Shown: in pieces, positions 1 through 35,002 of the stretch
Position numbering within the stretch: the stretch's first letter is position 1
How the letters are laid out: each line of letters begins with the position of its first letter
Virus record (IMG/VR): IMGVR_UViG_2534681936_000014
Coordinates: 1-35,002 of that record
Direction: 5' to 3' (one strand)
Length of the DNA stretch: 35,002 nucleotides
DNA from: a virus
Taxonomy: Duplodnaviria > Heunggongvirae > Uroviricota > Caudoviricetes
The notes under the pieces: generated by a model
What the model was told of the DNA's origin: nothing
Databases searched by the model: none
Seen by the model: the letters and a program-made list of their open reading frames with translations, nothing else
Translations under genes and position numbers: made by a program

Positions 1-780
1 TTACTCTGCGTCTACCATGTCACATGCAAATTGAGTGTGTTTATATTCAGAATCAAATTTTGGTTCAATTACTTCAAGACGCATGTCACCTTTTTTGCTT
101 ACCCAGATGTTATAAGTGTTAACACGTCCAATAGTATCCTGTTTGGATTTACCTTCCATTGCGTTTGGATTCTCTTTAGATGGCTTGAGACTTGATTTAT
201 AAACATCATACTTGTCGGAATACACAAAAGATACCGGAACATCGTCTACCATTTTGATCTTAAGTTTACCGCCGTTATTATCAAAAGTTTTGTTTCCGTA
301 GAGTTTATCTTTTACAGCTTCTGTTTCCTCACCATCGATAACTTTCCATGTAAATTTTGTAGTACATGCGTAAATCGCGGTAACATTCAGTTTCTTTACT
401 TCTTCCTGTTTCGGTTGTTCTTCTTCAACCTTCGCAGAAGTCTCTGAATCGCTCTCTGACGCGGTTTCTTCTTTAGATAATACATTCATCAAGTTTTGGA
501 TTTGAGCGTTGTATACAGCCTCCAGTGGCTGAATCTGCCCGATATTGATCATTGTATCACGAACAGTTTTATTCCAGTTGCGTTGCTCTTGTTTCAGAGA
601 TGGATCAATCTTAACAGCTTTAACATATACTTCATGAAGTTTCGAATCCAGTGCGGAGATAGACTCGTTAGCACAAATAAACTTCTCTGATTTGGTAGTA
701 GCCTTAGTGCAATCAAAGGACGCAGCATCAGCACCGAAAGCAGTAGCAGAAAGCACGATAGCAGCGATAATGTTTTTCAT
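1..780 (-). CDS. Secreted/periplasmic protein, N-terminal domain resembling DUF1311 (LprI-like lysozyme-inhibitor fold)
   Basis: 259-aa ORF with ATG at 778-780 and AGAGG RBS; N-terminal signal peptide MKNIIAAIVLSATAFGADA; motif FDCTKA..E..IC...L..LD..L...Y...QR.W recalled as typical of DUF1311; C-terminal half unassigned. Confidence 0.55.
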   Translation of the reverse strand: MKNIIAAIVLSATAFGADAASFDCTKATTKSEKFICANESISALDSKLHEVYVKAVKIDPSLKQEQRNWNKTVRDTMINIGQIQPLEAVYNAQIQNLMNVLSKEETASESDSETSAKVEEEQPKQEEVKKLNVTAIYACTTKFTWKVIDGEETEAVKDKLYGNKTFDNNGGKLKIKMVDDVPVSFVYSDKYDVYKSSLKPSKENPNAMEGKSKQDTIGRVNTYNIWVSKKGDMRLEVIEPKFDSEYKHTQFACDMVDAE

Positions 781-1138
781 TTTATACCTCTTTTGGTATG
801 GACTGACTTTTAGATGCTTACTTTATTGATTTTTGATATTTTTTCAATTATTGGGATGAGATTTAGTAATTAAATTAAGAAATTAATGCTTGACAAATTA
901 AAAAGGTACTGTTCCACGGATGAAATAAAGGGAGTTTTCGGCACCCCGGTATTTGATGTGCGTGTGAGATTTTAAAACGTGATCACTTCACTCATGGCGC
1001 GGTCGCTACGCGACTATTAACCCACTTCCTAGCCCTTACCATTACTGGATCTTTCCCTTCGTTAGAATGCGATTTAGGCGCTTAGATTGTGCGTAAAACC
1101 AATAAATAAAATTACGCAAATTTAATGGAGGATAACCA

Positions 1139-1693
1139 ATGAAAGAAGAATTAACCCTTACAGAAATTTCCCGTTTATACGGCTATTCATTGAATGGTGG
1201 CGCTAAGCGATGGATAGAAAGGGGATTGCCATTTAACACCAATACCCGCCGCGTGCCAGCCAAAGAAGGAACAGAATGGGTCTTGAAAAATATTATCAAC
1301 CCGCTTAAACAAACTTCTATCAAAGAACAAATCGATGTAGAGAAATTACGCCGTGAACGTGCTTTAGCAGATGCAGCCGAACGAGAGAACCAGGAAGCGA
1401 TGAACCTCCTGATTCCGGTCGGTTATGTAGAACAGGAGCTAGCTGAATATTGTGGGAAGGTGAAGCAGACTATCTTGCAGATTTGTACGATCGATGCTTT
1501 AGAAATTCTCGAATCTGCTACCGATCAGAAAACATTGAAGAATAAGCTAAGGGAGATCATCGAGCGTCGTTTAAATGAAGTAGGGGACTTGTTCGAAAAT
1601 GCTGATTTGGGAGAAGACGAGGAAGAAGAATTACCATTAATGGATGAACCGGAACAAGAACCAGAAGAAGACGATGAATTTGATGTGTCTTAA
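1139..1693 (+). CDS. HTH DNA-binding protein with acidic C-terminal tail; Nu1-like, possible terminase small subunit or early regulator
   Basis: 184 aa; N-terminal winged-HTH-like segment LTLTEISRLYGYSLNGGAKRWIERGLPF followed by ERALADAAERENQE, similar in architecture to lambda Nu1; own terminator at 1741-1773; lies 6 kb from the large terminase gene. Confidence 0.45.
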   Translation: MKEELTLTEISRLYGYSLNGGAKRWIERGLPFNTNTRRVPAKEGTEWVLKNIINPLKQTSIKEQIDVEKLRRERALADAAERENQEAMNLLIPVGYVEQELAEYCGKVKQTILQICTIDALEILESATDQKTLKNKLREIIERRLNEVGDLFENADLGEDEEEELPLMDEPEQEPEEDDEFDVS

Positions 1694-1740
1694 AACGCGT
1701 TATAAATAAATGTATGAAAGATGTTGATGGTCAACGTCTA

Positions 1741-1773
1741 CGGGGGAGAACATCCCCCGCTAACCTTTTTCTT
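1741..1773 (+). terminator. Rho-independent terminator (hairpin CGGGGGA-GAACA-TCCCCCG then T-rich tract)
   Basis: 7-bp GC stem, 5-nt loop, followed by CTAACCTTTTTCTT; immediately downstream of the 1139-1693 CDS. Confidence 0.55.
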
Positions 1774-1789
1774 ATTTGAGGATTTACCT

Positions 1790-1891
1790 ATGGTTGAATT
1801 TTTGATTTATCTGGCTGTAGGATTAACTATCGTATATTCATTTGCTCACATTGGCATTTCTGCTGTGTGTAATGCTTTCAAGTATCATTAA
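1790..1891 (+). CDS. Small hydrophobic peptide (33 aa, single predicted TM helix)
   Basis: ATG at 1790 preceded by GAGGA RBS; translation MVEFLIYLAVGLTIVYSFAHIGISAVCNAFKYH; below ORF-track size cutoff. Confidence 0.35.
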   Translation: MVEFLIYLAVGLTIVYSFAHIGISAVCNAFKYH

Positions 1892-1944
1892 TTAAATCGA
1901 TGAATTGAACTATAGATGATGGTCGTTTTCAAAGAGGATTATCT

Positions 1945-2118
1945 ATGGATCTTTTTGTCTACTTTGCTACTCTGCTGTTTTTGACTATCGTCGCTGGCAT
2001 TAAATTGATTTTTATATCGCTGGTGGTGTTTTTCAAATTTCTAATCGGTACGCCTTACGGCTTGGTATGTTTAATCCTGTTTATTCTTTTTAGTTGCTGT
2101 AAATCAGACACTAAATAA
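1945..2118 (+). CDS. Small membrane protein (57 aa, two hydrophobic segments)
   Basis: ATG at 1945 with AAGAGGA RBS 6 nt upstream; translation MDLFVYFATLLFLTIVAGIKLIFISLVVFFKFLIGTPYGLVCLILFILFSCCKSDTK. Confidence 0.4.
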   Translation: MDLFVYFATLLFLTIVAGIKLIFISLVVFFKFLIGTPYGLVCLILFILFSCCKSDTK

Positions 2119-2265
2119 TATTGTAATCTGCCTTTTCTCCTTATGTGGTTTTAACAGGGAATTTTCGAAAGAGAGTTCCCGATTAAAAGCCATAAAAACA
2201 GTGTTTTCATAGTCAGTGATCCATACAACACAAAAACATAACAAGTATAGATTGAGTATTAATCC

Positions 2266-2294
2266 TCCCGCCCCTTCGGGGCGGTTATTTTTCT
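2266..2294 (+). terminator. Rho-independent terminator (CCGCCCC-TTCG-GGGCGG then TTATTTTTCT)
   Basis: GC-rich stem with TTCG tetraloop followed by T-run. Confidence 0.7.
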
Positions 2295-2369
2295 GGCTTT
2301 AAAGAATAATGTAGCATTATGTTCATTATAACCTCATCTTTGTTGTGCAAACCTAACCTAAACTTACTA

Positions 2370-2395
2370 GGGACTCTTCGGAGTCCCTTTTTTTT
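2370..2395 (+). terminator. Rho-independent terminator (GGGACTC-TTCG-GAGTCCC then T8)
   Basis: Perfect 7-bp stem, TTCG loop, eight consecutive T; second of two tandem terminators 80 bp apart. Confidence 0.75.
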
Positions 2396-2636
2396 ATGCA
2401 ACAATTCGAAGTGTAAGTTTCTTATGTTGTGTAGGTTTAGTTTCATTTCGCCACTCAGGGAATACATGACCCATCATAACCGCATTAGTCTCATCAATCA
2501 GCTTTAAGGACTTTCTCAACGCCTTATTATCAGCTTTAAGAGTTTTAATCTCTGATTCCATCGCTACCATTCTTTCTTTCATTTTGGTAATTTCTAACAT
2601 CAGATTACCCAGAAATTCTTTGTTTTGATTCATCAT
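2394..2636 (-). CDS. Small coiled-coil protein (80 aa), unknown function
   Basis: ATG ATG start at 2636-2631 with GAGGGGTGA RBS; heptad-like sequence LEITKMKERMVAMESEIKTLKADNKALRKSLKL. Confidence 0.45.
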   Translation of the reverse strand: MMNQNKEFLGNLMLEITKMKERMVAMESEIKTLKADNKALRKSLKLIDETNAVMMGHVFPEWRNETKPTQHKKLTLRIVA

Positions 2637-2651
2637 AGATTCACCCCTCTA

Positions 2652-3653
2652 TTAAGCTGCGTATGCGTAGGCGCTGTAGTTGGTGTCGTAGATAGCGTCA
2701 TGCAGTGCCATCTGTGCTTCGCGGATCTCGTCTTCGTTTACTTCAATCTCTTCTTGTTCTTCTTCGGTATCTTCCCAAGTGGTTTTGAATTTAGCCATAA
2801 AGTTATTGCGCAGGGATTCAAAGTTAGTAACAGGTGCGGATTTTTCTTCAACCGGAACTACTACCGGATCAGCTTCTTTCTGTTCTTCCTGTTCTACTTT
2901 TTCACCGTTACCCCAGCGATAGTTAAGGAGTTCTTCCAGTTCTTCATCAATGGATTTTTCTTCAACTGCTTCAACTTCAACCGCTGCTACTTCGAAAGTG
3001 GTTTCCTGCGCTGCCAGTTCAGCTTTCAGAGATGCGTTTTCAGCTTCCAGTTCAGCAATGCGTGCTTTCAGTGCTTCAACTTCGGAAGATTCAACCACTG
3101 CAACTTCTTCTTTAACTTCTTCAACTACTACCGGAGCAACTTCTTTCTGTGCTTCTTTTTTGCAGAAGAAGGAGGAAGTAACCTGTAATGCGTGGTTGTA
3201 GAAGGAACCGCCTTTAGCGGTGTTAACAGTACCAGAAACATCCTTTACAGTGGATTCAGTAGCAACAGTACGGAAGCGTTTTGCGACTTCCTGGGTCTCT
3301 ACGCCGTATTCGTTACGCTTGCTCTTGTGATGCATTACAGCACGGAAGCCGGAAGCAGTTTTAACAACAGCGAGATAGTAAGTTTCATCGGCTTTAACAG
3401 CACGAGCGAAGCAATAAACGGATTCACCTTCTACCAGTGTAGGTTTAACGTGACGTTTGTCGAAACGGTTAGTGATCTGCCATTCAGCACCGTCTTTGAT
3501 GCCAGCATTCTGACGCATTTCGGTCAGAGTCTTACCGGATACTACTTCAAAGGATTTGTCTTGTTTGCTTGCTTTACCTTCCATGACGGTAATGTTCAGT
3601 TTGCCGTTGGATTTAATAAACAGGTTGAAGGTGATGCGCTTAGAATTTTTCAT
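2652..3653 (-). CDS. Hypothetical early protein, 333 aa, globular N-terminal domain plus strongly acidic coiled-coil C-terminal half
   Basis: ATG at 3653-3651 with AGGAG RBS; codon usage typical of highly expressed genes (CGT, CTG, GGT); C-terminal half rich in E/V/A with coiled-coil segment ALKARIAELEAENASLKAEL; no family recognised. Confidence 0.65.
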   Translation of the reverse strand: MKNSKRITFNLFIKSNGKLNITVMEGKASKQDKSFEVVSGKTLTEMRQNAGIKDGAEWQITNRFDKRHVKPTLVEGESVYCFARAVKADETYYLAVVKTASGFRAVMHHKSKRNEYGVETQEVAKRFRTVATESTVKDVSGTVNTAKGGSFYNHALQVTSSFFCKKEAQKEVAPVVVEEVKEEVAVVESSEVEALKARIAELEAENASLKAELAAQETTFEVAAVEVEAVEEKSIDEELEELLNYRWGNGEKVEQEEQKEADPVVVPVEEKSAPVTNFESLRNNFMAKFKTTWEDTEEEQEEIEVNEDEIREAQMALHDAIYDTNYSAYAYAA

Positions 3654-3769
3654 TTATAAATACTCCTGAATGCTGTGTTAGTTTTAATTGTTCATTTCAA
3701 GCCTCCTTTGCTGCAACAAGGGAGGCTTTTTATTTTTAAAGCCATCATATAATTCTCAGTGAAAGTGGA

Positions 3770-3949
3770 TTAACAAACTTGAACGTTAATCTTTATCTGA
3801 ATTTCGTATTTCTTCATTAGCTTATAGAATCCGCTTCTATCAATTCCTTCCTTCTTAAAGAAATTCTCGCCGCCTCGTTCAGTATCGCCATAAAAGCGTT
3901 TAGCAATATCAACAATCATTTCACGAGTAAACTTAACAGGTCTAGCCAT
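3770..3949 (-). CDS. Small HTH DNA-binding protein (Hin/resolvase-type HTH fold), member of a three-gene paralog family
   Basis: ATG at 3949-3947 with GAGGAA RBS (the ORF-track start at 3964 is a TTG); motif RPVKFTREMIVDIAKRFY...GIDRSGFYKLMKKY aligns with the 7015-7245 and 7275-7877 products. Confidence 0.5.
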   Translation of the reverse strand: MARPVKFTREMIVDIAKRFYGDTERGGENFFKKEGIDRSGFYKLMKKYEIQIKINVQVC

Positions 3950-4138
3950 AAGTAGATTCCTCAAATGTGGATTAATAAGGACAATAAAAAGAGCTTTTCG
4001 CCCTCGATACTTCTATTTATAAAAGTCATTTCAGAAAACCCTGTAAAACCACTGTATATCTGATCAGTGGGAGCACGAATTGCTAAAGAGAAGATTAATA
4101 ATTAATCAATTCGTACATTATTCAATCGAAAAGGCACT

Positions 4139-4172
4139 GTATGTTTAACCAGTGCCGTATGTGTTAACAGTG
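4139..4172. repeat. Imperfect tandem direct repeat, 2 x 16 bp (GTATGTTTAACCAGTG / GTATGTGTTAACAGTG), each containing a GTTAAC-like palindrome
   Basis: Read directly at 4139-4154 and 4157-4172 in the ORF-free region. Confidence 0.6.
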
Positions 4173-4306
4173 AATCAGGGGATTTTCAGAAGTGAACAAT
4201 CATTTCATGCATGTATTTATACACGAAAAAATCTTGCTTATCATCAATATGGGGATTGTTTCGAAAATTTCAACCCCTACCAACGAGAAAAAGTATAAAA
4301 TAATCC

Positions 4307-4320
4307 TTGACAGTTGTCAA
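4307..4320. promoter_or_regulatory. Perfect 14-bp palindrome TTGACAGTTGTCAA (operator-like; contains a TTGACA -35-like hexamer on both strands)
   Basis: Read directly; a related inverted repeat TTGTCAA-N6-TTGACAA occurs at 5702-5721. Confidence 0.45.
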
Positions 4321-4345
4321 TACACTTGACCTAAGCGAGAAATGA

Positions 4346-4517
4346 CTATCAAAATTTTTGTGTGAAAATGGCGGATAACGATTATCAACCTTTATAACCT
4401 ATTATAGCACGGCGACCTTTTGATAATTCTTTTTAAATCATGCATTTACAGCGATTTTTGGTGATTTTCCGGTTAAATAATATACAAGAATTTTCTATCA
4501 AAATTTTTGATGAAAAA
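4346..4517. repeat. Pair of 23-bp direct repeats (CTATCAAAATTTTTG[T/A]TGAAAA) 149 bp apart flanking an AT-rich segment with TTATCAA DnaA-box-like motifs
   Basis: Copies at 4346-4368 and 4495-4517 differ at 1-2 positions; GATTATCAAC (4380-4389) and TTGATAATTC (4421-4430) in inverted orientation between them. Confidence 0.55.
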
Positions 4518-4638
4518 CCTACACTACAAACCTACGCTTTAAAGGGATTGGCCTACACTACACTAGCCAGTAAACCTACACTATAACACCCTCAAACCTA
4601 CACTATGAAACCTACACACCTACACTAACCCTACACTT
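4518..4638 (+). repeat. Iteron-like array: 7 or more copies of CCTACACTA (variants CCTACGC, CCTACACACC, CCTACACTT) with irregular 10-30 bp spacing
   Basis: Copies read at 4518, 4531, 4552, 4575, 4597, 4611/4618 and 4629; all in one orientation; no ORF. Confidence 0.7.
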
Positions 4639-5211
4639 CAATCTCATAATTGTATGATCTTGAAAGACATTTCACCCCACAGACCATAGAATATAAAATT
4701 CGAACTAACGTTCTCCTTTTTGCTCGTTTTCTCTCACTACGTTCAAGAAAGATCTCGCAAAAAGAATACGGCGTAGCCGTGCGCGAAGCGCCCATCAACA
4801 CCTTCTAAGACCTGCAAGCAGGATTCGAAAGGGATTGGATAGTTCGCTTCGCTCACGTTCACGCCTACGGCGTTCACTCGCTTTTGAAAGGATTTTCTTA
4901 GAAAGGGATTTAATACTAGTTACTAACTGATTCTAGTAAACGAACGAAGTGAGTAACAATCACTTTCTAGAAAGGTATTGGTATCCCTTCGGGATTGCAA
5001 CCTTCGGTTGCTAAATTGCTTCCTGATTATTATTTCTCCAAAAGAAAGATTCTTATATTCTAAAGATACTTCTTCGTTTTGATGATGATTTAATCAAATC
5101 ATGAAGGAGGGCTTTGCCCGACTGAATACAATCACTCTTTTCATAATAACAAGAATTTTCTCTTTATAAATAATATTAGATTGATTCACTTTCTTTTAGA
5201 GGATTTCCACT

Positions 5212-5559
5212 ATGAACCATAAAATGACTACCACTACTCCTTTCATCCTGTTAGGTTTTGATGCTGATAGCTTCCACAATGACAAGTTAATGAAGATGTT
5301 CCGTGAACGTGGTTACAACATTCTTTTCAACTCTGATGAATCTCATTTCTCTAGTGCATGGTATGCGTTTTGCCGTAATAAGAAGCCGACCATTGTTGTT
5401 AACGTCTTCACCGATGAAGAACGCTTAAAGTACCAGAATCTACCAGCAATTATTGTTCGTGATGATCTGCCGTTTCAAGTCCGTTCCGGTGACATTGATC
5501 TGGGTAGCTTCGTTACTGTCTATGAACTGGATGAAGCAATGTTTAACTACGGCAAATAA
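5212..5559 (+). CDS. Hypothetical protein (115 aa)
   Basis: ATG at 5212 with AGAGGA RBS; the TAA stop is followed in frame by a 39-codon acidic extension (see findings). Confidence 0.5.
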   Translation: MNHKMTTTTPFILLGFDADSFHNDKLMKMFRERGYNILFNSDESHFSSAWYAFCRNKKPTIVVNVFTDEERLKYQNLPAIIVRDDLPFQVRSGDIDLGSFVTVYELDEAMFNYGK

Positions 5560-5701
5560 CCCGCTCAGGAAGCCCCAGAACAAGATGAACAAGACGAAGA
5601 TGACGACGACTACGCACCAATCTGTTTCTCTTCTCAGAATGGCTTCTACGGTTACGATGAAGGCTTAGATATGCTGTAAGTTAGGTCAACCCTTTGGCGT
5701 C

Positions 5702-5743
5702 TTGTCAAGGGGTATTGACAAAATTTTATGACTTTTTATGATT
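5702..5743 (+). promoter_or_regulatory. Candidate sigma70-type promoter (TTGACA-16bp-TATGAT) overlapped by inverted repeat TTGTCAA-N6-TTGACAA
   Basis: -35 TTGACA at 5715-5720, -10 TATGAT at 5737-5742; inverted repeat 5702-5721; about 60 bp upstream of the 5801 ORF. Confidence 0.45.
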
Positions 5744-5800
5744 GTTGCACTTGACAACTTTGAACCTATTTGACCTAGATTTGTAAAAAGGATGTTAATT

Positions 5801-5947
5801 ATGAACACTACTAAGAAAATTGATGGACGTAAAAACCCGAACCGCAAACCGTGGACCCCAAACCTGAATTTCTCAATGGTTGACTTCCATGAACGCCAGC
5901 GTCGCATTCAAGAAGAAATTGATCGCGCGATTGCTGAATCTAAATGA
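5801..5947 (+). CDS. Small basic protein (48 aa), unknown function
   Basis: ATG at 5801 with AAAAAGGA RBS 7 nt upstream; translation MNTTKKIDGRKNPNRKPWTPNLNFSMVDFHERQRRIQEEIDRAIAESK; below ORF-track cutoff. Confidence 0.4.
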   Translation: MNTTKKIDGRKNPNRKPWTPNLNFSMVDFHERQRRIQEEIDRAIAESK

Positions 5948-6045
5948 GATAAAAACTTCTTATAAATAAAATTGTTCCGGTGATGCTGCCGGAACTAGGA
6001 GGATCAATATCATTATCGCAAAACCGTTTAAGGGGAATTACTACT

Positions 6046-6879
6046 ATGAATACTGTTACTACTATGAATACTGCTGTTAAAACTGCTTCCGTGTCTCTGG
6101 TTGTTGATAACGAAGTTGCAAAAATGACTCTTCGTGAAATTGCCGACCTTATTGGAGTTCGTTTTTCAAACCTTGAAACTTCTATGAACCGACTGGTTGA
6201 ACGCCAAGTTATCCGAAAACCTGCAACGCAGAATTTCGAGAAAATCAATAACTTAGGGTTTGCTGTTACTGTTAAAGATTATGTGTTTGAGGGTGAGCAA
6301 GGTCGCTTAGATTCGATTGTCTTGATTGCTCAAAACGTACCGGAATTTACTCGCCAACTGGTTGACCGTTGGAATTATCTGGAAGAGAAACTGAAAACCG
6401 CCAATAATACTCCTGTTAACCCGTATGCAGACTTTGAAGAAACCGATTGGATCGAACTGGCATTAGATGAAAAACGCAAAAATAAAAAACTGATTGAGCT
6501 ACACATTCGCAAATCCGTAGATAGCCATTCTATGACACGTCTGTTAGGCGCTAAAAAGGGCGCTACGAAGGTTAAAGAAGCACTGACGGCCTTACGTACT
6601 GCTGGATACATTGAGCGCGTCTATGATGAAAATAACAAGCCGTGTGGGTATGTTGCTAATGACTCTTCTCTGTCTTTCTGCCGCATGAATGCTCACTACC
6701 AACTTGAGTTTACTGTTGATGTTCTTCCGGTGCTGGTTGAATTGGGCGTTTTGGAAGAAGAACAGAAAGCAACTCTTAAACTACCGCAGCCAAATAACAC
6801 TATTCTGATTCAAAACAAAGCTGCTAAACAGATTCGTGAATCAGGTAACGTAATTTCCCTTGTTGATTTTGGGATCTGA
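6046..6879 (+). CDS. Putative phage regulatory protein (Rha/antirepressor-like N-terminal HTH segment); function uncertain
   Basis: Internal ATG at 6046 with AAGGGGA RBS (ORF-track start 5980 is a GTG); segment MTLREIADLIGVRFSNLETSMNRLVERQ resembles Rha-type DNA-binding domains from memory. Confidence 0.45.
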   Translation: MNTVTTMNTAVKTASVSLVVDNEVAKMTLREIADLIGVRFSNLETSMNRLVERQVIRKPATQNFEKINNLGFAVTVKDYVFEGEQGRLDSIVLIAQNVPEFTRQLVDRWNYLEEKLKTANNTPVNPYADFEETDWIELALDEKRKNKKLIELHIRKSVDSHSMTRLLGAKKGATKVKEALTALRTAGYIERVYDENNKPCGYVANDSSLSFCRMNAHYQLEFTVDVLPVLVELGVLEEEQKATLKLPQPNNTILIQNKAAKQIRESGNVISLVDFGI

Positions 6880-6885
6880 TTAATC

Positions 6886-6917
6886 GCCCGGCGCATAATT
6901 GCGCTGGGCTTTTTGTA
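6886..6917 (+). terminator. Rho-independent terminator (GCCCGGCGC-ATAATT-GCGCTGGGC then TTTTTGTATTT)
   Basis: 9-bp stem with one mismatch followed by T-run, directly after the 6046-6879 CDS. Confidence 0.7.
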
Positions 6918-6978
6918 TTTGGTGCATCCAGATTTGTCGGAAGAATATAGATGCGCTGAACTTTAAGCGCATGTGCAT

Positions 6979-7008
6979 AAAAAAAGGCCAACCCCGAAGG
7001 ATTGGCCT
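6979..7008 (-). terminator. Rho-independent terminator for the minus-strand gene ending at 7015
   Basis: Hairpin GGCCAACC/GGATTGGCC preceded on the plus strand by A7, which is a T7 run after the stem on the minus strand. Confidence 0.65.
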
Positions 7009-7014
7009 AGAGAA

Positions 7015-7245
7015 TCAAATTCCTGTTGCTTCTACCATTTCACCGTCAACCTGAACAAAGAATTTCAAATCAACTTTATGGAGTGATTTGTAGAATTGAG
7101 CGATTGAAATACCGTGTTCACTCAATACTTGTTCTTTTTCGGCTTTACCTTTCGGCGCTTGATAGTACGCTTTTACAATCGCTGCCAGTTGTTCACGATT
7201 AAAACGGGCAGGGCGACCGCGAGTAGCTTTAGTAGTCATAGTCAT
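7015..7245 (-). CDS. Small DNA-binding protein: AT-hook-like RGRPAR arm plus Hin/resolvase-type HTH
   Basis: Likely ATG at 7245 or 7239 (ORF-track start at 7272 is a GTG); TRGRPARFNREQLAAIVKAYY...GISIAQFYKSLHK matches the pattern of the Hin DNA-binding domain (GRPRAI...GVSTLYRY) from memory. Confidence 0.55.
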   Translation of the reverse strand: MTMTTKATRGRPARFNREQLAAIVKAYYQAPKGKAEKEQVLSEHGISIAQFYKSLHKVDLKFFVQVDGEMVEATGI

Positions 7246-7274
7246 TTTCTCCAAATTAAAGTGAATGTTCACCT

Positions 7275-7877
7275 TTATTTAGAGGACTTACATTTTATCG
7301 GAAAAAGTTCTCCATCGTCAACCGACATAAAGAACTCTGCCTTAATCCCGTACTTCTTCAACCGTGAATAATATGTACCCCGACTAATATCAACCTTGCG
7401 CAGCACTTCGAAGAACTCTTTAGGATTCCTGTAATAGTGGCTATATCGCACGTTAGCGAGTTCTACAAACAATTCCCTTGTATCACCATAGCCTTTCTTG
7501 AAAGCCACGTTACGATAGCGTGTAATGGCATGATTCAATCTCTTCTGTTTAAGCACTTCCCTGATCGGTGTCCACTGCAACCGATAGATCGGACCGTCAT
7601 CCACTCGATAATAACGCTTGATATCAAAATCAAACCATTCACGGACTCGCTGAAACTCTGTCTGTGATGTTCGGTGCTTCTTAAAGAAGTTGTGAATATC
7701 TGTATATCCCTGATCGCGATACAACTCTATTAAAATTTGCTTCGCTTCCTCGCGACTAAAGCCGGATGTTGTGTAATCAGTCTTCTTGTGATGGTGCTTA
7801 ACTGGCAAACGATATTCATGATCGGTACAAGACAAGGCTAATTCTAATTCATCTCTTTCTTGCTGATTAATTAGCAT
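7275..7877 (-). CDS. Protein with two tandem copies of the same Hin-like HTH module (200 aa)
   Basis: ATG at 7877 with AAAGGGGG RBS; contains [29 protein letters not shown] and [20 protein letters not shown]...[13 protein letters not shown], both similar to the 3770 and 7015 products. Confidence 0.55.
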
Positions 7878-7962
7878 ACAACCCCCTTTGATTAATACCC
7901 GTATTTATCAAAATATCAACAATTTAATAAATACCTTCCTATTTCGTAATGAGGGTAATTAC

Positions 7963-9870
7963 ATGAAACTGATTTCTAATAAGGCAAAATTAAAAAAGAT
8001 TCTCAGAAATGCAGCCAAATATATTACGCCACCGCCTAAACTCCTTCCGTCTGAATGGTGCGAAGCTAATATGGTGCTGGTAGATGGTCCTCAAGCTGGG
8101 GATAAAGTTAAATTGTTGTCATTCCAGAAAGGTATGATTGATGCTCCTTTCCTTGAGAACAAGAAAAAGTATGTCCTGATGACCAGTGCGCAGATCGGAA
8201 AAACTACCATCCTAAACGGTATCCTGTTTAACCAGATGGCTAACGATCCATGCAATATGATTATCGGACAATCAACCGCTAAAGAAATGTCTCAATATCT
8301 CGCTGGTAAGATCCGACCGTCTATCGAAGCATGTGATGCATTAAAAGACGTGGTTACAGACAAGAATGATCGCAATGCAGTTAACAACAATAACCAACTC
8401 CAGCTAAAAACGAATCACTTCCTGTACATGGTATCGCTTACCAGTCCATCAACCCTACGCGGTAAGACCGCAAAGGTTGGATTACTTGACGAAATCGATG
8501 CTGCCACAGCCTCAGAAGAAGGTGATCCGGTGGCACTGGCTGCTAACCGTTTAACTACCTTTGGCGATGAAGGTCGATTAGTCGTATCCAGTACCCCGAC
8601 CAGTAAGCTGGGAAGCATTAACCAGCAATGGTTATCAAGCGATATGCGTATGTTTTTTGTTCCGTGTCCTCATTGCGGGGAACACCAGGTGATCGAGTGG
8701 GAAAACGTACAGTTTGAATGGCGTAACATCGATGGTAAGAACTTACCCGATCCTGATACCGCTCGTTATATTTGCCCCCACTGTAAGAACGCATGGACCG
8801 AAGGGGAACGAATCAGGGCAGTAGCACAAGGCGAGTGGAGAGCAACCCGTGAAAGTGAAGTAGCCGGATTCTGGATCAGTCGTCTGTATTCACCTTTCAG
8901 CACGATCCGCGCTTGTGTGGTTGATTTTAGTCATGCGTGGCAATCCTTTGATTTACAATCATTTTATAACACCGTATTAGGCAAGGTATACGACGATCAG
9001 GACACGGCAGTAGAAGCAAATGAACTGGAACAACTCAAAACAGATGTTTCTATCGAGAATATCCCTGATGACGTGATTTTCTTGTGCTCAGGAATTGACC
9101 AGCAATTAGACCGCGCAGAGTCTACCATCTTAGGTGTAGCGAAAGATAAGGTTTACATTCTGGATCACCGCAGCTTTTACGATCATAACTGTGAACGATA
9201 TGAATCACCTGTTTGGGATCGTCTGGTTAACTTCAAGAAAACCAAATTCTATAACGTTAATGGTGAACGTGTGCCAATGCTCGCCAGCTTCCTTGATACA
9301 TCGAACGGTCGATTCACTCAAGCCGGATACCGTATTTGCGGCAAGTGGAAGAACCTACACGCTATCAAGGGTAGTTCATCTGGTAATGCTCCAGTAATTC
9401 CGGTTAAACCTACCCGCACAGGTGGTCATGAATTGCTTATGTTGGGTGTTAACGTTGGTAAATCCGCTGTTCGTGAAATGCTGGTTAGAAACCTGAAAGA
9501 CAATCCTCACATCGGCTTAGAAATATCAGAAACCGTTCCTGATGATTATCTCGATCAGCTTTTGAGTGAATCCATCAAGCGTACTACTACAGGTGTGCGT
9601 TGGGTGAAAAATCCAGGTAGTACCCGAAACGAGGCTCTCGACTGTCTGGTTTATAGCTATGCTGCTTCTCGCTACGTCCTTTCAAAAATGTCATGGGATA
9701 AACTCATTGCAATGAAAGACAGCTTAAACCGTGTTGTCGAAGAATCCGTAGAAGCTCCTAAATCGCAATCTGACGAGCAAATCGAAGAAACTAAGCCAAT
9801 CACACGACCGCAACGTCAAAACATCGCCAGACGCCCAAATAGAGGCCGTAGCTGGGTAACATCGTTCTAA
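7963..9870 (+). CDS. Terminase large subunit (GpA-like)
   Basis: 635 aa from ATG 7963 with GAGGGTAA RBS (ORF-track start 7888 is a TTG); Walker [12 protein letters not shown]; Cys-rich zinc-ribbon-like segments CPHCGEH...CPHCKNAW; size and gene order match a lambda-type large terminase. Confidence 0.88.
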
Positions 9871-9942
9871 TAACTCGCCGTCCTTCGGGGCGGCCTCCCC
9901 CTAAATATTGTTAATCCAATAACAATTAAATAAGGGGTAATT

Positions 9943-10437
9943 ATGAGTTTAGAACTAATTCCCTTAGTAATTCGTAAAGGCGAAAAAATCACGCTGGCGA
10001 ATGAAGAGGGTGTAACAATTCAGGTAGGAAATGGTAAAGGTATCATTTATCAGGTTGATGATACTCCGGCTAATCACGAGATTAAAACCTTAGATTTTGC
10101 CGAAGGTAAATATACCATCGTAATAACTTTGGAAGAAGAACTGGTATCAATGCAGGAATTAACTGTTTTGCCAGTATTCGCCAAACAATCCAAAAAAGAA
10201 TATCTGCGCGAAACGATTTCTGTAATCGAGCAAGTTATTTTCGCCAGGCTATCGGGGGACGAGGCCGCATTATCTCAAATGACAGTGAAAGGGAATACTT
10301 TCGCTTATGAGTCATTAGGTGTTCTCCAGCAATTAAAGACTGATTATGAACGTCAGTTATCAAAATTAATTCAAGCCGAACGACGTAAACAGGGAATTAG
10401 CCCGATTAAAAATATCAAATTACGTCTTACGCGATAA
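9943..10437 (+). CDS. Hypothetical head-associated protein (164 aa) between terminase and portal
   Basis: AAGGGGTAA RBS; position corresponds to the head-tail joining slot of lambda-like phages; no motif recognised. Confidence 0.5.
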   Translation: MSLELIPLVIRKGEKITLANEEGVTIQVGNGKGIIYQVDDTPANHEIKTLDFAEGKYTIVITLEEELVSMQELTVLPVFAKQSKKEYLRETISVIEQVIFARLSGDEAALSQMTVKGNTFAYESLGVLQQLKTDYERQLSKLIQAERRKQGISPIKNIKLRLTR

Positions 10438-10447
10438 GGGGTAAATC

Positions 10448-11959
10448 ATGTTTAATCTTTTTCGACGCAAAAAGGCGGTAGAAACTCCAGTTAAAACTAA
10501 TCACCGCCAGCAACAACCAAAAATTTTCATCGACAAACAAGTAGAAAAATTCCAGAAAGATTTGTCTAAGCGTTCTTTGGGCTTAGTAGGTGATCGCATT
10601 GATGGATCGCTTCAACAAGATACTATCACAGGAACCTTCAATAAGGCTCTCAAATCGAATGGTAAGCGCCTTTATGATCAGGGTCGTACTCTGGCCTTAA
10701 ACACTTCCGTAGGCAGTCGCTACACGCAATACATCACCGATATGGTGGTAGGTACTGGCCTAGATCCGAAGCCGTCAATCGTTAAATCAAATGGCACACT
10801 TGATAGCGCACTGAATAAGCAGATCGAGAATGCTTTCTGGAAGTGGGCGCAGAATGCTAAACGCTTCTCTCGTAACGGTCGCTTTAACTTCCGTGAACTG
10901 CTGGTAATGGCTGAACGTGAGCGCGTTATGGGTGGTGAGTGCTTCATCGTTTTAACCAAAGAAAACAATGAGTTAAATGTTTCTATCCTGTCTGCTGATA
11001 AATGCGACTGGTCGCTAAACCGTGAAGTAAGCAAAGAGCGTGCTATCTATCAGGGGATCGAGTATGACGTGGAAACGATGAAGCCCGTAGCATTCTGGTT
11101 TCGTAAAGTCAACCTACTGACTCAGACTTACACAGGTGATAACTATCGCGTAGATGCTTCGCAAGTATGCCATTATTATCAACCACTTGCGGCTGAATCT
11201 CTGCGTGGTGTGACTGACTTCCTACCAGTGATTAAGGATATCGCACATCAAGACGCATTCCGCGAAACTGCGATCATCCAGAAACGTATTGCAGCTAGCT
11301 CTATGGGCTTTATCGAACGTCCGAAAGATTCTGGTGACGATTTTGATACTGGTGAAGAGGATGAACAATATCAAGCGCCGGAAGTAGTACAGGATTTTGC
11401 ACCGGGTACTATTCAGGAATTGCCGGAAGGGGCAACGATCAGGAGCATCCAGGCGACGCAAAACGGTGATGACTTTAACAGCTTCAATGATGCGATGTTT
11501 ACTAGCGTATCAATGGGCTTAGGCGTGTTTAAACAGGGCTTAACGGGAGATTGTTCACAGATCAACTACTCAGCCGCACGTTTTGGTGAACTACTTCAAC
11601 GTAACCGCGTTAAAGCACTTCAAAACAAATTGATTGAAACAGTGGTGTTGCCAATTTTCGAAGCGTATCTGCGTCATTATTCCGCGCGTGGTGTTGTTCC
11701 GATTCGTATTACTGCAATTCCACATATTATCGATAACACTACTATTATCAGGCCACGTTTCGAGTCTGTCGATGTTATTAAAGACGTAAACGCTGATATT
11801 GCTTTAATTGATAAAGGACTTAAATCACGTACTGCCGTTATTCTTGAACGTGGTGATGATCCTGAAAAAGTATTCTCAGAGATTCAAGCCGAAAAGAGCG
11901 CACTAAATATTATCGTTGATGGTGAGGGTGAAGAAAAAAATTCCCCAGCCGATCCCTAA
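10448..11959 (+). CDS. Portal protein
   Basis: 503 aa directly downstream of the terminase block, AAGGGGTAA RBS, acidic C-terminus; size and position typical of lambda-family portal proteins. Confidence 0.8.
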   Translation: MFNLFRRKKAVETPVKTNHRQQQPKIFIDKQVEKFQKDLSKRSLGLVGDRIDGSLQQDTITGTFNKALKSNGKRLYDQGRTLALNTSVGSRYTQYITDMVVGTGLDPKPSIVKSNGTLDSALNKQIENAFWKWAQNAKRFSRNGRFNFRELLVMAERERVMGGECFIVLTKENNELNVSILSADKCDWSLNREVSKERAIYQGIEYDVETMKPVAFWFRKVNLLTQTYTGDNYRVDASQVCHYYQPLAAESLRGVTDFLPVIKDIAHQDAFRETAIIQKRIAASSMGFIERPKDSGDDFDTGEEDEQYQAPEVVQDFAPGTIQELPEGATIRSIQATQNGDDFNSFNDAMFTSVSMGLGVFKQGLTGDCSQINYSAARFGELLQRNRVKALQNKLIETVVLPIFEAYLRHYSARGVVPIRITAIPHIIDNTTIIRPRFESVDVIKDVNADIALIDKGLKSRTAVILERGDDPEKVFSEIQAEKSALNIIVDGEGEEKNSPADP

Positions 11960-12004
11960 TAACCAACGGGGGCGCAATGCCCCCAATTAATTAAAGGTGA
12001 TTAA

Positions 12005-14011
12005 ATGCTTAAATTTCGCCGCGATCTTAACGGTTACGGTGGGGTTATTAACGAAGGGCAGAATGATCAATACGAATTTGAAATTGCTTTCTCCAGTGAA
12101 CAGCCTTATCAGCGCCGATTCTGGGATGAGCAAAATCAAGAAATGGTGGTATTAGATGAAATTCTGGTACATACACCGGAAGCGGTTGATCTGTCTCGTC
12201 TGAATAATAACGCTCCGTTGCTGTTCAATCATATTTTCGATAATCACATTGGTGTCGTTTGTAACGCTCGAATCGATGCGGATAAAGTAGGCCGTGCGAC
12301 CGTTAGATTCTCTAAGCATGGCACTTTGGCTAATGATATTCGTAATAAAGTCATTGAAGGTACGATGGAAAAAATATCGGTCGGCTATGACATTAAAGAG
12401 TATCACATCGACTACGCTAAATCGCAACTCATTGTTTCTAAATGGATTCCTCACGAGGTTTCATGGGTGTCTGTTCCCGCAGACGACACCGTGGGTCTGA
12501 ATCGCTCTCTAAATACTATCACAGTTAATTTGGAGGCTAAACGCGATATGACTAAAGAACAAATCGAAGAAATCAAAGAAGAACAAGAAGCCGCTCAGGT
12601 TGAAGAAACTCCGGTAGAAGAAATTAAAGAACCGGAAGTAGAAGAAACTCAAGAGCGCCAAGTTGAAGAGAATAAAGAAGATGAAAATCTCGAAGACGGA
12701 AAAGACGCTGAACATCCTGAAAGTGTTGATGATGATAGTTCAACTGTTCGGGAAACAGAAGAAGTAAAAGAAGAACGTGAAGCCGCTCCGGTTGAAGAAG
12801 AAAAAATCGAAGAAGTGGCTGAACGTTCCGAAGAAGACGAAGAAGAAATCCGAGCAATCGCTCGTGAGTTAAATATTAACGACGAAGAATTAGAACGCGC
12901 ATTGGCAGTTAAAGATATGACGCCGGAAGCATTCCGCACTAAGGCACTAAATAACATTACCAATGCTCAACGTAATAACGAACAAATTAATAAGGAACAA
13001 ATCATGGAAAAAACTTTCGATCTTAATAACGTAATCCGCTCCCTGGTAGATGGCGACGTGCTCGGCGCTAACGAAGCTGAATATTCCGCTATGGCTGCTA
13101 CTGCAACTATGCAGCGTGGTCGTGCTGCTCGTGGTGGCTCTGTATTCGTTCCGGCTGCTGCTATGCGTGCTGCTGCTGCTGGTAACACCAAAGCTACTCT
13201 GGAAGCTATCACTGACGAAAAACTGATGACTGAATCCTACATCGAAATGCTGATGCCGGAATCTGTTCTGGGTCGTCTGGGTGTGACTGTTTACAGTGGC
13301 TTGAACTCCCCGACCGCTATTCCAAAAATGACTAAATCCAGCGTTGACGCTTTCGGCTTCGTTGATGAAAACGGCGCTGCACCGGAAAGCAAAGCTGAAT
13401 TTGCGAACGTGAAACTGTCTCCGAAAACTTTTGCTGGTGGCAACCCGATCAGCCGTCAGTCGCTGAAAACCGTTCCGGGTATCGCTTCCCTGATCACTGA
13501 TCACATTAACAAAGCTGTTCGTATCAAACTGGAACAACTGATTCTGTCTGACAAAGACAACGAGCGCGGTCCGGCTGGTCTGGTTAAGCAACTGGTTGAT
13601 GCAAGCCGTGTTACTAAGAAAGCCGCTTTCTCTTATAAAGACTTCCTGAAAGAAATTGCAGCACTGACCGACGCTGGCGTTCCTGCTCAGGCGATCAAGT
13701 TTGCAATGAGCGGTGCAACTGCTGCTGAACTGGAATCTACCCTGAAAGATAACGGCGTTTCCGGTTATATCATCGAAAACGGCAAACTGGCTGGTTACGA
13801 AGTAATTACTTCTGGCGTTATTCCGGCAGACCACATCGTTCTGGGTGACTTCTCCGGTATTACTATCGGTGAGTGGGGCGGTCTGGAACTGGATATGGAT
13901 CTAACTACATACCGTGACCGTGGTGCGGTAGTGCCTCGTATCTTTGTAGATTTGGACTACGTTGTAGCACAGCCGGAAGCTCTGAAAGTTCTTCACATCT
14001 CCGCTGAATGA
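12005..14011 (+). CDS. Prohead protease fused to major capsid protein (protease - acidic linker - capsid) in one ORF
   Basis: 668-aa uninterrupted frame; N-terminal about 170 aa with HK97-type prohead protease features (ISVGY...EVSWVSVPADDTVG); E-rich linker 12540-12900; C-terminal about 300 aa with strongly biased highly-expressed codon usage and capsid-like sequence; strong terminator downstream. Confidence 0.75.
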   Translation: MLKFRRDLNGYGGVINEGQNDQYEFEIAFSSEQPYQRRFWDEQNQEMVVLDEILVHTPEAVDLSRLNNNAPLLFNHIFDNHIGVVCNARIDADKVGRATVRFSKHGTLANDIRNKVIEGTMEKISVGYDIKEYHIDYAKSQLIVSKWIPHEVSWVSVPADDTVGLNRSLNTITVNLEAKRDMTKEQIEEIKEEQEAAQVEETPVEEIKEPEVEETQERQVEENKEDENLEDGKDAEHPESVDDDSSTVRETEEVKEEREAAPVEEEKIEEVAERSEEDEEEIRAIARELNINDEELERALAVKDMTPEAFRTKALNNITNAQRNNEQINKEQIMEKTFDLNNVIRSLVDGDVLGANEAEYSAMAATATMQRGRAARGGSVFVPAAAMRAAAAGNTKATLEAITDEKLMTESYIEMLMPESVLGRLGVTVYSGLNSPTAIPKMTKSSVDAFGFVDENGAAPESKAEFANVKLSPKTFAGGNPISRQSLKTVPGIASLITDHINKAVRIKLEQLILSDKDNERGPAGLVKQLVDASRVTKKAAFSYKDFLKEIAALTDAGVPAQAIKFAMSGATAAELESTLKDNGVSGYIIENGKLAGYEVITSGVIPADHIVLGDFSGITIGEWGGLELDMDLTTYRDRGAVVPRIFVDLDYVVAQPEALKVLHISAE

Positions 14012-14103
14012 AATAACGAAGAATTGCCGGAAGAAATTCCGGTAGTTACGGCGAAAGCCACAGCTAAAAAGGTGGGACGTCCACCGAAAGCAAAATAATA
14101 ATT

Positions 14104-14131
14104 AGCCCTGCCTAACGGTGGGGCTTTTTTG
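14104..14131 (+). terminator. Rho-independent terminator downstream of the capsid gene
   Basis: Hairpin AGCCC...GGGCT followed by TTTTTTG. Confidence 0.65.
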
Positions 14132-14160
14132 TATGTAAATACTCCATAAAGGGGGTAACT

Positions 14161-14451
14161 ATGTTCAAATTATCAGAATCACAATTAAATCGAATGTTTA
14201 AAAGTGCTCCTGTATTTTCGGTGGAAGGTGGTAAATCAATTCGTGCTTACCATGAAATTACTACTACCGACGAACAAGGGGTAATTACAGAATCAGAATT
14301 TCTATTTTGTCGTGAGGGAGACTTAAATCAGGGTGATGTTGTCATTGTAGACGGTGAACGCTTCAAAGTTCAATACGTTAAGCGCAATGGTGATAATACT
14401 TCTGATTGCTTTATTGCTCGTGCAGGGGGTACACATGCTCGCTACCGTTAA
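14161..14451 (+). CDS. Putative head completion / head-tail connector protein (96 aa)
   Basis: AAAGGGGGTAA RBS; position immediately after the capsid gene; assignment positional only. Confidence 0.5.
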   Translation: MFKLSESQLNRMFKSAPVFSVEGGKSIRAYHEITTTDEQGVITESEFLFCREGDLNQGDVVIVDGERFKVQYVKRNGDNTSDCFIARAGGTHARYR

Positions 14452-14857
14452 TAATATGCCTAGACTGAAAATCAAACGCGCCTTGCAGGATATTATCGAA
14501 CAAGATTTAGGTCTGGCTTTAAACGTAGAACAAACTCAGCAAGGCTTTAGTGATGACGTGGTTTGTTGGATTACCGGAATGAATGAGACTTATACGCGTG
14601 TTCGTGGTGGTAATGCAATGCAAGCTGAATGCGTTATCGAAATGCAGTTATATTCTCAGATTCATGAAACGAAAATTCATGAGGGTATTTGCCAGATAAT
14701 CCAGATTCAGCCGGATAACCCACGTTTTAAAGATTTGGGCTTCGCTATTTCAGATATCACTCCAGTAGCTTCTAATACCGATTATGACGATGATTCTAGT
14801 GATGGGGGTATCGTTGGGACACTTAGCCTTAAATTTTCTTATGTAGCGCGTTTTTAA
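14435..14857 (+). CDS. Putative head-tail joining / tail completion protein (140 aa)
   Basis: ATG at 14435 with AGGGGG RBS, overlapping the upstream gene by 17 nt (the ORF-track start at 14354 lacks an RBS); positional assignment. Confidence 0.5.
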   Translation: MLATVNNMPRLKIKRALQDIIEQDLGLALNVEQTQQGFSDDVVCWITGMNETYTRVRGGNAMQAECVIEMQLYSQIHETKIHEGICQIIQIQPDNPRFKDLGFAISDITPVASNTDYDDDSSDGGIVGTLSLKFSYVARF

Positions 14858-14866
14858 GGGGTAATA

Positions 14867-15700
14867 ATGAATATTACACAAGATAACTTAGACATTTTCA
14901 CGGGGTCGCATGTTGAAGTCTCCGTGTCTACTATGGTGGATAACCAGCCGGACTTTTTCGATCCTGCATTTAGTCCTATCGAGAACATCGCAGCATTCCC
15001 GACGATAACCGAATCTACAGAGATCCAGACGTTAGAAGAGTATGATCAGGACGCTACGGGGAAACTTGCTGGTTATCGTAAACTTGAATCAACTACGTTA
15101 GTAGTAAACCGTGTTCTGGATGACGAACATCAAGACATGTTGATGAAAGCGGTAGAGGATAAAACACCTTTACGCTTCCGAATGTTCTATGTTGTGAACT
15201 CTGGCTATAGTGCTGCTAACACTGGTTACTATGTCATCTATGATGCTTACGTCACATCACATAAAACCCGTGGTAGCGATAACAAAGCGGTAACACTGGA
15301 ATTTAAACTTGAACCAGATGGCGGGATTCTTGCAAGGGGTATCGCGACCGAGGGAAAAATTCTGCGACAAGGGGATTATGGCGTAGGCTCAGGCGTTAGC
15401 CCATTCATAGGTCCGATTGATAGCGAAGCATTAGCCGGAAACCGTTTCGTAACTTATCAGGGATCGAGCGCATCTAATCCATTTAGTGCTGATACTTCAC
15501 TAATTCACGTTCAACCTAATGACGATGGTGGATGGCAATTAACTTGCACCGCTTCCGGCGCACCACGTTTACGAGTTCGCACAGTCCAGAAAGACGGTAA
15601 TTCTGGATGGGTGAAAGTGTATTCCACGGAAGAAAAACCGACACCAGCCGAGATTGAAGCCGTTTCTATCCATGACCGGATCGACTTCGGGGAATACTGA
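14867..15700 (+). CDS. Virion structural protein (277 aa) with C-terminal Ig-like region carrying a KPTPAEI motif shared with the tail fiber
   Basis: AAGGGGTAA RBS; C-terminal EEKPTPAEIEAVSIH resembles GDKPTPAEIGAYSKAEID in the 15774 fiber; could be a tail-tube-with-Ig protein or a decoration protein. Confidence 0.5.
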   Translation: MNITQDNLDIFTGSHVEVSVSTMVDNQPDFFDPAFSPIENIAAFPTITESTEIQTLEEYDQDATGKLAGYRKLESTTLVVNRVLDDEHQDMLMKAVEDKTPLRFRMFYVVNSGYSAANTGYYVIYDAYVTSHKTRGSDNKAVTLEFKLEPDGGILARGIATEGKILRQGDYGVGSGVSPFIGPIDSEALAGNRFVTYQGSSASNPFSADTSLIHVQPNDDGGWQLTCTASGAPRLRVRTVQKDGNSGWVKVYSTEEKPTPAEIEAVSIHDRIDFGEY

Positions 15701-15723
15701 TTGCTTCTCTAAATAAAACATGA

Positions 15724-15760
15724 CGCGGGGAGGTTAACGCCTCCCTTATTCCTGTTTTAT
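15724..15760 (+). terminator. Hairpin (GGGAGG-TTAACG-CCTCCC) followed by T-rich tract; terminator or attenuator upstream of the fiber gene
   Basis: Read directly; followed by TTATTCCTGTTTT. Confidence 0.45.
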
Positions 15761-15773
15761 GTGAGGTGATTAG

Positions 15774-18700
15774 ATGCAATCAATCCAATTTAAACGAACT
15801 AATGTTTCTGGCAAAAAACCAACGCCGGAACAATTACAGGTCGGTGAGGTAGCAATCAACCTTAAAGACCATGTTATTTTTACCAAAGACCGAGATCATG
15901 AAGTAGTTCAAATCTCTGTTTCTCCTGAAACTCACGCGGCACTAGAATCTAAAGTTGATGCTAACAAACAAGAATTGGATAGCACAATTGCAGTAAATGA
16001 CCGCAATATTCACGCTAAAGTAGATGAAATTAAACAAACTACTGATTCTACTATCGCAGCAAATCATGCAGAAATTAACAATAAAGTTGATGTAATTAAA
16101 CGCGAAACCGACGCGACAATCGAAGCTAATAAAAATAAAGCTGCTTCCGATCTTGCTGGTGTTAAAGCTGAATTGTCGGATACCATCAACGCTAATAAAA
16201 ATGCGGCTGCTGTAGCAACTCAGGAACTGGACACCCGCATCAATAAAAAAGTTGATGATATTAAATCCCGTACTGATGCAACCATCGCAAGCAATCACAA
16301 AGCAATCAATGACAAAGTTGATTTGATTAAGGCAGAAACTGACCGCACTATCGCAGCAAATCAAGCCTATGCGGAAAATCAGTTAACTGACACCTACAAT
16401 AACCTTACTGGTGTGATTGCAGCTAATAAGCAAGAGGCAGCGGATAGCGTCGCAGCATTAACCCGTGATGTTGAAGCCAAAAATACAGCAATTCATAGCA
16501 AAATTGACAACAACAAGGTTTACACTGATTCTGAATTGGCACGCTTAGAAAGCCGTATTGATGCAGCCGATGGATCTGCTGATGGCAAGTACATCAAAAA
16601 ACACGTAAACACTTATACTGATGGTTATTTGCTGTCTAAGACCGCAAACTATTTTGATGATCCAAATGCGCGTAATCTTGATTACTTTGGTGCATTCCGC
16701 ATGAATGACCTGGCGGGTCATATTGCAATGATCTTGCATGTTCCGCATCCATCTGGTGTTAATCATGCTCGTGGCTTTGAGTTCACTTATGGGTCTAATC
16801 CACATGCTACTGTAAGAACATACGGCTATGATGAATTAGGTAATTTGTCATATTCTCACCGCATGTATCATGAAGGCGATAAACCTACTCCGGCTGAAAT
16901 TGGCGCATATTCGAAAGCAGAAATTGACCGACTGTTCCAGAAGACGCTTAATTTTGGGATCGAGGGTGGTTGGTTTAAACTCGGTAGTTTAACACTGCCA
17001 CAGCAACACGGTCGTAGTGCTAAGATCCGCTTAGTTGGTGGTAACGGTTATAACGTCGGGATGAATGGACAAGCCAATATTATCGAATTGGTGATTCGAT
17101 GCGGCAACAATAGCCCGAAAGGTGTTGTATTCAATGCTTATTATAGCATCTGGTATCACGAACAACATTTTTGTGCAATTCCTACCGATGGTGATAATTA
17201 CGATCTTTACGCTTACTACGGTGCACATACAGGATTTGTTTTAGCAGAATATCAAGTTTCTTCCGGTGGTGTTTCTTTAAACCTGTTGGATACTCCTGAA
17301 TATCTGGGTGGTGAAAAACCTGTTGCAGATGAAATTTTTGATGCTCTTAACATTTCATCGTTCAATAACTTTAGCAACCGTGGGACGTTAAATTTTGCTG
17401 GAAACCATCAAGGCCAATATGACATTGAGCATATGAACGAACAACAAACTAACAGCAAAAAGATGTTGCGTCGCTTCCGTAGTTCTGCTCCTGCCACTAT
17501 CTGGCACGAAAGTGTTGATGACCAAAATTATCGTCTTGCTACTGGTTATGACGATGTAAACCAACAATTATTGCTTTCGGCTGCAACCGGGTTACATGTC
17601 AAGAGATTAACATTGGATGGCGGTGTTGGTAATGCCGGTATTGACATTCGTCGAGGACCAAACGAATCAAGCCATTTTAATTTTATGGATTATCGCACTG
17701 GTCAAGATGTTCGTAATGGCTGGTTTGGTTTTGGTGATTTGACGACCAAAGATTTTATTTGGTGGAACGATAACGGCCAAAACTCGATAAACCTGATTGA
17801 AGATGGCGAGTTGCATATTACTGGTGGTAAAGGCCAGAAAATTGTAATGAATAGCGAAGTTGCATTATCCGAAAATGCTCGTTTGGCTGTCAAAGGCGGT
17901 AACTATGGTTTGATATTACGCAATGATGGTTCTAGCTTCCATATTCTTACTACCGATTTAAAAGATTCTTTTGGTAATTGGAATAATCGCAGACCATTCA
18001 GTTATGATTTTGCGGACGGTGGATTATATTTAGGTGGTACTGAAACTGCTCGTTGTTTGCATCTTGGAATTGATGGTAGCACTCGTCTCGAAGACAACCT
18101 GTTCTTTAAAGCTGGTTCTCGTCAATCTATGGACTATATGGAACTCGTCCATTGGGGTGCAAGCAATACAGGTCGAAATAACGTTTTAAGTCTTCGTGAC
18201 TCAAAAGGATTTTTAGCCGAATTTGAACGTCTATGGGATAATACTACCAAAAACACCTTCTTCGGGAAAATGAAAATTAATCGTGGATCTGATGCAATTA
18301 TCATGAATGCCGAAAGTGGTGATTCGTCTGTATATTTGTTGGGTACGTGTGCTGACAACAACAACTGGTATATTGGTAAAGGCGGTGGTGATAATGGATT
18401 AGCGTTCTATAGCTATGCTACTAATGCCGCGATAAATCTTACGAACGCTGGGGATATTGCATTAAGTCCAAAAGGCGTCGAAATGGTTCATGTTAATAAC
18501 GCTCGATTATATGTTCATGGTGAACGTTGGACCGCTAGTCAACCAGGTGATTGGGGTAATCAGTGGCGAGTGGAAGCGCCAATATTCGTCGATCATGGCT
18601 ATGTTGGACAAGACTGTTATTATCCGATTGTTAAAGCAAGAAGTTTAATCACCAATCAAGGGTATACAACTGCCGTCGATTTTGGTATGCGTCGTATCCC

Positions 18701-19199
18701 TAACAATTGGGGACAAGCAATTATTCGTGTTGGATCTGCGGAAAACTCACCTGATAACGGACACCCTCAAGCTGTATTTGAGTTCCATCACGATGGGTTC
18801 TTTTACACGCCGGGTAACGGTAGCTTTAACGATGTGCATATTCGATCTGATGAACGTCTTAAGATCAACAAGGAAGAATTGGAAGAAGGTGCGCTGGATA
18901 AATTAAACAGCTTAACCGTATATTCCTACGATAAAGTTAAATCACTTTCTGATGATACAGTGGTTGGACGCGAATTAGGTGTCATTGCTCAAGATGTGGA
19001 AAAAGTTATGCCGGAAGCTGTGCACGTTTGCAGCGATGGAGATACCGAAAATCCAGGAGAAATTAAAACTATTTCTGTTTCTAGTATCAATGCTCTTTTC
19101 GTGAAAGCCTTTCAGGAATTAACGACTAAGTATGATGCGATGAACGAAGAGTTGAAAGCTGTTAAAGCTGAACTTGCGGCTATTAAATCCTGTAAATGA
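15774..19199 (+). CDS. Tail fiber protein with C-terminal S74-type intramolecular chaperone (self-cleaving) domain
   Basis: 1141 aa; N-terminal shaft built from about 22-aa repeats (KVDxIKxxTDxTIAAN); C-terminal region ...SDERLKINKEELEEGALDKLNSLTVYSYDKV...GVIAQDVEKVMPEAVH... matches the signature of endosialidase / T5 L-shaped-fiber chaperone domains from memory. Confidence 0.85.
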   Translation: MQSIQFKRTNVSGKKPTPEQLQVGEVAINLKDHVIFTKDRDHEVVQISVSPETHAALESKVDANKQELDSTIAVNDRNIHAKVDEIKQTTDSTIAANHAEINNKVDVIKRETDATIEANKNKAASDLAGVKAELSDTINANKNAAAVATQELDTRINKKVDDIKSRTDATIASNHKAINDKVDLIKAETDRTIAANQAYAENQLTDTYNNLTGVIAANKQEAADSVAALTRDVEAKNTAIHSKIDNNKVYTDSELARLESRIDAADGSADGKYIKKHVNTYTDGYLLSKTANYFDDPNARNLDYFGAFRMNDLAGHIAMILHVPHPSGVNHARGFEFTYGSNPHATVRTYGYDELGNLSYSHRMYHEGDKPTPAEIGAYSKAEIDRLFQKTLNFGIEGGWFKLGSLTLPQQHGRSAKIRLVGGNGYNVGMNGQANIIELVIRCGNNSPKGVVFNAYYSIWYHEQHFCAIPTDGDNYDLYAYYGAHTGFVLAEYQVSSGGVSLNLLDTPEYLGGEKPVADEIFDALNISSFNNFSNRGTLNFAGNHQGQYDIEHMNEQQTNSKKMLRRFRSSAPATIWHESVDDQNYRLATGYDDVNQQLLLSAATGLHVKRLTLDGGVGNAGIDIRRGPNESSHFNFMDYRTGQDVRNGWFGFGDLTTKDFIWWNDNGQNSINLIEDGELHITGGKGQKIVMNSEVALSENARLAVKGGNYGLILRNDGSSFHILTTDLKDSFGNWNNRRPFSYDFADGGLYLGGTETARCLHLGIDGSTRLEDNLFFKAGSRQSMDYMELVHWGASNTGRNNVLSLRDSKGFLAEFERLWDNTTKNTFFGKMKINRGSDAIIMNAESGDSSVYLLGTCADNNNWYIGKGGGDNGLAFYSYATNAAINLTNAGDIALSPKGVEMVHVNNARLYVHGERWTASQPGDWGNQWRVEAPIFVDHGYVGQDCYYPIVKARSLITNQGYTTAVDFGMRRIPNNWGQAIIRVGSAENSPDNGHPQAVFEFHHDGFFYTPGNGSFNDVHIRSDERLKINKEELEEGALDKLNSLTVYSYDKVKSLSDDTVVGRELGVIAQDVEKVMPEAVHVCSDGDTENPGEIKTISVSSINALFVKAFQELTTKYDAMNEELKAVKAELAAIKSCK
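15952..16380 (+). repeat. Intragenic tandem repeats, about 66-bp period, encoding the fiber shaft
   Basis: Successive units starting near 15952, 16018, 16084, 16249 and 16315 all begin AAAGTxGATG...ATTAAA...ACxGA. Confidence 0.6.
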
Positions 19200-19287
19200 T
19201 ATAAATGGGGGGAACACCCCCATTTAACTAAATAAATAGAATTACGGGCATGTACCCTATTGTTTAAAAAATAGAAGGAAAAGAATA

Positions 19288-19758
19288 ATGACTACTAAAT
19301 TTGATATTTTCTCTGGTGGCCTCGTTGGTCTGTTTCTGCAAGAAGATGTAGCTAACGTTGATCTTGACGCTGAAACTTATCTGGAAATTCCAGAATGCGC
19401 AGCGTTCCCGGAAACTGGTGTAGAACGTTCTACTATCGATGTTCCTAACTTCTCTGGTGCTTATAACCGTAAGCTGGTTGGTCGTATGTCTGTACCGGAT
19501 ATCGAACTTTCGATCAACTACATGCCGGGTAACGAAGTACACGAAAAACTGATTAAAGCAACCGAAGACGGTAAGCGCGTACAGCTTAAAATTGCTTACT
19601 ACATCGATGCTACGAAAAAATCTGGTGTACATATCGCTTATAACGGCTTCCTGTCTAAAACTACCATGACTGGTGGTGAGGATGCTGTAGTAGGCCGTAC
19701 CTTCACCTTTGTAGTAGATGGTGCTCCGGTTAAACAAGCTGTTTTCCAGAAAGTCTAA
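19288..19758 (+). CDS. Major tail (tube) protein
   Basis: 156 aa; highly biased highly-expressed codon usage; immediately upstream of the chaperone pair and tape measure gene; strong terminator directly after. Confidence 0.65.
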   Translation: MTTKFDIFSGGLVGLFLQEDVANVDLDAETYLEIPECAAFPETGVERSTIDVPNFSGAYNRKLVGRMSVPDIELSINYMPGNEVHEKLIKATEDGKRVQLKIAYYIDATKKSGVHIAYNGFLSKTTMTGGEDAVVGRTFTFVVDGAPVKQAVFQKV

Positions 19759-19767
19759 TATTATCTA

Positions 19768-19795
19768 GCCATCCTTCGGGGTGGCTTTTTTGTTT
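19768..19795 (+). terminator. Rho-independent terminator (AGCCATCC-TTCG-GGGTGGCT then T7)
   Basis: Read directly after the tail tube gene. Confidence 0.75.
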
Positions 19796-19840
19796 CCAAT
19801 TCTAAATAAACATATCTAATTAACTTAAGAGGAAACAATA

Positions 19841-20149
19841 ATGAATATTAATGAAATGTTAGCCGCACTCTCTCCGAAACGCGAATCTCTGACCATCGGT
19901 GGATTTACTTTCTATGCTCGCCCTATGTCAGTAAAAGAATTTAATGAACATGTTTTCAATACCGATAAAGAAGACCGTGATGAACGTTCTATTCTTCGTT
20001 GTATTGAAGATGAAGATGGTAAGCCAGTATTTGAATCTATGGAACAAGTTAAAGCACTGTATACTAACGTCCGCAGTGAATTAATCGGTTTAGTTGCTCA
20101 AGCGTCATTGATGCAAGATCCGGCAGTAATTGAAAACGAGGTAAAGTAA
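19841..20149 (+). CDS. Tail assembly chaperone (lambda G-like)
   Basis: 102 aa; AGAGGAAA RBS; located between the tail tube and tape measure genes. Confidence 0.6.
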   Translation: MNINEMLAALSPKRESLTIGGFTFYARPMSVKEFNEHVFNTDKEDRDERSILRCIEDEDGKPVFESMEQVKALYTNVRSELIGLVAQASLMQDPAVIENEVK

Positions 20150-20178
20150 ACCCGCTTCTGAATTTCTATTTCCGGCAA

Positions 20179-20520
20179 ATGATGAGATCGGGGCTTAGTA
20201 AAGATGAAATGGATAATATGCCAATCACTCTGTTTTGGAAATTATACATTTTCGACACCTACTTAGAACCACAAAGCCCCGCGTTTCATGATATGCAGAA
20301 TGCGATGTTGCAATATTCCATGTATATGACTTCGCAAGGAATGACACGCGAAACTGCACGCAAACTCAAGCCTAGCCAATTCCAATTAATTAGAGAAGAA
20401 AAACTCTTTAAAACTAAAGAAGAACTGGAAGAAATTGCACGCAAGAAAGAAGAAGAACGTAAAGCGGCAATGCTGAACATGTTTGATCCATCTTTGCTTG
20501 AGAAACTCAGAAGCGGTTAA
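20179..20520 (+). CDS. Tail assembly chaperone extension (lambda T-like), probably made as a frameshift fusion with the upstream ORF
   Basis: 113 aa in the -1 frame relative to 19841-20149; this frame is open from 20134, overlapping the upstream stop; no RBS before ATG 20179. Confidence 0.5.
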   Translation: MMRSGLSKDEMDNMPITLFWKLYIFDTYLEPQSPAFHDMQNAMLQYSMYMTSQGMTRETARKLKPSQFQLIREEKLFKTKEELEEIARKKEEERKAAMLNMFDPSLLEKLRSG

Positions 20521-20531
20521 AGGGGTAATTT

Positions 20532-22961
20532 ATGACAAAACATATAGTAACAATAGAAGGGGATAATAAAGGTCTAAGGAGAAGTACCAATGAAGCCGCT
20601 AACCTTCTAGATAGTTTGTCTGAAAAGGCAAGTAATATTGATTTTGGCGGTGGTTTATCTGGTTTGACTGGATCTCTTCGTGGGATCGCTGGCTCTGCTG
20701 GTTTGGCTGCTGGTGGTATCGGCTTAGTTGCGACCGCAGTTTTTGCAGCCGCTAAAGCTGGCGCGGAATACGTTAAACAGTATTCAGAAGTATCTAAGGC
20801 GACCGGACTATCGATTGAATCCCTTCAAAGACTGGAAAAGGAATTTTCTGGCACTGGCTTAACAGTTGAAAAATTTGGTGATATCAACAAAGACACCTTA
20901 GACAAGATGGGTGATGCATGGGCTAACGGTGGTGGTATTGCCGATGATTTAGAATCGGTTGGCCTTAAGTTAGAAAACTATGCTCACTTCATGACCGATC
21001 CGCAAGGTGGTATGAAAGCGGCGATCCAAGTGTTCTATGACATGAAGAAAGCCGGAAAATCAATGGCTGAAATCAAGTTCATGATGGAATCTTTAGCCAG
21101 TGATTCAAGCCATATGACCAGCCAGCTTGAGAAATATAATAGTGCTCAAGAGGCGATGATCGCTATTCAGAATCAATCTGTTAACGTCACCGAAGAAAAC
21201 GCTAAAAAATATGATAAATTTTCTCAAAATATCAATAAGCTGGAAAATAACCTGAAAGGTGTCGGTATGACCATTACTGGTCCGCTGGTTGATAGTTTAA
21301 ACTGGTTATTCGAATGGTTTAATATTGATTGGGAAAAGAGTTCTCTATTCAGGGCATTAGACCGACTGAATAAAGAAGGCAAGACCGCAACTGGCGGTAT
21401 TCTTAACGCCAACCATAAAGACGCTCAAAAGATTATTGACAAGTACAATAAAGAAAAGCGTTGGAATAATCTGGCAGATTGGGAAAAGGCCGCGATCCGT
21501 GGTGCTGGTGTTGATCCTCGTACTGCTGGCTTTGATGTTGAAGGATTTAAGAAACGTTTTGGTGATTCTTATAAGAAAAATGGCTCTCTGATTGTTGTCG
21601 ATAACGGGGAACATCTAACCCGCAAGGCAGATCCTAACCGTGATTTGACTATCCCGACTACACCAACTCGACCAGCTTCATTGGGTAAGTCTGGCAACGA
21701 GAAGAAAGCCGAGGAAGAAGCCAAAAAGAAAGCGGAAGAGGCAGCTAAAAAGGCTAAGGAAGCCGCAGAAAAAGCACAGAAAGCACGCGAGGATGCAATC
21801 AAGCGACTGAATGCACTTGATGTTAAATTGCAAGGGCAAGTTGCAGCGTCTATCACTTCTCAAAATAGCCAGTTGCAAAACAGCTTAAAAGATGTGAACG
21901 ACGCGTTAGCTCTGGGCTTAATCTCTCAGGAAGACGCAGCCGCGAAACGCCAGGCGCTAATCGATCAGAATACTGAAAACGTTTATAAAATGATGTTGGG
22001 TGCTGATCCGATTGATGCTCTGAATGCTTTAACACAATTGCAACAAATCAGGGACAACGAGCTAGAAAGCCATAAACGGTTACTTGATGGTAAAGCTATC
22101 TCCTACGAAGAATATATGCGTCGTGTGAACGATACCGAGCAAAACTATTCTCAGATTGAAAATTCTTTACAGGGAATGGATGGTTATAAAACCAATCAAT
22201 TAACTAGTGGTTATGATTATCAAGACTCAAATAATCCGTTTGCTAAATTTAATGCAATCGATAAAGAGAAATCGGAAGCGGAACAAGATTATAAGACCGA
22301 TAAACTCAAGATTGATGGGATCACCGATCCGGCTAAACGGATGGTAGCATTAGAAAAACTCAATGAAAACCATCAAAAACGAATGGCTGCAATTGAGAAG
22401 AAATATGCTGATGCTCGCCAGTCAATAGCTGATGATATGTACGGCGGTTTTGCTGCTGCAATGACTCTCTTCGGGCAGGAAAACACTAAAGCAATGCAGA
22501 TGGCTTTCAATGCTCATAAAGCATTCTCCATTGGACAAGCGACGGTGAACATGTGGACGGCTGCTACCGATGCATGGAACGATCCGACCAACGTAACCAC
22601 AGGACAAAAAATCGCTGCTGCTGCATTGGCTGTTTCTCAGAACATGGGAAACATCGCAAACATCAAGTCTACTAACGTTAGCGGTATGGCTCATGATGGT
22701 ATCGATAACATCCCGCGTGAGGGTACATGGTTACTTGACAAGGGCGAGAGGGTTATAGATCAACGCACCAACGGTGATTTAAAAGATTTCCTTGCTAATA
22801 ATAAAGCAGGAAACTATAACTCTCAGCCGATTGAAGTTAATGCGCCTTTGAACATTAACGGCAACGTTAATAGCTCAGACAAGATGGTCATGGATGCTAT
22901 CAAACGTCACGCTAAGTTAGTTGCGCAGCATGTAGAAGACGTTCAGCGTCGTAAGATGTAA
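20532..22961 (+). CDS. Tail tape measure protein
   Basis: 809 aa; AAAGGGGTAA RBS; Gly/Ala-rich N-terminal hydrophobic segment; long helical, charged middle region (KKAEEEAKKKAEEAAKKAKEAAEKAQKARE); position after the G/T pair. Confidence 0.85.
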   Translation: MTKHIVTIEGDNKGLRRSTNEAANLLDSLSEKASNIDFGGGLSGLTGSLRGIAGSAGLAAGGIGLVATAVFAAAKAGAEYVKQYSEVSKATGLSIESLQRLEKEFSGTGLTVEKFGDINKDTLDKMGDAWANGGGIADDLESVGLKLENYAHFMTDPQGGMKAAIQVFYDMKKAGKSMAEIKFMMESLASDSSHMTSQLEKYNSAQEAMIAIQNQSVNVTEENAKKYDKFSQNINKLENNLKGVGMTITGPLVDSLNWLFEWFNIDWEKSSLFRALDRLNKEGKTATGGILNANHKDAQKIIDKYNKEKRWNNLADWEKAAIRGAGVDPRTAGFDVEGFKKRFGDSYKKNGSLIVVDNGEHLTRKADPNRDLTIPTTPTRPASLGKSGNEKKAEEEAKKKAEEAAKKAKEAAEKAQKAREDAIKRLNALDVKLQGQVAASITSQNSQLQNSLKDVNDALALGLISQEDAAAKRQALIDQNTENVYKMMLGADPIDALNALTQLQQIRDNELESHKRLLDGKAISYEEYMRRVNDTEQNYSQIENSLQGMDGYKTNQLTSGYDYQDSNNPFAKFNAIDKEKSEAEQDYKTDKLKIDGITDPAKRMVALEKLNENHQKRMAAIEKKYADARQSIADDMYGGFAAAMTLFGQENTKAMQMAFNAHKAFSIGQATVNMWTAATDAWNDPTNVTTGQKIAAAALAVSQNMGNIANIKSTNVSGMAHDGIDNIPREGTWLLDKGERVIDQRTNGDLKDFLANNKAGNYNSQPIEVNAPLNINGNVNSSDKMVMDAIKRHAKLVAQHVEDVQRRKM

Positions 22962-22966
22962 TTAAA

Positions 22967-23010
22967 AGCCCCCATAGTCATAAATAATCATAAAACTATG
23001 GGGGCTTTTC
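22967..23010 (+). other. Long hairpin (11-bp stem AGCCCCCATAG / CTATGGGGGCT, 18-nt loop) between tape measure and the next gene, overlapping that gene's RBS
   Basis: Read directly; followed by TTTTC and ATG at 23012. Confidence 0.6.
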
Positions 23011-23011
23011 T

Positions 23012-23572
23012 ATGTTCAAATCCAAGAATATTAAAATCACAGATTTTACTCTTAAATCAAAACAGCCTTTCTTCAAGGCGCAATCTATCTCCGGTAAGTT
23101 CCAGCGTCGCTTTACTGGCATTCATTTTTATGAAGCAGAATTTACAGCTAATTTCATGGCTCAGGATATTAACGAAGTAAAAGAATTTGTAGCACGTCAC
23201 CTTTTTGGTCGTCCTTTCAATGTGCCACTGTCTTACTTTTCAAAATATACAGGTGATGTACGCCAGATGGTTACGGCTGCTGCTGGTACTGCTCGCGGTG
23301 GGCGTAAGGTGAGAATCTCCAACTTCACCGGAACACTGAAAGCAGGAACTATCATCCAGTTTGAGAACCACAAGAAAATCTACACGATCACCGAAGACGT
23401 GAAATCAGGTGGCGAAATGAAACTCTTCCCTAACTTGCGTCAGAACGTCTTGGCGGGTGAGGTGATCAAGTATCAGAACGTAGAAGGTGAATTTGTTCTC
23501 AAAACTGAAAACATCGATTGGAAGATCGCCCAGATCGGCAAGATGAAATTTGAATTAGTGGAGAATGTATAA
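23012..23572 (+). CDS. Minor tail protein (tail-tip component, lambda M/L region equivalent)
   Basis: 186 aa, first gene after the tape measure gene; positional assignment. Confidence 0.5.
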   Translation: MFKSKNIKITDFTLKSKQPFFKAQSISGKFQRRFTGIHFYEAEFTANFMAQDINEVKEFVARHLFGRPFNVPLSYFSKYTGDVRQMVTAAAGTARGGRKVRISNFTGTLKAGTIIQFENHKKIYTITEDVKSGGEMKLFPNLRQNVLAGEVIKYQNVEGEFVLKTENIDWKIAQIGKMKFELVENV

Positions 23573-24225
23573 TGGCAACTATTCAGGAATCATTCAGCAA
23601 ACTATGCACTAATCTGGACTTCATCGAGGTATACAACGACCAGACAGGTCAGAATGTGTCTAGATTGACTCTACCGCAGCTTTTCTCCACTGGATCGATG
23701 TTTCACATTATCGAAGTAGTAACCGCGTCAGGGGACGTTCTACGGCTTACAGATGGGTACTTCGATTTGGACTATAACGGTTTTACGTATCTTGCAACGG
23801 GTGACTTTCTTCAAATCTCATCGAATACCGAAGAGAAGGAGATCAACAACAACGGGATCAACGTAACTGTTTCTAACGTCCGCGAAGAATACATTACCTT
23901 GATTCGAAACAAGCAATTCGATAAATCAGATGTGAAAATCGAGATGGTTTTCCTTAACCCTAACACGGGCAAGGTTGAAACTACTTACCCTGTTTTCCGT
24001 GGGGTAGTCGATTCCATCGGGATTAACATCGAACATGAAGATGATGAGTGTAAAAACGAATCAGAATTTCAGCTTAATAGTATCTGGGAAGTTCTAGATA
24101 AAAACGCTCGTAGTCATGCCTCTGATGGTATCCACCGATCATATGCTGGAAACGAGAACGATCTATTCTTCTCAAGGGCGGGTCGCTGGTTATCGGAAAG
24201 CAAGTGGCATTCGTCTAAAAAATAA
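23572..24225 (+). CDS. Minor tail protein (tail-tip component)
   Basis: 217 aa; start overlaps the upstream stop (TAATG); positional assignment. Confidence 0.5.
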   Translation: MATIQESFSKLCTNLDFIEVYNDQTGQNVSRLTLPQLFSTGSMFHIIEVVTASGDVLRLTDGYFDLDYNGFTYLATGDFLQISSNTEEKEINNNGINVTVSNVREEYITLIRNKQFDKSDVKIEMVFLNPNTGKVETTYPVFRGVVDSIGINIEHEDDECKNESEFQLNSIWEVLDKNARSHASDGIHRSYAGNENDLFFSRAGRWLSESKWHSSKK

Positions 24226-24299
24226 TACTGAAACTAAATGGCACACCAAAGCCCTCAATAAATATAGGAGAGATTCTTTATTTTTGAGGGCTTTCCTAT

Positions 24300-25073
24300 A
24301 TGCGAAAATTCCATTACGTTTATCACACCACTATTAAATCTAATCGCTCTGGTAAAATCTATCATTACGTCGGAAAAAGAACAACTACAAATCTAGACGA
24401 TGGATATGTGGGGTCGGGTAAAGTTATTAAAATGATGAAGCGTAAAAATAAAGAATCAGAAACCCCGATATATGAATTTGAAGTTGTTCGCTCAAAATTG
24501 TTTGATACTGCCGAGGAAGCGTTTGAATGTGAAATTCTGTTAGTGGAGGCAGCACGCGAAAAATGGGGGCGTGGTGTATGTCTTAATATTGCTCCTGGTG
24601 GTGTCGGTGGTTTTGATGGTGGTGAACATCACCCACTGTACGGAAAGAAACATAAGCCAGAAACAATCGAGAAATTTAGAAAGAACAACGCAGGTGAAGG
24701 AAACCCGATGTTTGGACGGGTAAGCCCAAAACGAGGAAGGAAGATAACTAATCCAGAAACGTTAGCTAAAATGTCCGCTGCAATGAAAGGCGCTAATAAT
24801 CCTCGATACGGCGCAATAGTCACCGAAGAAACACGCGCAAGAATTAGTAAGGCTTTATCTGGTCGAAAGATTACCGATCCTGTAGAAAAGGCTAACAGAA
24901 CTAAAGCAATTAGGGAATCGAAAGGTCAAGCATGTTGGCAACATTACGATGAAATTCGTCGTGTGTGGATCGAAAACGGTAAGCCCGGCGCGGCAAGATT
25001 ACGAACAATCATGATTGGCTTAGGCCATCCAAAATATGATCTTCGTAGAATGTGCGAAGACTTCAAGAAATAA
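24300..25073 (+). CDS. GIY-YIG homing endonuclease with NUMOD3-like repeats
   Basis: 257 aa; N-terminal HYVYHT...GKIYHYVGKRTT...GYVGSGK and FECEIL align with the I-TevI catalytic-domain pattern (GIYQIKN...VYVGSA...FECSIL) from memory; three G-x-x-H/NP-x-[YF]G-x-x-x-x-x-E-T-x-x-K-[IM]S repeats (HPLYGKKHKPETIEKF, NPMFGRVSPKRG...PETLAKMSAAM, NPRYGAIVTEETRARISKAL). Confidence 0.8.
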   Translation: MRKFHYVYHTTIKSNRSGKIYHYVGKRTTTNLDDGYVGSGKVIKMMKRKNKESETPIYEFEVVRSKLFDTAEEAFECEILLVEAAREKWGRGVCLNIAPGGVGGFDGGEHHPLYGKKHKPETIEKFRKNNAGEGNPMFGRVSPKRGRKITNPETLAKMSAAMKGANNPRYGAIVTEETRARISKALSGRKITDPVEKANRTKAIRESKGQACWQHYDEIRRVWIENGKPGAARLRTIMIGLGHPKYDLRRMCEDFKK

Positions 25074-25119
25074 TCCCTTCTCCCTAAGCCTAGTAAATAA
25101 CAGCATGGAGGTATTCAAC

Positions 25120-25539
25120 ATGCTAAAAACTAGGCTTATCACCGATTACATCAATTCTTTAATAGGTCAGGAGTTCGTTCAAGGCGAGAATGATTGCAAT
25201 ATAATTGCATGTAAGATAATCGATATTCTCGCTGGTACTGACCTATATAATTCTCTTTATAAAAAATATTCAACTAAAGAAGAAGGCTTGAAAATCTGCA
25301 AAGAATTAAGCGGATACACAAATATCCTTCAACCAATTAAGAAACATTTCAAATTAGTCACTGATGATTTACAGGACGGCGACTTACTGGTCACAGCCCA
25401 CAAATTAGGAAACCGCAAATATTATTCCGTAGTTCCTCATTATTCCGGTTATGGCCTCGTTGAAGAAGATGGTATCTGGATGACCATTCCTGTTTCAGAC
25501 ATTGACTATGAACAAGTTTATAGATTCGGGGGTGAATAA
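25120..25539 (+). CDS. Minor tail protein, possibly lambda K-like (Cys/His peptidase-like)
   Basis: 139 aa from ATG 25120 with GGAGG RBS; candidate catalytic Cys (ENDCNIIACK) and His residues (HYSGYG); weak. Confidence 0.4.
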   Translation: MLKTRLITDYINSLIGQEFVQGENDCNIIACKIIDILAGTDLYNSLYKKYSTKEEGLKICKELSGYTNILQPIKKHFKLVTDDLQDGDLLVTAHKLGNRKYYSVVPHYSGYGLVEEDGIWMTIPVSDIDYEQVYRFGGE

Positions 25540-28500
25540 TGGGATTTGAAATATTGGTAGGCGCGGTGATCGCTGGTGCTTCGGCGGGGATGGCGGCAGC
25601 CGCAACATTTTCTGTTATGACCGCAGTCGCTATCGGTATGGCTGCTGGTGCAATGACCTTGATCGCTTCCACTGTAGGCGCACCAAAAACACCGAAAGTA
25701 CAAAGCCCAGATAATGCGGTGACACTAGGAACATCAAACGATCCTAAGACAGTATTACCCGTTCTTTTCGGTACTACCCGCACGGGTGCAATCTGCGTTT
25801 ACAAAGCAATTTCACAGCGTGAAAACAACAAACTGGTACAAATTTTTGCTATTGCCGAAGGTGAGATCGATCACTTTAAAGCACTGCACATCGATAATAA
25901 AAACGTTCTCATTAGCCAGAATATGACAATTCGTGATGGCATTCTCGATAAAGGAAACATTAAAGACGAGTATCGCAAAGTTTTAGAAGTCGAGTTTCGC
26001 ACTGGTAAAAATCCTAACACTGCATTAGATCTGGCTAAACATCATTTGGGCGCAGATTGGGATGATCGGTATCAGGGTAACGGCATTGCGACCATGTGTA
26101 TTGTTTTACGTCGTGATGACAAATCTTTGGCTGCTGGTGTTGATATCCTTCAACCAAATAGCCAGGTAGCGGTCGATGTTATGGGCTTAAAGATTCGTAA
26201 CCTTGAAACTAATGCTATTGAGGCTAGCACTAACGGCGTGGACCAGATTTTCCACTACCTAACAAATGAAAAATATGGCTTATCCGTACCAATTGAAAAC
26301 ATCAACGTTGATTCATTCCTGAAAGTACGTAAACAAGTACGCCAGATGGATTTGCATTCAAACGGTGCATGTGATCCGAACGCCAGCTTTAAAGAGAACT
26401 TAACTAATCTCATGCAGACTTTCGGCGGGGTGATGTTCGAATCCTTCGGAAGAATTACCCTGAAACTGGATGCTCCTGATATTGTTAAGCATACCTTCAA
26501 TGAAGACAATATCATGATGGGTAAGGTATCACTGAAAACAGGTGGCACTAACGGTTATTTCAATACCATTAACGCGATGTATCAAGAACCATCAATCGAC
26601 TATTCCGAGCAAATGCTACGTTATCCGGCTGATGCTGAAAACGATGCTACTATTCGTCAAGATGGTCGAATTATCGCTAAAGATATTGAATATCGTTTTG
26701 TTAAGTCTAAAGCCCAGATTGATAAACTCGCGAGTGTAGAACGAAATAAATCTCGTATCACTCAGGTTATCAGCTTTATGACTACTGACGCATTCACTGC
26801 CGAAGTTTGGGATGTTATTAGCGTAACCTATGATGAATTAAAACTGAATAATTCACTTTGGCGTATTACTGCAATTGATCGCTCTATTGATTCTGGTATT
26901 GCTGGGATGATGACTATCACCGCCACAGAATATAATTCTCAGGTTTATACTGACCTGAACTATGCGGCGAATCCAGACAATAGACCTACTGGTTTACCGG
27001 ATTCAATGACAGTACAGAAACCGACTAATTTCAGAATTAAGGCAACTGGTGAGACAATCCACGGTAAAAACGTAACTTTGACATGGGATGCACCGGAAGA
27101 TTTCAACCGCTACGGTTTCCAGATTGATTACAAAGTGAGTGGATCACCTAACTGGATTAAGCTGGGACAGACTTCACAGCAAATTTTCAATATCAATGCA
27201 CTGGCTAAAGATCGTTCCTACGATTACCGCGTTTGTGCTTTCGGTATTATTGCTCGTTCCGAATGGGTGGAATTGGTTAACCAGAATCCAGAAGTTACCT
27301 ATGAACTGCCTACGCCAGCGATCCGCATCAAAAATCAGGGTAGTTCACCTGGTACTTTCGAAGGCAACGATCTGATTATTGAATGGGACAATCAGCAAGC
27401 CTTAGATGTGGTTATCAACGGTGAAACTAACAAGTTTAGTGACCTGTTTGAAGCCTACATTATCAAGGTAACTAACAAGGCTGGTAAGTCTATTCAGTAC
27501 CGTACCCGCGATCCTGAATCATGGACCTATACGCTCGATATGAACCAGTTTAACGGCCTTTCCCGTGAATTGACGGTAGAAGTATCCGCTAAGGGTTATA
27601 ACAACTCTGTAAGCGCCCCAGCGCGTTTAGTGGCTATTAACCCACAGCATAAGCCAATGAAAGGTTTTAGTGCGCGTGGTGGCTTTAATACTGCGTTTGT
27701 TAGCTGGGCGGATGACGTAGAACATGACTATGCAGGGTCAATCATCCAGTATGCAACCGATAACACTTTCTCAGATGCAAGGGCAGTAAGCACGAATAGT
27801 GTTAGCCATACTTCCTTTGATATTGCTGACGGTGATTATTATATCCGTGGTGCTCACTACGATATTTTCGGTATGGATGATGCTGTTTGGTCCGAACCGT
27901 ATTTCATGCAAATGAAATCTACCATTAGTTGGGACGATCAGGACAAAGAAGCACTGGAAGACCTGATCGGTTTACAAGATCGCTTAGATGAAACCATCGC
28001 GGATGCTATTGCTCAAGCTGGCGCTAATGCCGATGCTAAGATTGATGCAATGCATAAACAGATTACTACCGAGACAGGGCAGACGGTCCAAGCCTCAGCC
28101 GATACTCTCAAGAGTCTGATTGCTACCAGTGAGCAAGCCAGCGCAACTAAGATTGATCAGGTTAAAGCTGAACTGAAAGGCGATATCACCAAAGAAGTTA
28201 GCGCATCCGCTACTACCCTGAAACAAGCAATTGCTACCAGTGAGGCAGCAAGCGCAAGCAAGATTGATCAAGTTCGGGTAGAAATGGATGGTAAGATTGC
28301 TGGTGTGAATCAGGAAGCAGATGTAAAAATCGATGCTTTGAAGGGAACCATTAACAGCAAATATAATCTGGCAGTTAATGCAGATGGTCGCGTGGCTGGT
28401 ATTCATATGAGCGCAACCAACGATCCAGCACAACCGACGAGAATCATCTTTACGGCTGATAAAATCGCGGTAGCTCCACAAGACGGATCAGAAGTTTGTC

Positions 28501-29285
28501 CGTTTGGTATCGAAGATAACAAGGTTTATCTCGATAATGCAATGATTCGTAATGCAGCGATCGGAACCGCCCAGATTAGTGATGCTAGTATCACTACGGC
28601 TAAGATCGGCACAGCCCAGATTAACGGTGCTCACATCCAGCACGCACAGATCGGAACAGGTCATATTATTGATGGCTCTATCGATAATGCTAAAATTGGT
28701 AACTATATCCAGTCTTATAACTGGAATGGTAACGATGGATGGTATATTGGCAAAGATGGCACTTGCCATTTTAGACACGCTAATATTCGTGGTCATTTGG
28801 TGGCTGATTCCGGCGAAATGAACAACGTAACGATTAATTCAAGTTGCCGCATTTTGGGTATGCTTGATGCTAATCAGGTGCGTGGTGACTTCGTGAAAGT
28901 GGTTGGTAGGAGTTTCCCGCATCGCCAACCAAACTGGCCTGATGGTGCAATCACTGTAAGGGTCGAAGATGATCATCCATTCGATCGCCAAATAGTGATT
29001 CCAGCGATTCATCATAACGGGTCTGTTCGTCGTGGCGAAAGTAGCGATCATTGGGATACTTGCCGACTAATCGTTAAGAAAAATGGTGGTGTTCTATATG
29101 ATCGCACTGCAACTTCTGGCTGTATGTACAGTGGAGTTATTGACATGCCAGCCGGACACGGGGCAGTAACAATGACTTTTGAAGTTTACTGTAAGGGCGT
29201 TAACAACTATACCCCAAGTGCATATATCAGCGATCTAACGGTAATGGTAACTAAGAAAGCCGCTACTGGTATTTCTGTTTCTTAA
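25539..29285 (+). CDS. Central tail fiber / tip attachment protein (lambda J-like) with gpI-like hydrophobic N-terminal extension
   Basis: 1248 aa; N-terminal Ala/Gly-rich hydrophobic segment; a central region with fibronectin-type-III-like beta-strand character (by eye); C-terminal region with tandem repeats (TLKxxIATSExASAxKIDQV x2) and AxIGTAQIxxAxI repeats reminiscent of lambda J. Confidence 0.8.
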   Translation: MGFEILVGAVIAGASAGMAAAATFSVMTAVAIGMAAGAMTLIASTVGAPKTPKVQSPDNAVTLGTSNDPKTVLPVLFGTTRTGAICVYKAISQRENNKLVQIFAIAEGEIDHFKALHIDNKNVLISQNMTIRDGILDKGNIKDEYRKVLEVEFRTGKNPNTALDLAKHHLGADWDDRYQGNGIATMCIVLRRDDKSLAAGVDILQPNSQVAVDVMGLKIRNLETNAIEASTNGVDQIFHYLTNEKYGLSVPIENINVDSFLKVRKQVRQMDLHSNGACDPNASFKENLTNLMQTFGGVMFESFGRITLKLDAPDIVKHTFNEDNIMMGKVSLKTGGTNGYFNTINAMYQEPSIDYSEQMLRYPADAENDATIRQDGRIIAKDIEYRFVKSKAQIDKLASVERNKSRITQVISFMTTDAFTAEVWDVISVTYDELKLNNSLWRITAIDRSIDSGIAGMMTITATEYNSQVYTDLNYAANPDNRPTGLPDSMTVQKPTNFRIKATGETIHGKNVTLTWDAPEDFNRYGFQIDYKVSGSPNWIKLGQTSQQIFNINALAKDRSYDYRVCAFGIIARSEWVELVNQNPEVTYELPTPAIRIKNQGSSPGTFEGNDLIIEWDNQQALDVVINGETNKFSDLFEAYIIKVTNKAGKSIQYRTRDPESWTYTLDMNQFNGLSRELTVEVSAKGYNNSVSAPARLVAINPQHKPMKGFSARGGFNTAFVSWADDVEHDYAGSIIQYATDNTFSDARAVSTNSVSHTSFDIADGDYYIRGAHYDIFGMDDAVWSEPYFMQMKSTISWDDQDKEALEDLIGLQDRLDETIADAIAQAGANADAKIDAMHKQITTETGQTVQASADTLKSLIATSEQASATKIDQVKAELKGDITKEVSASATTLKQAIATSEAASASKIDQVRVEMDGKIAGVNQEADVKIDALKGTINSKYNLAVNADGRVAGIHMSATNDPAQPTRIIFTADKIAVAPQDGSEVCPFGIEDNKVYLDNAMIRNAAIGTAQISDASITTAKIGTAQINGAHIQHAQIGTGHIIDGSIDNAKIGNYIQSYNWNGNDGWYIGKDGTCHFRHANIRGHLVADSGEMNNVTINSSCRILGMLDANQVRGDFVKVVGRSFPHRQPNWPDGAITVRVEDDHPFDRQIVIPAIHHNGSVRRGESSDHWDTCRLIVKKNGGVLYDRTATSGCMYSGVIDMPAGHGAVTMTFEVYCKGVNNYTPSAYISDLTVMVTKKAATGISVS

Positions 29286-29303
29286 AATTTAATTCTAATA
29301 ATT

Positions 29304-29346
29304 AATCCCGCTTAATTCTTTTGAGTTAGGCGGGATTATTTTTATC
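29304..29346 (+). terminator. Hairpin (AATCCCGC...GCGGGATT, long loop) followed by ATTTTTATC
   Basis: Read directly after the J-like gene. Confidence 0.5.
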
Positions 29347-29390
29347 TAAATAATTTTGCCATTAAACTATATAAAAATATCGGGGGCGTA

Positions 29391-29669
29391 ATGACTGAAA
29401 TTATATATGGCGGTATCGGTGTTATCGCCTTAATTTGCGGTGGGCTTTGGAGACTCCACCGAAATCAATTAGCAACAGAAAATAGGTTATCTAAATTGGA
29501 ATCCAGCGACGCATTGTTAAACCAGAAGTTTGAGACGATGCAGAATAACCATACTCAGATTGCTGAACGTGTTTACCAAATGGAACAAACACTACACGGT
29601 ATAGAGAAGAAAGTGGTTGCGATGGACGCTAAATTTGACCAAGTTATCGATTTACTCAGACAAAAATAA
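29391..29669 (+). CDS. Membrane protein with N-terminal TM helix and C-terminal coiled coil (holin or spanin-like candidate)
   Basis: 92 aa; TM segment IIYGGIGVIALICGGLW; remainder predicted helical. Confidence 0.45.
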   Translation: MTEIIYGGIGVIALICGGLWRLHRNQLATENRLSKLESSDALLNQKFETMQNNHTQIAERVYQMEQTLHGIEKKVVAMDAKFDQVIDLLRQK

Positions 29670-29688
29670 TAATAAAAGGGGTGAATAT

Positions 29689-29859
29689 ATGAAGAATAAA
29701 CTTAAGAAATATTTTGGTTATCTCTTGATTGTCGCCCTCACTTATAACGTAGCTATTAGACCTCTGCTAACGTCCTTTGGGCTTGAACTCCCGGCTATGA
29801 CCGTGGATGAACAATTGCTAAGGACACTGGCGGGGGTCTTTTCGTTATTAGGGGGCTAA
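29689..29859 (+). CDS. Small membrane protein (56 aa), holin-like candidate
   Basis: ATG at 29689 with AAAAGGGGTGA RBS; hydrophobic segments FGYLLIVALTYNVAI and LAGVFSLLGG. Confidence 0.4.
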   Translation: MKNKLKKYFGYLLIVALTYNVAIRPLLTSFGLELPAMTVDEQLLRTLAGVFSLLGG

Positions 29860-29860
29860 C

Positions 29861-30544
29861 ATGGCAATCAGTACCAATAAACGAAACGCTCTAAGGACTA
29901 AGAAAGCGTTGCGGCAATGGTCTGAAAAGGCAACTGATACATTCGAAAGGGCGATAGGGGAAGGGGCGATCTTTGCTTCCAGAGCACTCCAGAAGAAGAT
30001 TAACAAGAATGTTGATAGACCTACTCGCTGGACTCAGCAAGCTGTAGGTAATACCAACTACAAGAACCGATCAGGGACGAGACACCAAATCTTCATTAAG
30101 GGCGCAAGGGATAAGGACAAGAAGATCGGCAGTCAGGACGACTATCTGAAACACTATTTCGATGGTGGCAAAATCAATAAGCTAGTGCCAATTGCCAACG
30201 GTAAGGTCTTAGACGCCCACGGGAACATTAAGGCCATCAAAGGCGGGAGGATGATGCGTAACCTCGAAAACGGCAACTTCATCAAGGTAGAGAACAAGGA
30301 AGGGACTTTTATCATGAAGAAGTACAAGCCTAAGAAATCCCGAACCAAACGCGCTAGGAATGGATCGGCGGTGGCAAAACGTCGCTTAGAGAAACGCATC
30401 CAGAAACAGAGTAAGCGAATTGTTGCCGTTAAGTCGGATAAAATTTCTACTCGTTATTCGACGCTAGGATCGTGGGAAAGCAACGAGGAAATGATGCTTA
30501 AGAACATTAATAAGCACATTAAATCGCGCATGAGATATGTTTAA
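29861..30544 (+). CDS. Highly basic protein (227 aa), unknown function; atypical codon usage
   Basis: Lys/Arg-rich throughout; uses AGG/AGA/GGG/AAG codons far more than the structural genes. Confidence 0.5.
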   Translation: MAISTNKRNALRTKKALRQWSEKATDTFERAIGEGAIFASRALQKKINKNVDRPTRWTQQAVGNTNYKNRSGTRHQIFIKGARDKDKKIGSQDDYLKHYFDGGKINKLVPIANGKVLDAHGNIKAIKGGRMMRNLENGNFIKVENKEGTFIMKKYKPKKSRTKRARNGSAVAKRRLEKRIQKQSKRIVAVKSDKISTRYSTLGSWESNEEMMLKNINKHIKSRMRYV

Positions 30545-30582
30545 TCCATAAATACCCTCATAGAATCTTATGGGGGTATAAC

Positions 30583-30930
30583 ATGGCTAAAAATATTTTC
30601 ACTGAATTTCCTACTTATCCGGTCGATCAGCTTTCCGGTATTTTTATTAATGGCATTAGCCCAGAATCAATGACCTATGATTTTGAGGCGAAGAGAGTTA
30701 AACATAAACAATATAAAGAATGTATCCGCGATCATGAAAAAGGGACCGTGTTTTGTGTCGCTACATTGGCTAAACGTCCTAAGTATCGTTTTCGTGTCGG
30801 GCAAGAAGTCGATGTAGTTAATCCTTATAGCTTTAATTGTCTGGGCGATGCACGCGCGGTGTGTGTAGGCACTGCTCCTTATTATATCAAGGGTATGCGC
30901 TTTATTGGTTATATCTTCGAAATGATCTAA
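30583..30930 (+). CDS. Hypothetical protein (115 aa)
   Basis: GGGGGTATAA RBS; no motif recognised. Confidence 0.45.
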   Translation: MAKNIFTEFPTYPVDQLSGIFINGISPESMTYDFEAKRVKHKQYKECIRDHEKGTVFCVATLAKRPKYRFRVGQEVDVVNPYSFNCLGDARAVCVGTAPYYIKGMRFIGYIFEMI

Positions 30931-30939
30931 GGGGGTAAT

Positions 30940-31293
30940 ATGTTAAGCAAACATTTTTCTCGCAAGGAATTTAAATGTAAATGCGGAAAATGTGATTATG
31001 ATACAATCGACGCTGAATTACTGGTAATTCTTGAGGATGTACGAGAGCACTTCGGTAAACCAGTGATTATTAACAGTGGCAACCGTTGCCCGACTCATAA
31101 CAAGAATGTAGGCGGGGCAGCCAATAGCTATCACGTTCGAGGCCGCGCGGCTGACATTGTTATCAAGGGTGTCTCACCTGATATTGTTCATGCTTATCTT
31201 GATGGGAAATATCCTACTCAATACGGCTTAGGAAAATATAAAACATTTACGCATATCGATTCCAGATCAAAAAAATCACGGTGGAATGGATAA
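30940..31293 (+). CDS. Endolysin, zinc metallopeptidase of the M15 family (L-alanyl-D-glutamate peptidase type)
   Basis: 117 aa; AAGGGGGTAA RBS; motif SGNRCPTHN...SYHVRGRAADI...H.D matches the His/Asp zinc-binding pattern of M15 peptidases such as the T5 endolysin, from memory. Confidence 0.7.
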   Translation: MLSKHFSRKEFKCKCGKCDYDTIDAELLVILEDVREHFGKPVIINSGNRCPTHNKNVGGAANSYHVRGRAADIVIKGVSPDIVHAYLDGKYPTQYGLGKYKTFTHIDSRSKKSRWNG

Positions 31294-31295
31294 AA

Positions 31296-31326
31296 CAAAA
31301 GCGCCTCTGGTGGGCGCTTTTTTGTT
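31296..31326 (+). terminator. Rho-independent terminator at the end of the plus-strand late operon
   Basis: AGCGCC-TCTGGTG-GGCGCT followed by TTTTTGTT. Confidence 0.75.
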
Positions 31327-31502
31327 AGAATATGCTGGCGACGTTAGCTATATTTCTGACCATTTTTTCATTATAGACAAATATACCGCAGACGATAAAG
31401 TCGTTTTTGACGAAGTAGATCCGTCTCTGGTTGAAGTAATGAAAGAACCGGAAGACCTAGAGCTTGATTTAAGCCAATTATAGACTCTCTAACGCAATTA
31501 AA

Positions 31503-31528
31503 TTAAAAAGGGGTACAAATGTACCCCT
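31503..31528 (-). terminator. Rho-independent terminator for the minus-strand cassette (convergent with the plus-strand terminator)
   Basis: GGGGTAC-AAAT-GTACCCC preceded on the plus strand by A5, which is a T5 run after the stem on the minus strand. Confidence 0.65.
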
Positions 31529-31565
31529 TAAAGCGTTTGGTTCGTTATACGGCGATTTAGGCCGC

Positions 31566-31823
31566 CTATGATTTATTTTCTTGTTCTATGAAAATCTTTC
31601 TCACCTCATCAGAATAAATGTCTAGTGATTCCTCATAACATTTTCTGTATTCATCGTAATTACTGGTGGTCTTTTGACATAGCAATTTCAATGTCTTATG
31701 TGCTCCATCAATGAAAGCATCTTCTCTATAGGTTAGCGGTCTACGCATTTCTTGGTCTACGGTTGCCAATGCCAGGCAAGAATTCATAGATAAAATCAAA
31801 CCTAAAATCTTAATCATCTTCAT
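31566..31823 (-). CDS. Small secreted (possibly lipo-) protein, translationally coupled to the serine recombinase
   Basis: ATG at 31823 lies 4 nt after the recombinase TAA stop (ORF-track start 31838 is a TTG); signal peptide MKMIKILGLILSMNSCLALA; about 85 aa. Confidence 0.5.
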   Translation of the reverse strand: MKMIKILGLILSMNSCLALATVDQEMRRPLTYREDAFIDGAHKTLKLLCQKTTSNYDEYRKCYEESLDIYSDEVRKIFIEQENKS

Positions 31824-31827
31824 TAGC

Positions 31828-33507
31828 TTAAATTCCAAATTCCTGTAATGGACCTGGTATTTCTTCTTCTGGTTTCCAGTTCTTATCTGTCAGCATGTCT
31901 AAACATGGATGCAGAACAAGCCCGTTACTCTCCAGAATCTGCCTATCATTGATAGTCTTCAAATCAACGAAGATCCGGCCTTTCCTCGGTCCTCTTGAAT
32001 TTTCTATTACAACTCTCTGGGTCTTGCCATCGATGTATTCCAGTACAAACAAGTTTTTGTACTTGTCAATCCTGCTACACCCGATCCGTTTTAGAGCTTG
32101 CTTAATCTTAAACCGGACCTTAATGCGATCCTCGTTGTAAACATCTTCTAAATCAAATTCTGCGAGCTTCTCCCAGCCTTGAGAGTCAACAGAATACATT
32201 TCCTCTTCTGCCATCTTAATTTGATTGTAGAGTGTTTCACGCTCGCTATTGAGGGTAGTAATCTGATCGGCTAGCTCCTTCGTTGCTCCTGTCATAGCAG
32301 AAAGGGTAATCAGGTTATCAATCTTGCGTGATATTTCATCAATCTGTACTTTCAAAGCCGGAACCGGATTAGCCTTATCTTCAGCAATCCAGATTTTATC
32401 AGCCAGCAATTGCAATACAGCTTTCTCTAATTGGTCGCCGCGAAAACTCCAGTTTGTATGCACACATTCAATACGACTAGAGCGCATTGCATCGCATGAA
32501 TAACGATATTGGTTAGGCCGTCTGTTTGTTCCTTTCACCTTAACCATAGCGGAACCGCAATGTTCACATTTCAATAGACCAACACCACTAAGCAAGGGAA
32601 TAGGTTTAACTTCTTCTTTGTCTCCAAAGTTACATGCTCTAACACCAATGCTTTTCTTAAGGTGATAAAACTCAGCGTCATCTAGCACACGAGGATAATA
32701 ATCCTTTAACTCATACTTAACGCCATCTACAGAGATTTCCTTGATACCAATCAAAGCGCGGGTATGGAACAACCTTTCAATCATTGCCCGTGACCAGTTT
32801 GAATGCCTCTTGTGACTTGCGGCTGGTGGTGGTGTGTATGTCGCGTTAAGGTGATCCAGTATCTCGGCGGTTGACCGTCCATTCCTGCGTAATTCCACAA
32901 CTTCCTGAACAATAGGGAAGAAGACCGGATGAGGAAGCACATAACCAGATGTGGTATCAGTCCACCACATATTCTTTCCAATTTCCTCGATTGCAACAGC
33001 CGGATTTTGTGGATTTTCTTGATGAGCTTTAATCTTAATCAGTGCGCTTGAGTTAGTACGATTGCGCTTAGTCTGGCTTTCCTCATTACCACGGATGAAT
33101 AAAAGGATGGAGAACATCAGGTCCATCGGGTTAGCGGTAACAGTATCCAGCGAGTAGATCTTGTTATCCATGCCAGTAACAATGGTTATCCCCCTACGGA
33201 TGATTGAAAGGAATAACTCCTGCGCACTGACAATATCGGCACGGGATAAACGGTCCAAGTTTTCGATGAATAGCCAGCTACCAACAGGAACGGATCTACC
33301 TATTGCATCAAGGAAACGAGATAGCGCCCCTGTTTTGGAGTTAGCACCCTTAAACGCAGATACACCCAGATCCTGATAATCATTTACCAGTTCAAGGTCA
33401 TACTTTACCGCAATCTCTCTAGCCATCCTGATTTGTCGTTCATAACTCGAACCATCATTCTGACGCATAGACGAGAAACGAATATACGAATACAGTTTAG
33501 TTTTCAT
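31828..33507 (-). CDS. Large serine recombinase (resolvase-type catalytic domain, recombinase domain, zinc ribbon and coiled-coil C-terminal region)
   Basis: About 559 aa from ATG 33507; N-terminal YSYIRFSSMRQNDGSSYERQ with the catalytic Ser in the position typical of serine recombinases; Cys pairs (CEHCGS...CDAMRSSRIEC) and coiled-coil region downstream. Confidence 0.85.
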   Translation of the reverse strand: MKTKLYSYIRFSSMRQNDGSSYERQIRMAREIAVKYDLELVNDYQDLGVSAFKGANSKTGALSRFLDAIGRSVPVGSWLFIENLDRLSRADIVSAQELFLSIIRRGITIVTGMDNKIYSLDTVTANPMDLMFSILLFIRGNEESQTKRNRTNSSALIKIKAHQENPQNPAVAIEEIGKNMWWTDTTSGYVLPHPVFFPIVQEVVELRRNGRSTAEILDHLNATYTPPPAASHKRHSNWSRAMIERLFHTRALIGIKEISVDGVKYELKDYYPRVLDDAEFYHLKKSIGVRACNFGDKEEVKPIPLLSGVGLLKCEHCGSAMVKVKGTNRRPNQYRYSCDAMRSSRIECVHTNWSFRGDQLEKAVLQLLADKIWIAEDKANPVPALKVQIDEISRKIDNLITLSAMTGATKELADQITTLNSERETLYNQIKMAEEEMYSVDSQGWEKLAEFDLEDVYNEDRIKVRFKIKQALKRIGCSRIDKYKNLFVLEYIDGKTQRVVIENSRGPRKGRIFVDLKTINDRQILESNGLVLHPCLDMLTDKNWKPEEEIPGPLQEFGI

Positions 33508-33526
33508 ACCATTTCCAAACAAAAAC

Positions 33527-33556
33527 GCCCCTACCGCGTATTATAACGATAGGGGC
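33527..33556 (-). other. 30-bp imperfect palindrome (GCCCCTACCG-CGTATTATAA-CGATAGGGGC) just upstream of the recombinase start; terminator of the upstream gene and/or recombination-site candidate
   Basis: Read directly; on the minus strand the hairpin is followed by GTTTTTGTTTGG. Confidence 0.5.
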
Positions 33557-33570
33557 TAGGTGATTAAAGA

Positions 33571-33984
33571 TTAAAGAATTTCACGGCAGCTAATCAGGGA
33601 ATAAGACGTATCACCTTTTTTAACATCAAATATAGGCGCGCCATCAACAGAATGCAGATACTTGATGTAGGATTTACCATCTTCGGAACCATAATATTCT
33701 TCTTTCTCGTTCTTATCTTCTTTCAATTTAGGGCTTTTGATTGTCTTATCATATACCGGATCGTTGAAAGCAAATTGACTATTATCATCATTCACGCGAA
33801 CTTTCACACCGATAAAACCACGATATTTTCCAGACGGTGCATGATAATAACGGTCGCCATCACGAAGATATTGTGTATCATCTCCTTTATGTTCGAAGTA
33901 GGAATTACACACATAATAGGTATTAGCATTTGCAGCACCAACCAAACCCAGAGCAAGAACAACACCAGCGATAATCTTTTTCAT
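33571..33984 (-). CDS. Secreted/periplasmic protein (137 aa), unknown function
   Basis: ATG at 33984 with AAGAGGAA RBS; signal peptide MKKIIAGVVLALGLVGAANA. Confidence 0.6.
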   Translation of the reverse strand: MKKIIAGVVLALGLVGAANANTYYVCNSYFEHKGDDTQYLRDGDRYYHAPSGKYRGFIGVKVRVNDDNSQFAFNDPVYDKTIKSPKLKEDKNEKEEYYGSEDGKSYIKYLHSVDGAPIFDVKKGDTSYSLISCREIL

Positions 33985-34029
33985 AGTAGAATTTCCTCTT
34001 GTTGTTTGAATTACGATATATTTATATCA

Positions 34030-34152
34030 TTAAAAGTTAATGCTAATAATCAGACCAAACACAACCGCACCAATCAAATCAATCCAGTTAATACACAGCG
34101 AATATTCTTTCTTGAATGTCTTAGATGAAATGCCATCATGAAATTGTTTCAT
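34030..34152 (-). CDS. Small membrane peptide (40 aa)
   Basis: ATG at 34152 with GGGGTGAG RBS; translation MKQFHDGISSKTFKKEYSLCINWIDLIGAVVFGLIISINF; below ORF-track cutoff. Confidence 0.3.
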   Translation of the reverse strand: MKQFHDGISSKTFKKEYSLCINWIDLIGAVVFGLIISINF

Positions 34153-34252
34153 TGCTCACCCCATACTAACGACAATATAAGAAAGACTAATCATGGTTGT
34201 GAGACTACCTCCCACGAATGAGATAAAAGCTAACATGTTTGATTCTCCATTT

Positions 34253-34278
34253 AAAAAGCGGTGGGAATTACACCCACC
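34253..34278 (-). terminator. Rho-independent terminator on the minus strand after the 34293-34730 gene
   Basis: GGTGGG-AATTACA-CCCACC preceded on the plus strand by A5, which is a T-run after the stem on the minus strand. Confidence 0.6.
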
Positions 34279-34292
34279 AAATTAGAAATTAA

Positions 34293-34730
34293 TTAAGCGC
34301 GAACGATGGTCAGAGTATCCAGCAAACCTTTTTCGTATAATTCGAAACATGTTTTATATTGCTCAATCTTCCAACCGTAGCGGGTGATCTTATTCAGTAG
34401 AATAATCACGGTATTCTCATCTAGGTATTGTCCTTGCTTACCAATTACATATGACTCGCGGGATAGTCTCAGCTTACGGAAACCTTTAACACCTAATTCC
34501 TTAGCCACCGCTTTAATCTCGTTAATCTCACCTTCTGCGGCTACATATTCAGCGTCGATAATCTCAGTTGATGATCTCAGTGCTACCAGAACTAAGGCCA
34601 TTGCTTCTTCTTCGGTACGAGCAACACCAGCTTTCTCGAAAGTCATCTCACCAAATTTACGAGTCATAATATTGAACATTGTCTGTATTCCGTTTAAATC
34701 GGCGGGAATAGTACCAGCCAAATTAGACAT
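34293..34730 (-). CDS. Hypothetical protein (145 aa)
   Basis: ATG at 34730 overlapping the upstream TAA (TAATG coupling); no motif recognised. Confidence 0.5.
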   Translation of the reverse strand: MSNLAGTIPADLNGIQTMFNIMTRKFGEMTFEKAGVARTEEEAMALVLVALRSSTEIIDAEYVAAEGEINEIKAVAKELGVKGFRKLRLSRESYVIGKQGQYLDENTVIILLNKITRYGWKIEQYKTCFELYEKGLLDTLTIVRA

Positions 34731-35002
34731 TACTTCTTGCTGATAAACTCTTTAGCGATAAAGTTGATTACTTCTTTCAGCTTCTTGTCTGTATCGATGC
34801 ACGCTGGTAATTCTTCTTTAATATCCTGCGGCAGATACACATTGCCTTTAAAGTGGAGGAAACCATCATTACCAATCATGTAGGAGAACATCCATTCACA
34901 ATCGTTATCCGCTTCCCAGAACGCCACGGTCTCATCCCCAATCAAGGTAATGTCCATGTTGCGACGCGCTGCGTAGTTGATGATTGCTTTACCGATGTTC
35001 AT
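34730..35002 (-). CDS. Hypothetical protein (90 aa)
   Basis: ATG exactly at the window edge (35002-35000); apparently complete, but an upstream start outside the window cannot be excluded. Confidence 0.45.
   Translation of the reverse strand: MNIGKAIINYAARRNMDITLIGDETVAFWEADNDCEWMFSYMIGNDGFLHFKGNVYLPQDIKEELPACIDTDKKLKEVINFIAKEFISKK

Follow-up and report, generated by a model that had tools for sequence, protein, structure and literature searches.

A predicted SOS-gated early control region with iterons exchanged together with one phage protein in a temperate E. coli prophage

The intergenic region and its surroundings

The stretch of DNA analysed here, in the following called the window, comprises 35,002 nucleotides (IMG/VR record IMGVR_UViG_2534681936_000014) and represents a complete 35-kb temperate E. 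coli prophage located between both halves of hicB. A literature search on a prophage at hicB gave no relevant report. The element encodes a large serine integrase, TerS (1139-1693) and a lambda-type TerL (gpA; 7888-9870). No match to known replication proteins or CI-type repressors was obtained for the prophage genes, among which neither helicase, loader and primase genes nor a gene for a ParA, ParM or TubZ-like NTPase were detected. GTDB genomes scanned with a TerL profile yielded only terminases of at most 31% identity and no related locus.

The sole large non-coding stretch of the window (3965-5211) is situated between TerS and TerL. Its lack of credible genes, proposed in a preliminary description of this DNA, was confirmed: the largest ORFs do not exceed 56 amino acids, and RefSeq contains no annotation between the flanking genes (3950-5223 of the window). 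The small ORFs were rejected as genes because a 2-nt indel in the related locus L005 disrupts both of the longest. A gap of 1.2-1.5 kb exists at the equivalent position in every relative compared, measuring 1223-1368 bp at 15 loci, and 1208 and 1529 bp at two more distant ones. The features of the region and of the adjoining operons are compiled in Table 1.

Table 1. Coordinates of features in and around the intergenic region (positions in the window; types 1 to 4 are the types of iteron array)
Feature	Position	Strand	Remarks
o80, small coiled-coil protein	2394-2636	-	ends ...LTLRIVA; type-1 loci only
o333, 'A' protein	2652-3653	-	candidate iteron-binding protein; present in every type-1 locus, absent from other types
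o59, small basic protein	3770-3949	-	first gene of leftward operon; RefSeq CDS
Small hairpin followed by T-run	3989-4005	-	terminator- or attenuator-like (terminator scan); in leader just upstream of o59
Predicted LexA box 1, CACTGTATATCTGATCAGTG	4050-4069		15.2 bits; second-best LexA match in window
Predicted double LexA box (boxes 2 and 3)	4135-4172		CACTGTATGTTTAACCAGTG (4135-4154) and TGCCGTATGTGTTAACAGTG (4153-4172); 2-nt overlap
Sigma-70 promoter, TTGACA-17-TATACT	4292-4320	-	11/12 consensus positions; best of the region
AT-rich module	4330-4514		25-32% GC; contains both 23-bp direct repeats, core TATCAAAATTTTTG
Iteron array, at least 7 direct copies of (A)AACCTACACTA	4515-4641	+	one strand only
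Type-specific right half of cassette	4642-4875		promoter-like sites 4664-4699 (+) and GC-rich dyad
Arms of GC-rich dyad	4770-4790 and 4845-4865		hairpins ACGGC-GTA-GCCGT (4768-4780) and ACGCC-TAC-GGCGT (4861-4873)
Second repeat family, (ATCACTTT)nnGAAAGGGATT(GG)	4824-4981	+	4-5 copies; common to all cassette types
Two adjacent hairpins with CTTCGG loops	4985-5012	+	other hairpin at equivalent place in types 3 and 4
75-bp RB49-like stretch	5024-5098		matches repeated intergenic DNA of RB49-like (Krischvirus) phages at 81-82% identity
TATAAATA, -10-like element	5165-5172	+	39 nt upstream of o115/o155 start; invariant in all relatives
First gene of rightward operon (o115/o155)	5212-5559	+	in-frame TAA shortens window copy; 155 aa in relatives

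The leftward operon and the predicted LexA boxes

The best sigma-70 promoter match of the region points into the operon o59 / o333 / o80, and its counterparts agree with the consensus at 12 of 12 (L007) and 10 of 12 positions (L018). Its -35 hexamer forms the right half of the 14-bp palindrome TTGACAGTTGTCAA (4307-4320), which is perfect, as described before, and is kept in relatives as TTGAC-N4-GTCAA with a variable centre. Since approximately two perfect palindromes of this length are expected by chance in 35 kb, the weight of this element derives from its conservation and its overlap with the -35 hexamer. The hairpin near the end of the leader has an equivalent with another stem sequence in L007, and further stem variants occur among the relatives. 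Both versions of this promoter/leader module were encountered with iteron types 1 and 2.

Three putative LexA boxes fitting the 20-bp palindrome form taCTGTatatatatACAGta were identified in the leader (boxes 2, 1 and 3 with 20.0, 15.2 and 10.9 bits), using a matrix built from E. coli binding sites, whose training sites score 12.6-24.1 bits. Box 2 is the best match of the window and exceeds the maximum of 200 shuffles (18.6 bits). The low value of box 3 is due to a mutation of CTG to CCG, as the relatives, which read TGCTGTAT...ACAGTG, reach 15.8-17.8 bits at this site. Box 1, located 85 bp to the left of the double box, is conserved in L002, L006, L022, L021 and L015, has a lower score in L011 (9.5 bits) and can be discerned in L133 and L135; its distance to box 2 amounts to 85-86 bp across the relatives. 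In E. coli relatives with iterons of types 1 to 3, the o59 homologue is likewise preceded by all three boxes, which can also be discerned in the related Salmonella locus. The double box covers what had been regarded as a tandem repeat of 2 x 16 bp with GTTAAC cores (4139-4172). The repeat is present but imperfect, and Tandem Repeats Finder did not call it; the core GTTAAC is found in the second unit, while the first one reads GTTTAAC. By its sequence, this element is a pair of overlapping predicted LexA boxes resembling those of colicin operons. We infer that LexA binds to the boxes, which lie at +113 to +235 from the main promoter, within the leader and not over a recognisable -35/-10. Since its transcript crosses these operators, the operon should be held down by LexA and freed by DNA damage.

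The o333 product is the candidate iteron-binding protein. Its first ~135 residues are type-specific and basic (pI 9.7 for the first 175 residues). Next come a coiled coil and then, with a pI of 4.1, the acidic C-terminal half, whose end reads ...AYAYAA. A BLASTP alignment with the type-2 counterpart starts at about residue 137, the first ~135 residues being unalignable; the proteins of type 1 (A1) and type 2 (A2) have the C-terminal motif LHDxxYxTN(Y/F)S in common. An exhaustive search of 1.84 billion representative proteins revealed only three true relatives, and a profile search almost solely near-identical E. coli proteins. Comparisons with Pfam, PHROGs, NCBIfam, PADLOC and PDB as well as tblastn on phages gave nothing or coiled-coil noise only. 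Similarity to O, Rep, RepA or Pi was not detectable, an NTPase motif is absent, and no homology linking o333 to replication was found. AlphaFold models were unusable (pLDDT 45.7 with the single sequence, 45.5 with an alignment of eight sequences); for the large N-domain, a mainly beta-strand structure is predicted with low confidence. The o59 protein has paralogues in o85 (7015-7272) and in the C-terminus of o200 (7275-7877). For o80, a weak similarity (E = 0.17) exists to the C-terminus of a second paralogue ('B') of iteron types 3 and 4, which ends ...RPTLRLVA, and o80 is possibly a remnant of such a B protein. The Rha/Ant-like gene of the prophage belongs to the other operon.

The iteron array and its exchange together with the A protein

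The array suggested earlier downstream of the AT-rich repeats was substantiated by counting: CCTACACT occurs six times on the plus strand within 4518-4637 and seven times in the window, compared with 0.43 expected, and none of 100 shuffles reached seven. The at least seven plus-strand copies of CCTACACTA are spaced by 11, 22 and 22 bp, besides intervals of 34, 5 and 18 bp, so the array contains the three or more same-orientation, helix-phased direct repeats by which iteron origins are recognised. Close matches clustered elsewhere in the genome were not found. The window and its relatives have at least four repeat types at this position, including the present one. All four types share the geometry, with copies on a single strand at spacings of mostly 10-11, 20-22 or 41-43 bp, and in types 3 and 4 the copy number rises to ~13-20.

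The preliminary description had proposed a comparison with related phages as a check. It revealed that the repeats are swapped for other repeat families and that they co-vary with one specific protein. In 27 loci, consisting of 25 IMG/VR loci (window included) and two more distant ones, the type of the repeats corresponds one-to-one to the type of the o333 N-domain. Arrays of CCTACACT are accompanied by an A1 N-domain (98-100% identical) in 11 of 11 cases, arrays of TTGCCCCTGAA by an A2 N-domain (97-100% identical) in 12 of 12. The single type-3 and the single type-4 locus each have an A protein of their own plus the second paralogue B, and the type-4 locus contains two distinct repeat families. 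The two distant loci (one from Salmonella; other insertion site) possess 6-8 copies of CCTACACTA in an otherwise diverged gap, and their A proteins are 66-69% identical in the overall alignment and 74-81% in the local BLASTP alignment. The gene and the DNA lying between the A gene and the iterons reassort independently: at least four alleles of o59 exist irrespective of the iteron type, one allele class occurring with types 1, 2 and 3. Likewise, TerS, o155, o299, o85 and o200 do not correlate with the iteron type. The pairing of A protein and iterons is documented by sequence comparison only. Matches to the type-1 or type-2 cassette were obtained in 51 of 5426 complete E. coli genomes (~1%); all of them are chromosomal, and a plasmid collection gave none. 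Five genomes yielded two matches each to the type-2 probe.

To the left, the array is bordered by the AT-rich module. Its two 23-bp direct repeats, 149 bp apart, could be verified (4338-4360 and 4487-4509, 87% identical). Among the 100-bp segments of the window, 4417-4516 (25-30% GC) ranks only sixth in instability; the least stable 200 bp are 5025-5224, which open with the RB49-like stretch. In some relatives the module adjoins the iterons of types 1 to 4, in those of the L005/L007 type it is absent from this place. It is possible that the module serves as an unwinding element or host-factor site. The DnaA-box-like motifs assigned to this stretch did not withstand closer inspection. With up to one mismatch, TTATCCACA is missing from 4000-5200 and occurs nine times in the window (9.8 expected). 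Relatives conserve neither the second, inverted copy TTGATAA (4420-4426) nor the TTATCAA/TTGATAA pair as such. Because of the chance frequency and the lack of conservation of the second copy, the DnaA-box interpretation was rejected. Cumulative GC skew, which had been recommended for locating an origin, gave no origin signal in the window: the minimum (~8-9.5 kb) and the maximum (~31 kb) are the ends of the rightward structural operon, and hence the curve tracks the direction of transcription.

To the right, the segment 4642-4875 is almost invariant in type-1 loci despite flanks differing by 10-20%; its type-2 counterpart has diverged, and in types 3 and 4 other DNA takes its place. The second repeat family has one extra copy within the iteron array at 4541. 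The counterpart of the 4985-5012 hairpins in L018 was called terminator-like on the plus strand, and the conserved TATAAATA elements match the T4 late-promoter consensus.

Proposed function and comparison with known systems

The region had been presumed to be an origin or a master regulatory region. The regulatory part of this assumption holds: besides the conserved predicted LexA operators and the best-scoring promoter, the region contains hairpins, terminator-like elements and, for the operons on either side, promoter-like elements in divergent orientation; the origin part is plausible, though unproven. The best reading treats the gap as an early control region with three layers, belonging to a temperate E. 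coli phage of 35 kb. As the array is exchanged among relatives together with one protein, it is the likeliest candidate for a replication origin. Binding of o333 to the iterons and the origin function are inferred here, and the full proposal that we tentatively prefer, an SOS-gated control region whose iterons are bound by the ORFan o333 to form the phage origin, falls slightly short of an even chance. Points against it are the lack of DnaA boxes and of helicase, loader and primase genes, an AT-rich block that is neither the least stable DNA of the window nor found beside the iterons in L005/L007-type relatives, and LexA boxes placed within the leader. According to this proposal, the sigma-70 promoter (4320 to 4292), together with TATAAATA elements downstream of it, would drive o59 / o333 / o80 leftward, the transcript having a leader of ~335 nt with three LexA operators and the small terminator-like hairpin. 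The type-specific basic N-domain of o333 would bind the at least seven phased CCTACACTA iterons at 4515-4641, which are flanked by DNA that may readily melt (4417-4516 and 5025-5224), and the resulting nucleoprotein complex would initiate replication of the phage DNA. Recruitment of host replication proteins might be the task of the acidic C-terminal half, which contains the motif common to the types. Together, o333 and the iterons would form a single specificity cassette swapped as a unit between related prophages. The dyads, hairpins, second repeat family and TATAAATA promoter element of the right third would serve the rightward operon and perhaps the origin. It is rather doubtful that, beyond this, o333 and B represent an unrecognised class of initiators which, with the iterons, make up the entire phage-encoded replication apparatus of the lineage, switched on by LexA cleavage. 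More speculative is the idea that, through the TATAAATA elements and the RB49-like DNA, the prophage reacts to infecting T4-type phages.

The main rival of the origin proposal is a transcriptional switch or immunity determinant, in which A would silence or activate neighbouring promoters, either the leftward promoter or the promoter-like sites 4664-4699, and the diversity of cassettes would reflect hetero-immunity. Cassettes in which a protein and its sites are swapped are just as characteristic of immunity regions. Promoters exist on both sides of the array, which in L007 abuts the leftward TTGACA -35, and the type-specific cassette extends ~235 bp to the right of the iterons with promoter-like sites. 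Moreover, E. coli strain UTME-9 carries one type-1 and one type-2 prophage in the same genome, as expected for distinct immunity or incompatibility groups. On the other hand, it would be unusual for repressor operators to comprise 7 to 20 sites of the same orientation phased at ~11 or 22 bp. The distance between array and leftward promoter, ~195 bp in the window but 0 bp in L007, is not conserved, which speaks against a simple promoter control by A. Furthermore, a lysogeny repressor is not expected downstream of LexA boxes, and the phage would be left without any candidate origin or initiator. We regard this explanation as unlikely, albeit one to be taken seriously.

It is improbable that the right half (~4700-5020) acts mainly as structured non-coding RNA or long 5' leader with hairpins functioning as RNA. 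For 4700-5020, folding of the minus strand gives -109.6 kcal/mol and z = -7.0 (plus strand, z = -2.4), hairpins with CTTCGG loops are present, and a terminator-like hairpin followed by a T-run on the minus strand (4780-4768) has, by eye, similar counterparts in types 2 to 4. However, the strand asymmetry of the fold was not seen again in L007, L015 and L018, and the scan yielded no minus-strand terminator at the equivalent place in L018 and L007. A convincing minus-strand promoter was not found, Rfam matches were absent from the window at the gathering threshold and from 3900-5300 even at E <= 1, and the iterons would remain unexplained. Since the minus-strand fold is not reproduced in the other cassette types, an RNA gene is not claimed.

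Quite improbable, too, is a packaging site, with the GC-rich dyad 4768-4873 as cos of the lambda-type terminase and the nearby repeats as TerS sites. The position of the gap between TerS and TerL would suit this function. GCGCGAAGCGCC / TCGCTTCGCTCAC are common to types 1 and 2, whose TerS proteins are 88-100% identical, and are replaced in types 3 and 4 (TerS ~51% identical); the distant relative DCP80 starts with 1.3 kb of ORF-free DNA with TTCGCTTCGCTCATG repeats directly upstream of TerL. But the iterons do not track TerS, and as types 1 and 2 differ in their iterons despite the similarity of their TerS proteins, the iterons were rejected as small-terminase sites. In addition, a similar motif-plus-hairpin module is located upstream of TerS (983-1014) and also exists in RB49, a phage that packages by headful. 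Matches of an IMG/VR search for CGCTTCGC-N(3-12)-CTACGG were too unspecific for interpretation. Finally, the array could act like a centromere, as a site for partition or anchoring to which a coiled-coil adaptor binds, comparable to parC/ParR of plasmids. This reading agrees with the coiled coil of A and with long arrays of direct repeats phased at 10-11 bp (~13-20 copies in types 3 and 4), but is hardly credible for an element which encodes a large serine integrase, has no ParA, ParM or TubZ-like NTPase among its genes and whose matches in complete E. coli genomes are all chromosomal, with none in the plasmid collection.

The gap would mark the site at which this prophage family takes its decisions on lysis, lysogeny and replication, and the four natural protein/repeat pairs offer a ready-made comparison of specificity. 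If o333 is an initiator, it would define a new family of origin-recognition proteins, and origin-specificity cassettes would be swapped in phages far removed from the lambdoid group. As an immunity factor, o333 would instead be a new kind of repressor using long phased arrays. Either way, the conserved predicted triple LexA operator would be a clear example of the direct SOS wiring of a prophage.

Parts of the region resemble several known systems. Plasmid centromeres bound by ParR or omega-type proteins likewise consist of numerous short direct repeats spaced by roughly one turn of the helix, a likeness that is clearest in types 3 and 4. Unlike these systems, the element is an integrated prophage without a partition NTPase, and the protein has ~330 residues and is not a small ribbon-helix-helix protein. 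The right part of the gap is reminiscent of the PeSL cassettes of the T4-type phages RB49 and phi1, which combine an early promoter with a stem-loop (PMC2839356): compared with RB49 intergenic DNA, the 75-bp stretch of 81-82% identity directly follows two stable stem-loops. In contrast to PeSL, a consensus sigma-70 promoter was not detected on either strand of the shared 75 bp in the window, while L007 contains a 10/12 promoter match in this stretch after a 3-nt insertion. Moreover, the genes flanking the match in RB49 are on the opposite strand relative to it.

Double SOS boxes are known from colicin operons, and LexA-controlled antirepressor genes from Gifsy-type and 186-type prophages. In common with such promoters, the predicted boxes have the form CTGT-N8-ACAG, one pair overlaps by 2 nt, and they precede an early phage operon; as in LexA-controlled prophages, a CI-like self-cleaving repressor is not recognisable in the genome. 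They differ in that the boxes are located within a long leader and not directly over an obvious -35/-10, and in that the operon encodes a putative DNA-binding specificity protein instead of a recognised antirepressor.

Iteron origins operating with a cognate initiator are exemplified by ori-lambda/O, SaPI/PICI ori/Rep, P1 oriR/RepA and R6K. In these origins DnaA boxes are common but not universal. The prophage deviates from them since it lacks DnaA boxes as well as a gene for a partner helicase or loader, and since its iterons are placed outside the gene, at a distance of 0.9-1.9 kb and across another gene and a promoter. The o333 protein has neither detectable similarity to O, Rep, RepA and Pi nor an NTPase motif, and its role in replication is putative. 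What the prophage has in common with these origins are same-orientation repeats phased at ~11 or 22 bp, which in the window and some relatives adjoin AT-rich DNA, a cis-encoded protein in which a variable domain changes with the repeats and another part is conserved, and the swapping of the protein-repeat pair between relatives as a specificity module.

Repeat arrays and the o333 protein

As the preliminary description had stated, the stretch at 3965-5211 (the gap) is free of substantial reading frames. Its longest ORF comprises at most 56 aa, RefSeq lists no feature there, and its two longest small ORFs are broken in the relative L005 by a 2-nt indel. The gap measures 1223-1368 bp in 15 related loci, and two loci of more remote relationship have gaps of 1208 and 1529 bp. 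The described palindrome TTGACAGTTGTCAA, 23-bp repeats and iteron array were all recovered in place, the array being far above chance (CCTACACT occurs seven times versus 0.43 expected). The suggestion that TTATCAA motifs are DnaA-like was not borne out, as no DnaA box with up to one mismatch was detected in 4000-5200, such boxes occur at chance frequency in the window as a whole and the inverted TTATCAA copy is not conserved in relatives. Sequence features and comparison firmly support the gap as a control region, in which predicted SOS operators and a strong leftward promoter accompany a phased direct-repeat array that pairs with the o333 protein by type.

Relatives possess different iteron families at one and the same place. 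Type 1 (window) has at least seven copies of AAACCTACACTA, type 2 (L007, L021) five to nine copies of TTTTTGCCCCTGAAA, type 3 (L015) approximately 13-20 copies of TCCCCG, and type 4 (L018) combines two families, TCCCCGGTATTAG (about seven copies) and (GA)TGTACAAG (about 11 copies). The copies share a single orientation and are mostly spaced by 10-11, 20-22 or 41-43 bp. The cassette reaches approximately 235 bp past the iterons. Type-1 loci are near-invariant over 4642-4875 despite differences of 10-20% in their flanks; type 2 has a diverged version of this segment, and other sequence takes its place in types 3 and 4.

The o333 gene, two genes to the left of the array, tracks the repeat type exactly. 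Among 25 IMG/VR loci, window included, the N-domain of the type-1 protein (A1) was found with type-1 arrays in 11 of 11 cases and that of A2 with type-2 arrays in 12 of 12. Types 3 and 4 each have an A protein of their own, plus a second paralogue, B. Repeat type and o333 N-domain match one-to-one, a co-variation with a specific protein that the preliminary description had raised. The pairing is more than linkage, since o59, which lies between o333 and the array, has at least four alleles, one class of which occurs with types 1, 2 and 3, both versions of the promoter/leader module are present with type 1 and with type 2, and the genes for the small terminase (TerS), o155, o299, o85 and o200 are independent of iteron type. 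In a Salmonella locus and the distant locus L135, both at another chromosomal insertion site, six to eight CCTACACTA copies are retained in a gap diverged elsewhere, and the A protein is 66-69% identical overall (74-81% by local BLASTP).

The A proteins have a common architecture. The N-terminal 175 or so residues are basic (pI 9.3-9.7 in A1 and A2), and within them the first 135 or so resist alignment between types. Next come a coiled coil and an acidic C-terminal half (pI 4.1-4.9); A1 and A2 have the motif LHDxxYxTN(Y/F)S in common. The family is nearly unique: a search of 1.84 billion representative proteins gave three true relatives. We infer that o333 binds the iterons.

In L007, two to three type-1 iterons (3962-4000) precede the type-2 array, and the Salmonella type-1 array includes two TTGCCCC(T/C)GAA copies; these composite arrays are probably traces of within-array recombination. 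E. coli UTME-9 (NZ_CP157110.1) harbors two prophages of the family with type 1 and type 2 cassettes (3412756-3413136 and 2804944-2805428), and a type-2 probe matched twice in each of four further genomes. The small basic proteins or domains o59, o85 and o200 are paralogous, sharing GI..S.F.KL.KKY.IK; o200 is conserved, o59 highly polymorphic. Together they could represent a DNA-binding regulator family.

Coordinates of features in the window unless another record is named
Feature	Position	Remarks
LprI-family secreted protein gene	1-780	
TCGCTTCGCTCA-like module	983-1014	upstream of small-terminase gene
Small terminase	1139-1693	
TATAAATA copies (starts)	1701, 4014, 4214, 5165, 5961, 34019	
o333	2652-3653	minus strand; 333 aa
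o59	3770-3949	minus strand
LexA box, second best	4050-4069	predicted; 15.2 bits
LexA box, best	4135-4154	predicted; 20.0 bits (maximum over 200 shuffles, 18.6)
LexA box, third	4153-4172	predicted; 10.9 bits
Promoter-like sites	4664-4699	within 4642-4875
GC-rich dyad with small hairpins		within 4642-4875
TCGCTTCGCTCA-like module, two inverted copies	4768-4791 (inverted), 4843-4873	gap
First rightward gene	5212-5640	in-frame TAA at 5557-5559
18-bp tandem duplication	6038-6073	start of Rha/Ant-like gene
o85	7015-7272	minus strand
o200	7275-7877	minus strand
Large terminase	7888-9870	lambda-type gpA
tRNA-Glu(ttc) call	14622-14712	minus strand; 91 nt
Tail fibre (1141 aa)	15774-19199	
Homing-endonuclease-like gene	24300-25073	NUMOD3 domain, phrog_314
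Large serine integrase	31828-33522	
TCGCTTCGCTCA-like module, RB49, two inverted copies	~990-1030, 1150-1180	intergenic
TCGCTTCGCTCA-like bare motif, DCP80	700-916	
Lambda-type module, DCP80	1-23611	at least 22 kb

Leftward promoter, predicted SOS operators and right part of the gap

The best sigma-70 match of the region, TTGACA-17-TATACT, is oriented leftward and has its -35 box within the palindrome, whose half-sites TTGAC and GTCAA are conserved around a variable centre. Its counterparts score 12/12 in L007 and 10/12 in L018. Leftward transcripts would cross a leader of approximately 335 nt, containing predicted LexA boxes, two minus-strand TATAAATA copies and a small hairpin followed by a T-run, and then o59, o333 and o80.

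The window was scanned with a LexA matrix made from E. coli SOS boxes. Since the best and the third match overlap by 2 nt, the tandem repeat of the preliminary description, of which one unit has the proposed GTTAAC core and the other lacks it, probably represents a colicin-style double SOS box. The third box is weakened in the window by a CTG to CCG change and scores 15.8-17.8 bits in relatives. All three boxes and their 85-86 bp spacing are retained in relatives of iteron types 1, 2 and 3, and the boxes are recognisable by eye in the Salmonella locus and L135; on reading the Salmonella sequence, the leader is shorter and the promoter precedes the double box by about 45 nt. In the first rightward gene, same-frame reading past the internal TAA yields the acidic C-terminus of the relatives' 155-aa protein. 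This stop codon and the change in LexA box 3 (4155-4157) suggest that the prophage copy in the window has begun to decay.

From about 4875 rightward, a second repeat family (ATCACTTT..GAAAGGGATT) is common to all types, as is a 75-bp stretch 81-82% identical to RB49-like intergenic DNA. Two CTTCGG-loop hairpins also lie there, in place of which types 3 and 4 have a different hairpin. A further feature shared by the types is 5025-5224, which in the window is the least stable 200 bp overall. An RNA gene in 4700-5020 is not claimed because the strong minus-strand fold of the window (z = -7.0; plus strand, z = -2.4) is not consistent across other types and an Rfam search of the region gave no match. 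A recurring module consists of a TCGCTTCGCTCA-like sequence followed by a 4-5-bp stem of variable sequence with a TAC (or GTA) loop.

The element TATAAATA is identical to the T4 late-promoter consensus and occurs seven times versus 2.6 expected, a number reached in no shuffle. Five copies are correctly oriented 34-265 nt upstream of early-region genes: o59 has two of them, and o155, o299 and the 137-aa gene at 33984 have one apiece; the structural operon has none. Those before o155 and o59 are retained in relatives, the one before o155, the first rightward gene, standing invariant 39 nt upstream of it in all types. Activator-dependent sigma-70 promoters and elements responding to T4-type phages are candidate readings.

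The prophage and its gene content

Over the compared 1.6 kb (3700-5300), the window is 100% identical to the chromosomes of E. coli FDAARGOS_946 and the O55:H7 strain DEC5A. There, the halves of a disrupted hicB exactly bracket 35,002 bp, and since the window exactly fills this space, it constitutes a complete prophage. Besides terminases and integrase, it encodes a portal, a protease-capsid fusion, a siphovirus-type tail whose distal tail fibre is T4-like, and an M15 endolysin. The closest large terminase (TerL) is 43% identical, and there is no near cultured phage. Searches with about ten early-region proteins gave no match to families with known replication or repressor function.

The LprI-family gene and the distal tail fibre are 81-89% identical at the DNA level to RB49-like and other T-even phages, which indicates that genes have passed between the temperate lineage of the prophage and virulent phages of the T4 type. 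Escherichia phage DCP80 (PQ671644), a 141-kb record classified as T4-type Gaprivervirus, starts with a terminase/portal/tail module of lambda type, a distant relative of that in the prophage (TerL 43%), and continues with T4-like genes; it gives the impression of an assembly chimera or of an unusual hybrid. The homing-endonuclease-like gene lies within the tail gene cluster. The perfect duplication in the Rha/Ant-like gene (TTACTACTATGAATACTG x 2) repeats TTMNT in the N-terminus. The tRNA reported by ARAGORN is opposite to and overlaps head-tail ORFs and is probably a false positive.

Possible replication origin or regulatory switch

The complex of o333 and iterons can tentatively be regarded as a replication origin. 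This reading draws on the iteron geometry and the flanking easily melted DNA, on the split initiator-like layout of o333 (variable recognition domain, conserved C-terminal motif), on the limitation of iteron matches to a single array and on the consideration that a 35-kb phage without another candidate still needs an origin. A switch acting in transcription or immunity is the strongest competing reading and is judged less likely. The type-1 and type-2 pair of UTME-9 is compatible with either, and the distance between array and promoter is variable, which disfavours simple promoter control and was counted for the origin. As for DNA packaging, the GC-rich dyad is a possible terminase recognition site; the iterons were excluded in this role as their type does not follow TerS. 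A partition site is unlikely, because no NTPase was found and the element is always chromosomal.

With its putative origin and initiator, the region resembles lambdoid O/ori modules, SaPI Rep/ori and iteron plasmids, and its predicted LexA control resembles that of colicin operons and some prophage induction genes. It has the repeat geometry of iteron origins, a protein pairing seen by comparison only, a candidate unwinding element and no DnaA boxes, and is a putative member of this class. The o333 protein family and the arrangement, with iterons outside the gene and separated from it by another gene and the promoter, appear to be new.

Follow-up and report, generated by a model that had tools for sequence, protein, structure and literature searches.

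Hairpin-dense non-coding DNA beside an iteron array in a temperate Escherichia coli prophage: possible transcription barriers in a mosaic control region

The window analyzed here, namely the whole stretch of 35,002 nucleotides, represents a temperate siphovirus-type prophage of E. coli (~35.5 kb) inserted in hicB by a serine recombinase, and its gene set comprises terminase, portal, capsid, tail, endolysin and serine integrase. Neither a recognisable replication gene nor a second large non-coding region was found in the prophage, and nothing relevant was found in the literature on hicB-integrated serine-recombinase prophages. The sole large ORF-free region of the window spans positions 3965-5211; the segment of interest, 4770-5010, lies inside it, with divergent early operons on both sides. 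The absence of genes claimed in the preliminary description held up, as the overlapping ORFs of at least 40 aa are unconserved and contain frameshifting indels, a 2-nt insertion in locus L017 and a 1-nt deletion in L016. On the same two indels we rejected the small ORFs 4631-4801 (minus strand), 4650-4808 (plus strand) and 4743-4877 (minus strand), the last of which has two non-synonymous changes among its three substitutions. GGTCTTAGAAGG was rejected as a ribosome-binding site, since the other cassettes possess no conserved start codon after it. The features needed below are as follows.

2652-3653, minus strand: orphan 333-aa protein (o333), with a variable N-terminal domain of ~170 aa, a coiled coil and an acidic tail
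4515-4640, plus strand: iteron array, eight copies of ACCTACAC in the same orientation, adjoining the left side of the 4768-4873 block
4641-4767, unstranded: low-GC spacer (34.6% GC), nearly invariant at 4679-4767; its right end is CAAAAAGAATAC, on the minus strand a U-rich tail after hairpin 1
4664-4699, plus strand: weak sigma-70-like hexamers in the spacer, from the promoter scan
4716-4734/4746-4764: inverted repeat in the spacer
4768-4780, unstranded: hairpin 1, ACGGC-GTA-GCCGT, followed on the minus strand by ATTCTTTTTG and terminator-like in the scan
4781-4791, unstranded: mini-hairpin GCGC-GAA-GCGC, the inner part of the left arm (4770-4790) of a long inverted repeat
4792-4844, unstranded: palindrome interior, with CCTTCTAAGACC (4801-4812), hairpin CCTGC-AA-GCAGG (4811-4822) and repeat copy TTCGAAAGGGATTGG (4824-4838)
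4845-4865, unstranded: right arm CGCTTCGCTCACGTTCACGCC, overlapping hairpin 3
4861-4873, unstranded: hairpin 3, ACGCC-TAC-GGCGT, followed by TCACTCGCTTTTG
4878-4981, plus strand: module common to cassettes A and B, with repeat copies TTTTGAAAGGATTTTC (4883), TCTTAGAAAGGGATTTA (4898) and TTCTAGAAAGGTATTGG (4966)
4915-4937: hairpin ACTAG...CTAGT in the same module
4963-4974: palindrome CTTTCTAGAAAG in the same module
4959-4930, minus strand: weak promoter-like site TTGTTA-18-TAGAAT
4983-5011, unstranded: twin GC hairpins, ATCCC-TTC-GGGAT (4983-4995) and GCAACC-TTC-GGTTGC (4997-5011)
5058-5098 (in 5021-5119): right-hand context unit TTCTTCGTTTTGATGATGATTTAATCAAA
5109-5119: hairpin GGGC-TTT-GCCC, followed by a promoter-like site and the ribosome-binding site of the first rightward gene
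5212-5559, plus strand: first rightward gene

Two modules make up the segment, the compound palindrome at 4768-4873 and the stretch 4878-5011 common to more than one cassette type. The elevated GC content previously ascribed to all of 4770-5010 applies to the former only (57.5% at 4768-4873 versus 37.7% at 4874-5011 and 35.5% in the whole ORF-free region). A 21-nt inverted repeat (4770-4790/4845-4865; 81% complementarity), overlooked in the preliminary description as were hairpin 1 and the iteron array, spans the GC island, and we thus regard the island as one compound palindrome. Its layout is a hairpin, GCGC-GAA-GCGC, 54 nt, the complementary arm and another hairpin; the A-run CAAAAAGAATAC borders it to the left and the T-run CGCTTTTG to the right. 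The hairpins GCGC-GAA-GCGC (4781-4791), ACGCC-TAC-GGCGT (4861-4873) and CCTGC-AA-GCAGG (4811-4822) reported earlier are present, while the supposed pair of TTCG tetraloops are really TTC triloops on 5- and 6-bp stems (4983-4995 and 4997-5011). In the window, 4 of the 13 GC-rich triloop hairpins with stems of at least 5 bp fall in 4768-5011. Outside coding DNA, six GC triloop hairpins without exception have a C-GNA-G reading on one strand; the two loop variants alter the middle base only (GAA becoming GTA in one and, on the minus strand, GCA in the other). The earlier count of four GAAAGG motifs was right (plus strand; 4827, 4886, 4901 and 4970), with one position, given as 4838, ~10 nt off. 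Four copies within 150 nt correspond to a P of ~6e-7 per position and ~5e-4 window-wide by a Poisson estimate, and the three exact matches to GAAAGGNATT in the whole 35 kb (0.48 expected) are all in this stretch. Extra copies of the extended motif were found at 4541, 4662 (degenerate) and 4801 (minus strand); the TCTTAGAAAGGGATT-type repeat is a seven-copy family, and the 4878-5011 module carries sites of it.

The iteron (A)CCTACAC(T) occurs at 4517, 4530, 4551, 4574, 4596, 4610, 4618 and 4629, with a core period of 21-23 bp (core spacings of 21, 23, 22 and 22 bp). Spacings of 22 bp were also seen in cassette B, and the copy number in relatives ranges from 6 to 11. The window contains 11 matches to the iteron against 2.1 expected, and seven of these are in the array, which lies outside any gene and 0.9 kb from the o333 gene. 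The architecture of o333 is common to its 313-, 371- and 363-aa alternates, and the C-terminal end is alike across types. Over ~50 loci (some of which are the same contig fetched again), the type of the o333 N-domain covaried with the iteron type without exception, and the palindrome at 4768-4873 was inherited together with both as one low-diversity block. Judging from these sequences, we presume that o333 is the iteron-binding specificity protein, and type-specific binding is predicted, of o333 to ACCTACAC arrays and of the 313-aa alternate to TTGCCCCTGAA arrays. No Pfam or PHROG match was found for o333 or for the neighbouring 64- and 115-aa proteins, and the fold search with o333 was empty. 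The homologue search with o333 retrieved only hypothetical proteins of Escherichia/Shigella, and an exhaustive HMMER search yielded three true relatives among 1.84e9 representatives. An autoregulatory iteron at the leftward promoter was rejected, as CCCCTACCA near 4274 does not differ between types A and C and is only slightly different (CCCTTACCA) in B. The iterons were also rejected as small-terminase sites, because the TerS-like protein is conserved from one iteron type to another (93-100% identical).

Hairpins 1 and 3 differ in sequence among cassette A, cassette B and the T4-like phage RB49, while the pairing is kept. The analogues of hairpin 1 are GGGC-GTA/TTT-GCCC in cassette B and ACTCC-GTA-GGAGT in RB49, and those of hairpin 3 are GCCAC-TGC-GTGGC and TCCGC-TAC-GCGGA, respectively. 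In an alignment of the two hairpins, hand-assembled from positional analogues with segments picked for forming hairpins, 94% of the cells were paired and six of the ten pairs had changed on both sides (0 of 500 shuffles). Of the sequence between them, the 12-mer TGCGCGAAGCGC of the mini-hairpin region is identical in cassette B and RB49 contains CGCGAAGCG, TCGCTTCGCTCAC of the right-arm region is identical in cassette B, and CCTTCTAAGACC (4801-4812) is reverse-complemented in cassettes B, C and D. Within type A, diversity is 0.004-0.03, and the 106-bp compound palindrome is nearly invariant. Both type A substitutions in loops of GC hairpins (4786 and 5004) hit the middle base; the loop of the mini-hairpin at 4781-4791 is GTA in L010, L011, L016 and L017, and a twin-hairpin loop is TGC in L010 and L011. 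The sole stem change in type A (4863; G4863A in L009) is wobble-compatible on the minus strand, and both this position and a C-A in the extended hairpin 3 of cassette B become G-U there. To the right, ATCACTTTGAAGA-type repeats take the place of the 4878-4981 module in L003, L006 and L056, and these three loci and L057 carry a single hairpin, GACGCTC-(AGG/TGGA/TAGA)-GAGCGTC, in the twin-hairpin position. Relatives also have one hairpin in flipped orientation and the RB49-like unit (5058-5098) inverted, the latter in L055 and L057. The inverted 12-mer at 4801-4812 and the flipped hairpin and unit argue for DNA sites or sequence-neutral stems.

The stretch 4760-5020 folded better than shuffles on both strands, with a z of -3.3 on the plus and -6.3 on the minus strand. 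The minus strand was the better fold in all four cassette types (for cassette A, -3.9, -3.4 and -4.7 on the minus versus -2.8, -1.9 and -2.8 on the plus strand). A profile search of genome contigs with the o115 alignment found no more distant relatives, a metagenome scan returned the same cassette types again, and RB49-like contigs proved near-identical to one another; true covariation statistics within one cassette type are thus impossible. As for the structural covariation named earlier as a check, hairpins with compensatory changes occur at the same positions in other cassettes and RB49, with little variation within a type. A GC-rich metagenome contig that matched the two-arm pattern (L040) was set aside as probably an unrelated palindromic element, ~0.35 chance matches being expected. 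Altogether, the elements exist, are non-random and conserved, and have retained their pairing by compensatory changes; cassette swaps exchange them along with the iterons and o333.

Megablast of 4300-5250 against phages and blastn of 4500-5030 against plasmids gave no match, and a distant blastn search against phages gave a 75-nt RB49-type unit as its only match. The 41-nt unit at 5058-5098 (TTCTTCGTTTTGATGATGATTTAATCAAA) is 90% identical to a unit repeated twice in an RB49 intergenic region, where a GTA hairpin plus CGCGAAGCG and GCTCGCTTC plus a TAC hairpin are arranged as in the window. The hairpin order on the RB49 sense strand is that of the plus strand of the window, and no iterons are found there. 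RB49/phi1-type T4-like phages carry intergenic cassettes of a promoter and a stem-loop, termed PeSL (promoter-early stem-loop), and termination of transcription at the stem-loops has been demonstrated (Arbiol et al., 2010; PMC2839356). PeSLs resemble the region studied here in being short intergenic modules with promoters and stable transcription-blocking stem-loops (the blocking being our proposal in the window), positioned at the borders of swapped segments and reused in varied contexts; besides the 41-nt RB49 unit, the window has the RB49 hairpin arrangement at 4768-4873. On the other hand, PeSLs are ~100 bp long with a consensus sigma-70 promoter and often a polyG/polyC stem, whereas the shared unit here has no consensus promoter (no match of at least 9/12 in 5021-5098 or in the matched RB49 stretch) and the 106-bp compound palindrome lies beside iterons in a temperate siphovirus. 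Furthermore, the RB49 region was likened to the window by sequence and hairpins, and may not be among the PeSLs of those authors.

The segment 4770-5010 is therefore real, conserved, hairpin-dense and non-coding, and lies in the control region of the prophage; its features resemble cis-acting DNA of the terminator or origin type more than they do a new RNA gene. We tentatively regard it as the right-hand part of a mosaic regulatory region, composed of cis-acting control DNA and containing no gene for a known RNA. In the explanation that we find best (a probability of roughly 40%), the hairpins are cis-acting stem-loops that serve as transcription barriers beside the iteron control/origin array. 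The stem-loops would form in whichever transcripts cross the stretch: hairpin 1 plus AUUCUUUUU (~4757-4767) would halt leftward transcripts, and the palindrome and the twin hairpins (~5011-5030) would halt or attenuate rightward ones. The barriers would insulate the iteron array from the rightward early operon promoter at ~5146-5174, and a protein that all cassette types have in common may recognise the GAAAGG-type repeats as DNA. The binding of o333 to iterons, termination by the hairpins and protein binding by the repeats are what we infer here.

The terminator scan flagged hairpin 1 with ATTCTTTTTG on the minus strand (4780-4768) and, on the plus strand, the L003-type hairpin standing in for the twin hairpins; on the plus strand hairpins 3 and 6, and on the minus strand cassette B, went unflagged. 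All that lies between AAAAGAATATTAT and CTGTTTTGAAA in cassettes C and D is a simple 16-nt GC hairpin, and therefore this slot appears to need a stable stem-loop but no particular sequence. Elsewhere in this phage, a TTC-triloop hairpin at 2268-2284 followed by TTATTTTT is a putative plus-strand terminator. Like bidirectional intrinsic terminators, the region has a GC-rich stem-loop between an A-run and a T-run (CAAAAAGAATAC ... CGCTTTTG), and every cassette type retains the slot, filled with different stems; unlike such terminators, its U-runs are short and mostly 4-11 nt from the stems, and a branched 106-nt palindrome is present instead of a simple hairpin. The distance of several U-runs from the stems counts against transcription barriers, as do the weak promoter matches (9/12), which are no commoner than in shuffles. 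So does the near-invariant 106-bp palindrome: a terminator would require neither so elaborate a structure nor such constraint. This palindrome is inherited together with the iterons and o333, which points to a function linked to that protein.

A different reading, rather doubtful in our judgment, has o333 binding the iterons (4515-4640), which together with the low-GC spacer and the GC palindrome (4768-4873) would constitute the replication origin of the phage, either ori-lambda-like or with plasmid-type hairpins priming on single-stranded DNA, the hairpins being extruded or single-stranded DNA structures. Ori-lambda comprises iterons, an AT-rich stretch and a palindrome, lambdoid O proteins show the same pattern of a variable N-domain matched to the repeats, and iteron origins are also known from the plasmids P1, R6K and RK2. 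The array here likewise consists of direct repeats in one direction (eight copies, variable in number among relatives) with a period of ~22 bp, about two helical turns, and has a palindrome alongside. It covaries exactly with a swappable N-domain of a protein whose other end is similar across types, the palindrome belongs to the same low-diversity block, and no other large non-coding region or recognisable replication gene is available in the prophage. However, o333 is an orphan without similarity to O, Rep or any initiator, helicase loader or primase, and the iterons lie outside genes, 0.9 kb from its own. No DnaA box was found in the region by a TTWTNCACA search, and no distinct AT-rich unwinding element lies by the repeats, the spacer (34.6% GC) being no richer in AT than the rest of the ORF-free region (32-35% GC; 32.2% at 3965-4514). 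RB49 has the same hairpin arrangement without iterons, and the similar TTC-loop hairpin at 2268-2284 is probably a plain RNA terminator. The uniform C-GNA-G reading of the six triloops, with loop variants in the middle base only, would fit DNA hairpins, as GNA loops of the d(GCGAAGC) type form unusually stable DNA mini-hairpins. The GCGAAGC and GCGTAGC cores and the GNA triloops varying at the middle base are shared with such mini-hairpins and with N4 hairpin promoters, but here the strand with the GNA reading varies from hairpin to hairpin and no N4-type virion RNA polymerase is present. Somewhat more doubtful still is the extended version, in which the iterons, the type-specific GC palindrome, the o333 family and GNA-loop DNA hairpin signals common with the RB49 group would together be an undescribed phage replication/copy-control origin with an initiator unrelated to Rep/O.

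The preliminary description took the segment as a candidate structured non-coding RNA; its non-coding, strongly conserved and hairpin-forming nature stands, whereas no Rfam family and no convincing plus-strand promoter-terminator pair were found. Rfam 15 gave no match at gathering scores in the whole window and none with E<1 in a permissive search of 3600-5300, where the best E-values were 1.8-9, every bit score fell far short of its threshold and the sole match touching the stretch was JA04 at its right edge (4997-5067; 22 bits versus 81 required). As had been suspected, the stretch contains no tRNA, the sole ARAGORN call in the window being 14622-14712. A stand-alone or processed plus-strand RNA is possible and not the best-supported reading, because of the lack of an Rfam family and of a promoter-terminator pair, the better folding of the minus strand, the DNA palindromes, the flipped repeat copy and hairpin, and the inheritance of the left half with the iterons. 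Such an RNA would be a leader processed from a transcript starting at ~4326-4355 or 4664-4699, or an RNA ending at the twin hairpins. The promoter-like TTGACC-18-CAAAAT at 4326-4355 (kept in L003), the weaker ones at 4664-4699, the hairpin order shared with the RB49 sense strand, the plus-strand terminator score of the L003 hairpin and the plus-strand z of -3.3 are consistent with it. We nevertheless consider it quite unlikely, as the first rightward gene is preceded by a promoter-like site of its own (5146-5174; conserved in every cassette type), the plus strand folds worse than the minus everywhere, and repeat copies and modules are flipped in relatives. An RNA on the minus strand is also unlikely: a leftward small RNA of ~165 nt, starting near 4923 from TTGTTA-18-TAGAAT (4959-4930) and ending at hairpin 1 plus AUUCUUUUU (~4760), with CU-rich AUCCCUUUC motifs in its 5' part and a long hairpin in its 3' part, which would act as an antisense or trans regulator. 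It agrees with the better minus-strand fold in all four cassette types, the terminator-like site in A and the U-rich tail after the last GC hairpin in B, C and D, promoter-like sites at the analogous place in A, B and L003 (5608-5580), and the change of both informative non-Watson-Crick positions to G-U on the minus strand. Against it, the promoters match at 9/12 with the -35 element lost in L017, the RB49 sense strand has the hairpin order of the plus strand, and we found no Rfam match, no identified target and little variation for covariation. Short structured RNAs are known from the control regions of temperate phages as immunity or antisense RNAs (P4 CI, P1/P7 c4, P22 sar and lambda OOP). 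The c4 RNA is type-specific, as 4700-4877 is cassette-type-specific here, but no sequence or Rfam similarity and no identified complementary target repeats link the segment to these RNAs. A cos-type packaging region, with the GC palindrome as the nicking site and the GAAAGG repeats as small-terminase sites, is very improbable. The large terminase is of the lambda gpA type, and the identity of the TerS-like protein (1139-1693) drops to 51-52% in precisely the loci with a replaced 4878-5025, L003 and L006. This covariation, however, reflects one divergent lineage that differs in everything to its left too, the TerS-like protein stays conserved where the iteron type switches, the terminase genes are at least 3 kb away on either side, and the RB49 analogue belongs to a headful-packaging T4-type phage. 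A retron msr-msd RNA was rejected, as Pfam and PHROG searches detected no RT domain in the neighbouring 333-, 64- and 115-aa proteins, and so was a CRISPR-repeat mimic, as no CRISPR-DR family was among the Rfam matches up to E=10. No supporting protein was found for type III toxin-antitoxin repeats or for nut/boxA-boxB elements. By eye only, GTTCAC-GCC-TAC-GGC-GTTCAC resembles an I-F repeat.

If the hairpins are merely terminators or insulators, they are ordinary phage regulatory DNA, and the main value of this work lies in the corrected annotation, with neither an ncRNA gene nor a tRNA in the segment. Through the small modules shared with RB49-type lytic phages, the concept of mobile regulatory cassettes reaches beyond T4-like phages to temperate siphoviruses. 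The present family of E. coli prophages swaps the iteron array and the N-domain of an orphan protein as matched pairs, a clean natural specificity-swap system. This protein has almost no relatives in public data, and its presumed DNA-binding fold was placed by neither sequence nor structure search. If the region is an origin and o333 its initiator, they would represent a new initiator family and explain how a compact phage without recognisable replication genes replicates.

The stretch at 4770-5010 is a genuine, conserved and structured non-coding element, which is a member of no known RNA family and comprises two modules. The preliminary description had regarded the whole of it as a GC-richer segment and a candidate structured ncRNA. 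The structured and non-coding character was sustained, but no Rfam family matched the stretch, the ARAGORN check proposed there found no tRNA in it, and an RNA from the plus strand ranks below other readings. The GC enrichment holds for 4768-4873 (57.5% GC) and not for 4874-5011 (37.7% GC). All four GAAAGG motifs exist, albeit at the revised positions 4827, 4886, 4901, and 4970, and four copies within 150 nt are far above the chance expectation. GAAAGGNATT has three exact matches in the 35 kb, all within this stretch, against 0.48 expected. The extended motif TCTTAGAAAGGGATT also recurs at 4541, at 4662 (degenerate in the window, though closer to the motif in relatives), and, inverted, at 4801. 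The twin hairpins at 4983-5011, described as bearing TTCG tetraloops, were found to carry TTC triloops on stems of 5 and 6 bp. Two elements had been overlooked, namely a hairpin ACGGC-GTA-GCCGT (4768-4780) and a 21-nt inverted repeat (4770-4790/4845-4865), which unites the GC hairpins as one compound palindrome. The segment 4760-5020 folded better than shuffled sequences on both strands (z of -3.3 on the plus and -6.3 on the minus strand).

The reading of this stretch is decided by its neighbourhood. Genes for a large terminase of the lambda gpA type, a portal, a protease-capsid fusion, a tape measure, tail fibres, and a tip protein of the J type are present in the window, as is one for an endolysin. 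No replication or repressor gene was recognisable in this compact prophage (1-35002). The sole large ORF-free region, 3965-5211, is flanked by a leftward operon on one side and a rightward operon on the other. The relevant features are as follows.

2394-2636, leftward operon: o80
2652-3653, minus strand, leftward operon: o333, encoding a 333-aa protein
3770-3964, minus strand, leftward operon: o64, a small gene
4515-4640, all copies in the same orientation: iteron array, eight copies of ACCTACAC with a core period of 21-23 bp
5212: start of the rightward operon
31828-33522, minus strand: large serine recombinase of the prophage

The 951 nt at 4300-5250 are 100% identical to the chromosomes of Escherichia coli FDAARGOS_946 and O55:H7 DEC5A, and a match is present in 58 of the 5,426 complete E. 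coli genomes. The element interrupts hicB in FDAARGOS_946; the insertion site (loci L022 and L062) is hicB in some strains and ycdX in another, which harbours a relative. A distance of 6 kb, taking in all of the early region as well as the ORF-free region, separates the small-terminase-like gene (1139-1693) from the gpA-type large terminase gene (7888-9870). Adjoining o64, an operator-like palindrome, CACTGTAT-N7-8-CAGTG, occurs twice (4045-4069 and 4130-4154). The 64-, 85-, and 200-aa proteins (3770-3964, 7015-7272, and 7275-7877; all on the minus strand) have a C-terminal motif of the form FF..G(I/S)....FY.L.KKY in common, and give the appearance of small DNA-binding regulators related as paralogues. 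ARAGORN called a 91-nt tRNA-Glu at 14622-14712 (minus strand) within an ORF of the structural region (14354-14857); the length and the location of this call are suggestive of a false positive.

Approximately 60 related loci, drawn from E. coli genomes, metagenomes, and IMG/VR, showed the region to be mosaic, its breakpoints lying near 4021, 4514, 4878, and 5025. The iterons lie directly left of the stretch under study. In cassette B, an alternative version of the window's own type (cassette A), TTGCCCCYGAA repeats take the place of ACCTACAC and an unrelated-looking 313-aa protein that of the 333-aa protein, and the locus L003 presents two further repeat families along with two further proteins (371 and 363 aa). 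All four proteins follow one plan, combining a variable N-terminal domain of ~170 residues with a coiled coil, an acidic stretch, and a C-terminal end that is similar throughout. The family occurs almost exclusively in Escherichia and Shigella. Across the loci compared (L002-L063), iteron array and N-terminal domain were swapped as matched pairs. No discordance between repeat type and N-domain type was found in the ~50 loci holding both (some being re-fetches of the same contig), regardless of the variable segment between them. The type of the 64-aa protein varied without regard to iteron type. The o333 N-domain has three relatives only among 1.84 billion representatives, with neither a family match nor a structural neighbour. 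As this domain is an orphan, it is from the covariation that we infer that o333 may bind the iterons.

The first module, the palindrome at 4768-4873, follows the iterons. Nucleotide diversity among the type A loci drops from 0.1-0.3 in the flanks to 0.004-0.03 in 4700-4900, the latter equalling that of the o333 N-domain; thus, the palindrome belongs to a type-specific block with the iterons. The sequence of this block differs in cassette B, yet both arms, TGCGCGAAGCGC and TCGCTTCGCTCAC, are kept, with a hairpin GGGC-GTA-GCCC ahead of the left arm and GCCAC-TGC-GTGGC past the right arm. Cassettes C and D carry only a simple GC hairpin in this slot, between AAAAGAATATTAT and CTGTTTTGAAA. The second module, 4878-5025, is common to cassettes A and B, and is exchanged in L003, L006, L056, and L057 for a related repeat-rich version with one terminal GC hairpin, predicted by a scan to be a plus-strand terminator. 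In L040 (4013-4094), a GC-rich metagenomic viral contig, GCGCGAAGCGC and TTCGCTTCGCTCAC serve as inner arms of a nested palindrome that occupies 150 bp of intergenic DNA; either a palindromic element unrelated to the present one or a match by chance is the probable explanation.

The sole match outside the prophage family was between 5021-5098 and intergenic DNA of RB49-type T4-like phages. The matching RB49 region spans 413 bp and holds two copies of the unit TTTGATTAAATTATGATCAAAACGAAGA; the 41-nt unit at 5058-5098 is 90% identical to the one occurring twice between ORF165c and ORF164c (locus L046, RB49 97089-98363). On the sense strand, ACTCC-GTA-GGAGT is directly followed by CGCGAAGCG, and farther along lies GCTCGCTTCCGC-TAC-GCGGA, an element order equal to that of window 4768-4873. 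The window's arrangement of a GTA hairpin plus CGCGAAGCG, then GCTCGCTTC plus a TAC hairpin, thus has its counterpart in that region. RB49-type phages carry intergenic promoter-plus-stem-loop cassettes (PeSLs), of which the stem-loops terminate transcription and which mediate module shuffling (PMC2839356). Positional analogues of the hairpins at 4768-4780 and 4861-4873 from cassette A, cassette B, and RB49 were aligned; 94% of cells were paired, both sides changed in 6 of 10 pairs, and none of 500 shuffles was as good, which, as the alignment was hand-built from hairpin-forming segments, demonstrates retained pairing capacity and nothing more.

A leftward transcript is consistent with the better folding of the minus strand in all cassette types and with cassette A's only clear terminator-like site, the first hairpin plus ATTCTTTTTG, being on that strand; the one stem change in type A (4863) would be G-U there. 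The RB49 analogue on the sense strand and a TTC-loop hairpin in another part of the window, which at 2268-2284 is plainly a plus-strand terminator, point to the plus strand. We consider a leftward sRNA of ~165 nt unlikely and the plus-strand RNA of the preliminary description more doubtful still. Promoter matches were weak throughout the cassettes compared. A near-consensus leftward promoter-like sequence, TTGACA-17-TATACT (4320..4292), lies inside the palindrome TTGACAGTTGTCAA and is kept in three cassette types.

DNA-level sites, or stems indifferent to sequence, are favoured by the palindromic symmetry, by the 12-mer CCTTCTAAGACC (4801-4812) standing as its reverse complement in cassettes B, C, and D, by a flipped hairpin in L056 and an inverted RB49-like unit in L055 and L057, and by all six non-coding GC triloops reading C-GNA-G on one of the two strands. 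The two changes inside GC hairpin loops of type A both hit the middle base (4786 and 5004). The L003 hairpin GCGCCCTGCGGGGCGC (5531-5546) is the reverse complement of that in L056 (about 162-177), and small flips like this and that at 4801-4812 occur inside palindromes. An origin palindrome acting as DNA is a possible, if less probable, alternative, and no DnaA box was found in the region. A packaging site is very improbable; the iterons did not covary with the small-terminase-like protein. The best reading, to which we assign a probability of roughly 40%, is a putative set of cis-acting stem-loop barriers and protein-binding repeats, which would stand between an iteron array with a control or origin role and the early promoter of the rightward operon.

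Follow-up and report, generated by a model that had tools for sequence, protein, structure and literature searches.

Ochre mutations in the decaying prophage genes of E. coli follow a familiar pattern: a single base creates the stop, the reading frame downstream of it stays intact, the mutation is specific to a clone and other independent lesions accompany it. A quite different situation in which an in-frame extension follows the stop of a phage-derived gene is that of the coat/A1 locus of Qbeta, where the stop is conserved, the UGA that is read through is leaky and the extension is needed. At the level of protein architecture a further comparison is offered by SSB and by T7 gp2.5, both of which have a disordered, acidic C-terminal tail with a short hydrophobic peptide for docking at its tip; the likeness of the family treated here to these two is one of architecture and not of homology.

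The locus that we analyze here lies in a stretch of 35,002 nucleotides (IMG/VR record IMGVR_UViG_2534681936_000014, positions 1 to 35,002; hereafter the window) that matches the chromosomes of E. coli O55:H7 strains DEC5A (CP038394) and FDAARGOS_946 (CP065607) at 100% identity. Its gene content is that of a siphovirus-type temperate prophage of E. coli. We regard it as nearly certain that the gene beginning at position 5212 and the 39 codons that follow its stop are a single ancestral prophage gene of 155 codons, truncated by a young CAA>TAA mutation in one E. coli clone. This truncation is an ordinary, young lesion of the pseudogene type, which has in common with the other prophage ochre mutations all the traits listed above and differs from them in nothing of substance; what is special here is the placement of the stop, precisely at the junction between a predicted folded domain and its tail. 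The comparison with Qbeta, in contrast, goes no further than the in-frame extension, since the stop in this case is a UAA present in one clone and all of the relatives have a sense codon in its place. The features of the locus and of the prophage around it are collected in table 1.

The frame past the stop and its intact relatives

The initial annotation of the window had noted that the frame continues beyond the TAA for 39 codons, without a stop or an ATG. The 39 sense codons are indeed there and their translation is exactly PAQEAPEQDEQDEDDDDYAPICFSSQNGFYGYDEGLDML, but an ATG does occur among them, at 5671-5673, where it is the penultimate codon of the remnant and encodes the Met of ...DML. 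The same annotation had considered so biased an acidic composition unlikely for random AT-rich DNA. The charge of the remnant is indeed unusual; its length is not. At the base composition of the window the probability of finding no stop in 39 codons is ~0.08, and among the six-frame open reading frames of the window that reach 100 aa, 22% continue past their stop for at least 39 codons. With 13 D+E and 0 K/R, on the other hand, the remnant has a net acidity equaled by just 0.43% of the stop-free 39-aa windows in all six frames. That it is genuine coding sequence follows from its DNA, since the 39 codons are 100% identical to codons 117-155 of the intact orthologs.

Table 1. Positions in the window of the truncated gene, of neighboring sequence elements and of selected prophage genes.
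Feature	Position	Strand	Remarks
Premature ochre stop, TAA	5557-5559	+	From CAA (Gln116) via a C>T transition at 5557
Gene codons 1-115, the part presumably still translated	5212..5556	+	ORF list; annotation of CP038394 and orthologs
Ancestral codons 117-155, now a presumably untranslated remnant	5560..5676	+	DNA 100% identical to intact orthologs
Original (ancestral) TAA of the full-length gene	5677..5679	+	All intact orthologs end there, after ...DEGLDML
Peptides of the 5212 gene			...AMFNYGK (C-terminal, non-tryptic end); YAPICFSSQNGFYGYDEGLDML
LprI-family gene	1-780	-	Adjoined by hicA/hicB
ORF with small-terminase-like match	1139-1693		phrog_57, E 1e-11; the sole such ORF
28-nt motif related to the 5702-5777 boxes	4306-4333		CTTGACA...TTGACCTA
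ORF-poor stretch, ~1.26 kb	3950-5211		Directly upstream of the 5212 gene; no ORF of at least 60 aa
Iteron-like direct repeats	4515-4641		AAACCTACACTAYAA, four copies
Further repeats	4825-4979		TAGAAAGGGATT, three copies, ~70-nt spacing
Intergenic region just 3' of the ancestral stop	5702-5777		Palindrome TTGTCAAGGGGTATTGACAA; repeated TTGACA/TTGACC boxes
Sigma-70 promoter, near-consensus (11/12)	5715-5742		Ahead of a small basic gene (5801-5947)
Rha/anti-repressor-like gene	5980-6879
Large terminase subunit, lambda-gpA type	7888-9870		No Nu1-like gene directly ahead
tRNA-Glu(UUC) called by ARAGORN, 91 nt	14622-14712	-	Inside ORF 14354-14857
Portal; major head protein; tape measure; tail fibres; large serine recombinase			Other prophage genes

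When the two halves of the protein encoded in the window were joined and queried against 5.8 billion proteins, 78 clusters were recovered, nearly all of them from E. coli or Shigella, and ~68 of these are single full-length proteins of 141-158 aa that align across both halves. In the relatives codon 116 specifies either Gln, with Pro next, or Glu, with Thr next. An exact look-up revealed that the two halves joined by a Gln constitute an existing protein of 155 aa (P0096), which at least 43 contigs encode; the same protein collection has no version with Glu, Lys or Tyr at the joint.

At the DNA level, the gene of 468 nt differs from the window at one position in eight assemblies that encode P0096, and this position is 5557, a C in all eight and a T in the window. 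In the closest three of them the flanks are 99.95-99.97% identical, with 2-10 differences over ~11.7 kb, and in this flank comparison with the closest intact relatives the window alone has a T at 5557. In a further 19 more divergent orthologs, from 8 complete E. coli genomes and 11 IMG/VR contigs, codons 116-117 are always CAA-CCC or GAA-ACC, and the gene ends in every case with ...DEGLDML-TAA. Thus, position 116 is occupied by a sense codon in 27 of the 27 orthologous DNA loci read and by a premature stop in none, and the outgroups all have C or G at the site equivalent to 5557. Because the intact orthologs differ only at 5557 and the divergent ones retain a sense codon, this comparison of sequences shows the CAA (Gln116) to TAA change in the 5212 gene, a C>T at 5557, to be derived and recent. 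Among the explanations that the initial annotation had proposed, it is the recent nonsense mutation, cutting short a longer gene, that these data bear out, by a single C>T against orthologs that are otherwise identical. It had also named as counter-evidence a stop that was conserved among orthologs and followed by a frame that was not; the orthologs present the opposite situation, with an unconserved stop, a strongly conserved frame and one continuous protein in the great majority of the clusters and in every DNA locus. A scan of species-representative genomes found no relative.

Database annotation of the two alleles also differs. In RefSeq the coding sequence of the truncated allele begins at the second ATG, at 5224 (WP_225877499.1, 111 aa), whereas for the intact orthologs the same pipeline takes the ATG that corresponds to 5212 (155 aa). 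Neither of the truncated entries, from DEC5A and FDAARGOS_946, carries a RefSeq pseudogene flag, a point against our reading of the allele.

Sequencing error, recoding and selection as alternative explanations of the stop

Since only one base separates the window from its very close relatives, the T might be thought to be an error of sequencing or assembly that conceals a true CAA codon and an intact gene, as had been suggested at the outset. This we consider extremely unlikely. The change is a substitution, and not the homopolymer indel that is the typical error of long-read platforms. Moreover, the same TAA occurs in five separate assemblies from different times and projects (AIFQ01, the 2012 draft of DEC5A; CP038394; CP065607; UGDO01, from the NCTC; and SRR15415546), which are identical over the stretches compared; it is because the same substitution recurs in five projects that an error can be set aside. 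The T at 5557 is a clonal polymorphism. DEC5A and FDAARGOS_946 are reported to belong to a single clade, ST7444 (PMC9413875). If the stop is real it might still be recoded, and the other early suggestion was readthrough, in which a near-cognate tRNA would decode the TAA at some frequency, giving isoforms of 115 and 155 aa. In its favor, the frame past the stop is open and encodes a conserved peptide, and the base directly 3' of the TAA is a C, one of the weaker 3' contexts for termination in this species. We nonetheless judge programmed or functional readthrough to be very unlikely. The absence of the stop from all 27 orthologous loci means that no element can have been under selection to act together with it, and the youth of the mutation fully accounts for the open frame, the gene having no other change. 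The RNA 3' of the stop folds no better than its shuffled counterparts, no downstream structure being found in 5545-5700 (z = +0.68 against shuffled controls). In addition, the two release factors RF1 and RF2 both recognize UAA (PMC5373646), and the readthrough that ribosome profiling has detected in E. coli was at UGA and became undetectable with a non-K-12 RF2 variant (PMC5373646). To decoding by a suppressor tRNA, or to a reassignment of TAA that would make the triplet at 5557 a sense codon, we assign a practically negligible probability: in the window ARAGORN reports one doubtful tRNA-Glu(UUC) and no UUA anticodon, Rfam reports no tRNA, the standard code gives uninterrupted frames for the long structural genes (up to 1248 aa), which have PHROG matches from end to end and ordinary stops, and the terminal stop of the orthologs is itself a TAA.

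Another view of the stop accepts it as real and holds that it was selected: loss of the tail would have been favored, for example by relieving a toxicity to the lysogen or by removing an autoinhibitory or targeting peptide, and the domain of 115 aa would be a functional neo-allele. Such a history might produce a stop placed as this one is, right at the predicted boundary of domain and tail, with the folded domain left whole; and independent lesions recur in this gene among other E. coli prophages, perhaps because it is costly to the host. Yet only one clone has the TAA allele, the intact form is far commoner (P0096 occurs in 94 index blocks, the truncated form on 5 contigs) and the other lesions strike different parts of the gene, the domain included, as they do in neutral prophage decay. 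Selection for the truncation is on these grounds unlikely, and the preferred reading remains that of a young nonsense mutation in one clone.

Two candidate ways around the stop were rejected. Bypass of the stop by a +1 frameshift at AAA-TAA would lead the ribosome into a frame (ORF 5453-5668) that encodes NPLRKPQNKMNK... (NPLRKPQNK...) and not the conserved tail, and no stimulator resembling a Shine-Dalgarno sequence was found upstream of the AAA-TAA. As for internal re-initiation, the sole in-frame start past the stop is the ATG that lies two codons from the end.

Other alleles of the gene are damaged in other ways. Frameshifted versions of it exist in other E. coli prophages (P0044, P0075, P0076, P0101 and P0102), and N-terminal deletions (P0093, P0094 and P0078) leave only the open reading frame of the tail, of 46 or 62 aa, on 47 and 25 contigs. 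In two relatives an element of the IS3 family is located in the neighboring upstream region (L003, 1534-2696; L019, 2312-3474). To judge from the sequences, the multiple independent lesions look like the neutral decay of a dispensable prophage gene.

The prophage around the gene

A search of phage GenBank DNA gave no match to the locus and only trivial matches to the packaging genes, and thus no sequenced free-phage relative was found there. The small-terminase-like open reading frame is situated ~6 kb upstream of the gpA-type large terminase gene, and the interval between the two contains divergently oriented genes and the ORF-poor region. Just outside the left end of the window, in CP038394, there is a hicA toxin gene followed by a hicB antitoxin gene that RefSeq records as an incomplete pseudogene (L001, 290-598); both adjoin the LprI-family gene. 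One of the closest intact relatives (L014, GCA_025588515.1) is missing ~125 nt at the equivalent of 6606-6730 of the window, a gap that falls inside the Rha/anti-repressor-like gene, and no gene is called there in that assembly. This loss is another sign of ongoing decay in the prophage lineage. The tRNA called by ARAGORN is probably a false positive, as the Rfam tRNA model is below its gathering score at that position, and between them Rfam and ARAGORN detected no credible tRNA or ncRNA in the window.

The position of the gene within the prophage is conserved, even in distant relatives: it comes after an ORF-poor, repeat-bearing stretch of ~1.3 kb and before a Rha-type regulator. One distant prophage relative (L023) has a comparable gap at the same position, with no called gene between 3593 and 5001. 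The ORF-poor stretch of the window had no match in an Rfam search; candidates for its role are a cos/packaging site, an origin and a regulatory region. The motifs of the intergenic region past the ancestral stop and of the upstream copy at 4306-4333 look like shared operator/promoter sites.

There is also a mosaic boundary inside the 5212 gene (~5404-5950), where megablast matches to more divergent prophages begin at ~5404-5443 and run through the intergenic region. The small downstream protein WP_001098357.1 is identical in several prophages that have a divergent copy of the 5212 gene. Synonymous divergence among the orthologs is 0.45 in codons 1-115 versus 0.11-0.17 in the tail, and the dN/dS of ~0.3 obtained for the tail in a codon-level comparison is derived from few changes, pS there being 0.11-0.17.

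The tail and the probable consequence of its loss

The architecture of the full-length protein was modeled with AlphaFold2, from an alignment of 68 sequences and with a 97%-identical intact ortholog as the target. Residues 7-115 are predicted to form an alpha/beta domain, with alternating strands and helices and a block pLDDT of ~68-84, and residues 116-155 are predicted to be disordered (pLDDT <50), so that in this model the premature stop coincides exactly with the junction of domain and tail. The tail consists of an acidic linker and then a C-terminal motif, DDDYAPICFSSQNGFYGYDEGLDML, which is the best-conserved part of the family and is almost unchanged in four distant full-length relatives that are 35-42% identical overall; the terminal peptide, DDDYAPxxFSSxGGxYGYxEGLDML, is almost invariant in the family.

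This family is a very narrow one. An exhaustive search of 1.84 billion representatives found 11 members, and added only three distant full-length ones. The full-length protein gave only sub-threshold matches in Pfam and none in PHROGs, NCBIfam or PADLOC; the best hit of a sequence profile search of the PDB had an E of 0.21, and with Foldseek the model gave no significant match (best E 0.087 in the PDB and 0.029 in BFVD). The generic alpha/beta matches of Foldseek, to P-loop or helicase-lobe-like structures (E of at least 0.03, TM of at most 0.39), were not used. With SSB and T7 gp2.5 the intact family shares the succession of a globular domain, an acidic disordered linker and a short conserved aromatic/hydrophobic peptide, which in SSB is the DDDIPF tip. 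Unlike SSB, however, the family is without an OB fold and has no match in sequence or fold to SSB or to any solved structure, and its DDDY-AP-I-x-F element is internal and not at the very C-terminus.

The sequence of events that emerges from these comparisons is a simple one. The C>T at 5557 arose in the clade that includes O55:H7 DEC5A and FDAARGOS_946, changing codon 116 from CAA to TAA. Ribosomes would then stop at this TAA and release a product of 115 residues, or of 111 if the second ATG is used, consisting of the predicted folded alpha/beta domain alone, and the acidic linker and the conserved C-terminal peptide would no longer be made. That the 117 nt past the stop still resemble a perfect coding sequence is due only to the youth of the mutation, which has left no time for further decay.

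Since the C-terminal motif of the tail is the most conserved part of the family, a loss of function is likely; the dN/dS of the tail is further evidence, on few changes, of its importance. We infer that function requires the tail, which would probably serve as a short peptide on a tether, docking with a partner protein, and that the TAA allele is a loss-of-function, or at least an altered-function, allele of a non-essential prophage gene. The tail-less protein is most likely inactive or altered, and with the predicted folded domain left whole some activity may remain. A bolder view, which we think quite unlikely, is that the intact family represents a new effector of the tethered-peptide type, docking with a hub protein of the host as a mimic of the SSB tail or the FtsZ tail, or that the tail-less form has been selected in the lysogen; if the effector part of this view were true, DEC5A would carry a naturally occurring mutant of such an effector that lacks its tail.

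For an ordinary young nonsense mutation, which is the explanation that we favor, the consequences are both general and particular. An open and compositionally biased frame past a stop is usually the mark of a young nonsense mutation and not of recoding. In the databases, WP_225877499.1/EHV26542.1 of DEC5A and FDAARGOS_946 are best treated as entries for a truncated allele of a prophage protein of 155 aa. For the study of this prophage protein family, finally, DEC5A provides a ready-made natural mutant that lacks the tail.

Follow-up and report, generated by a model that had tools for sequence, protein, structure and literature searches.

A single gene of an Escherichia coli prophage, contained in the 35,002-nt window that we analyzed, probably encodes nested in-frame products, uniting protease, scaffold, and capsid in a three-in-one capsid-assembly gene. 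In the model that its sequence suggests, translation from the ATG at 12005 would yield a low-abundance 74-kDa chain in which an S78 protease is followed by a long acidic tether predicted to be disordered, then by helices resembling a scaffold, and finally by the HK97-fold capsid domain. Judging from the features described below, far more ribosomes would initiate internally than at the 5′ ATG. The main internal start would be the ATG at 13004 (Met334), from which a 35-kDa precursor of the capsid protein would be made, its propeptide short and helical; the ATG at 12548 (Met182) may also serve, giving a 53-kDa scaffold-capsid protein.

The full-length chain would co-assemble as an ordinary capsid subunit via its C-terminal domain, and the protease would thereby reach the inside of the procapsid with no need for a targeting signal of its own. 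It would then cut every precursor, its own chain among them, near residue ~397; the ~29-kDa mature capsid protein would stay, and the N-terminal pieces would be degraded or expelled. The protease:capsid ratio would be set by relative initiation rates rather than fixed at 1:1. As most capsid protein would come from an internal start, subunits bearing the protease would be in the minority. The first-pass annotation of this DNA had suggested that protease, scaffold, and capsid would be stoichiometric, a claim that is probably wrong, since it conflicts with the conserved internal Shine-Dalgarno (SD) sequence plus ATG and with a codon-optimization step within the gene.

Gene, domains, and predicted maturation

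The ORF runs from 12005 to 14011 on the + strand, from an ATG to a TGA at 14009 to 14011 with no internal stop, and is exactly the single 668-aa frame first described. Its full-length product (668 aa, 73.9 kDa) has the order protease-linker-scaffold-capsid (Table 1) and is aligned end to end by PHROG 617 (aa 20 to 663, E 7e-92). RefSeq records one CDS, WP_000911566.1, as “phage major capsid family protein.” The source is a chromosomal prophage of E. coli adjoining hicAB/yncJ; a plasmid or a known phage was rejected as the source because phage and plasmid collections yielded no near-DNA match to the prophage gene. The identical ORF is present in two complete E. coli genomes, and variants of 85 to 96% nucleotide identity form a single CDS in the majority of 49 genomes and are otherwise disrupted by an IS or truncated. 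These copies rule out a sequencing error as the origin of the fusion and, together with the retention of both Pfam domains in hundreds of protein variants at 94 to 96% identity, led us to discard an artifact or a pseudogene fusion. P0153 (297 aa), considered as a natural split protease gene, is really an IS3-truncated copy. The hairpin 5′ of the ORF is kept before both protease alleles found among E. coli variants.

Table 1. Features of the capsid-assembly gene and its flanks (window coordinates)
Feature	Position	Strand	Description
GC-rich hairpin GGGGGCGCAATGCCCCC	11968..11984	+	Between portal stop (11959) and ORF start; read directly, putative function
5′ start signal	11994..12007	+	Shine-Dalgarno AAGGTGA, 4-nt spacer, ATG; starts 668-aa product
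Prohead serine protease domain, S78/HK97 gp4 type	12065..12499	+	aa 21-165
Catalytic His76	12230-12232	+	Invariant in alignments A1 and A2
Catalytic Ser125	12377-12379	+	Invariant in alignments A1 and A2
Candidate internal start 1, Met182	12532..12550	+	GGAGG, 11-nt spacer, ATG at 12548
Acidic spacer, predicted disordered	12551..12829	+	aa 183-275, pI 4.05; charge profile, AF2
Helical scaffold/delta-like region	12830..13177	+	aa 276-391; AF2 helices, conserved columns in alignment A1
Candidate internal start 2, Met334	12992..13006	+	AAGGA, 7-nt spacer, ATG at 13004
Low-confidence hinge with predicted cleavage zone	13184..13231	+	aa 394-409, AF2 pLDDT <50
HK97-fold major capsid domain	13193..14008	+	aa ~397-668, ~29 kDa mature; Pfam, phmmer, Foldseek, hhalign
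Intrinsic-terminator-like hairpin plus T-run	14104..14135	+	93 nt past ORF stop

The proposal of an N-terminal HK97-type prohead protease-like domain was borne out by a match to Pfam PF04586 (Peptidase_S78; aa 40 to 162) at 38.3 bits, above the gathering cutoff of 21. The NCBIfam equivalog model TIGR01543 (proheadase_HK97) gave 30.1 bits and did not reach its cutoff of 59; by these profile scores, the protease is a divergent S78 member and not a gp4 equivalog. An hhalign comparison with HK97 gp4 placed H76 on H65 and S125 on S114, which we take to be the catalytic residues of gp4; the overall probability was only 32%, and both motif blocks aligned. A fold search with a predicted domain-only model of the protease recovered the herpesvirus assemblin/T4 gp21-like fold. 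PDB sequence searches with the protease domain, as a single sequence or a profile, returned noise only, and a PDB search with the full-length model returned capsid matches and none for the protease.

The first reading had assigned the scaffold or delta function to an acidic linker of about 120 residues. The acidic stretch is real, with a net charge of approximately −8 to −11 per 30 aa from aa ~181 to 300, but it is predicted to be disordered (AF2 pLDDT <50 at aa 196 to 271), and the scaffold/delta-like part is instead the set of helices that follows. The spacer matched no family profile, and neither its length nor its sequence is conserved among relatives. AF2 placed helices at residues 276-288, 293-301, 307-337, 340-349, 355-370, and 384-391, with pLDDT values of 73 to 92. 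This region holds a family-conserved module, E..R..EI.AI...G.S...F (aa ~281 to 317), and an F/Y-S/D-L...R motif (aa 338 to 345). No resemblance to the delta domain of HK97 could be detected at the sequence level; residues 276 to 391 may have a scaffolding role.

That the C-terminal part is capsid-like is well founded: Pfam PF05065 (Phage_capsid) matched aa 410 to 664 at 93.8 bits versus a cutoff of 24.2, phmmer aligned the capsid domain to 8GTA (E 2e-24), Foldseek retrieved 8GTA (6.6e-18), phiXacJX1, D3, and HK97 1OHG (8.4e-12), and hhalign gave a 96% probability with HK97 gp5. The capsid chain in the R4C virion (8GTA) consists of the C-terminal 268 residues of a 629-residue gene product, and the first residue of this mature chain aligns with residue ~399 of the prophage protein. 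This alignment and the AF2 hinge suggest that maturation cleavage would occur at about K396/A397 to L399. The HK97 cross-link residues K169, N356, and E363 are replaced by A459, G640, and F647 in the hhalign alignment, and therefore no HK97-type isopeptide chainmail is expected. Such chainmail is a hallmark of HK97 itself and not of the fold family.

A gene of this layout might work as a polyprotein only, with the ATG at 12005 as its sole start, every subunit made as a 74-kDa chain, and autoproteolysis freeing the capsid protein in strict equimolarity. [quoted passage not shown] Such an arrangement would, however, load a T=7 shell with ~18 MDa of internal cargo (415 copies at ~43 kDa each), several-fold above HK97 delta domains plus protease (both rough estimates). 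It also leaves unexplained the conserved SD and ATG at the domain boundary and the codon usage described below, and we consider it unlikely.

Candidate internal starts and codon usage

The product starting at Met182 would have 487 aa (53.1 kDa) and lack the protease. Met182 lies where the protease meets the linker, at a position conserved across the family; its SD duplex (dG −9.3) is the strongest among 15 in-frame ATGs, the RNA around the candidate site is weakly structured, and a homologous SD plus ATG is present in R4C, VP882, phiHAP-1, and DCP80. In an alternative allele from E. coli, this position is occupied by GGAG-N8-GTG. Three observations speak against its use: the 11-nt spacing is long, two of seven same-allele variants have GGGGG instead of GGAGG, and no codon-usage step remains there once Glu and Lys are excluded.

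The stretch from 13000 to 13100, where an internal start with its own ribosome-binding site had been thought worth looking for, does contain a candidate, AAGGA-N7-ATG at 13004. A capsid precursor begun at this Met334 would have 335 aa (35.4 kDa), 63 of them in the propeptide. Its SD has a dG of −6.2, the site is among the least-structured ~11% of positions, and the AAGGA-N7-ATG is preserved in 11 of 11 E. coli-type copies compared, despite differing spacer codons. In the clade of loci L008 to L011, the SD-ATG homologous to Met334 is the first Met after the protease. Met334 is thus the best-supported candidate for the major start in the prophage.

The signals at the two sites conflict: Met182 has the better SD with a long spacer and no codon step, and Met334 has the codon step with a weaker SD and conservation in a subclade only. 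A 63-aa propeptide would be a short scaffold, below the length of the HK97 delta domain, which is 102 aa. A second family-wide start at a Met exactly 8 aa before the F/Y-S-L motif was rejected; this is a conserved peptide motif in which Met alternates with Leu. The ep3 copy of that Met has no SD. We also found no sigma-70-like promoter on the + strand within the ORF, which makes an internal sigma-70 promoter an improbable cause of differential expression; the test is weak, as phage late promoters may differ.

Codon usage was analyzed as Fop with Glu and Lys excluded. The highly expressed codon usage first ascribed to the 3′ domain is evident, as Fop was 0.50 for aa 1 to 181, 0.56 for aa 182 to 333, and 0.82 for aa 334 to 668 (p 7e-12), compared with 0.38 to 0.60 in nearly all other prophage genes and 0.76 for the tail tube gene. 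Fop in the prophage thus tracks gene-product copy number. The change-point was located at codon 342, just past the AAGGA-N7-ATG, with an LLR of 29.0 versus a null maximum of 10.2. The change-point also coincides with the phage's own SD-ATG in DCP80 (~190 to 204; M180) and in Bas97 and ep3 (221 in both; M217 and M216, respectively). Neither the contrast of 0.50 and 0.82 within one chain nor the position of the step at each phage's own internal SD-ATG is explained by a polyprotein with a sole 5′ start. A change-point in codon bias within a gene can flag hidden internal starts.

A codon step could in principle stem from mosaic ancestry, and recombination within the gene is documented. In E. coli alleles L086 to L088, the protease domain is swapped (45% amino acid identity) and identity is 94% from residue 182 on, with GGAG-N8-GTG retained at the swap joint.

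The SD plus ATG and the codon step might then be relics, unused today, from the time when a protease gene of the HK97 kind lost the stop codon that separated it from a capsid gene with a delta domain, or when modules of different phages recombined. Separate adjacent protease and capsid genes are the HK97 norm and the ancestral arrangement, mosaic joints exist within the gene, and its second half could derive from a better-adapted phage. However, the codon step at ~342 lies away from the recombination joint at 182, unused codon bias (Fop reaching 1.0) would decay, and production of the whole chain at capsid levels would mean an optimized protease part too. Moreover, the SD plus ATG is kept across lineages of 25 to 45% identity within an otherwise unalignable linker, and the SD sequences differ among lineages, which indicates continuing selection. 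We therefore regard a relic as highly unlikely and favor internal starts that are in use.

Conservation of the candidate boundary start among 82 loci

We surveyed 82 non-redundant loci that are diverse but related, so that tests across them are not fully independent. The first in-frame ATG fell within 45 aa past the protease-end motif in 73 loci, versus 53.8 ± 4.0 (maximum, 66) in a shuffle null. An SD with a dG of ≤−5 kcal/mol preceded 58.5% of these boundary ATGs and 14.4% of 1031 other in-frame ATGs, and the share was 13.8% over the full set of codon positions and 14.3% within the linker zone; the enrichment over control ATGs is ~4-fold (MWU p≈8e-8 and 7e-8). The internal ATG with the best SD was the boundary ATG in 32 loci, where 6.4 were expected. 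In about 40% of the boundary ATGs an SD is not evident, possibly because their hosts make little use of SD sequences. The capsid part showed higher codon bias than the protease part in 69 of the 82 loci (Nc 37.5 versus 45.2, p 7e-12), a contrast that a polyprotein again leaves unaccounted for. This contrast and the Fop step are strong but indirect proxies for heavier translation of the 3′ part. RNA at the boundary ATG is weakly structured (−4.2 versus −8.3 kcal/mol, p 3e-19), a test partly confounded by the purine-rich, low-complexity linker.

Ribosome pausing at SD-like sequences within genes has been proposed but is disputed. Here such motifs could aid co-translational folding or processing of the protease domain rather than initiation, or the Met could belong to a protease cleavage site; another conserved Met/Leu peptide motif, IG[ML]S..E...[FY]SL, exists further downstream and is clearly no start. 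Pausing, however, requires no ATG at proper spacing, yet an unbiased positional histogram has a sharp peak of 55 ATGs in the single bin 15 to 29 aa past the motif, 64% of them with an SD. Neither pausing nor cleavage predicts a step in codon bias, and we find this explanation barely credible.

We lean toward extending the nested-start model to the protease-capsid fusion genes of hundreds of tailed-phage lineages. A conserved internal ribosome-binding site in frame would supply abundant scaffold-capsid or capsid precursor lacking the protease, rare full-length chains would join the shell as subunits with the protease on a flexible tether, and the protease dose would follow from the ratio between two or three start sites of the same mRNA. 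In the E. coli clade, the main start would have shifted downstream to Met334, leaving the acidic tether and helical module on protease-bearing chains only.

Relation to known assembly systems

The protease-capsid fusion itself is already known and catalogued. Annotated examples are phiHAP-1 gp5, VP882, Dinoroseobacter phage R4C gp006, the Xp10-like FoX phages, and the Rhodobacter RcC cluster, as well as the E. coli Jilinvirus phages ep3 and Bas97, actinophage clusters AN, EE, AU, and AW, PHROG 617 and 4523, and NCBIfam NF045541; tblastn retrieved 78 phage records. The prophage gene shares with them a single ORF of ~560 to 700 aa and the order S78 protease, variable linker, helical segment, and HK97-fold capsid. 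In contrast, its product is only 25 to 45% identical to that of any isolated phage, its linker is unusually acidic, and its clade has a second internal SD-ATG (Met334), apparently the main start. NF045541 (scaf_prot_MCP2) matched aa 21 to 341 only, with 121.7 bits versus a cutoff of 525; the prophage protein is not a member and, by this profile, belongs to another subfamily. In the literature that we found, subscription journals possibly excepted, the fusion is treated only at the annotation level in genome papers, and internal starts in protease-capsid fusions are not described.

HK97 gp4 and gp5 have the same protease family, with catalytic His and Ser aligned, and the same capsid fold, and maturation strips off an N-terminal helical propeptide, as is predicted here. 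The gene order portal-protease-capsid is also shared, as are hairpins or terminators at both ends; in HK97, putative terminators lie at the portal-protease junction and after gp5. In HK97, however, protease and capsid are two genes with a stop codon between them, whereas the prophage protease is covalently joined to a capsid subunit. Targeting of HK97 gp4 depends on a C-terminal tail of the protease itself.

Nested protease/scaffold genes are known in λ (C/Nu3, with SD sequences before both starts), HSV-1 (UL26/UL26.5), and the archaeal virus HFTV1 (gp17/gp17.5, shown by Ribo-seq). As in the prophage, the protease is on the full-length chain, and an in-frame start lies 3′ of the protease domain; in the prophage this is a candidate start with a ribosome-binding site that is conserved among relatives. 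In those systems an abundant protease-less product shares the co-assembly C terminus, which is only predicted here. Their shared C-terminal part is scaffold only and the capsid gene is separate, whereas the nested product of the prophage would include the capsid, and its protease would arrive as a capsid subunit whose capsid domain remains in the shell. Like P2 gpO, the prophage protein has its protease N-terminal to the assembly domain and would remove it by autoproteolysis, although the gpO protease comes from another family and the arrangement differs. Further nested protease/scaffold genes are Mu I/Z and T4 gp21.

It is the expression logic, and not the fusion, that would matter, as the label “major capsid protein” in every database masks a protease as well as internal starts that are probable. 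Inducible prophages and the tractable E. coli phages Bas97 and ep3 lend themselves to testing the prediction. If true, the nested model would explain how phages of a widespread class escape packing one protease per capsid subunit, and would extend the principle of λ C/Nu3 and herpesvirus UL26/UL26.5 to the capsid protein itself. It would also offer a new answer to the question of protease targeting, with the protease riding in as a capsid subunit.

The fusion gene and its relatives

One uninterrupted frame of 668 aa, opening with ATG, occupies positions 12005-14011 (+) of the window, as the first-pass annotation had it. Upstream of it come the gpA-type large terminase gene, then a small ORF, then the λ-type portal gene; head-completion and tail genes follow. 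Pfam identified Peptidase_S78 (aa 40-162; 38.3 bits, cut-off 21) and Phage_capsid (aa 410-664; 93.8 bits, cut-off 24.2) in this frame. PHROG 617 covers the protein end to end (aa 20-663, E 7e-92), and its first half matches PHROG 4523, "major head and protease protein".

E. coli FDAARGOS_946 and O55:H7 DEC5A both carry the identical ORF in their chromosomes, and variants with 85-96% nucleotide identity are carried by 49 of 5426 complete E. coli genomes, all chromosomally. PGAP calls nearly all of them one CDS, "phage major capsid (family) protein", the exceptions being IS insertions or truncations. An artefactual fusion is thus ruled out. Hundreds of protein variants 94-96% identical to the fusion retain both Pfam domains, and no near-DNA match to the gene was found among isolated phages or plasmids. 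The capsid-gene copies of E. coli FXCREC043, OW848980 and AP028561 are broken by IS1, IS903B or an IS3-family element, showing that some prophages of this kind are decaying. Elsewhere in the module, the longest ORF of the large terminase (7888-9870) starts at TTG 7888 and the PGAP call at 7963, and a 1141-aa "tail fiber domain-containing protein" gene (15774-19199) lies between the head-completion and tail tube genes, where a fibre gene is unusual in a siphovirus-like module.

A protease-capsid fusion as such is of a known, already catalogued kind. tblastn detected the two-domain ORF in 78 phage records, including phiHAP-1, VP882, R4C, FoX/Xp10-like phages, the Rhodobacter RcC cluster, S-CBS1/3 and the E. 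coli Jilinvirus ep3/Bas97; some records label it "major capsid protein and protease", and genes described as "fused major capsid and protease" appear in genome papers. An exhaustive HMMER search returned 6321 hits, 458 of them at E≤1e-30; of the 150 best-ranking representatives (50%-identity clusters), almost every one measures 560-700 aa. IMG/VR holds at least 581 confirmed relatives. The window protein scores below the cut-off of the NCBIfam model "prohead protease/major capsid protein fusion protein".

In several IMG/VR loci (L018, L019, L022, L023, L025, L027, L085 and others), the protease domain is preceded by another 300-450 aa of the same stop-free frame, which totals 750-1080 aa; this could represent a larger fusion, e.g., with a portal or MuF-like domain, or merely open frame. 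The closest phage relative (43% aa identity) is the fusion module of Escherichia phage DCP80 (PQ671644.1; 140,978 bp), which is classified as T4-like (Straboviridae/Gaprivervirus) and carries a λ-type terminase, portal and protease-capsid fusion module in its first ~14 kb (1-13786). That record may be a chimeric assembly or misclassified.

Domain anatomy, maturation and modularity

An AF2 model of the protein built on 31 homologues (mean pLDDT 77.5) delineated the segments listed in the table.

Candidate internal starts and predicted segments of the fusion protein
Feature	Position	Character	Support
Met182, candidate start	window 12532-12550 (+)	GGAGG-N11-ATG	dG -9.3; family-conserved position
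Met334, candidate start	window 12992-13006 (+)	AAGGA-N7-ATG	dG -6.2; 4 aa before conserved F-D-L...R motif
Protease domain	aa 21-165	β-rich	AF2, pLDDT 84-95
Disordered stretches	aa 170-182 and 196-271 (the latter acidic)	predicted disordered	AF2
Helical region	aa 276-391	helical, confident	AF2, pLDDT 73-92
Hinge	aa 394-409	low-confidence	AF2
Capsid domain	aa 410-668	HK97-like fold	AF2

His76 and Ser125 are invariant among homologues at 25-58% identity and align with HK97 gp4 H65 and S114, which we take to be the catalytic residues of that protease. The capsid domain matches the R4C virion chain 8GTA (phmmer 2e-24, Foldseek 6.6e-18) as well as phiXacJX1, D3 and HK97, and it aligns to HK97 gp5 159-378 with 96% probability. 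Unlike in HK97, the crosslink triad is not conserved, the aligned residues being A459, G640 and F647. The inter-domain region is indeed strongly acidic, with a net charge of about -8 to -11 per 30 residues from aa ~181 to 300. Its earlier assignment as the scaffold nevertheless needs correcting, because the acidic stretch is predicted to be disordered and looks like a tether in the model, while the helical segment that follows it is scaffold-like. No similarity between that segment and the HK97 delta domain was detectable in the alignment to gp5.

R4C gene 006 encodes 629 aa, and the capsid chain in its virion comprises 268 (residues 362-629). Its mature N terminus maps to residue ~397-399 of the window protein, within the hinge, so that by analogy with this relative everything upstream would be removed. 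About 60 aa upstream of that point (aa ~330-345), many family members share the motif I/V-G-M/L-S/T-x-x-E-x-x-x-F/Y-S-L-x-x-A-I-R, which may act in protease recognition or in scaffold-shell contact. Its Met alternates with Leu and was therefore rejected as a start.

An alternative protease allele occupies the counterpart of window 12005-12560 in E. coli OkiPb01713, ETEC1717 and CFSAN061761. It shares 45% aa and ~47% nucleotide identity with the window over residues 1-181, whereas the linker-capsid part from residue 182 on is 94-100% identical. Recombination joined the two parts within a few codons of Met182, where an in-frame GTG follows a GGAG (GGAG-N8-GTG). This swap shows that recombination moves the protease and scaffold-capsid modules as whole units, in the manner of separate genes. 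The gap from the portal stop to the fusion start contains a GC hairpin (GGGGGCGCAATGCCCCC, 11968-11984) that is retained ahead of both alleles, and the corresponding junction of HK97 carries a putative terminator; the window hairpin might attenuate transcription or stabilise the mRNA.

Candidate internal start signals and codon usage

The fraction of E. coli-optimal codons (Fop), which behaves as an expression proxy in this prophage, is 0.53 in the protease domain, level with the terminase, portal and fibre genes (0.50-0.56). Past Met334 it is 0.82-0.88, reaching 1.0 over aa 361-420. With Glu and Lys left out, it is 0.50 for aa 1-181, 0.56 for 182-333 and 0.82 for 334-668 (p 7e-12 and 2e-6), and the best single change-point is codon 342 (LLR 29.0, versus a maximum of 10.2 in 1000 permutations). 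Elsewhere Fop is 0.76 in the tail tube gene and 0.38-0.60 in all others but one. That exception, a hypothetical gene of about 333 aa on the early/lysogeny side (2652-3653, minus strand; Fop 0.83, on a par with the capsid part), had no match in Pfam or PADLOC and may be a highly expressed lysogeny-phase gene (moron or defence).

Since every codon of one co-translated chain receives the same ribosome flux, the Fop step argues for additional initiation downstream. Other, independent E. coli phages reproduce the step, in each case at the phage's own Shine-Dalgarno (SD)-ATG: in DCP80 Fop rises from 0.47 to 0.71-0.80 at ~190-204, with an SD-ATG at codon 180, and in Bas97 and ep3 the step falls at 221, with SD-ATGs at 217 and 216. 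The Met334 signal is present in all 11 E. coli-type copies compared, with variable spacer codons. In the nearest non-E. coli clade, which has Met-free acidic linkers, its counterpart is the first Met encountered beyond the protease. Of the two candidates, Met182 comes with the stronger SD, but also with a long spacer, GGGGG in 2 of 7 same-allele variants, and no codon step; it is possibly a minor start in this phage. The ORF was found to contain no sigma-70-like promoter. Another in-frame ATG close to the C terminus, Met631 (13895-13897), follows a strong SD-like motif (dG -7.1) but would give only 38 aa, and this motif is probably fortuitous.

Across the family, the protease domain ends in the motif E-I-S-x-V-S-V-P-A-D-x-x-V-G. 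In five distant homologues the first Met follows it by 17-21 aa, where the unconserved linker begins, and is preceded by an SD-like sequence (GGAGG, GGAGG, GAGGTG, AAGGA or GAGGA). Among 82 non-redundant loci, the first in-frame ATG falls within 45 aa of the motif in 73 (shuffle null, 53.8±4.0). An SD of ≤-5 kcal/mol duplex energy precedes 58.5% of these boundary ATGs, compared with 14.4% of 1031 other in-frame ATGs, 13.8% of all codon positions and 14.3% of linker-zone codons (p≈7-8e-8); as the loci are phylogenetically related, the p values of this survey overstate independence. The boundary ATG has the best SD of all internal ATGs at 32 loci (6.4 expected), and a position-agnostic histogram shows one sharp peak 15-29 aa past the motif (55 ATGs, 64% with SD, versus 0-26% elsewhere). 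Two host-independent proxies were also used: codon bias is stronger in the capsid than in the protease part at 69 loci (Nc 37.5 versus 45.2, p 7e-12), and RNA around the boundary ATG is weakly structured (-4.2 versus -8.3 kcal/mol), with linker composition as a partial confound.

The first-pass annotation had envisaged a single polypeptide with stoichiometric protease, scaffold and capsid. We regard this as unlikely, as it leaves both the SD-ATG conservation and the codon step unexplained. That these signals are historical leftovers is quite improbable, given that SD-ATG conservation continues across 25-45% identity and that the window's step does not coincide with the recombination joint. Translational pausing or a cleavage site is a very unlikely explanation, since neither needs an ATG or predicts codon bias.

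Proposed nested products and a possible origin

We infer instead that the internal starts are used, which would yield three nested products of 73.9, 53.1 and 35.4 kDa. The shell would be built from the abundant internal product(s), and the rare full-length chain would co-assemble through its capsid domain, bringing the protease into the shell interior by way of the acidic tether. The protease would then trim every chain near residue ~397, leaving a mature protein of ~29 kDa.

The full texts searched yielded no description of nested starts in protease-capsid fusions; unlike the fusion itself, this computationally derived reading thus appears new as far as the searched literature goes. λ C/Nu3, HSV-1 UL26/UL26.5 and HFTV1 gp17/17.5 follow the same nested protease/scaffold principle, but the nest proposed here would also take in the capsid protein. 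The layout matches that of HK97, down to the hairpins ahead of the protease gene and behind the capsid gene. A plausible origin of the fusion is that HK97-like gp4 and gp5 genes lost the stop codon separating them and kept the downstream ribosome-binding site.

Follow-up and report, generated by a model that had tools for sequence, protein, structure and literature searches.

A candidate for programmed stop-codon readthrough in the capsid gene of a tailed Escherichia coli prophage

Does translation of a phage capsid gene always end at its stop codon, or do some ribosomes continue into the open frame behind it? The question is raised by a locus in a stretch of 35,002 nucleotides (the window) from an uncharacterised E. 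coli prophage. A sequence-only reading had pointed out that the capsid frame, after a TGA at 14009–14011, stays open for 28 further codons up to a TAA at 14096–14098. It had proposed either low-level readthrough giving a minor extended capsid species or a tiny gene that starts at a codon other than ATG. The coordinates and the peptide of the extension, NNEELPEEIPVVTAKATAKKVGRPPKAK (frame 0, 14012–14095), were confirmed in full, as were the lack of an ATG within it and the terminator directly behind it (hairpin 14104–14125 with a T-run). A second in-frame TAA at 14099–14101 was not part of that reading. The locus is composed as follows:

12005–14011, + strand: gene of 668 codons with a TGA stop, in which an S78 prohead protease, an acidic, scaffold-like linker and an HK97-fold major capsid protein are fused
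14009–14012, + strand: putative leaky stop signal UGA-A, in the context GAA UGA AAU in the window and GAA UGA ACU in most relatives
14012–14047, + strand: acidic, proline-containing linker NNEELPEEIPVV, net charge −4
14048–14095, + strand: basic tip TAKATAKKVGRPPKAK, net charge +6, holding a sub-threshold AT-hook-like GRP
14096–14101, + strand: tandem in-frame stops TAA TAA closing the extension
14104–14131, + strand: intrinsic terminator, with a 9-bp stem (6 G-C), loop TAAC, then TTTTT
14161–14451, + strand: next gene, encoding 96 aa behind a GGGGG Shine-Dalgarno sequence of its own, with a weak match to a head-tail attachment family

The Pfam families Peptidase_S78 (1.9e-9) and Phage_capsid (1.6e-26) both match within the one capsid ORF, which is a fusion of S78 protease and HK97-fold capsid protein. 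PHROG profiles 617 (major head protein, 7e-92) and 4523 match as well, and the closest solved structure is the major capsid protein 8gta (E = 2e-24). The protein is listed in RefSeq as WP_000911566.1; no RefSeq annotation covers the extension region. The element at 14104–14131 is of the Rho-independent type, a G+C-rich hairpin followed by a T-run; it starts 2 nt past the second TAA and is kept in all relatives. The other structural genes in the window end in TAA, mostly as TAA-T or in tandem, and so do the extension itself and the capsid genes of those relatives in which a homologous tail is fused to the capsid (see below). DNA searches revealed no close relative among GenBank phages, and a scan of genome contigs with the capsid peptide gave no match.

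Taken alone, the open extension of the window lies within chance, as at least 28 open codons follow the stop in about a third of its ORFs of at least 90 aa. Seen within this single window, a normal stop with an A/G-rich 3' untranslated region that happens to be open would be nothing unusual. That the extension is non-random follows from the comparison with relatives and not from the window. This comparison comprised 88 locus records, corresponding to about 55 distinct E. coli prophage contigs or genomes and to 30 unique alleles. All comparative results oppose pure chance, which we consider a very improbable explanation.

The stop is TGA followed by A in each of the 30 unique alleles, a context that, judged by its letters (UGA and, at +4, A or C), belongs to the leaky class. 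When 5.8 billion proteins were searched with a Trp-fused query, none of the 94 clusters found ran past the stop; the TGA is therefore fixed. Behind it, the tails vary between 28 and 45 codons (28-, 33- and 42–45-codon variants, with most relatives in the last group), and every tail closes with a tandem stop adjoining the terminator. Of 36 alleles counted, 33 have TAATAA here, and the remaining ones have TGATAA or TAATAATAA. No stop occurs in frame 0 of the extension in any allele, compared with 4 polymorphic stop columns in frame +1 and 8 in frame +2, and the approximately five indel events (48, 27, 6, 3 and 3 nt) all have lengths divisible by 3. The module of TGA and extension sits behind two capsid lineages that are only ~39% identical. 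As far as these alignments tell, the downstream frame is kept open, so that the test of frame conservation in relatives suggested by the sequence-only reading turned out positive. A stop-avoidance test that considers substitutions only is weak, with 2.3 stop-creating changes expected and 0 found (P ~0.06). The alleles are mosaic recombinants and the events are therefore not fully independent.

Conservation of the amino-acid sequence had been suggested as a check as well, and here the outcome differs. Substitutions in the extension are distributed 18/23/21 over the three codon positions, with no third-position bias, and 17 synonymous changes stand against 46 non-synonymous ones. The sequence shows no clear purifying selection, looks near-neutral and is weakly constrained in residue identity. 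The conservation of the frame speaks in favour of the proposed minor extended capsid. Only three features of the extension are kept, namely its open frame, its pattern of charges and its basic tip: the linker has 12 to 28 residues and a charge of −4 to −9 in all alleles, and the tip carries +5 to +7 in every allele, over three unrelated tip sequences. In the motifs TVTAK and G-R-x-P-K, differences between lineages are exclusively synonymous. Part of the variation in the extension could predate the TGA.

The tip of the window had also been described as AT-hook-like on account of its GRPPK. Its segment KKVGRPPKAK has a G-R-P core flanked by basic residues and matches Pfam AT_hook (PF02178) with E = 0.039, but the GRPPK tails reach 14.2 and 14.7 bits (14.2 in the window) at a gathering threshold of 17.4. 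Tails of the QRKTKE and RGRKPKE types gave no match to this Pfam family, and ERKTKAK tails are without the G-R-P core. An assignment to the AT-hook family was thus rejected: the score is below threshold, an R before the G is missing and the resemblance is confined to one tail subtype.

The second proposal of the sequence-only reading, an independent small gene, could use the in-frame TTG and GTG codons of the window's extension and would encode approximately 24 aa from TTG 14024 or fewer from GTG 14072. No Shine-Dalgarno sequence precedes either codon. The starts are not conserved: one allele (L030) has TCG in place of TTG, and both the 33-codon and the long variants differ in sequence there; across the 28-, 33- and 42–45-codon variants, neither a start nor a Shine-Dalgarno sequence is shared. 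Further, the frame is conserved from the codon directly behind the TGA onwards. We regard such a gene as highly improbable.

A feature beyond those of the sequence-only reading is RNA structure that begins 10 nt past the UGA. In the window it is formed by three hairpins:

14022–14047, + strand: 11-bp RNA hairpin AAUUGCCGGAA-GAAA-UUCCGGUAGUU, fold z = −4.1, with helix H1 as its base
14050–14059, + strand: small hairpin GGC-GAAA-GCC, found in every allele, with one C-G to U-G change
14071–14085, + strand: hairpin GGUGG-GACGU-CCACC within the V-G-R-P-P codons, in the GRPPK tail type only

In the RNAfold models of all alleles, H1, or the first main helix, follows the UGA at a distance of exactly 10 nt. 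It is paired in 30/30 alleles and occurs in three covarying forms, AACC/GGTT, AATT/AGTT and AATC/GATT, which distinguish the architectures. Fold z scores of −4.1, −4.8 and −3.5 were obtained for the structure after the UGA. All changes seen in the hairpin of the short variant preserve pairing, among them U-A to C-G, and the same exchange occurs in the hairpin at 14071–14085, which reads GGCGG...CCGCC in two alleles (L008 and L010). Within the 26 long alleles, RNAalifold and pair counting detected no two-sided covariation. In the long variants, variable sites fall in 4 of 52 paired columns versus 21 of 44 others (p = 1.3e-5), and at third codon positions in 1 of 18 paired versus 8 of 14 (p = 0.004). 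The RNA structure is thus supported by the distribution of variable sites and by the comparison between architectures. On this comparative evidence the domain is conserved and covarying, and it has the fixed short spacing and the evolutionary support for pairing that characterise the 3' structures of recoding signals. Its role may be to tune readthrough or to protect a 3' region that is mostly untranslated. Strong constraint on the nucleotides by this structure might account for some of the conservation described above without any translation.

Between 13800 and 14300, no Rfam family was found at E ≤ 1, with eight unrelated families following at E = 1.9–9.4; over the whole window no family was found either. 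The RNA domain is therefore not a known sRNA, leader or SECIS element. This bears on the idea that the UGA encodes selenocysteine and that the hairpin 10 nt downstream acts as a bacterial SECIS. E. coli has the machinery, and the arrangement resembles that of fdhF, in which an in-frame UGA is followed by a hairpin at ~10–11 nt. SelB requires a loop G-U and a bulged U in the SECIS. The apical loops here are GAAA in the window and GAUUU in the long variants, with no bulged U, and the SelB determinants are therefore absent. In contrast to fdhF-type elements, the apical hairpin is not conserved; the apical parts are wholly different between the variants. Together with the lack of an Rfam match, SECIS included, this leaves selenocysteine with hardly any credibility.

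In more distant relatives, a short homologous tail is joined in frame to the capsid. In the alignment, GGT ACT CCG GCT GAA of L035 and L037 corresponds to TGA ACT CCT GTA GAA of L043. The fused tail of Enterobacter kobei ends in ...GTVTAK*, and TVTAK is common to the tails of the long variants; the E. kobei motif differs from the extension at four positions, all synonymous, and the window itself has VVTAK. In a sister E. coli lineage (L109, L102, L112 and L108) a conserved tail lies in the −1 frame, preceded by the slippery sites A_AAA_AAG, A_AAG or A_AAA_AAA. Judged from these sites, L109, L102 and L112 appear to use recoding of the T7 10B type by a putative −1 frameshift. This suggests that a sub-stoichiometric tail was selected repeatedly. 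A −1 frameshift was also considered for the window and rejected, as its extension lies in frame 0 and the upstream CAC ATC TCC GCT GAA is not slippery.

The fused tails allow for the view that the extension is a relic. An ancestral fused tail would have been cut by a spreading TGA nonsense mutation, after which the downstream part is no longer usefully translated and persists as folded RNA with a role in protecting or processing the very abundant capsid mRNA at its 3' end, with the open frame as a leftover. As the relatives show, the ORF did once include the tail, the substitutions in the extension are near-neutral, and the strongest measurable constraint is that on RNA pairing, synonymous sites included. 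Since the alleles are mosaic, indel and substitution events may also be older than the TGA. Against this view, a leftover frame does not account for five out of five indels being multiples of 3 and for frame 0 staying free of stops while the other frames gain and lose them, nor for three tip sequences that all carry +5 to +7 and each end at an in-frame tandem stop. A selected truncation would favour TAA over an invariant UGA-A that matches the leaky stop of Qbeta, and the sister lineage obtains its tail via −1 frameshift sites. We consider a relic unlikely, but of the alternatives discussed here it deserves the most attention.

In principle, readthrough could be real while the act of translation and not the peptide matters. 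Ribosomes at the TAA TAA, 2–5 nt from the stem, would occlude the 5' arm of the terminator and thereby set the fraction of transcripts that continues into the head-tail genes. The tandem stop abuts the terminator in every allele at any tail length (14096–14101 versus 14104 in the window), and weak amino-acid constraint combined with a fixed frame and stop position would fit such coupling. The relatives with fused tails, however, also stop 12–16 nt from their terminators, so that proximity is the ordinary layout of this capsid gene. The charge pattern and the synonymous-only differences in TVTAK and GR-P-K point to some selection on the peptide, and the leading ribosome alone could act in this way. 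Antitermination by translation is therefore regarded as improbable.

The explanation that we consider reasonably probable is programmed readthrough of the UGA, by which a minor, extended capsid subunit would arise in analogy to A1 of Qbeta and 10B of T7. In view of the TGA-A stop, the conserved RNA and the maintained in-frame tail, a small share of the capsid subunits probably carries an acidic and then basic tail. Most ribosomes would stop at the UGA at 14009 and yield the normal precursor of protease, scaffold and capsid. We infer that a small fraction would decode UGA-A with near-cognate tRNA-Trp, translate 28 further codons (42–45 in most relatives) and end at the tandem TAA TAA beside the terminator. 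With the UGA in the ribosomal A site, the closing helix 10 nt downstream would be placed at the mouth of the mRNA channel. The predicted minor capsid subunit would end in an acidic, flexible linker followed by a tip rich in lysine and arginine, and be recognisable by a junction peptide with W (or C) at the stop, e.g. VLHISAEWNNEELPEEIPVVTAK. By analogy with T7 10B display and phi29 gp8, its C-terminus is expected on the exterior of the shell. HK97-fold encapsulins provide a further analogy for this location (PMC8229669). With the C-terminus expected outside in HK97-fold shells, the tail would be exposed, in a few copies per virion. Decoding by tRNA-Trp would be in accordance with literature: the leakiest stop in E. 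coli is TGA, read mostly as Trp (PMC11126739), and tRNA-Trp misreads UGA particularly readily there when the next base is A, according to the passage of PMC5289835 that cites Engelberg-Kulka 1981.

The proposed system shares a capsid gene that ends in UGA followed by A, and E. coli as host, with Qbeta, whose coat stop UAC UGA ACU even contains the hexamer UGA ACU found in most alleles here. In Qbeta, readthrough by near-cognate tRNA-Trp at a few per cent yields the C-terminally extended coat A1, of which few copies are incorporated (PMC7026636). Qbeta, in contrast, is an ssRNA levivirus with another coat fold, whereas the present virus is a tailed prophage of dsDNA and its capsid protein has the HK97 fold. 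Its extension is a folded domain of ~196 aa that is needed for infectivity, whereas the one predicted here from sequence has 28–45 aa of low complexity, and the conserved RNA domain after the stop is a further difference. HK97-fold capsid genes that give a major and a minor, C-terminally extended form by recoding at their 3' end are described for T7/T3 (10A/10B), Listeria PSA/A118/A500 and Lactobacillus A2, where extension occurs by programmed frameshifting (PMC5009743). Those cases employ a −1 or +1 frameshift; the tail of the window lies in frame 0 behind a stop, with no slippery site. Leaky stops with a stable conserved RNA at a fixed short distance (10 nt here) also occur in eukaryotic viruses, as in the MuLV gag-pol pseudoknot and in extended stem-loops ~8 nt past the stop (PMC7026636). 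These signals act on eukaryotic ribosomes and eRF1, whereas the present system is bacterial and stimulation by its structure is putative. We know of no bacterial counterpart of them, nor of an RNA structure that stimulates near-cognate readthrough in bacteria. Literature searches for such a bacterial structure and for readthrough in dsDNA phage capsids revealed nothing relevant.

As a tentative extension, to which we attach rather low confidence, UGA-A and the covarying RNA domain 10 nt downstream might jointly set the dose of tailed subunits. The capsid family would then have found three solutions, namely a permanently fused tail, a −1 frameshift at A_AAA_AAG, and readthrough of the stop. Should bacterial ribosomes indeed be stimulated to near-cognate readthrough by the RNA domain, no element of this kind would have been described in bacteria before. 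To our knowledge, the only bacteriophages known to use readthrough are Qbeta and related RNA phages, and recoded minor capsid isoforms of tailed phages are known only through frameshifting; for a tailed DNA phage, this extended capsid made by readthrough would be the first to be proposed. If true, it would extend programmed readthrough to dsDNA phages, show that modes of recoding were interchanged within one protein family, and offer a tractable bacterial system for the modulation of RF2 termination by RNA structure. Annotation pipelines miss the putative extended product. A C-terminal tail of low copy number, probably exposed on the surface, would also represent a ready-made display site.

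The capsid gene ends in a TGA, behind which the same frame, NNEELPEEIPVVTAKATAKKVGRPPKAK, stays open up to a tandem stop.

12005-14011, one fused ORF: S78 prohead protease, acidic scaffold-like linker and HK97-fold major capsid protein
14009-14011, capsid stop TGA
14096-14101, tandem stop TAA TAA closing the extension
14104-14125, intrinsic terminator, with a T-run after it

The sequence-only reading, which had proposed low-level readthrough or a tiny non-ATG gene, was accurate as to the TGA position, the open frame 0 without any ATG and the terminator after it. RefSeq leaves the stretch from the capsid gene to its downstream neighbour without annotation. A small gene with a non-ATG start is unlikely. 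In the window sequence alone the extension is not beyond chance, since about one third of the window ORFs of at least 90 aa are followed by at least 28 open codons. Among the structural genes the TGA-A ending is unique to the capsid gene, the others mostly ending in TAA-T, often in tandem. At 0.495, the G+C content of the mature capsid domain (window 13001-14000) exceeds that of the remaining prophage, about 0.41. Such a difference would fit strong codon optimisation for E. coli, against which the weak TGA-A stop stands out all the more.

The window is a prophage of E. coli; over positions 13600-14200 it matches E. coli FDAARGOS_946 and O55:H7 DEC5A at 100% identity, and lambda-type terminase and portal genes are present. 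Further genes are the following.

15774-19199, tail-fibre gene (1141 aa) with Gp34_trimer and S74 chaperone domains
24300-25073, NUMOD3-domain DNA-binding protein gene in the tail module, flanked by the DUF2163 gene and the gpJ-like tip gene
31828-33522, minus strand, large serine recombinase gene

In FDAARGOS_946 a hicB truncated at its C-terminus adjoins the prophage (host flank, locus record L042:2840-3148), suggesting integration into the hicAB antitoxin gene. The tail-fibre gene separates the head genes from the tail-tube gene; about 2.3 kb of it shares 82-86% DNA identity with the genes for the distal subunit of the long tail fibre in T4-like coliphages, pointing to mosaic exchange. The NUMOD3-domain gene resembles a homing-endonuclease remnant. 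A 91-nt tRNA-Glu called by ARAGORN at 14622-14712 (minus strand), inside the plus-strand ORF 14435-14857, is probably a false positive, since Rfam gave no tRNA at gathering score anywhere in the window.

Relatives were collected by capsid-based retrieval from IMG/VR, by exact-pattern scans with the terminator 26-mer in IMG/VR and metagenomes, from RefSeq E. coli genomes (module in 54 of 5426) and by look-ups of single homologues. The sample comprises 88 locus records (L-numbers), about 55 distinct contigs and 30 unique stop-plus-extension alleles. TGA is followed by A in all 30, and the open frame pointed out in the window is kept in every one of them, over 28, 33 or 42-45 codons. Each extension closes with two stops in tandem (TAA TAA or TGA TAA), whose position ahead of the terminator does not vary. 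A rival reading accepts the readthrough but would see its function in antitermination at this adjacent terminator; we give it very little weight. In frames +1 and +2 each allele has 1-7 stops, and 4 and 8 alignment columns, respectively, are stop-polymorphic. About five indel events separate the alleles (48 nt, 27 nt, a net replacement of 6 nt, and two of 3 nt), each of a length divisible by three, for which the chance probability is about 0.4%; 2.3 stop-creating substitutions were expected in frame 0 and no real one was seen (conditioned on variable sites, P ~0.06). Pure chance, with which the window by itself would agree, is unlikely. No protein running through the capsid stop was found with a Trp-fused query against 5.8 billion proteins. 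A second E. coli capsid lineage, ending ...VVQKKVD and with a capsid domain of only about 39% identity, carries the same TGA-A-plus-extension module.

Capsid C-terminal alleles (HISAE, KIGEE, KMGEE, QIGAE, KKVD and others) are shuffled against extension alleles (14009-14160 compared with L001-L096), which suggests a recombination hot spot at the stop/extension junction. Over the same comparison the terminator and the ribosome-binding site of the next gene are almost invariant. One contig (L030/L081, IMGVR_UViG_2877285697_000006) shows a premature stop in frame 0 soon after the capsid domain begins, the result of a frameshift or assembly error; its TGA-A and 28-codon extension are intact despite this, and the extension hairpin shows a compensatory U-A to C-G change.

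In relatives further away (40-54% identity), from Salmonella, Enterobacter kobei and other contigs, the capsid genes have a TAA stop and a terminator directly 3', and a short tail of 5-14 aa is joined in frame behind the conserved core (capsid 3' ends of L035, L037, L039, L040, L098, L099, L101, L106 and L107). These tails are Ala/Glu/Pro- and Lys-rich, mostly with K as last residue: GTPAEAKAAKQ, GTPAEAPAEAKAGK, GEAEAGETRKAK, VEASKAK, APAGRSK, GTVTAK and GAVAK. Comparison of L035/L037 (GAA AAA GGT ACT CCG GCT GAA) with E. coli type 2 (GTT GAC TGA ACT CCT GTA GAA) places the TGA at a glycine codon position on the core/tail boundary. The E. kobei TVTAK (ACT GTA ACC GCT AAA) reappears within the E. 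coli extension (ACG GTT ACG GCG AAA) with four differences, all synonymous. By these alignments, the tail is ancestral coding sequence.

The region from UGA to tandem stop gave structure z scores of -4.1 (window), -4.8 and -3.5 against shuffled controls. Hairpins in the window include the following.

14022-14047, 11-bp hairpin with GAAA loop, its base being H1, the helix closing the RNA domain
14071-14085, hairpin GGTGG-GACGT-CCACC within the V-G-R-P-P codons

In every allele H1 begins exactly 10 nt downstream of the UGA and closes the main domain; its strands read AACC/GGTT (26 alleles), AATT/AGTT (three) or AATC/GATT (one), paired in all. In the long variants (42-45 codons) a side branch and an 8-bp CUUCCCCC/GGGGGAAG hairpin that never varies lie inside H1, and the 27-nt deletion variant loses just the side branch. 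Within the 26 long alleles no two-sided pair changes were found, and variable columns amount to 4/52 paired versus 21/44 unpaired (p = 1.3e-5), variable third codon positions to 1/18 versus 8/14 (p = 0.004); shifting the pairing mask circularly never matched the real result (0 of 95). In the short-variant helices pairing is kept in four of four changes. Since H1 is always paired, variable sites avoid pairs and short-variant changes keep pairing, the RNA structure is, on this comparative evidence, under selection in its own right. With the UGA in the A site, H1 would lie at the mRNA channel entrance, and the domain could modulate termination or simply stabilise a rarely translated 3' region. 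No Rfam family matched the region; selenocysteine insertion at the UGA is unlikely. In L008 and L010 the hairpin at 14071-14085 reads GGCGG...CCGCC (T:A to C:G, also Val to Ala). Read on the minus strand, this hairpin has TTTTT behind it and a terminator-like score.

Amino-acid identity in the extension appears weakly constrained, with minimal substitutions of 18/23/21 at codon positions 1/2/3 and 17 synonymous to 46 non-synonymous changes. What the alleles retain is the reading frame, a linker that is acidic and rich in proline (net charge -4 to -9) and a basic tip (+5 to +7) in three DNA-distinct forms: KKVGRPPKAK, KKQRKTKE/KKERKTKAK and KRGRKPKE. The main rival, a relic tail with a functional structured 3' UTR, would match the weak constraint and the selected RNA structure and would leave the retained frame and charge pattern aside; we consider it improbable. 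The AT-hook likeness ascribed to GRPPK fell short of the Pfam AT_hook cut-off (14.2 versus 17.4 bits), and a Pfam scan of the QRKTKE and RGRKPKE tips scored nothing, so that an AT-hook is at most a property of one tip subtype.

Readthrough of the capsid UGA in the window is probable, the support coming from comparison alone. The UGA-A would be decoded by near-cognate tRNA-Trp, giving an extended capsid subunit. This is supported by UGA followed by A being a classic leaky context in E. coli (PMC5289835), by TGA being the leakiest stop, replaced mostly by Trp (PMC11126739), and by the Qbeta coat stop (UAC UGA ACU), where about 5% readthrough gives A1. Assuming a T=7 shell of about 415 subunits and 0.5-5% readthrough, about 2-20 tails per capsid would result. 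In T7 10B display the C-terminus of the HK97 fold points outward. The same orientation is described for HK97-fold encapsulin shells (PMC8229669). Since the C-terminus faces outward in such shells, the tail would protrude on the exterior as a flexible zwitterionic appendage, polycationic at its tip, for which adhesion, polyanion binding and inter-capsomer contacts are candidate roles. Closest in outcome are T7/T3 10B and the capsid frameshift products of Listeria and Lactobacillus phages (PMC5009743), closest in mechanism is Qbeta A1; no literature report of readthrough at the stop codon of a capsid gene in a tailed dsDNA phage was found.

A sister group of E. coli prophages, present in 6 of 5426 genomes, has a capsid ORF ending with TAA and, in the -1 frame, a conserved tail rich in lysine, with a slippery motif in the right register a few codons upstream in each case.

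L109:1570-1660, DGSLTDTGAQAAPVRKPRALKVTK, slippery A_AAA_AAG, a dnaX-type heptamer
L102 (=L034):1570-1660, NGSLINTGEQASPAKVKKPRALKVK, slippery A_AAA_A
L112:860-945, DGSLIDTGVQKTPIKKARAQKSVK, slippery A_AAG
L105/L108 (=L033/L036):1565-1640, ...KAKAKAKAKAETAE, slippery A_AAA_AAA (L108)

Slippery motifs of these kinds have been described (PMC4066793), and a hairpin downstream shows a compensatory change (CAGGAGAA/UUCUCCUG versus CAGGAGCA/UGCUCCUG). The arrangement resembles programmed -1 frameshifting in the style of T7 10B. The C-terminal tail of one capsid family thus seems to be expressed in three ways, constitutively, by -1 frameshifting and through a leaky UGA, so that the window would be read most economically as encoding a dosed minor capsid isoform.

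Follow-up and report, generated by a model that had tools for sequence, protein, structure and literature searches.

The 277-aa and 1141-aa proteins encoded side by side in this window probably form a two-piece tail fiber, which is mounted on the tail by a spare tail-tube domain. The window, the whole stretch of 35,002 nucleotides that was analyzed, is an E. coli prophage inserted within hicB. Its virion genes are of the siphophage type (tube, G/T chaperones, tape measure, Dit and a J-like tip). The 277-aa protein (14867 to 15700, plus strand), called the anchor below, is a tube paralogue with a gp36-like C-terminal connector. The 1141-aa fiber (15774 to 19199, plus strand) is encoded by an intact open reading frame with an ATG start and a GAGGTGA Shine-Dalgarno sequence, and it begins with a gp37-type N-terminus. 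An earlier note on this DNA had suggested that the two proteins form a module, and this pairing of features bears that suggestion out, with a link far more specific than one heptapeptide in common.

Domains of the fiber and of its anchor

Residues 1-49 of the fiber (15774 to 15920, plus strand) form a gp37-type N-terminal connector, MQSIQFKRTNVSGKKPTPEQLQVGEVAINLKDHVIFTKD, which was assigned by tblastn and by side-by-side alignment. In the tblastn search, residues 1-50 hit gp37 N-termini from more than 1000 records of T4-like phages, with identities of 30-40%, and the N-terminus was also of the gp37 type when it was aligned by eye with the gp37 proteins of T4, MIZ4 and KFS-EC. Residues 50-265 (15921 to 16568, plus strand) form a helical shaft of 22-residue (2 x 11) repeats. 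The BLOSUM62 autocorrelation of this shaft peaked at a lag of 22 with a value of 0.88, compared with a maximum of 0.22 in 1000 shuffles, and additional peaks were present at lags 33, 44 and 55. DNA identity was highest at a lag of 66 (0.45), so the repetitive shaft with a DNA period of about 66 bp that had been described from the letters was recovered in both protein and DNA. A sub-threshold match to the Pfam Apolipoprotein family (22-mer repeat) at residues 79-247 reflects the same periodicity. Tandem Repeats Finder reported no 66-bp array in the fiber gene because the repeat is too diverged, and the period is visible by autocorrelation only.

Residues 283-1024 (16620 to 18845, plus strand) constitute a gp37-like distal body with a presumed receptor-binding tip, based on MIZ4 gp37 and on phrog_1699 (E 3e-113). 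Pfam Gp34_trimer was matched at residues 644-744. Residues 1025-1141 with the stop codon (18846 to 19199, plus strand) are the S74-type intramolecular chaperone domain that the earlier note had recognized at the C-terminus. Pfam PF13884 was matched at residues 1025-1084 with an E-value of 1.6e-14 and 54.4 bits (cutoff 22), and the motif SDERLK places Ser1025 and Lys1030 at the start of the domain with S-x4-K spacing. The domain belongs with the S74 chaperones of the K1F endosialidase and T5 pb1 type, and this spacing is that of the catalytic dyad in endoNF and T5 pb1. The S74 end of the fiber also matches the C-terminus of phage S16 gp37 in the PDB (6f45). Self-cleavage before Ser1025 is predicted from these sequence features.

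The anchor consists of a tail-tube-fold domain (residues 7-164; 14885 to 15358, plus strand), a Gly-rich linker (residues 165-192) and a knob with a gp36-like C-terminal connector, ...KVYSTEEKPTPAEIEAVSIHDRIDFGEY* (residues 193-277; 15443 to 15697, plus strand). Residues 7-164 have both the tube-protein fold and homology to the cognate tube protein of 156 residues (19288 to 19758, plus strand). The latter was identified as the major tail tube protein by phrog_158 (E 1.6e-19) and by its RefSeq name, "phage tail tube protein"; its matches to lambda-type tube families in Pfam were weak. Profile-profile comparison showed the anchor and the 156-aa protein to be full-length paralogues with only about 21% identity, and a direct BLASTP comparison of the two was non-significant (E 2.5). 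The single PHROG match of the anchor was likewise phrog_158 (tube). In the AF2 model its C-terminal half was of low confidence, with pLDDT below 50 for residues 163-239. A profile search of the genome contigs with the anchor alignment gave no match, a PDB sequence search with the anchor profile retrieved no entry, and an NCBIfam search of all module proteins returned zero matches.

The anchor is not the major polymerizing tube subunit, as the slot 5' of the G/T chaperones is occupied by the 156-aa protein. A role as the tail terminator, of the lambda gpU or T5 p142 type, was rejected; the upstream 140-aa protein fills that role. A PDB match named "putative neck whiskers protein gp24" (phage Sf11), considered as a lead to a neck location, is actually the Sf11 tube protein. 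The head fiber proposed in the earlier note found no support, since the anchor domain has the fold of a tube protein and not of a capsid-binding one. Placement as a neck fiber is possible.

Several results connect the anchor with the fiber and both with the gp36/gp37 joint of T4-like phages. The motif KPTPAEI, which had been pointed out in both proteins, is encoded exactly twice in the window (15635 to 15654 and 16881 to 16900), and 0 of 100 shuffles matched. The similarity between the two proteins extends past this motif, with 31% identity over 83 aa (pairwise E 9e-4). The last 28 residues of the anchor align co-terminally with gp36 of the Krischvirus MIZ4 (12 of 28 identical, or 43%; pairwise E 9e-5), and T4 gp36 ends in ...VQDFGYY. 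A gp36-type anchor C-terminus directly 5' of a gp37-type gene is conserved in all relatives. In all relatives as well as in T4, MIZ4 and KFS-EC, the upstream protein has the ending ...[IV]D[FL]G-x-x*, slightly varied in a few cases, its gene is separated from the gp37-type gene by 8-76 nt, and most of the gp37-type products begin with (I/K)xFKR...GE[IL]AIN..D. Database-wide BLAST gave no significant gp36 similarity for the anchor (DCP80 alone was returned), and full-length homology of the anchor to gp36 (phrog_1425 or phrog_16472) was not found. In a bridging sequence, P0189, the anchor knob (E 1e-15) is combined with a body of the gp36 family (phrog_1425, E 4e-12). The link between the anchor and gp36 is indirect and is drawn from the short pairwise alignment, gene position and P0189. 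In T4, the N-terminal region of gp37 is bound by trimeric gp36 (PMC3004832).

Gene order, relatives and gene exchange

The tail terminator gene (140 aa; 14435 to 14857, plus strand) is directly 5' of the anchor gene. Its stop codon is 9 nt ahead of the anchor start and overlaps the anchor Shine-Dalgarno sequence. The fiber gene is upstream of the tube gene, the G/T chaperones (19841 to 20520), which are 3' of the tube gene, and the tape measure (20532 to 22961), which is 3' of the chaperones; the unusual order given in the earlier note is thus correct. All 53 relatives examined, of which 46 are close and 7 distant, have the order terminator, tube-like anchor, fiber, tube. In the distant relatives (Leclercia, Rouxiella, Kluyvera) the tube domain, knob and fiber are fused into a single polypeptide (877-1560 aa) that is encoded at the same place in the genome, and many of these fused polypeptides have an S74-like end. 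Their alignment was too diverged to serve as a seed for locus searches. The constant slot between terminator and tube and the fusion of anchor and fiber in the distant members therefore indicate that the fiber has not been relocated, contrary to the idea of a relocated side fiber. At least 137 protein clusters (50% identity) have the tube-domain fiber-anchor design. Among 50,697 deposited phage records only one homologue was present, in a record that is probably chimeric.

The distal part of the fiber, three quarters of its length, has close counterparts in virulent phages, which the earlier note had missed. Residues 283-1117 share 78% amino acid identity with residues 69-898 of gp37 from MIZ4 (Krischvirus), and Krischvirus gp37 gene DNA is 82-86% identical to window positions 16637 to 18940. 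By these comparisons, the distal three quarters of the fiber gene were clearly obtained by horizontal transfer from T4-like phages. Exchange boundaries are inside the fiber open reading frame, at about window positions 15967, 16637 and 18229, and not at the hairpins that flank it. In sister prophages, the exchange with T4-like phages also covers a small gene downstream (92% identity).

The anchor C-domain and the fiber N-terminus are swapped jointly, with identities of 96-100% for the former accompanied by 94-100% for the latter, or 65-69% accompanied by 72-78%. Across these swaps the terminator (97-100%) and the tube part of the anchor (87-100%) are constant. This covariation represents two allelic types of adjacent DNA, and genetic linkage alone could yield it. 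The tube part of the anchor is inherited with the terminator, while the tube gene is swapped.

Mounting of the fiber on the tail

The folds, homologies, synteny and domain swaps described above were computed; the ring stoichiometry, docking, cleavage and tail position in the following mechanism we infer. The N-terminal tube domain of the anchor would form a hexamer and take a place among the stacked tail rings. Through the flexible Gly-rich linker, three neighboring anchor C-terminal domains would unite into a short trimeric stub resembling T4 gp36, and one anchor ring would give two stubs. The C-terminus of the stub (...KPTPAEI...IDFGEY) would dock the gp37-type N-terminus of the fiber, as T4 gp36 docks the N-terminal region of gp37. 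The fiber would trimerize with the aid of its C-terminal S74 chaperone, which would then cut itself off before Ser1025 and expose a Krischvirus-type gp37 tip for binding to a surface receptor of E. coli. The coiled coil of about 215 residues would lengthen the fiber to an estimated total of about 75 nm, compared with about 120 nm for the tail. Two fibers per ring, from a hexamer feeding trimers, is an unusual arrangement and counts against the model.

We tentatively place the anchor ring right below the terminator, at the tube end nearest the head, which is quite possibly its position. This end is favored because the anchor gene invariably comes right after that of the terminator, an adjacency that is circumstantial evidence for the position of a ring. 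The same two-piece fiber and tube-domain anchor could instead form the first ring above Dit and carry conventional side tail fibers at the tip, comparable to the p140 ring and collar of T5; this is the chief alternative, which we consider less likely. Fiber length speaks for such a distal ring, as a fiber of about 75 nm attached at the neck would not span a tail of about 120 nm down to its tip. However, the anchor gene adjoins the terminator gene, before the tube gene, in 53 of 53 relatives and is never beside the Dit or hub genes, and it is the terminator with which the anchor tube domain is co-inherited while the tube gene is swapped. The p140 gene of T5 is a neighbor of Dit, unlike the anchor gene.

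That the anchor co-polymerizes with the 156-aa tube protein at many positions, so that long fibers would be displayed along the whole tail in the manner of SPP1 gp17.1*, lactococcal 936 TpeX or the Ig domain of lambda gpV, is very improbable. The anchor is a genuine full-length paralogue of the tube protein, and C-terminal extensions that decorate tube proteins are well known (PMC6669499), but mixed rings are unlikely at about 21% identity, and equipping each tail with tens of 1141-aa trimers would come at a very high cost. In addition, hairpin attenuators with T-runs are found after the capsid and 156-aa tube genes and none is found after the anchor gene. We give almost no credence to a fiber gene that arrived recently, by insertion or relocation, as a cassette between hairpins, with a product functionally unrelated to the anchor and attached elsewhere, for example to a tip protein or the capsid. 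The horizontally acquired distal portion of the gene would suit such a cassette, as would the bracketing hairpins listed in the earlier note, both of which are real. One is between the anchor and fiber genes (15715 to 15758, plus strand; core 15727 to 15746, -18.5 kcal/mol, z -2.3) and is without a strong T-run, and the other is 3' of the fiber gene (19202 to 19226, plus strand; -16.6 kcal/mol, z -3.7). However, like hairpins with T-runs also follow the capsid gene (14104 to 14125) and the tube gene (19767 to 19786), and therefore the fiber hairpins mark no special cassette. The internal exchange boundaries, the family-wide constant position and the anchor-fiber fusions are also against it, and no capsid- or tip-binding domain was detected.

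For the fiber mounted by a head-proximal anchor ring, a broader generalization can be offered, with more doubt than confidence. A family of temperate Enterobacterales siphophages of about 30-38 kb may carry receptor-binding fibers on a tube-paralogue ring directly under the terminator. These fibers would be long and neck-anchored, two per hexameric ring (a 6-to-3 symmetry adaptation), with a gp36/gp37-type plug through which the prophages could acquire fiber tips straight from virulent T4-like phages.

Fiber attachment decides which fibers a phage can carry and thus which hosts it can reach. The locus presents a tube-protein domain in the service of a fiber anchor, a mounting that is conserved and, it appears, undescribed; a literature search for tube-like fiber anchors found no description. 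It introduces no new principle of biology. The gp36/gp37 joint of T4 is reused here beyond T4-like phages as a portable connector, and the DNA identity of 82-86% documents that a receptor-binding fiber gene has recently passed between an E. coli prophage family and virulent T4-like phages, which are used in therapy. These observations are relevant to host-range engineering and to forecasting how resident prophages acquire or donate specificity.

Comparison with known fiber systems

The distal fiber of T4-type phages, in particular of Krischvirus (RB49-like), has in common with the prophage fiber the 78%-identical gp37 body and the S74 end. The connector IQFKR...GE.AINL.D and the upstream tail ...KPTP.E...IDFG.. 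are also common to both, in the same gene order and adjacent. However, the prophage is a 35-kb temperate siphophage without a contractile tail or baseplate, and the window gene products scanned included no homologue of gp34 or gp35. Compared with T4-type fibers, only about 85 residues of the gp36 body are left, joined to a tail-tube domain, and the N-terminal connector of the fiber is followed by an inserted coiled coil of about 215 residues.

Decorated major tail proteins (lambda gpV Ig, SPP1 gp17.1*, 936 MTP/TpeX) likewise combine a tube fold with an outward C-terminal adhesion module (PMC6669499). In contrast to these, the prophage anchor is a separate, diverged paralogue and not the major tube protein or a frameshift product, and its appendage would be a docking stub for a trimeric fiber of 1141 aa rather than a monomeric Ig or carbohydrate-binding domain. 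The neck passage structure of lactococcal 936/P335 phages has a ring-forming N-domain, a trimeric coiled-coil shaft of about 250 residues, a distal binding module and a proposed neck site (PMC6669499), an accessory-fiber layout that resembles the prophage anchor and fiber. Its anchor is a BppU-like beta-sandwich 18-mer, whereas the prophage anchor has a tube fold, and its tips are carbohydrate-binding modules, with no S74 domain or gp36/gp37 joint described there (PMC6669499).

In T5, the L-shaped fiber pb1 binds a separate collar protein (p132) and not a tube-like protein, and p140 is a trimer with duplicated tube domains. The p140 gene sits beside the Dit gene, while the prophage anchor gene sits beside that of the terminator. 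Lambda Stf/Tfa is the classic case of fiber gene exchange, in which a temperate siphophage of E. coli carries a fiber with T-even gp37 modules. The stf gene follows the tip gene J, and its product is a tip-attached fiber that needs the chaperone Tfa. In contrast, the prophage fiber gene precedes the tube gene, its anchor is a tube paralogue, and its chaperone is an intramolecular S74 domain.

Prophage and late gene order

The window holds a nearly complete 35-kb prophage with 100% identity to a region in both E. coli O55:H7 DEC5A and FDAARGOS_946, and in DEC5A it interrupts the hicB antitoxin gene (host region L001, 3948-39240). The prophage carries a large serine recombinase of 564 aa (31828-33522, minus strand). 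Related prophages were found in 59 of 5426 complete E. coli genomes, and no backbone DNA match was found among deposited phage genomes. The GC content is ~41% across the window, well under the E. coli average, and its left 7.8 kb has very few annotated genes that can be recognised as regulatory or replicative.

The late genes begin with terminase (7888-9870), a head-tail joining protein (9943-10437), portal (10448-11959) and a 668-aa protein in which an S78 prohead protease is fused to an HK97-type capsid protein (12005-14011, plus strand). These are followed by an FII-like protein (14161-14451), the 140-aa terminator (14435-14857), a 277-aa protein (14867-15700), the fibre (15774-19199), the 156-aa tube protein (19288-19758), the G/T chaperones and the tape measure (20532-22961). 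Dit, hub (23572-24225), a NUMOD3-type homing-endonuclease gene (24300-25073, plus strand; phrog_314, E 1.6e-25) and DUF6950 (25120-25539) precede the J-like tip protein (25539-29285). The homing-endonuclease gene splits the tail-tip module between the hub and DUF6950 genes. It looks like a mobile insertion, since these two genes are contiguous (overlapping or 9 nt apart) in all seven distant relatives examined.

A gp37-type fibre and its proposed tube-like anchor

The fibre ORF is intact and encodes 1141 aa, as the earlier note had described, and its S74-type C-terminal domain has a clear Pfam match, with a Ser1025/Lys1030 pair within SDERLK. Over fibre residues 283-1117, identity to gp37 (residues 69-898) of the Krischvirus Escherichia phage MIZ4 is 78%, and a second Krischvirus phage, KFS-EC, matches at 77%. 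DNA identity to Krischvirus phages is 82-86% over window positions 16637-18940. These RB49-like, T4-related myoviruses use gp37 as the distal subunit of their long tail fibres. The first ~50 fibre residues are likewise gp37-like (MQSIQFKRTNVSGKKPTPEQLQVGEVAINLKDHVIFTKD, set beside the T4 gp37 N-terminus). Thus, judged by sequence, the fibre is a gp37 over its whole length, into which ~215 residues of coiled coil have been inserted after the N-terminal connector. The reported 66-bp DNA period corresponds to a 22-residue protein repeat over residues 50-265, which Tandem Repeats Finder missed because the copies are too diverged. The autocorrelation of this repeat is 0.88 (shuffle maximum, 0.22), and the extra peaks at 33, 44 and 55, multiples of 11, suggest a hendecad-type coiled coil.

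The two hairpins bracketing the fibre ORF (15715-15758 and 19202-19226) both fold well. Since similar strong hairpins, each with a T-run, stand behind the capsid gene (14104-14125) and the tube gene (19767-19786), the fibre-flanking pair have the look of ordinary attenuators or stabilisers between genes and not of cassette borders. Capsid and tube are the two products required at highest copy number.

The motif KPTPAEI is indeed common to the fibre and the 277-aa protein; its two occurrences use differing codons and it is absent from shuffles. The 277-aa and tube proteins both match the major-tail-protein family phrog_158. Profile-profile comparison of the two families gave 99.3% probability (E 5e-20), with residues 7-164 covering the entire tube protein, and the AF2 model is confident over residues 13-160. 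These results identify the 277-aa protein, by homology and predicted fold, as an additional tube paralogue, and its candidacy as the terminator was ruled out.

Residues 193-277 of this putative anchor are 31% identical over 83 aa to the first knob of the fibre's gp37-like region. Its final 28 residues are 43% identical to, and co-terminal with, Krischvirus gp36 (KVYSTEEKPTPAEIEAVSIHDRIDFGEY vs EIYHEGHKPTPDEVGAVPLNAVIDFGTF); T4 gp36 ends in ...VQDFGYY*. In addition, in the database protein P0189 the anchor's knob (36% identity, E 1e-15) is linked to a body of the gp36 family, and the chain finishes in ...EIDFGTY*. In T4, the N-terminal region of gp37 is bound by trimeric gp36 (PMC3004832). Thus, the prophage gene pair would reproduce the gp36-to-gp37 joint, with gp36 shrunk to a stub on a tube domain.

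Relatives, synteny and gene flow

A full HMMER scan for anchor relatives returned 137 clusters of two kinds. Proximal subunits (342-1209 aa) are built of a tube domain, a knob and a shaft, and almost all of them terminate in ...[IV]D[FL]G-x-x* or a close variant. Single-chain fibres (~700-1560 aa) have an N-terminal tube domain and knob, many with an S74-type coiled-coil end. Named relatives came from Hafnia, Obesumbacterium, Serratia, Rouxiella, Kluyvera and Leclercia; Salmonella, Shigella, Providencia, Edwardsiella and Proteus yielded closer ones. In some relatives the proximal subunit is very long: the 1209-aa P0086 of Serratia quinivorans consists of a tube domain, a knob, ~1000 aa of gp36/gp34-like "KPT" modules and a ...FDEGTF* connector; proximal subunits of this length imply putative two-segment fibres far longer than that of the window.

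Gene order was compared in 46 viral contigs whose anchors are close or moderately related and in seven of a more distant lineage, whose structural proteins are mostly 26-43% identical. All 53 share the order capsid, terminator-like ORF, anchor (split from or fused to the fibre), tube, G, T, tape measure, Dit, hub, tip. This location of the fibre is thus an ancestral trait of the family, and the suggestion of a relocated side fibre is ruled out as a recent event.

In the E. coli group, the anchor C-domain and fibre N-terminus form two linked allelic types, while the anchor tube domain and terminator are nearly constant. Exchange boundaries lie within the fibre ORF and do not coincide with the hairpins. 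A second allelic group of relatives, with terminator and chaperones >90% identical to those of the window, differs in its tube protein, which is only ~58% identical, and in an additional ORF of 168 aa that separates the tube gene from the G chaperone gene (L016, 15111-15617, plus strand). Some sister prophages carry three tandem paralogous ~100-aa ORFs with the motif FDIPNGW between fibre and tube, which are absent from the window and may encode adhesins or accessory proteins of the fibre. With the ORF that follows gp37 directly in KFS-EC, the first of the three shares 92% identity (loci L006, 14310-15216, and L003, 6598-6921; both plus strand), which shows that exchange with Krischvirus phages is continuing.

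Proposed assembly and known systems

The most economical reading of the observed folds, homologies and synteny has four parts. The tube-like domains would assemble as a ring inside the tail stack. Flexible linkers would allow three C-terminal stubs to form a trimer that docks one fibre trimer via a gp36/gp37-type joint, giving two fibres per hexamer. Fibre folding would be aided by its own S74 chaperone, which would then be cleaved off, and the exposed gp37-type tip could give reversible host binding, complementing the J-like tip protein.

For the ring position, a functional argument favours a distal ring resembling T5 p140, as a ~75 nm fibre hung at the neck of a ~120 nm tail would fall short of the tip. 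However, the anchor gene always lies directly after the terminator gene (gap of 9 nt in the window) and is inherited with it. For this reason we lean to an anchor ring at the head-proximal end of the tail.

Fibres of the S74 type, mosaicism among T-even/lambdoid fibres and decorated tube proteins are each already known. Neither a tube-paralogue fibre anchor nor a gp36/gp37 joint outside T4-like phages was described in the literature searched. Among isolated phages (50,697 records), the anchor was found only in "Escherichia phage DCP80", a 141-kb record classed in the T4-like genus Gaprivervirus. Its first ~18 kb (PQ671644.1, nt 1-18560) are syntenic with the prophage family from terminase to tape measure and encode a 698-aa anchor homologue and a 745-aa fibre; the record is probably a chimeric assembly or includes a contaminating contig. 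The nearest characterised phages, R4C, RcCronus, phiHAP-1 and VP882, have a capsid identity of only ~30%. The lactococcal neck passage structure (PMC6669499) is a functional analogue, although its anchor fold differs from that of the prophage.

What the first reader, a model, noticed from the sequence alone, without database searches (positions are those of the whole stretch)
24251..25080. Free-standing GIY-YIG homing endonuclease inserted inside the tail-tip gene cluster
A clear GIY-YIG enzyme with three NUMOD3-like repeats lies between tail-tip genes (23572-24225 and 25120-25539) that are usually contiguous in lambda-like tails. Its coding sequence runs 38 nt into the upstream end of the ORF-track frame for the next gene, and it is preceded by an 8-bp-stem hairpin (GCCCTCAA...TTGAGGGC, 24251-24290). 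This looks like a recent mobile insertion likely to drive marker exclusion against related phages lacking it.
Basis: partly seen in the sequence, partly recalled or inferred. Interest (0 to 1): 0.5.

Follow-up and report, generated by a model that had tools for sequence, protein, structure and literature searches.

The report
Mobile GIY-YIG endonuclease in prophage tail
An 848-bp selfish-gene cassette encoding a Seg/I-TevI-type GIY-YIG homing endonuclease sits between two tail-tip genes of an E. coli prophage. About 90% of closely related prophages lack it, so it is a clear but fairly ordinary new example of a known kind of mobile element.

Summary

The window is an E. coli prophage, 100% identical to O55:H7 DEC5A. 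Of 56 complete E. coli genomes with this tail region, 50 lack exactly 848 bp (24226-25073); of 29 close IMG/VR prophage loci, 25 lack it. In these the two tail genes are 46 nt apart.

Identical copies of the cassette lie in flanks that differ by 4-8%, which indicates horizontal spread. Three alleles exist, mosaic by domain. The last ~60 nt of the upstream gene, next to the insertion point, are a unique spike of mostly codon-swapping diversity and recombination.

The hairpin is real and larger than reported (24248-24294, about -24 kcal/mol). It buries the only Shine-Dalgarno sequence. A paralogue has an unrelated hairpin doing the same.

The 38-nt overlap is a longest-ORF artefact; the next gene starts at 25120.

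Verdict: a new member of a known kind. Cleavage and homing are inferred, not shown.

The parts
24226..25073 (+). 848-bp mobile cassette (74-nt leader plus endonuclease ORF with its stop codon). It is absent, to the base, from cassette-free relatives.
   Evidence: Alignment A1. Junction patterns. Cassette-free E. coli hits span exactly 1453 bp = 2301-848. The insert is found only at this site, in 6/5426 complete genomes.
24300..25073 (+). Endonuclease ORF, 257 aa (RefSeq WP_001224541.1, named 'NUMOD3 domain-containing DNA-binding protein').
   Evidence: Intact (256-257 aa) in all 21 carriers read.
24300..24617 (+). GIY-YIG nuclease domain (about aa 1-106): Y8 (GIY), Y23-V-G25 (YIG), R27, Y36xGSG40, E78, N96. 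Predicted beta-beta-alpha-beta-alpha topology.
24618..24869 (+). Linker with three NUMOD3 repeats (about aa 107-190). This is the most diverged part between alleles.
   Evidence: Pfam NUMOD3, 3 stretches. The profile matches the I-TevI DNA-binding domain 1i3j, E 4e-5. v1 and v2 are 56% identical at nucleotide level here.
24879..25070 (+). C-terminal all-helical domain (about aa 194-257) with the subfamily motif W..YDE....W..N.K......GYP; presumed DNA-binding.
24248..24294 (+). Extended RNA hairpin in the leader (11 bp, bulge, 5 bp, 4 bp, GAGA loop). Its 3' arm contains the only Shine-Dalgarno-like sequence of the endonuclease gene.
   Evidence: Fold -23.7 kcal/mol, z -4.7, 0/200 shuffles as stable. 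Invariant in all cassette alleles. Absent from cassette-free junctions, z +0.5.
24286..24289 (+). GAGG Shine-Dalgarno candidate, 10 nt upstream of the ATG and fully paired inside the hairpin.
   Evidence: Sequence and fold.
24217..24225 (+). Left copy (AAAAAATAA) of a 9-bp imperfect direct repeat bounding the cassette. It encodes the last two Lys codons and the stop of the hub-like gene.
   Evidence: Cassette-free alleles have AAGAAATAA here, identical to the right copy.
25065..25073 (+). Right copy (AAGAAATAA) of the repeat. It encodes the last two Lys codons and the stop of the endonuclease. The insertion boundary is therefore ambiguous by 9 bp.
24159..24219 (+). Hypervariable mosaic patch at the 3' end of the hub-like gene, 7-66 nt upstream of the insertion point. 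It is the candidate cleavage and co-conversion zone (inferred).
   Evidence: Pi is 0.197, against no more than 0.074 in every other 50-nt window of 22962-25553. The protein stays nearly constant while codons are swapped: AGG/CGT, AGC/TCA/TCG. piS is 0.53, against 0.15-0.30 in the other windows. There are 91-92 four-gamete-incompatible site pairs, against 0-23 elsewhere.
23572..24225 (+). Upstream flanking gene: hub-like tail-tip protein (DUF2163 / phiJL001 gp84 N-terminal domain).
   Evidence: Pfam PF09931. PHROG 2048 'tail protein'. RefSeq names.
25074..25119 (+). Conserved 46-nt intergenic region carrying the RBS (GGAGG, 25108-25112) of the next gene. It is identical in cassette-bearing and cassette-free alleles.
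   Evidence: pi 0.008 for 25104-25153.
25120..25539 (+). Downstream flanking gene, DUF6950 family tail protein. The true start is 25120, not 25036.
   Evidence: Pfam PF22262. RefSeq CDS at L068 21721 = window 25120. The same start is called in the cassette-free genomes.

Best explanation
Window 24226-25073 is a free-standing homing-endonuclease cassette of the T-even Seg / I-TevI type. It is lodged in the 46-nt spacer between the hub-like gene (DUF2163) and the DUF6950 tail-tip gene of a temperate E. coli prophage.

**Shown here**
- The protein has a GIY-YIG nuclease fold with the family-invariant residues, a NUMOD3 linker and a C-terminal helical domain.
- The cassette is a precise 848-bp presence/absence polymorphism.
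- Identical cassettes lie on diverged flanks.
- The gene is intact and under purifying selection.
- The leader folds into a stable hairpin that pairs the only Shine-Dalgarno sequence.

**Inferred mechanism**
1. The gene has no promoter or terminator of its own and is read through with the late tail operon.
2. The hairpin keeps translation low or conditional, as described for I-TevI, segB and mobE.
3. When a cassette-bearing and a cassette-free relative share a cell (superinfection of a lysogen, polylysogeny, co-induction), the enzyme binds the empty allele, probably on the invariant intergenic sequence, and cuts nearby. The cut is probably in the last ~60 nt of the hub-like gene.
4. Recombinational repair from the cassette-bearing genome copies in the cassette plus tens to hundreds of bp of flank.
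5. Cassette-bearing alleles are protected because the insertion splits the site, and/or because of the linked synonymous changes (AAG->AAA in all alleles; TCA->TCG in v1 and v2).
6. Repeated cutting, short-tract repair and escape would explain the codon-swapped mosaic patch beside the site.
For: **Domain identity**
- NUMOD3 x3. PHROG 314 'homing endonuclease', E 1.6e-25.
- About 30% identity over the full length to Seg-type genes, including one annotated segE, in T4-like phages.
- An exhaustive phmmer search found 3861 homologues.
- Y8, G25, Y36, G38, G40, E78 and N96 are invariant in 80 homologues. Position 27 is only H or R.
- 36/80 homologues hit PF19835 SegE_GIY-YIG and 35/80 hit PF01541.
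- The profile aligns the motifs to I-TevI.

**Polymorphism**
- 6 of 56 complete E. coli genomes carry it and 4 of 29 close IMG/VR loci.
- The junctions are exact.

**Horizontal spread**
- v1 cassettes are 100% identical while their flanks differ by 112-144 of 2600 nt on the left and up to 87 of 2400 nt on the right.
- Identity blocks extend only 78-204 nt to the left and 28-810 nt to the right.
- Cassette-bearing haplotypes are closer to cassette-free ones than to each other.
- L025 (with cassette) and L005 (without) differ by 1 nt over 2.1 kb on the right. They differ by 21 nt within 24159-24219.

**Selection**
- Within v2 there are 19 synonymous and 3 nonsynonymous changes. dN/dS is 0.15 in the C-terminal part between v1 and v2.

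**Hairpin**
- The paralogue in L083 has an unrelated 12-bp hairpin pairing its GGAGG.
- RBS-sequestering hairpins are documented for I-TevI, I-TevII, I-TevIII, segB and mobE (PMC2988022).
- No sigma-70 promoter or intrinsic terminator was predicted in 23900-25300.

**Hotspot:**
Against: - No cleavage, homing or expression data exist.
- Pfam GIY-YIG models do not hit this protein directly. Foldseek against PDB gave nothing significant.
- The counterpart of the catalytic Arg of I-TevI (R27) could not be mapped with certainty.
- These prophages are mosaic throughout (Rm > 0 in many windows). Ordinary homologous recombination could therefore also place identical cassettes on different flanks.
- The link between the hypervariable patch and cleavage rests on position only. 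The chance that a single spike falls next to the site is about 2 in 52 windows.
- The hairpin is invariant, so there is no covariation support.
- The SD-ATG spacing of 10 nt is long.
Confidence: 0.72

Rival explanations
1. The nuclease is kept mainly as a weapon of the prophage or lysogen. It would cut superinfecting or co-resident related phages (exclusion or defence), and spread of the gene itself would be secondary.
For: - The gene sits in a prophage carried by many E. coli strains and is under purifying selection.
- Endonuclease-driven exclusion of competitor markers is documented in T-even phages (PMC2988022).
Against: - The gene lies in the late tail operon with no promoter of its own and a buried RBS. 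Expression in the lysogenic state is therefore unlikely.
- The insertion-site polymorphism and flank identity blocks are what homing predicts.
- The two roles are not exclusive.
Confidence: 0.12
2. It is an inactive or domesticated DNA-binding protein, as the RefSeq name implies. On this view the presence/absence pattern comes only from general recombination and occasional deletion between the 9-bp repeats.
For: - Pfam sees only NUMOD3. Position 27 is R where 90% of the family has H.
- The region is recombinogenic in general.
- The imperfect direct repeats AAAAAATAA/AAGAAATAA could mediate precise loss.
- L027 has a junction that could be a loss footprint.
Against: - All family-invariant nuclease residues are kept. 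The nuclease domain is the best conserved part: 1 amino-acid change in 108 residues between alleles.
- The R/H alternation at position 27 is a normal family state.
- Deletion between the repeats would mostly leave AAAAAATAA. The cassette-free alleles examined carry AAGAAATAA, apart from L027.
Confidence: 0.08
3. The hairpin is not a translational control. It would instead be a transcript-processing, stabilising or partial terminator element marking the end of the upstream gene, or a relic carried in with the cassette.
For: It starts 23 nt after the hub-like gene's stop codon, is GC-rich at its base and ends in UUU. The paralogue in L083 has a genuine terminator-like hairpin after the preceding gene.
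Against: - The terminator scan did not flag it. The U-tract is only 3 nt long and lies inside the stem.
- DUF6950 and the J-like gene downstream need read-through.
- The 3' arm covers exactly the SD. In L083 a second, separate hairpin covers that gene's SD.
Confidence: 0.15
4. The cassette is ancestral to this prophage group, and the cassette-free state arose by many independent precise losses rather than by gains.
For: - The alleles are old: synonymous sites are saturated between v1 and v2 in the middle region.
- A possible loss footprint exists in L027.
- Homing-endonuclease life cycles include loss (general knowledge).
Against: - Each allele shows 0 differences over 848 nt across flanks diverged by 4-8%. 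That means recent spread, not long vertical residence.
- The cassette-free alleles examined share the same exact junction, apart from L027.
Confidence: 0.08

Closest known systems
T4 / T-even Seg endonucleases (SegA-SegG), free-standing GIY-YIG homing endonucleases
   Same: - Seg-type N-terminal motif (Y..T...YIGK[H/R][ST]T.NL.DGY.GSG ... E ... N); PF19835 SegE_GIY-YIG hits 36/80 homologues.
- About 28-32% identity over the full length to seg-like genes of T4-like phages.
- Intergenic, co-oriented insertion between conserved genes, with presence/absence among close relatives.
- A hairpin over the RBS, as reported for segB (PMC2988022).
- Polymorphic flanks.
   Different: - Resides in a temperate, serine-recombinase-integrated E. 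coli prophage with a siphovirus-type tail-tip module, not in a virulent T-even genome.
- Its C-terminal W..YDE..W..N.K..GYP domain is shared only with a small prophage-borne subfamily.
- No T4-type late promoter can be claimed; there is only a 7/8 match, which chance explains.
I-TevI (td intron endonuclease of phage T4; PDB 1LN0/1MK0 catalytic domain, 1I3J DNA-binding domain)
   Same: - The profile aligns Y8/Y23/E78/N96 to Y6/Y17/E75/N90. The NUMOD3 region matches 1I3J at E 4e-5.
- Same modular plan: nuclease, flexible linker, helical DNA-binding end.
- Translation limited by an RBS hairpin.
   Different: - Not intron-encoded.
- No zinc-finger module detected.
- 14-17% sequence identity.
- The distance and motif of cleavage are unknown here.
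Prophage-borne paralogues P0004 and P0005 (36-38% identity) in other bacterial genomes
   Same: Same three-domain architecture and C-terminal motif. They also sit in intergenic slots of the late operon of prophages with the same head gene order, after the capsid gene or before the GpA terminase gene. The L083 copy has an SD-sequestering hairpin.
   Different: Different insertion sites and different numbers of NUMOD3 repeats. None has been characterised experimentally.

Membership tests
GIY-YIG nuclease superfamily | GIY and YIG motifs with their two conserved tyrosines, 10-15 residues apart, on strands beta1 and beta2 | tested here: met
   Y6-V-Y8 and Y23-V-G25. Y8 and G25 are invariant and Y23 is 79/80 in the homologue alignment. 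They align to I-TevI IYQ...VYVG.
GIY-YIG nuclease superfamily | Catalytic Glu (I-TevI E75) and structural Asn (I-TevI N90) | tested here: met
   E78 and N96 are invariant in 80/80 sequences. The profile alignment puts them on E75 and N90 of 1LN0.
GIY-YIG nuclease superfamily | Conserved catalytic Arg (I-TevI R27) | tested here: inconclusive
   That stretch did not align to I-TevI. The query's R27 sits in a column that holds only H (72) or R (8), making it a plausible but unproven counterpart.
GIY-YIG nuclease superfamily | beta-beta-alpha-beta-alpha core fold | tested here: met
   [not shown]
Pfam PF01541 (GIY-YIG) / PF19835 (SegE_GIY-YIG) as sequence models | The protein itself scores above the model's threshold | tested here: not met
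   No hit even at E<=10 for the whole protein or for residues 1-107. Homologues do hit: 35/80 and 36/80. I take this as a sensitivity limit of the models, not as evidence against the fold.
NUMOD3-containing homing-endonuclease DNA-binding modules | NUMOD3 repeats above the Pfam threshold | tested here: met
   PF07460: 57.4 bits against a cutoff of 20.4, 3 stretches.
Free-standing homing endonuclease gene (functional class) | Precise presence/absence at one genomic site among otherwise near-identical genomes | tested here: met
   The 848-bp insert has exact junctions. It is in 6/56 complete E. coli genomes and 4/29 close IMG/VR loci, always at the same site.
Free-standing homing endonuclease gene (functional class) | The enzyme cleaves the cassette-free allele but not its own | not testable with these tools
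   This needs an in vitro cleavage assay. Only candidate immunity changes were seen: the split site, AAG->AAA in all alleles, and TCA->TCG in v1 and v2.
Free-standing homing endonuclease gene (functional class) | Spread by gene conversion with co-conversion of flanking markers | tested here: inconclusive
   Identical cassettes with short shared flank blocks (78-204 nt left, 28-810 nt right) sit on diverged backgrounds. This fits homing, but general recombination in these mosaic prophages could give the same pattern.
Free-standing homing endonuclease gene (functional class) | Intact ORF maintained by purifying selection | tested here: met
   All 21 carriers read are intact. Within v2 there are 19 synonymous and 3 nonsynonymous changes. 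dN/dS is 0.05-0.28 in the N-terminal part and 0.15 in the C-terminal part.

The most novel reading that the evidence does not exclude
The last ~60 nt of the hub-like gene are the enzyme's cleavage zone, and the E. coli prophage population records a live arms race there. Empty alleles would escape by swapping codons while keeping the protein (AGG/CGT, AGC/TCA/TCG). Endonuclease alleles would respond by shuffling whole DNA-binding modules, as in v1, v2 and the v1/v2 chimera v3, each linked to its own flank haplotype. This would be a natural, sequence-resolved case of endonuclease-target co-evolution in temperate phages. The cassette would have entered from the T-even gene pool, with which this prophage demonstrably exchanges tail-fibre DNA.
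Probability: 0.25. Interest if true: 0.55.

Novelty: new member of a known kind. Interest (0 to 1): 0.35.

Why it matters
Free-standing homing endonucleases are best known from virulent phages such as T4. Here a Seg-like one sits in the tail module of a temperate E. coli prophage, and dozens of near-isogenic sequenced relatives with and without it are already available. It also comes in three alleles that are mosaic by domain, next to a hotspot of codon-level diversity. Three things follow.

1. It gives a tractable natural system (lysogens, induction, co-infection) for measuring homing, co-conversion and target escape in temperate phages.
2. It corrects the database name 'NUMOD3 domain-containing DNA-binding protein'; the protein is most likely a GIY-YIG endonuclease.
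3. It may explain a local diversity spike in a conserved tail gene that would otherwise look like noise.

It does not change what is known about how such elements work.

Tried and rejected
- **Direct Pfam scans** of the whole protein and of residues 1-107 at E<=10 found no GIY-YIG hit.
- **NCBIfam** gave only a sub-threshold 'group I intron endonuclease' hit over the NUMOD3 region.
- **The word-indexed homologue search** with the N-terminal domain found only 2 near-identical proteins. The exhaustive search was needed.
- **Megablast of the tail region against INPHARED phages** found no match. By protein, only Escherichia phage DCP80 is related (43% and 29% identity), and it has no cassette at this site.
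- **Genome-contig scans.** The hub-like protein found nothing. Alignment A2 was too diverse to search with. Alignment A3 gave 4 distant, uninformative MAG loci.
- **Promoter/terminator scan** of 23900-25300 found no promoter and no terminator at the hairpin.
- **A T4-late-promoter reading** of AATAAATA at 24257, inside the 5' arm: it is a 7/8 match, and such matches occur about once per 1.2 kb on this strand. I do not claim it.
- **An I-TevI-style CNNNG cleavage motif** (CATCG in many empty alleles, CGTCT in v1 and v2): noted by eye only. Other empty alleles also lack it, so I do not claim it.
- **Literature search** for this prophage or this insertion found nothing specific.
Full report
**1. 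What is at the coordinates**

The only long ORF in the stated interval is window 24300-25073 (+), 257 aa. It follows the hub-like tail gene 23572-24225 after a 74-nt leader. It ends 46 nt before the ATG at 25120 of the next gene.

Pfam finds three NUMOD3 repeats (E 1.3e-15). PHROGs assigns the protein to 'homing endonuclease' family 314 (E 1.6e-25). tblastn finds about 30% identity over the full length to Seg-type genes, one of them annotated segE, in 244 mostly T4-like phages.

The flanking genes are tail-tip genes:
- a Dit-like gene at 23012-23572;
- a DUF2163 / phiJL001-gp84-N hub-like gene at 23572-24225;
- a DUF6950 gene at 25120-25539;
- a J-like tip protein at 25539-29285.

GC content shows no anomaly over the gene.

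**2. Is it really GIY-YIG?**

Simple tests do not show it. Pfam gives no GIY-YIG hit at E<=10, even for residues 1-107 alone. phmmer against PDB gives nothing. NCBIfam gives only a weak intron-endonuclease hit over the NUMOD3 part.

Deeper tests do show it.
- An exhaustive phmmer search of 1.84 billion representatives found 3861 homologues.
- In an alignment of 80 of them, Y8, G25, Y36, G38, G40, E78 and N96 are invariant and Y23 is nearly so. Position 27 holds only H (72) or R (8); the query has R.
- Of these 80 homologues, 36 hit PF19835 (SegE_GIY-YIG) and 35 hit PF01541.
- The profile aligns Y8, Y23, E78 and N96 to Y6, Y17, E75 and N90 of I-TevI. Its NUMOD3 region matches the I-TevI DNA-binding domain at E 4e-5.
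- An AlphaFold2 model built on this alignment has mean pLDDT 88.6, with a beta-beta-alpha-beta-alpha N-terminal domain at pLDDT 95-97.
- The C-terminal about 65 residues form a confident helical bundle with weak HTH-type matches.

I conclude that the protein is a GIY-YIG enzyme of the Seg / I-TevI modular type with its catalytic residues in place. The counterpart of the I-TevI catalytic Arg is not securely mapped.

**3. Where the window comes from**

The region is 100% identical to the chromosomes of E. coli O55:H7 DEC5A and FDAARGOS_946. It is a prophage inserted in hicB next to ydcR. The prophage carries a large serine recombinase at window 31828-33522 (-).

RefSeq names the protein 'NUMOD3 domain-containing DNA-binding protein' (WP_001224541.1). 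RefSeq starts the next gene at window 25120.

No sequenced phage in INPHARED is a nucleotide-level relative of the tail region. Only Escherichia phage DCP80 has distant protein homologues of both flanking genes, and these lie about 160 nt apart with no endonuclease between them.

**4. The insertion polymorphism**

- Of 5426 complete E. coli genomes, 56 have this tail region and only 6 have the gene. The other 50 match over exactly 2301-848 = 1453 bp.
- The 848-bp insert occurs nowhere else in those genomes.
- In IMG/VR, 29 loci with a close copy (89-100% identity) of the upstream gene could be scored at the junction. Four of them have the gene.
- The alignment shows the empty site as ...AAGAAATAA|TCCCTTCTCCC... 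The filled site is ...AAAAAATAA|TACTGAAAC...[gene]...TTCAAGAAATAA|TCCCTTCTCCC...
- The cassette is therefore 24226-25073. It is bounded by a 9-bp imperfect direct repeat that supplies the Lys-Lys-stop end of both the hub-like gene and the endonuclease.
- The 46-nt spacer with the RBS of the DUF6950 gene is untouched.
- The reported 38-nt overlap exists only because the longest ORF in that frame starts at an upstream ATG (25036).

**5. Evidence for horizontal movement**

I aligned 2.6 kb of left flank and 2.4 kb of right flank, with the cassette removed, for 45 loci representing 41 haplotypes.
- Cassette-bearing haplotypes are not each other's nearest neighbours. Each is closer to some cassette-free haplotype.
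- All eight v1 copies read are identical over the 774-nt ORF. Their flanks differ by 112-144 of 2600 nt on the left and up to 87 of 2400 nt on the right.
- The identical block around the cassette reaches only 94-204 nt to the left and 28-810 nt to the right. For v2 it reaches 78-162 nt to the left and 69-108 nt to the right.
- One pair is nearly isogenic on the right: L025 (with cassette) and L005 (without) differ by 1 nt in 2.1 kb. On the left, they differ at 21 positions packed into 24159-24219.

This is the pattern expected of homing with short co-conversion tracts. Because these prophages are mosaic in general, ordinary recombination cannot be excluded as the vehicle.

**6. Three mosaic alleles**

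- Between v1 (this window) and v2, codons 1-108 are 98-99% identical at nucleotide level, with one amino-acid change.
- Codons 109-200 (the NUMOD3 region) are 56% identical, with synonymous sites saturated.
- Codons 201-257 are 79% identical, with dN/dS 0.15.
- A third allele in strain BS74R-D joins a v1-like middle to a v2 C-terminus. It sits on a third flank haplotype.
- Within v2 there are 19 synonymous and 3 nonsynonymous differences.
- All 21 copies read are intact.

The gene is thus old, constrained and recombining at its domain boundaries.

**7. A diversity hotspot next to the site**

- Across the conserved stretch 22962-25553, every 50-nt window has pi no higher than 0.074, except 24159-24208 with 0.197.
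- There the protein is almost constant (FSRAGRW[Q/N/L]SESKW[H/F]SSKK*). The codons are exchanged wholesale: AGG/CGT for Arg, and AGC/TCA/TCG for Ser.
- piS is 0.53, against 0.15-0.30 in the other windows of the hub-like gene.
- Four-gamete-incompatible site pairs number 91-92, against 0-23 in the other 66-nt windows.
- The one change shared by every cassette-bearing allele is AAG->AAA in the penultimate Lys codon; only the atypical cassette-free L027 also has it. v1 and v2 also share TCA->TCG.

I read the patch as the likely cleavage and repair zone. This rests on position and pattern, not on a test.

**8. The hairpin**

- The reported arms are real. The structure extends to 24248-24294 (11 bp, bulge, 5 bp, 4 bp). 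It folds at -23.7 kcal/mol, z -4.7, and no shuffle folds as well.
- Its 3' arm pairs GAGG (24286-24289), the only SD-like sequence upstream of the ATG.
- It is invariant in all alleles and belongs to the cassette. The empty junction is unstructured (z +0.5).
- The nearest paralogue, P0004 in locus L083, lies after a capsid gene. It has a terminator-like hairpin followed by an unrelated 12-bp hairpin that pairs its own GGAGG.
- A second paralogue, in L084, shows only a weak version (z -1.1).
- No sigma-70 promoter or intrinsic terminator is predicted around the cassette.
- RBS-sequestering hairpins are an established control of I-TevI, I-TevII, I-TevIII, segB and mobE (PMC2988022).

Translational restraint of a gene read through from the late operon is therefore the best reading. 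It remains untested.

**9. Comparison with known systems, and novelty**

The element works like, and by fold and motifs belongs with, the Seg / I-TevI class of GIY-YIG homing endonucleases. It differs in three respects.
- It lives in a temperate E. coli prophage.
- It sits in the tail-tip module.
- It belongs to a small subfamily with its own C-terminal domain. The other members also occupy intergenic slots of prophage late operons.

It is a new member of a known kind. The population data (three mosaic alleles and a codon-swapped hotspot) are its most interesting aspect.

**10. Verdict**

Cleavage, homing and marker exclusion are inferred, not shown. Interest 0.35.

Noticed in passing
window about 400-1150 and about 17370-18940 (inside ORF 15774-19199): Two segments share 82-89% nucleotide identity with 129 T4-like phages (Krischvirus, Tequatrovirus and others). 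The second lies in their long-tail-fibre distal subunit gene and the first in a neighbouring hypothetical gene. This temperate prophage therefore exchanges DNA with T-even phages, the classical home of Seg endonucleases.
   Followed up: partly
window 15774-19199 (+): A 1141-aa ORF between the head genes and the tail-tube gene combines a T4 Gp34 trimerisation domain with a Peptidase_S74 intramolecular chaperone. It looks like a side tail fibre built from T-even fibre parts, in an unusual position upstream of the tube gene.
   Followed up: no
L081 3875-4648 (E. coli BS74R-D, NZ_CP063332.1): A third endonuclease allele is a chimera: common N-terminus, v1-like NUMOD3 middle and a v2-identical C-terminus. 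It sits on a third hub 3' haplotype that lacks the TCG marker.
   Followed up: yes
L027 about 4640-4660 (IMGVR_UViG_2648501186_000019): This cassette-free allele ends ...TCTAAAAAGTAATAA|TCCC. That is the cassette-type left junction plus an extra TAA. It could be a footprint of cassette loss through AATA microhomology, or the ancestral tandem-stop recipient site.
   Followed up: partly
L083 4001-4822; L084-L086 gene at 4001-4717 or 2385-3101: The nearest paralogues (36-38% identity) sit in other intergenic slots of similar prophages. One follows the capsid gene. One lies just before and overlaps the GpA terminase gene, with an HNH_3 gene next to it. The L083 hairpin carries a perfect TATAAT in its 5' arm and loop.
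   Followed up: partly
window 31828-33522 (-), and L068 31640-31759: The prophage encodes a large serine recombinase (Resolvase, Recombinase and Zn_ribbon_recom domains). It is integrated into hicB next to ydcR, leaving a truncated hicB.
   Followed up: partly
L079 1004-2166 and 4311-5008; L082 5520-6217; L067 about 4240-6261: Several relatives are decaying prophages. IS3 and IS1 have replaced much of the tape-measure and J-like genes in strain L73, IS1 has split the J-like gene in 14EC017, and J is truncated to 291 aa in CP058828. Some carriers therefore cannot be active phages.
   Followed up: no
L001 (Escherichia phage DCP80, PQ671644.1): The only INPHARED phage with homologues of the flanking tail genes is a 141-kb record classified as Straboviridae/Gaprivervirus. 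Yet it carries this siphovirus-type tail-tip block. Its DUF6950 homologue is unannotated. The record may be chimeric or misclassified.
   Followed up: no
window 1-780 (-): The ORF at the window edge has an LprI (lysozyme inhibitor) domain. It overlaps the first T-even-like DNA segment.
   Followed up: no
window 1701, 3655, 5165, 5961 (+): There are four exact copies of TATAAATA, the T4 late-promoter consensus. All lie in the first 6 kb, upstream of the structural genes, and none elsewhere on this strand. This may be chance in AT-rich spacers.
   Followed up: no
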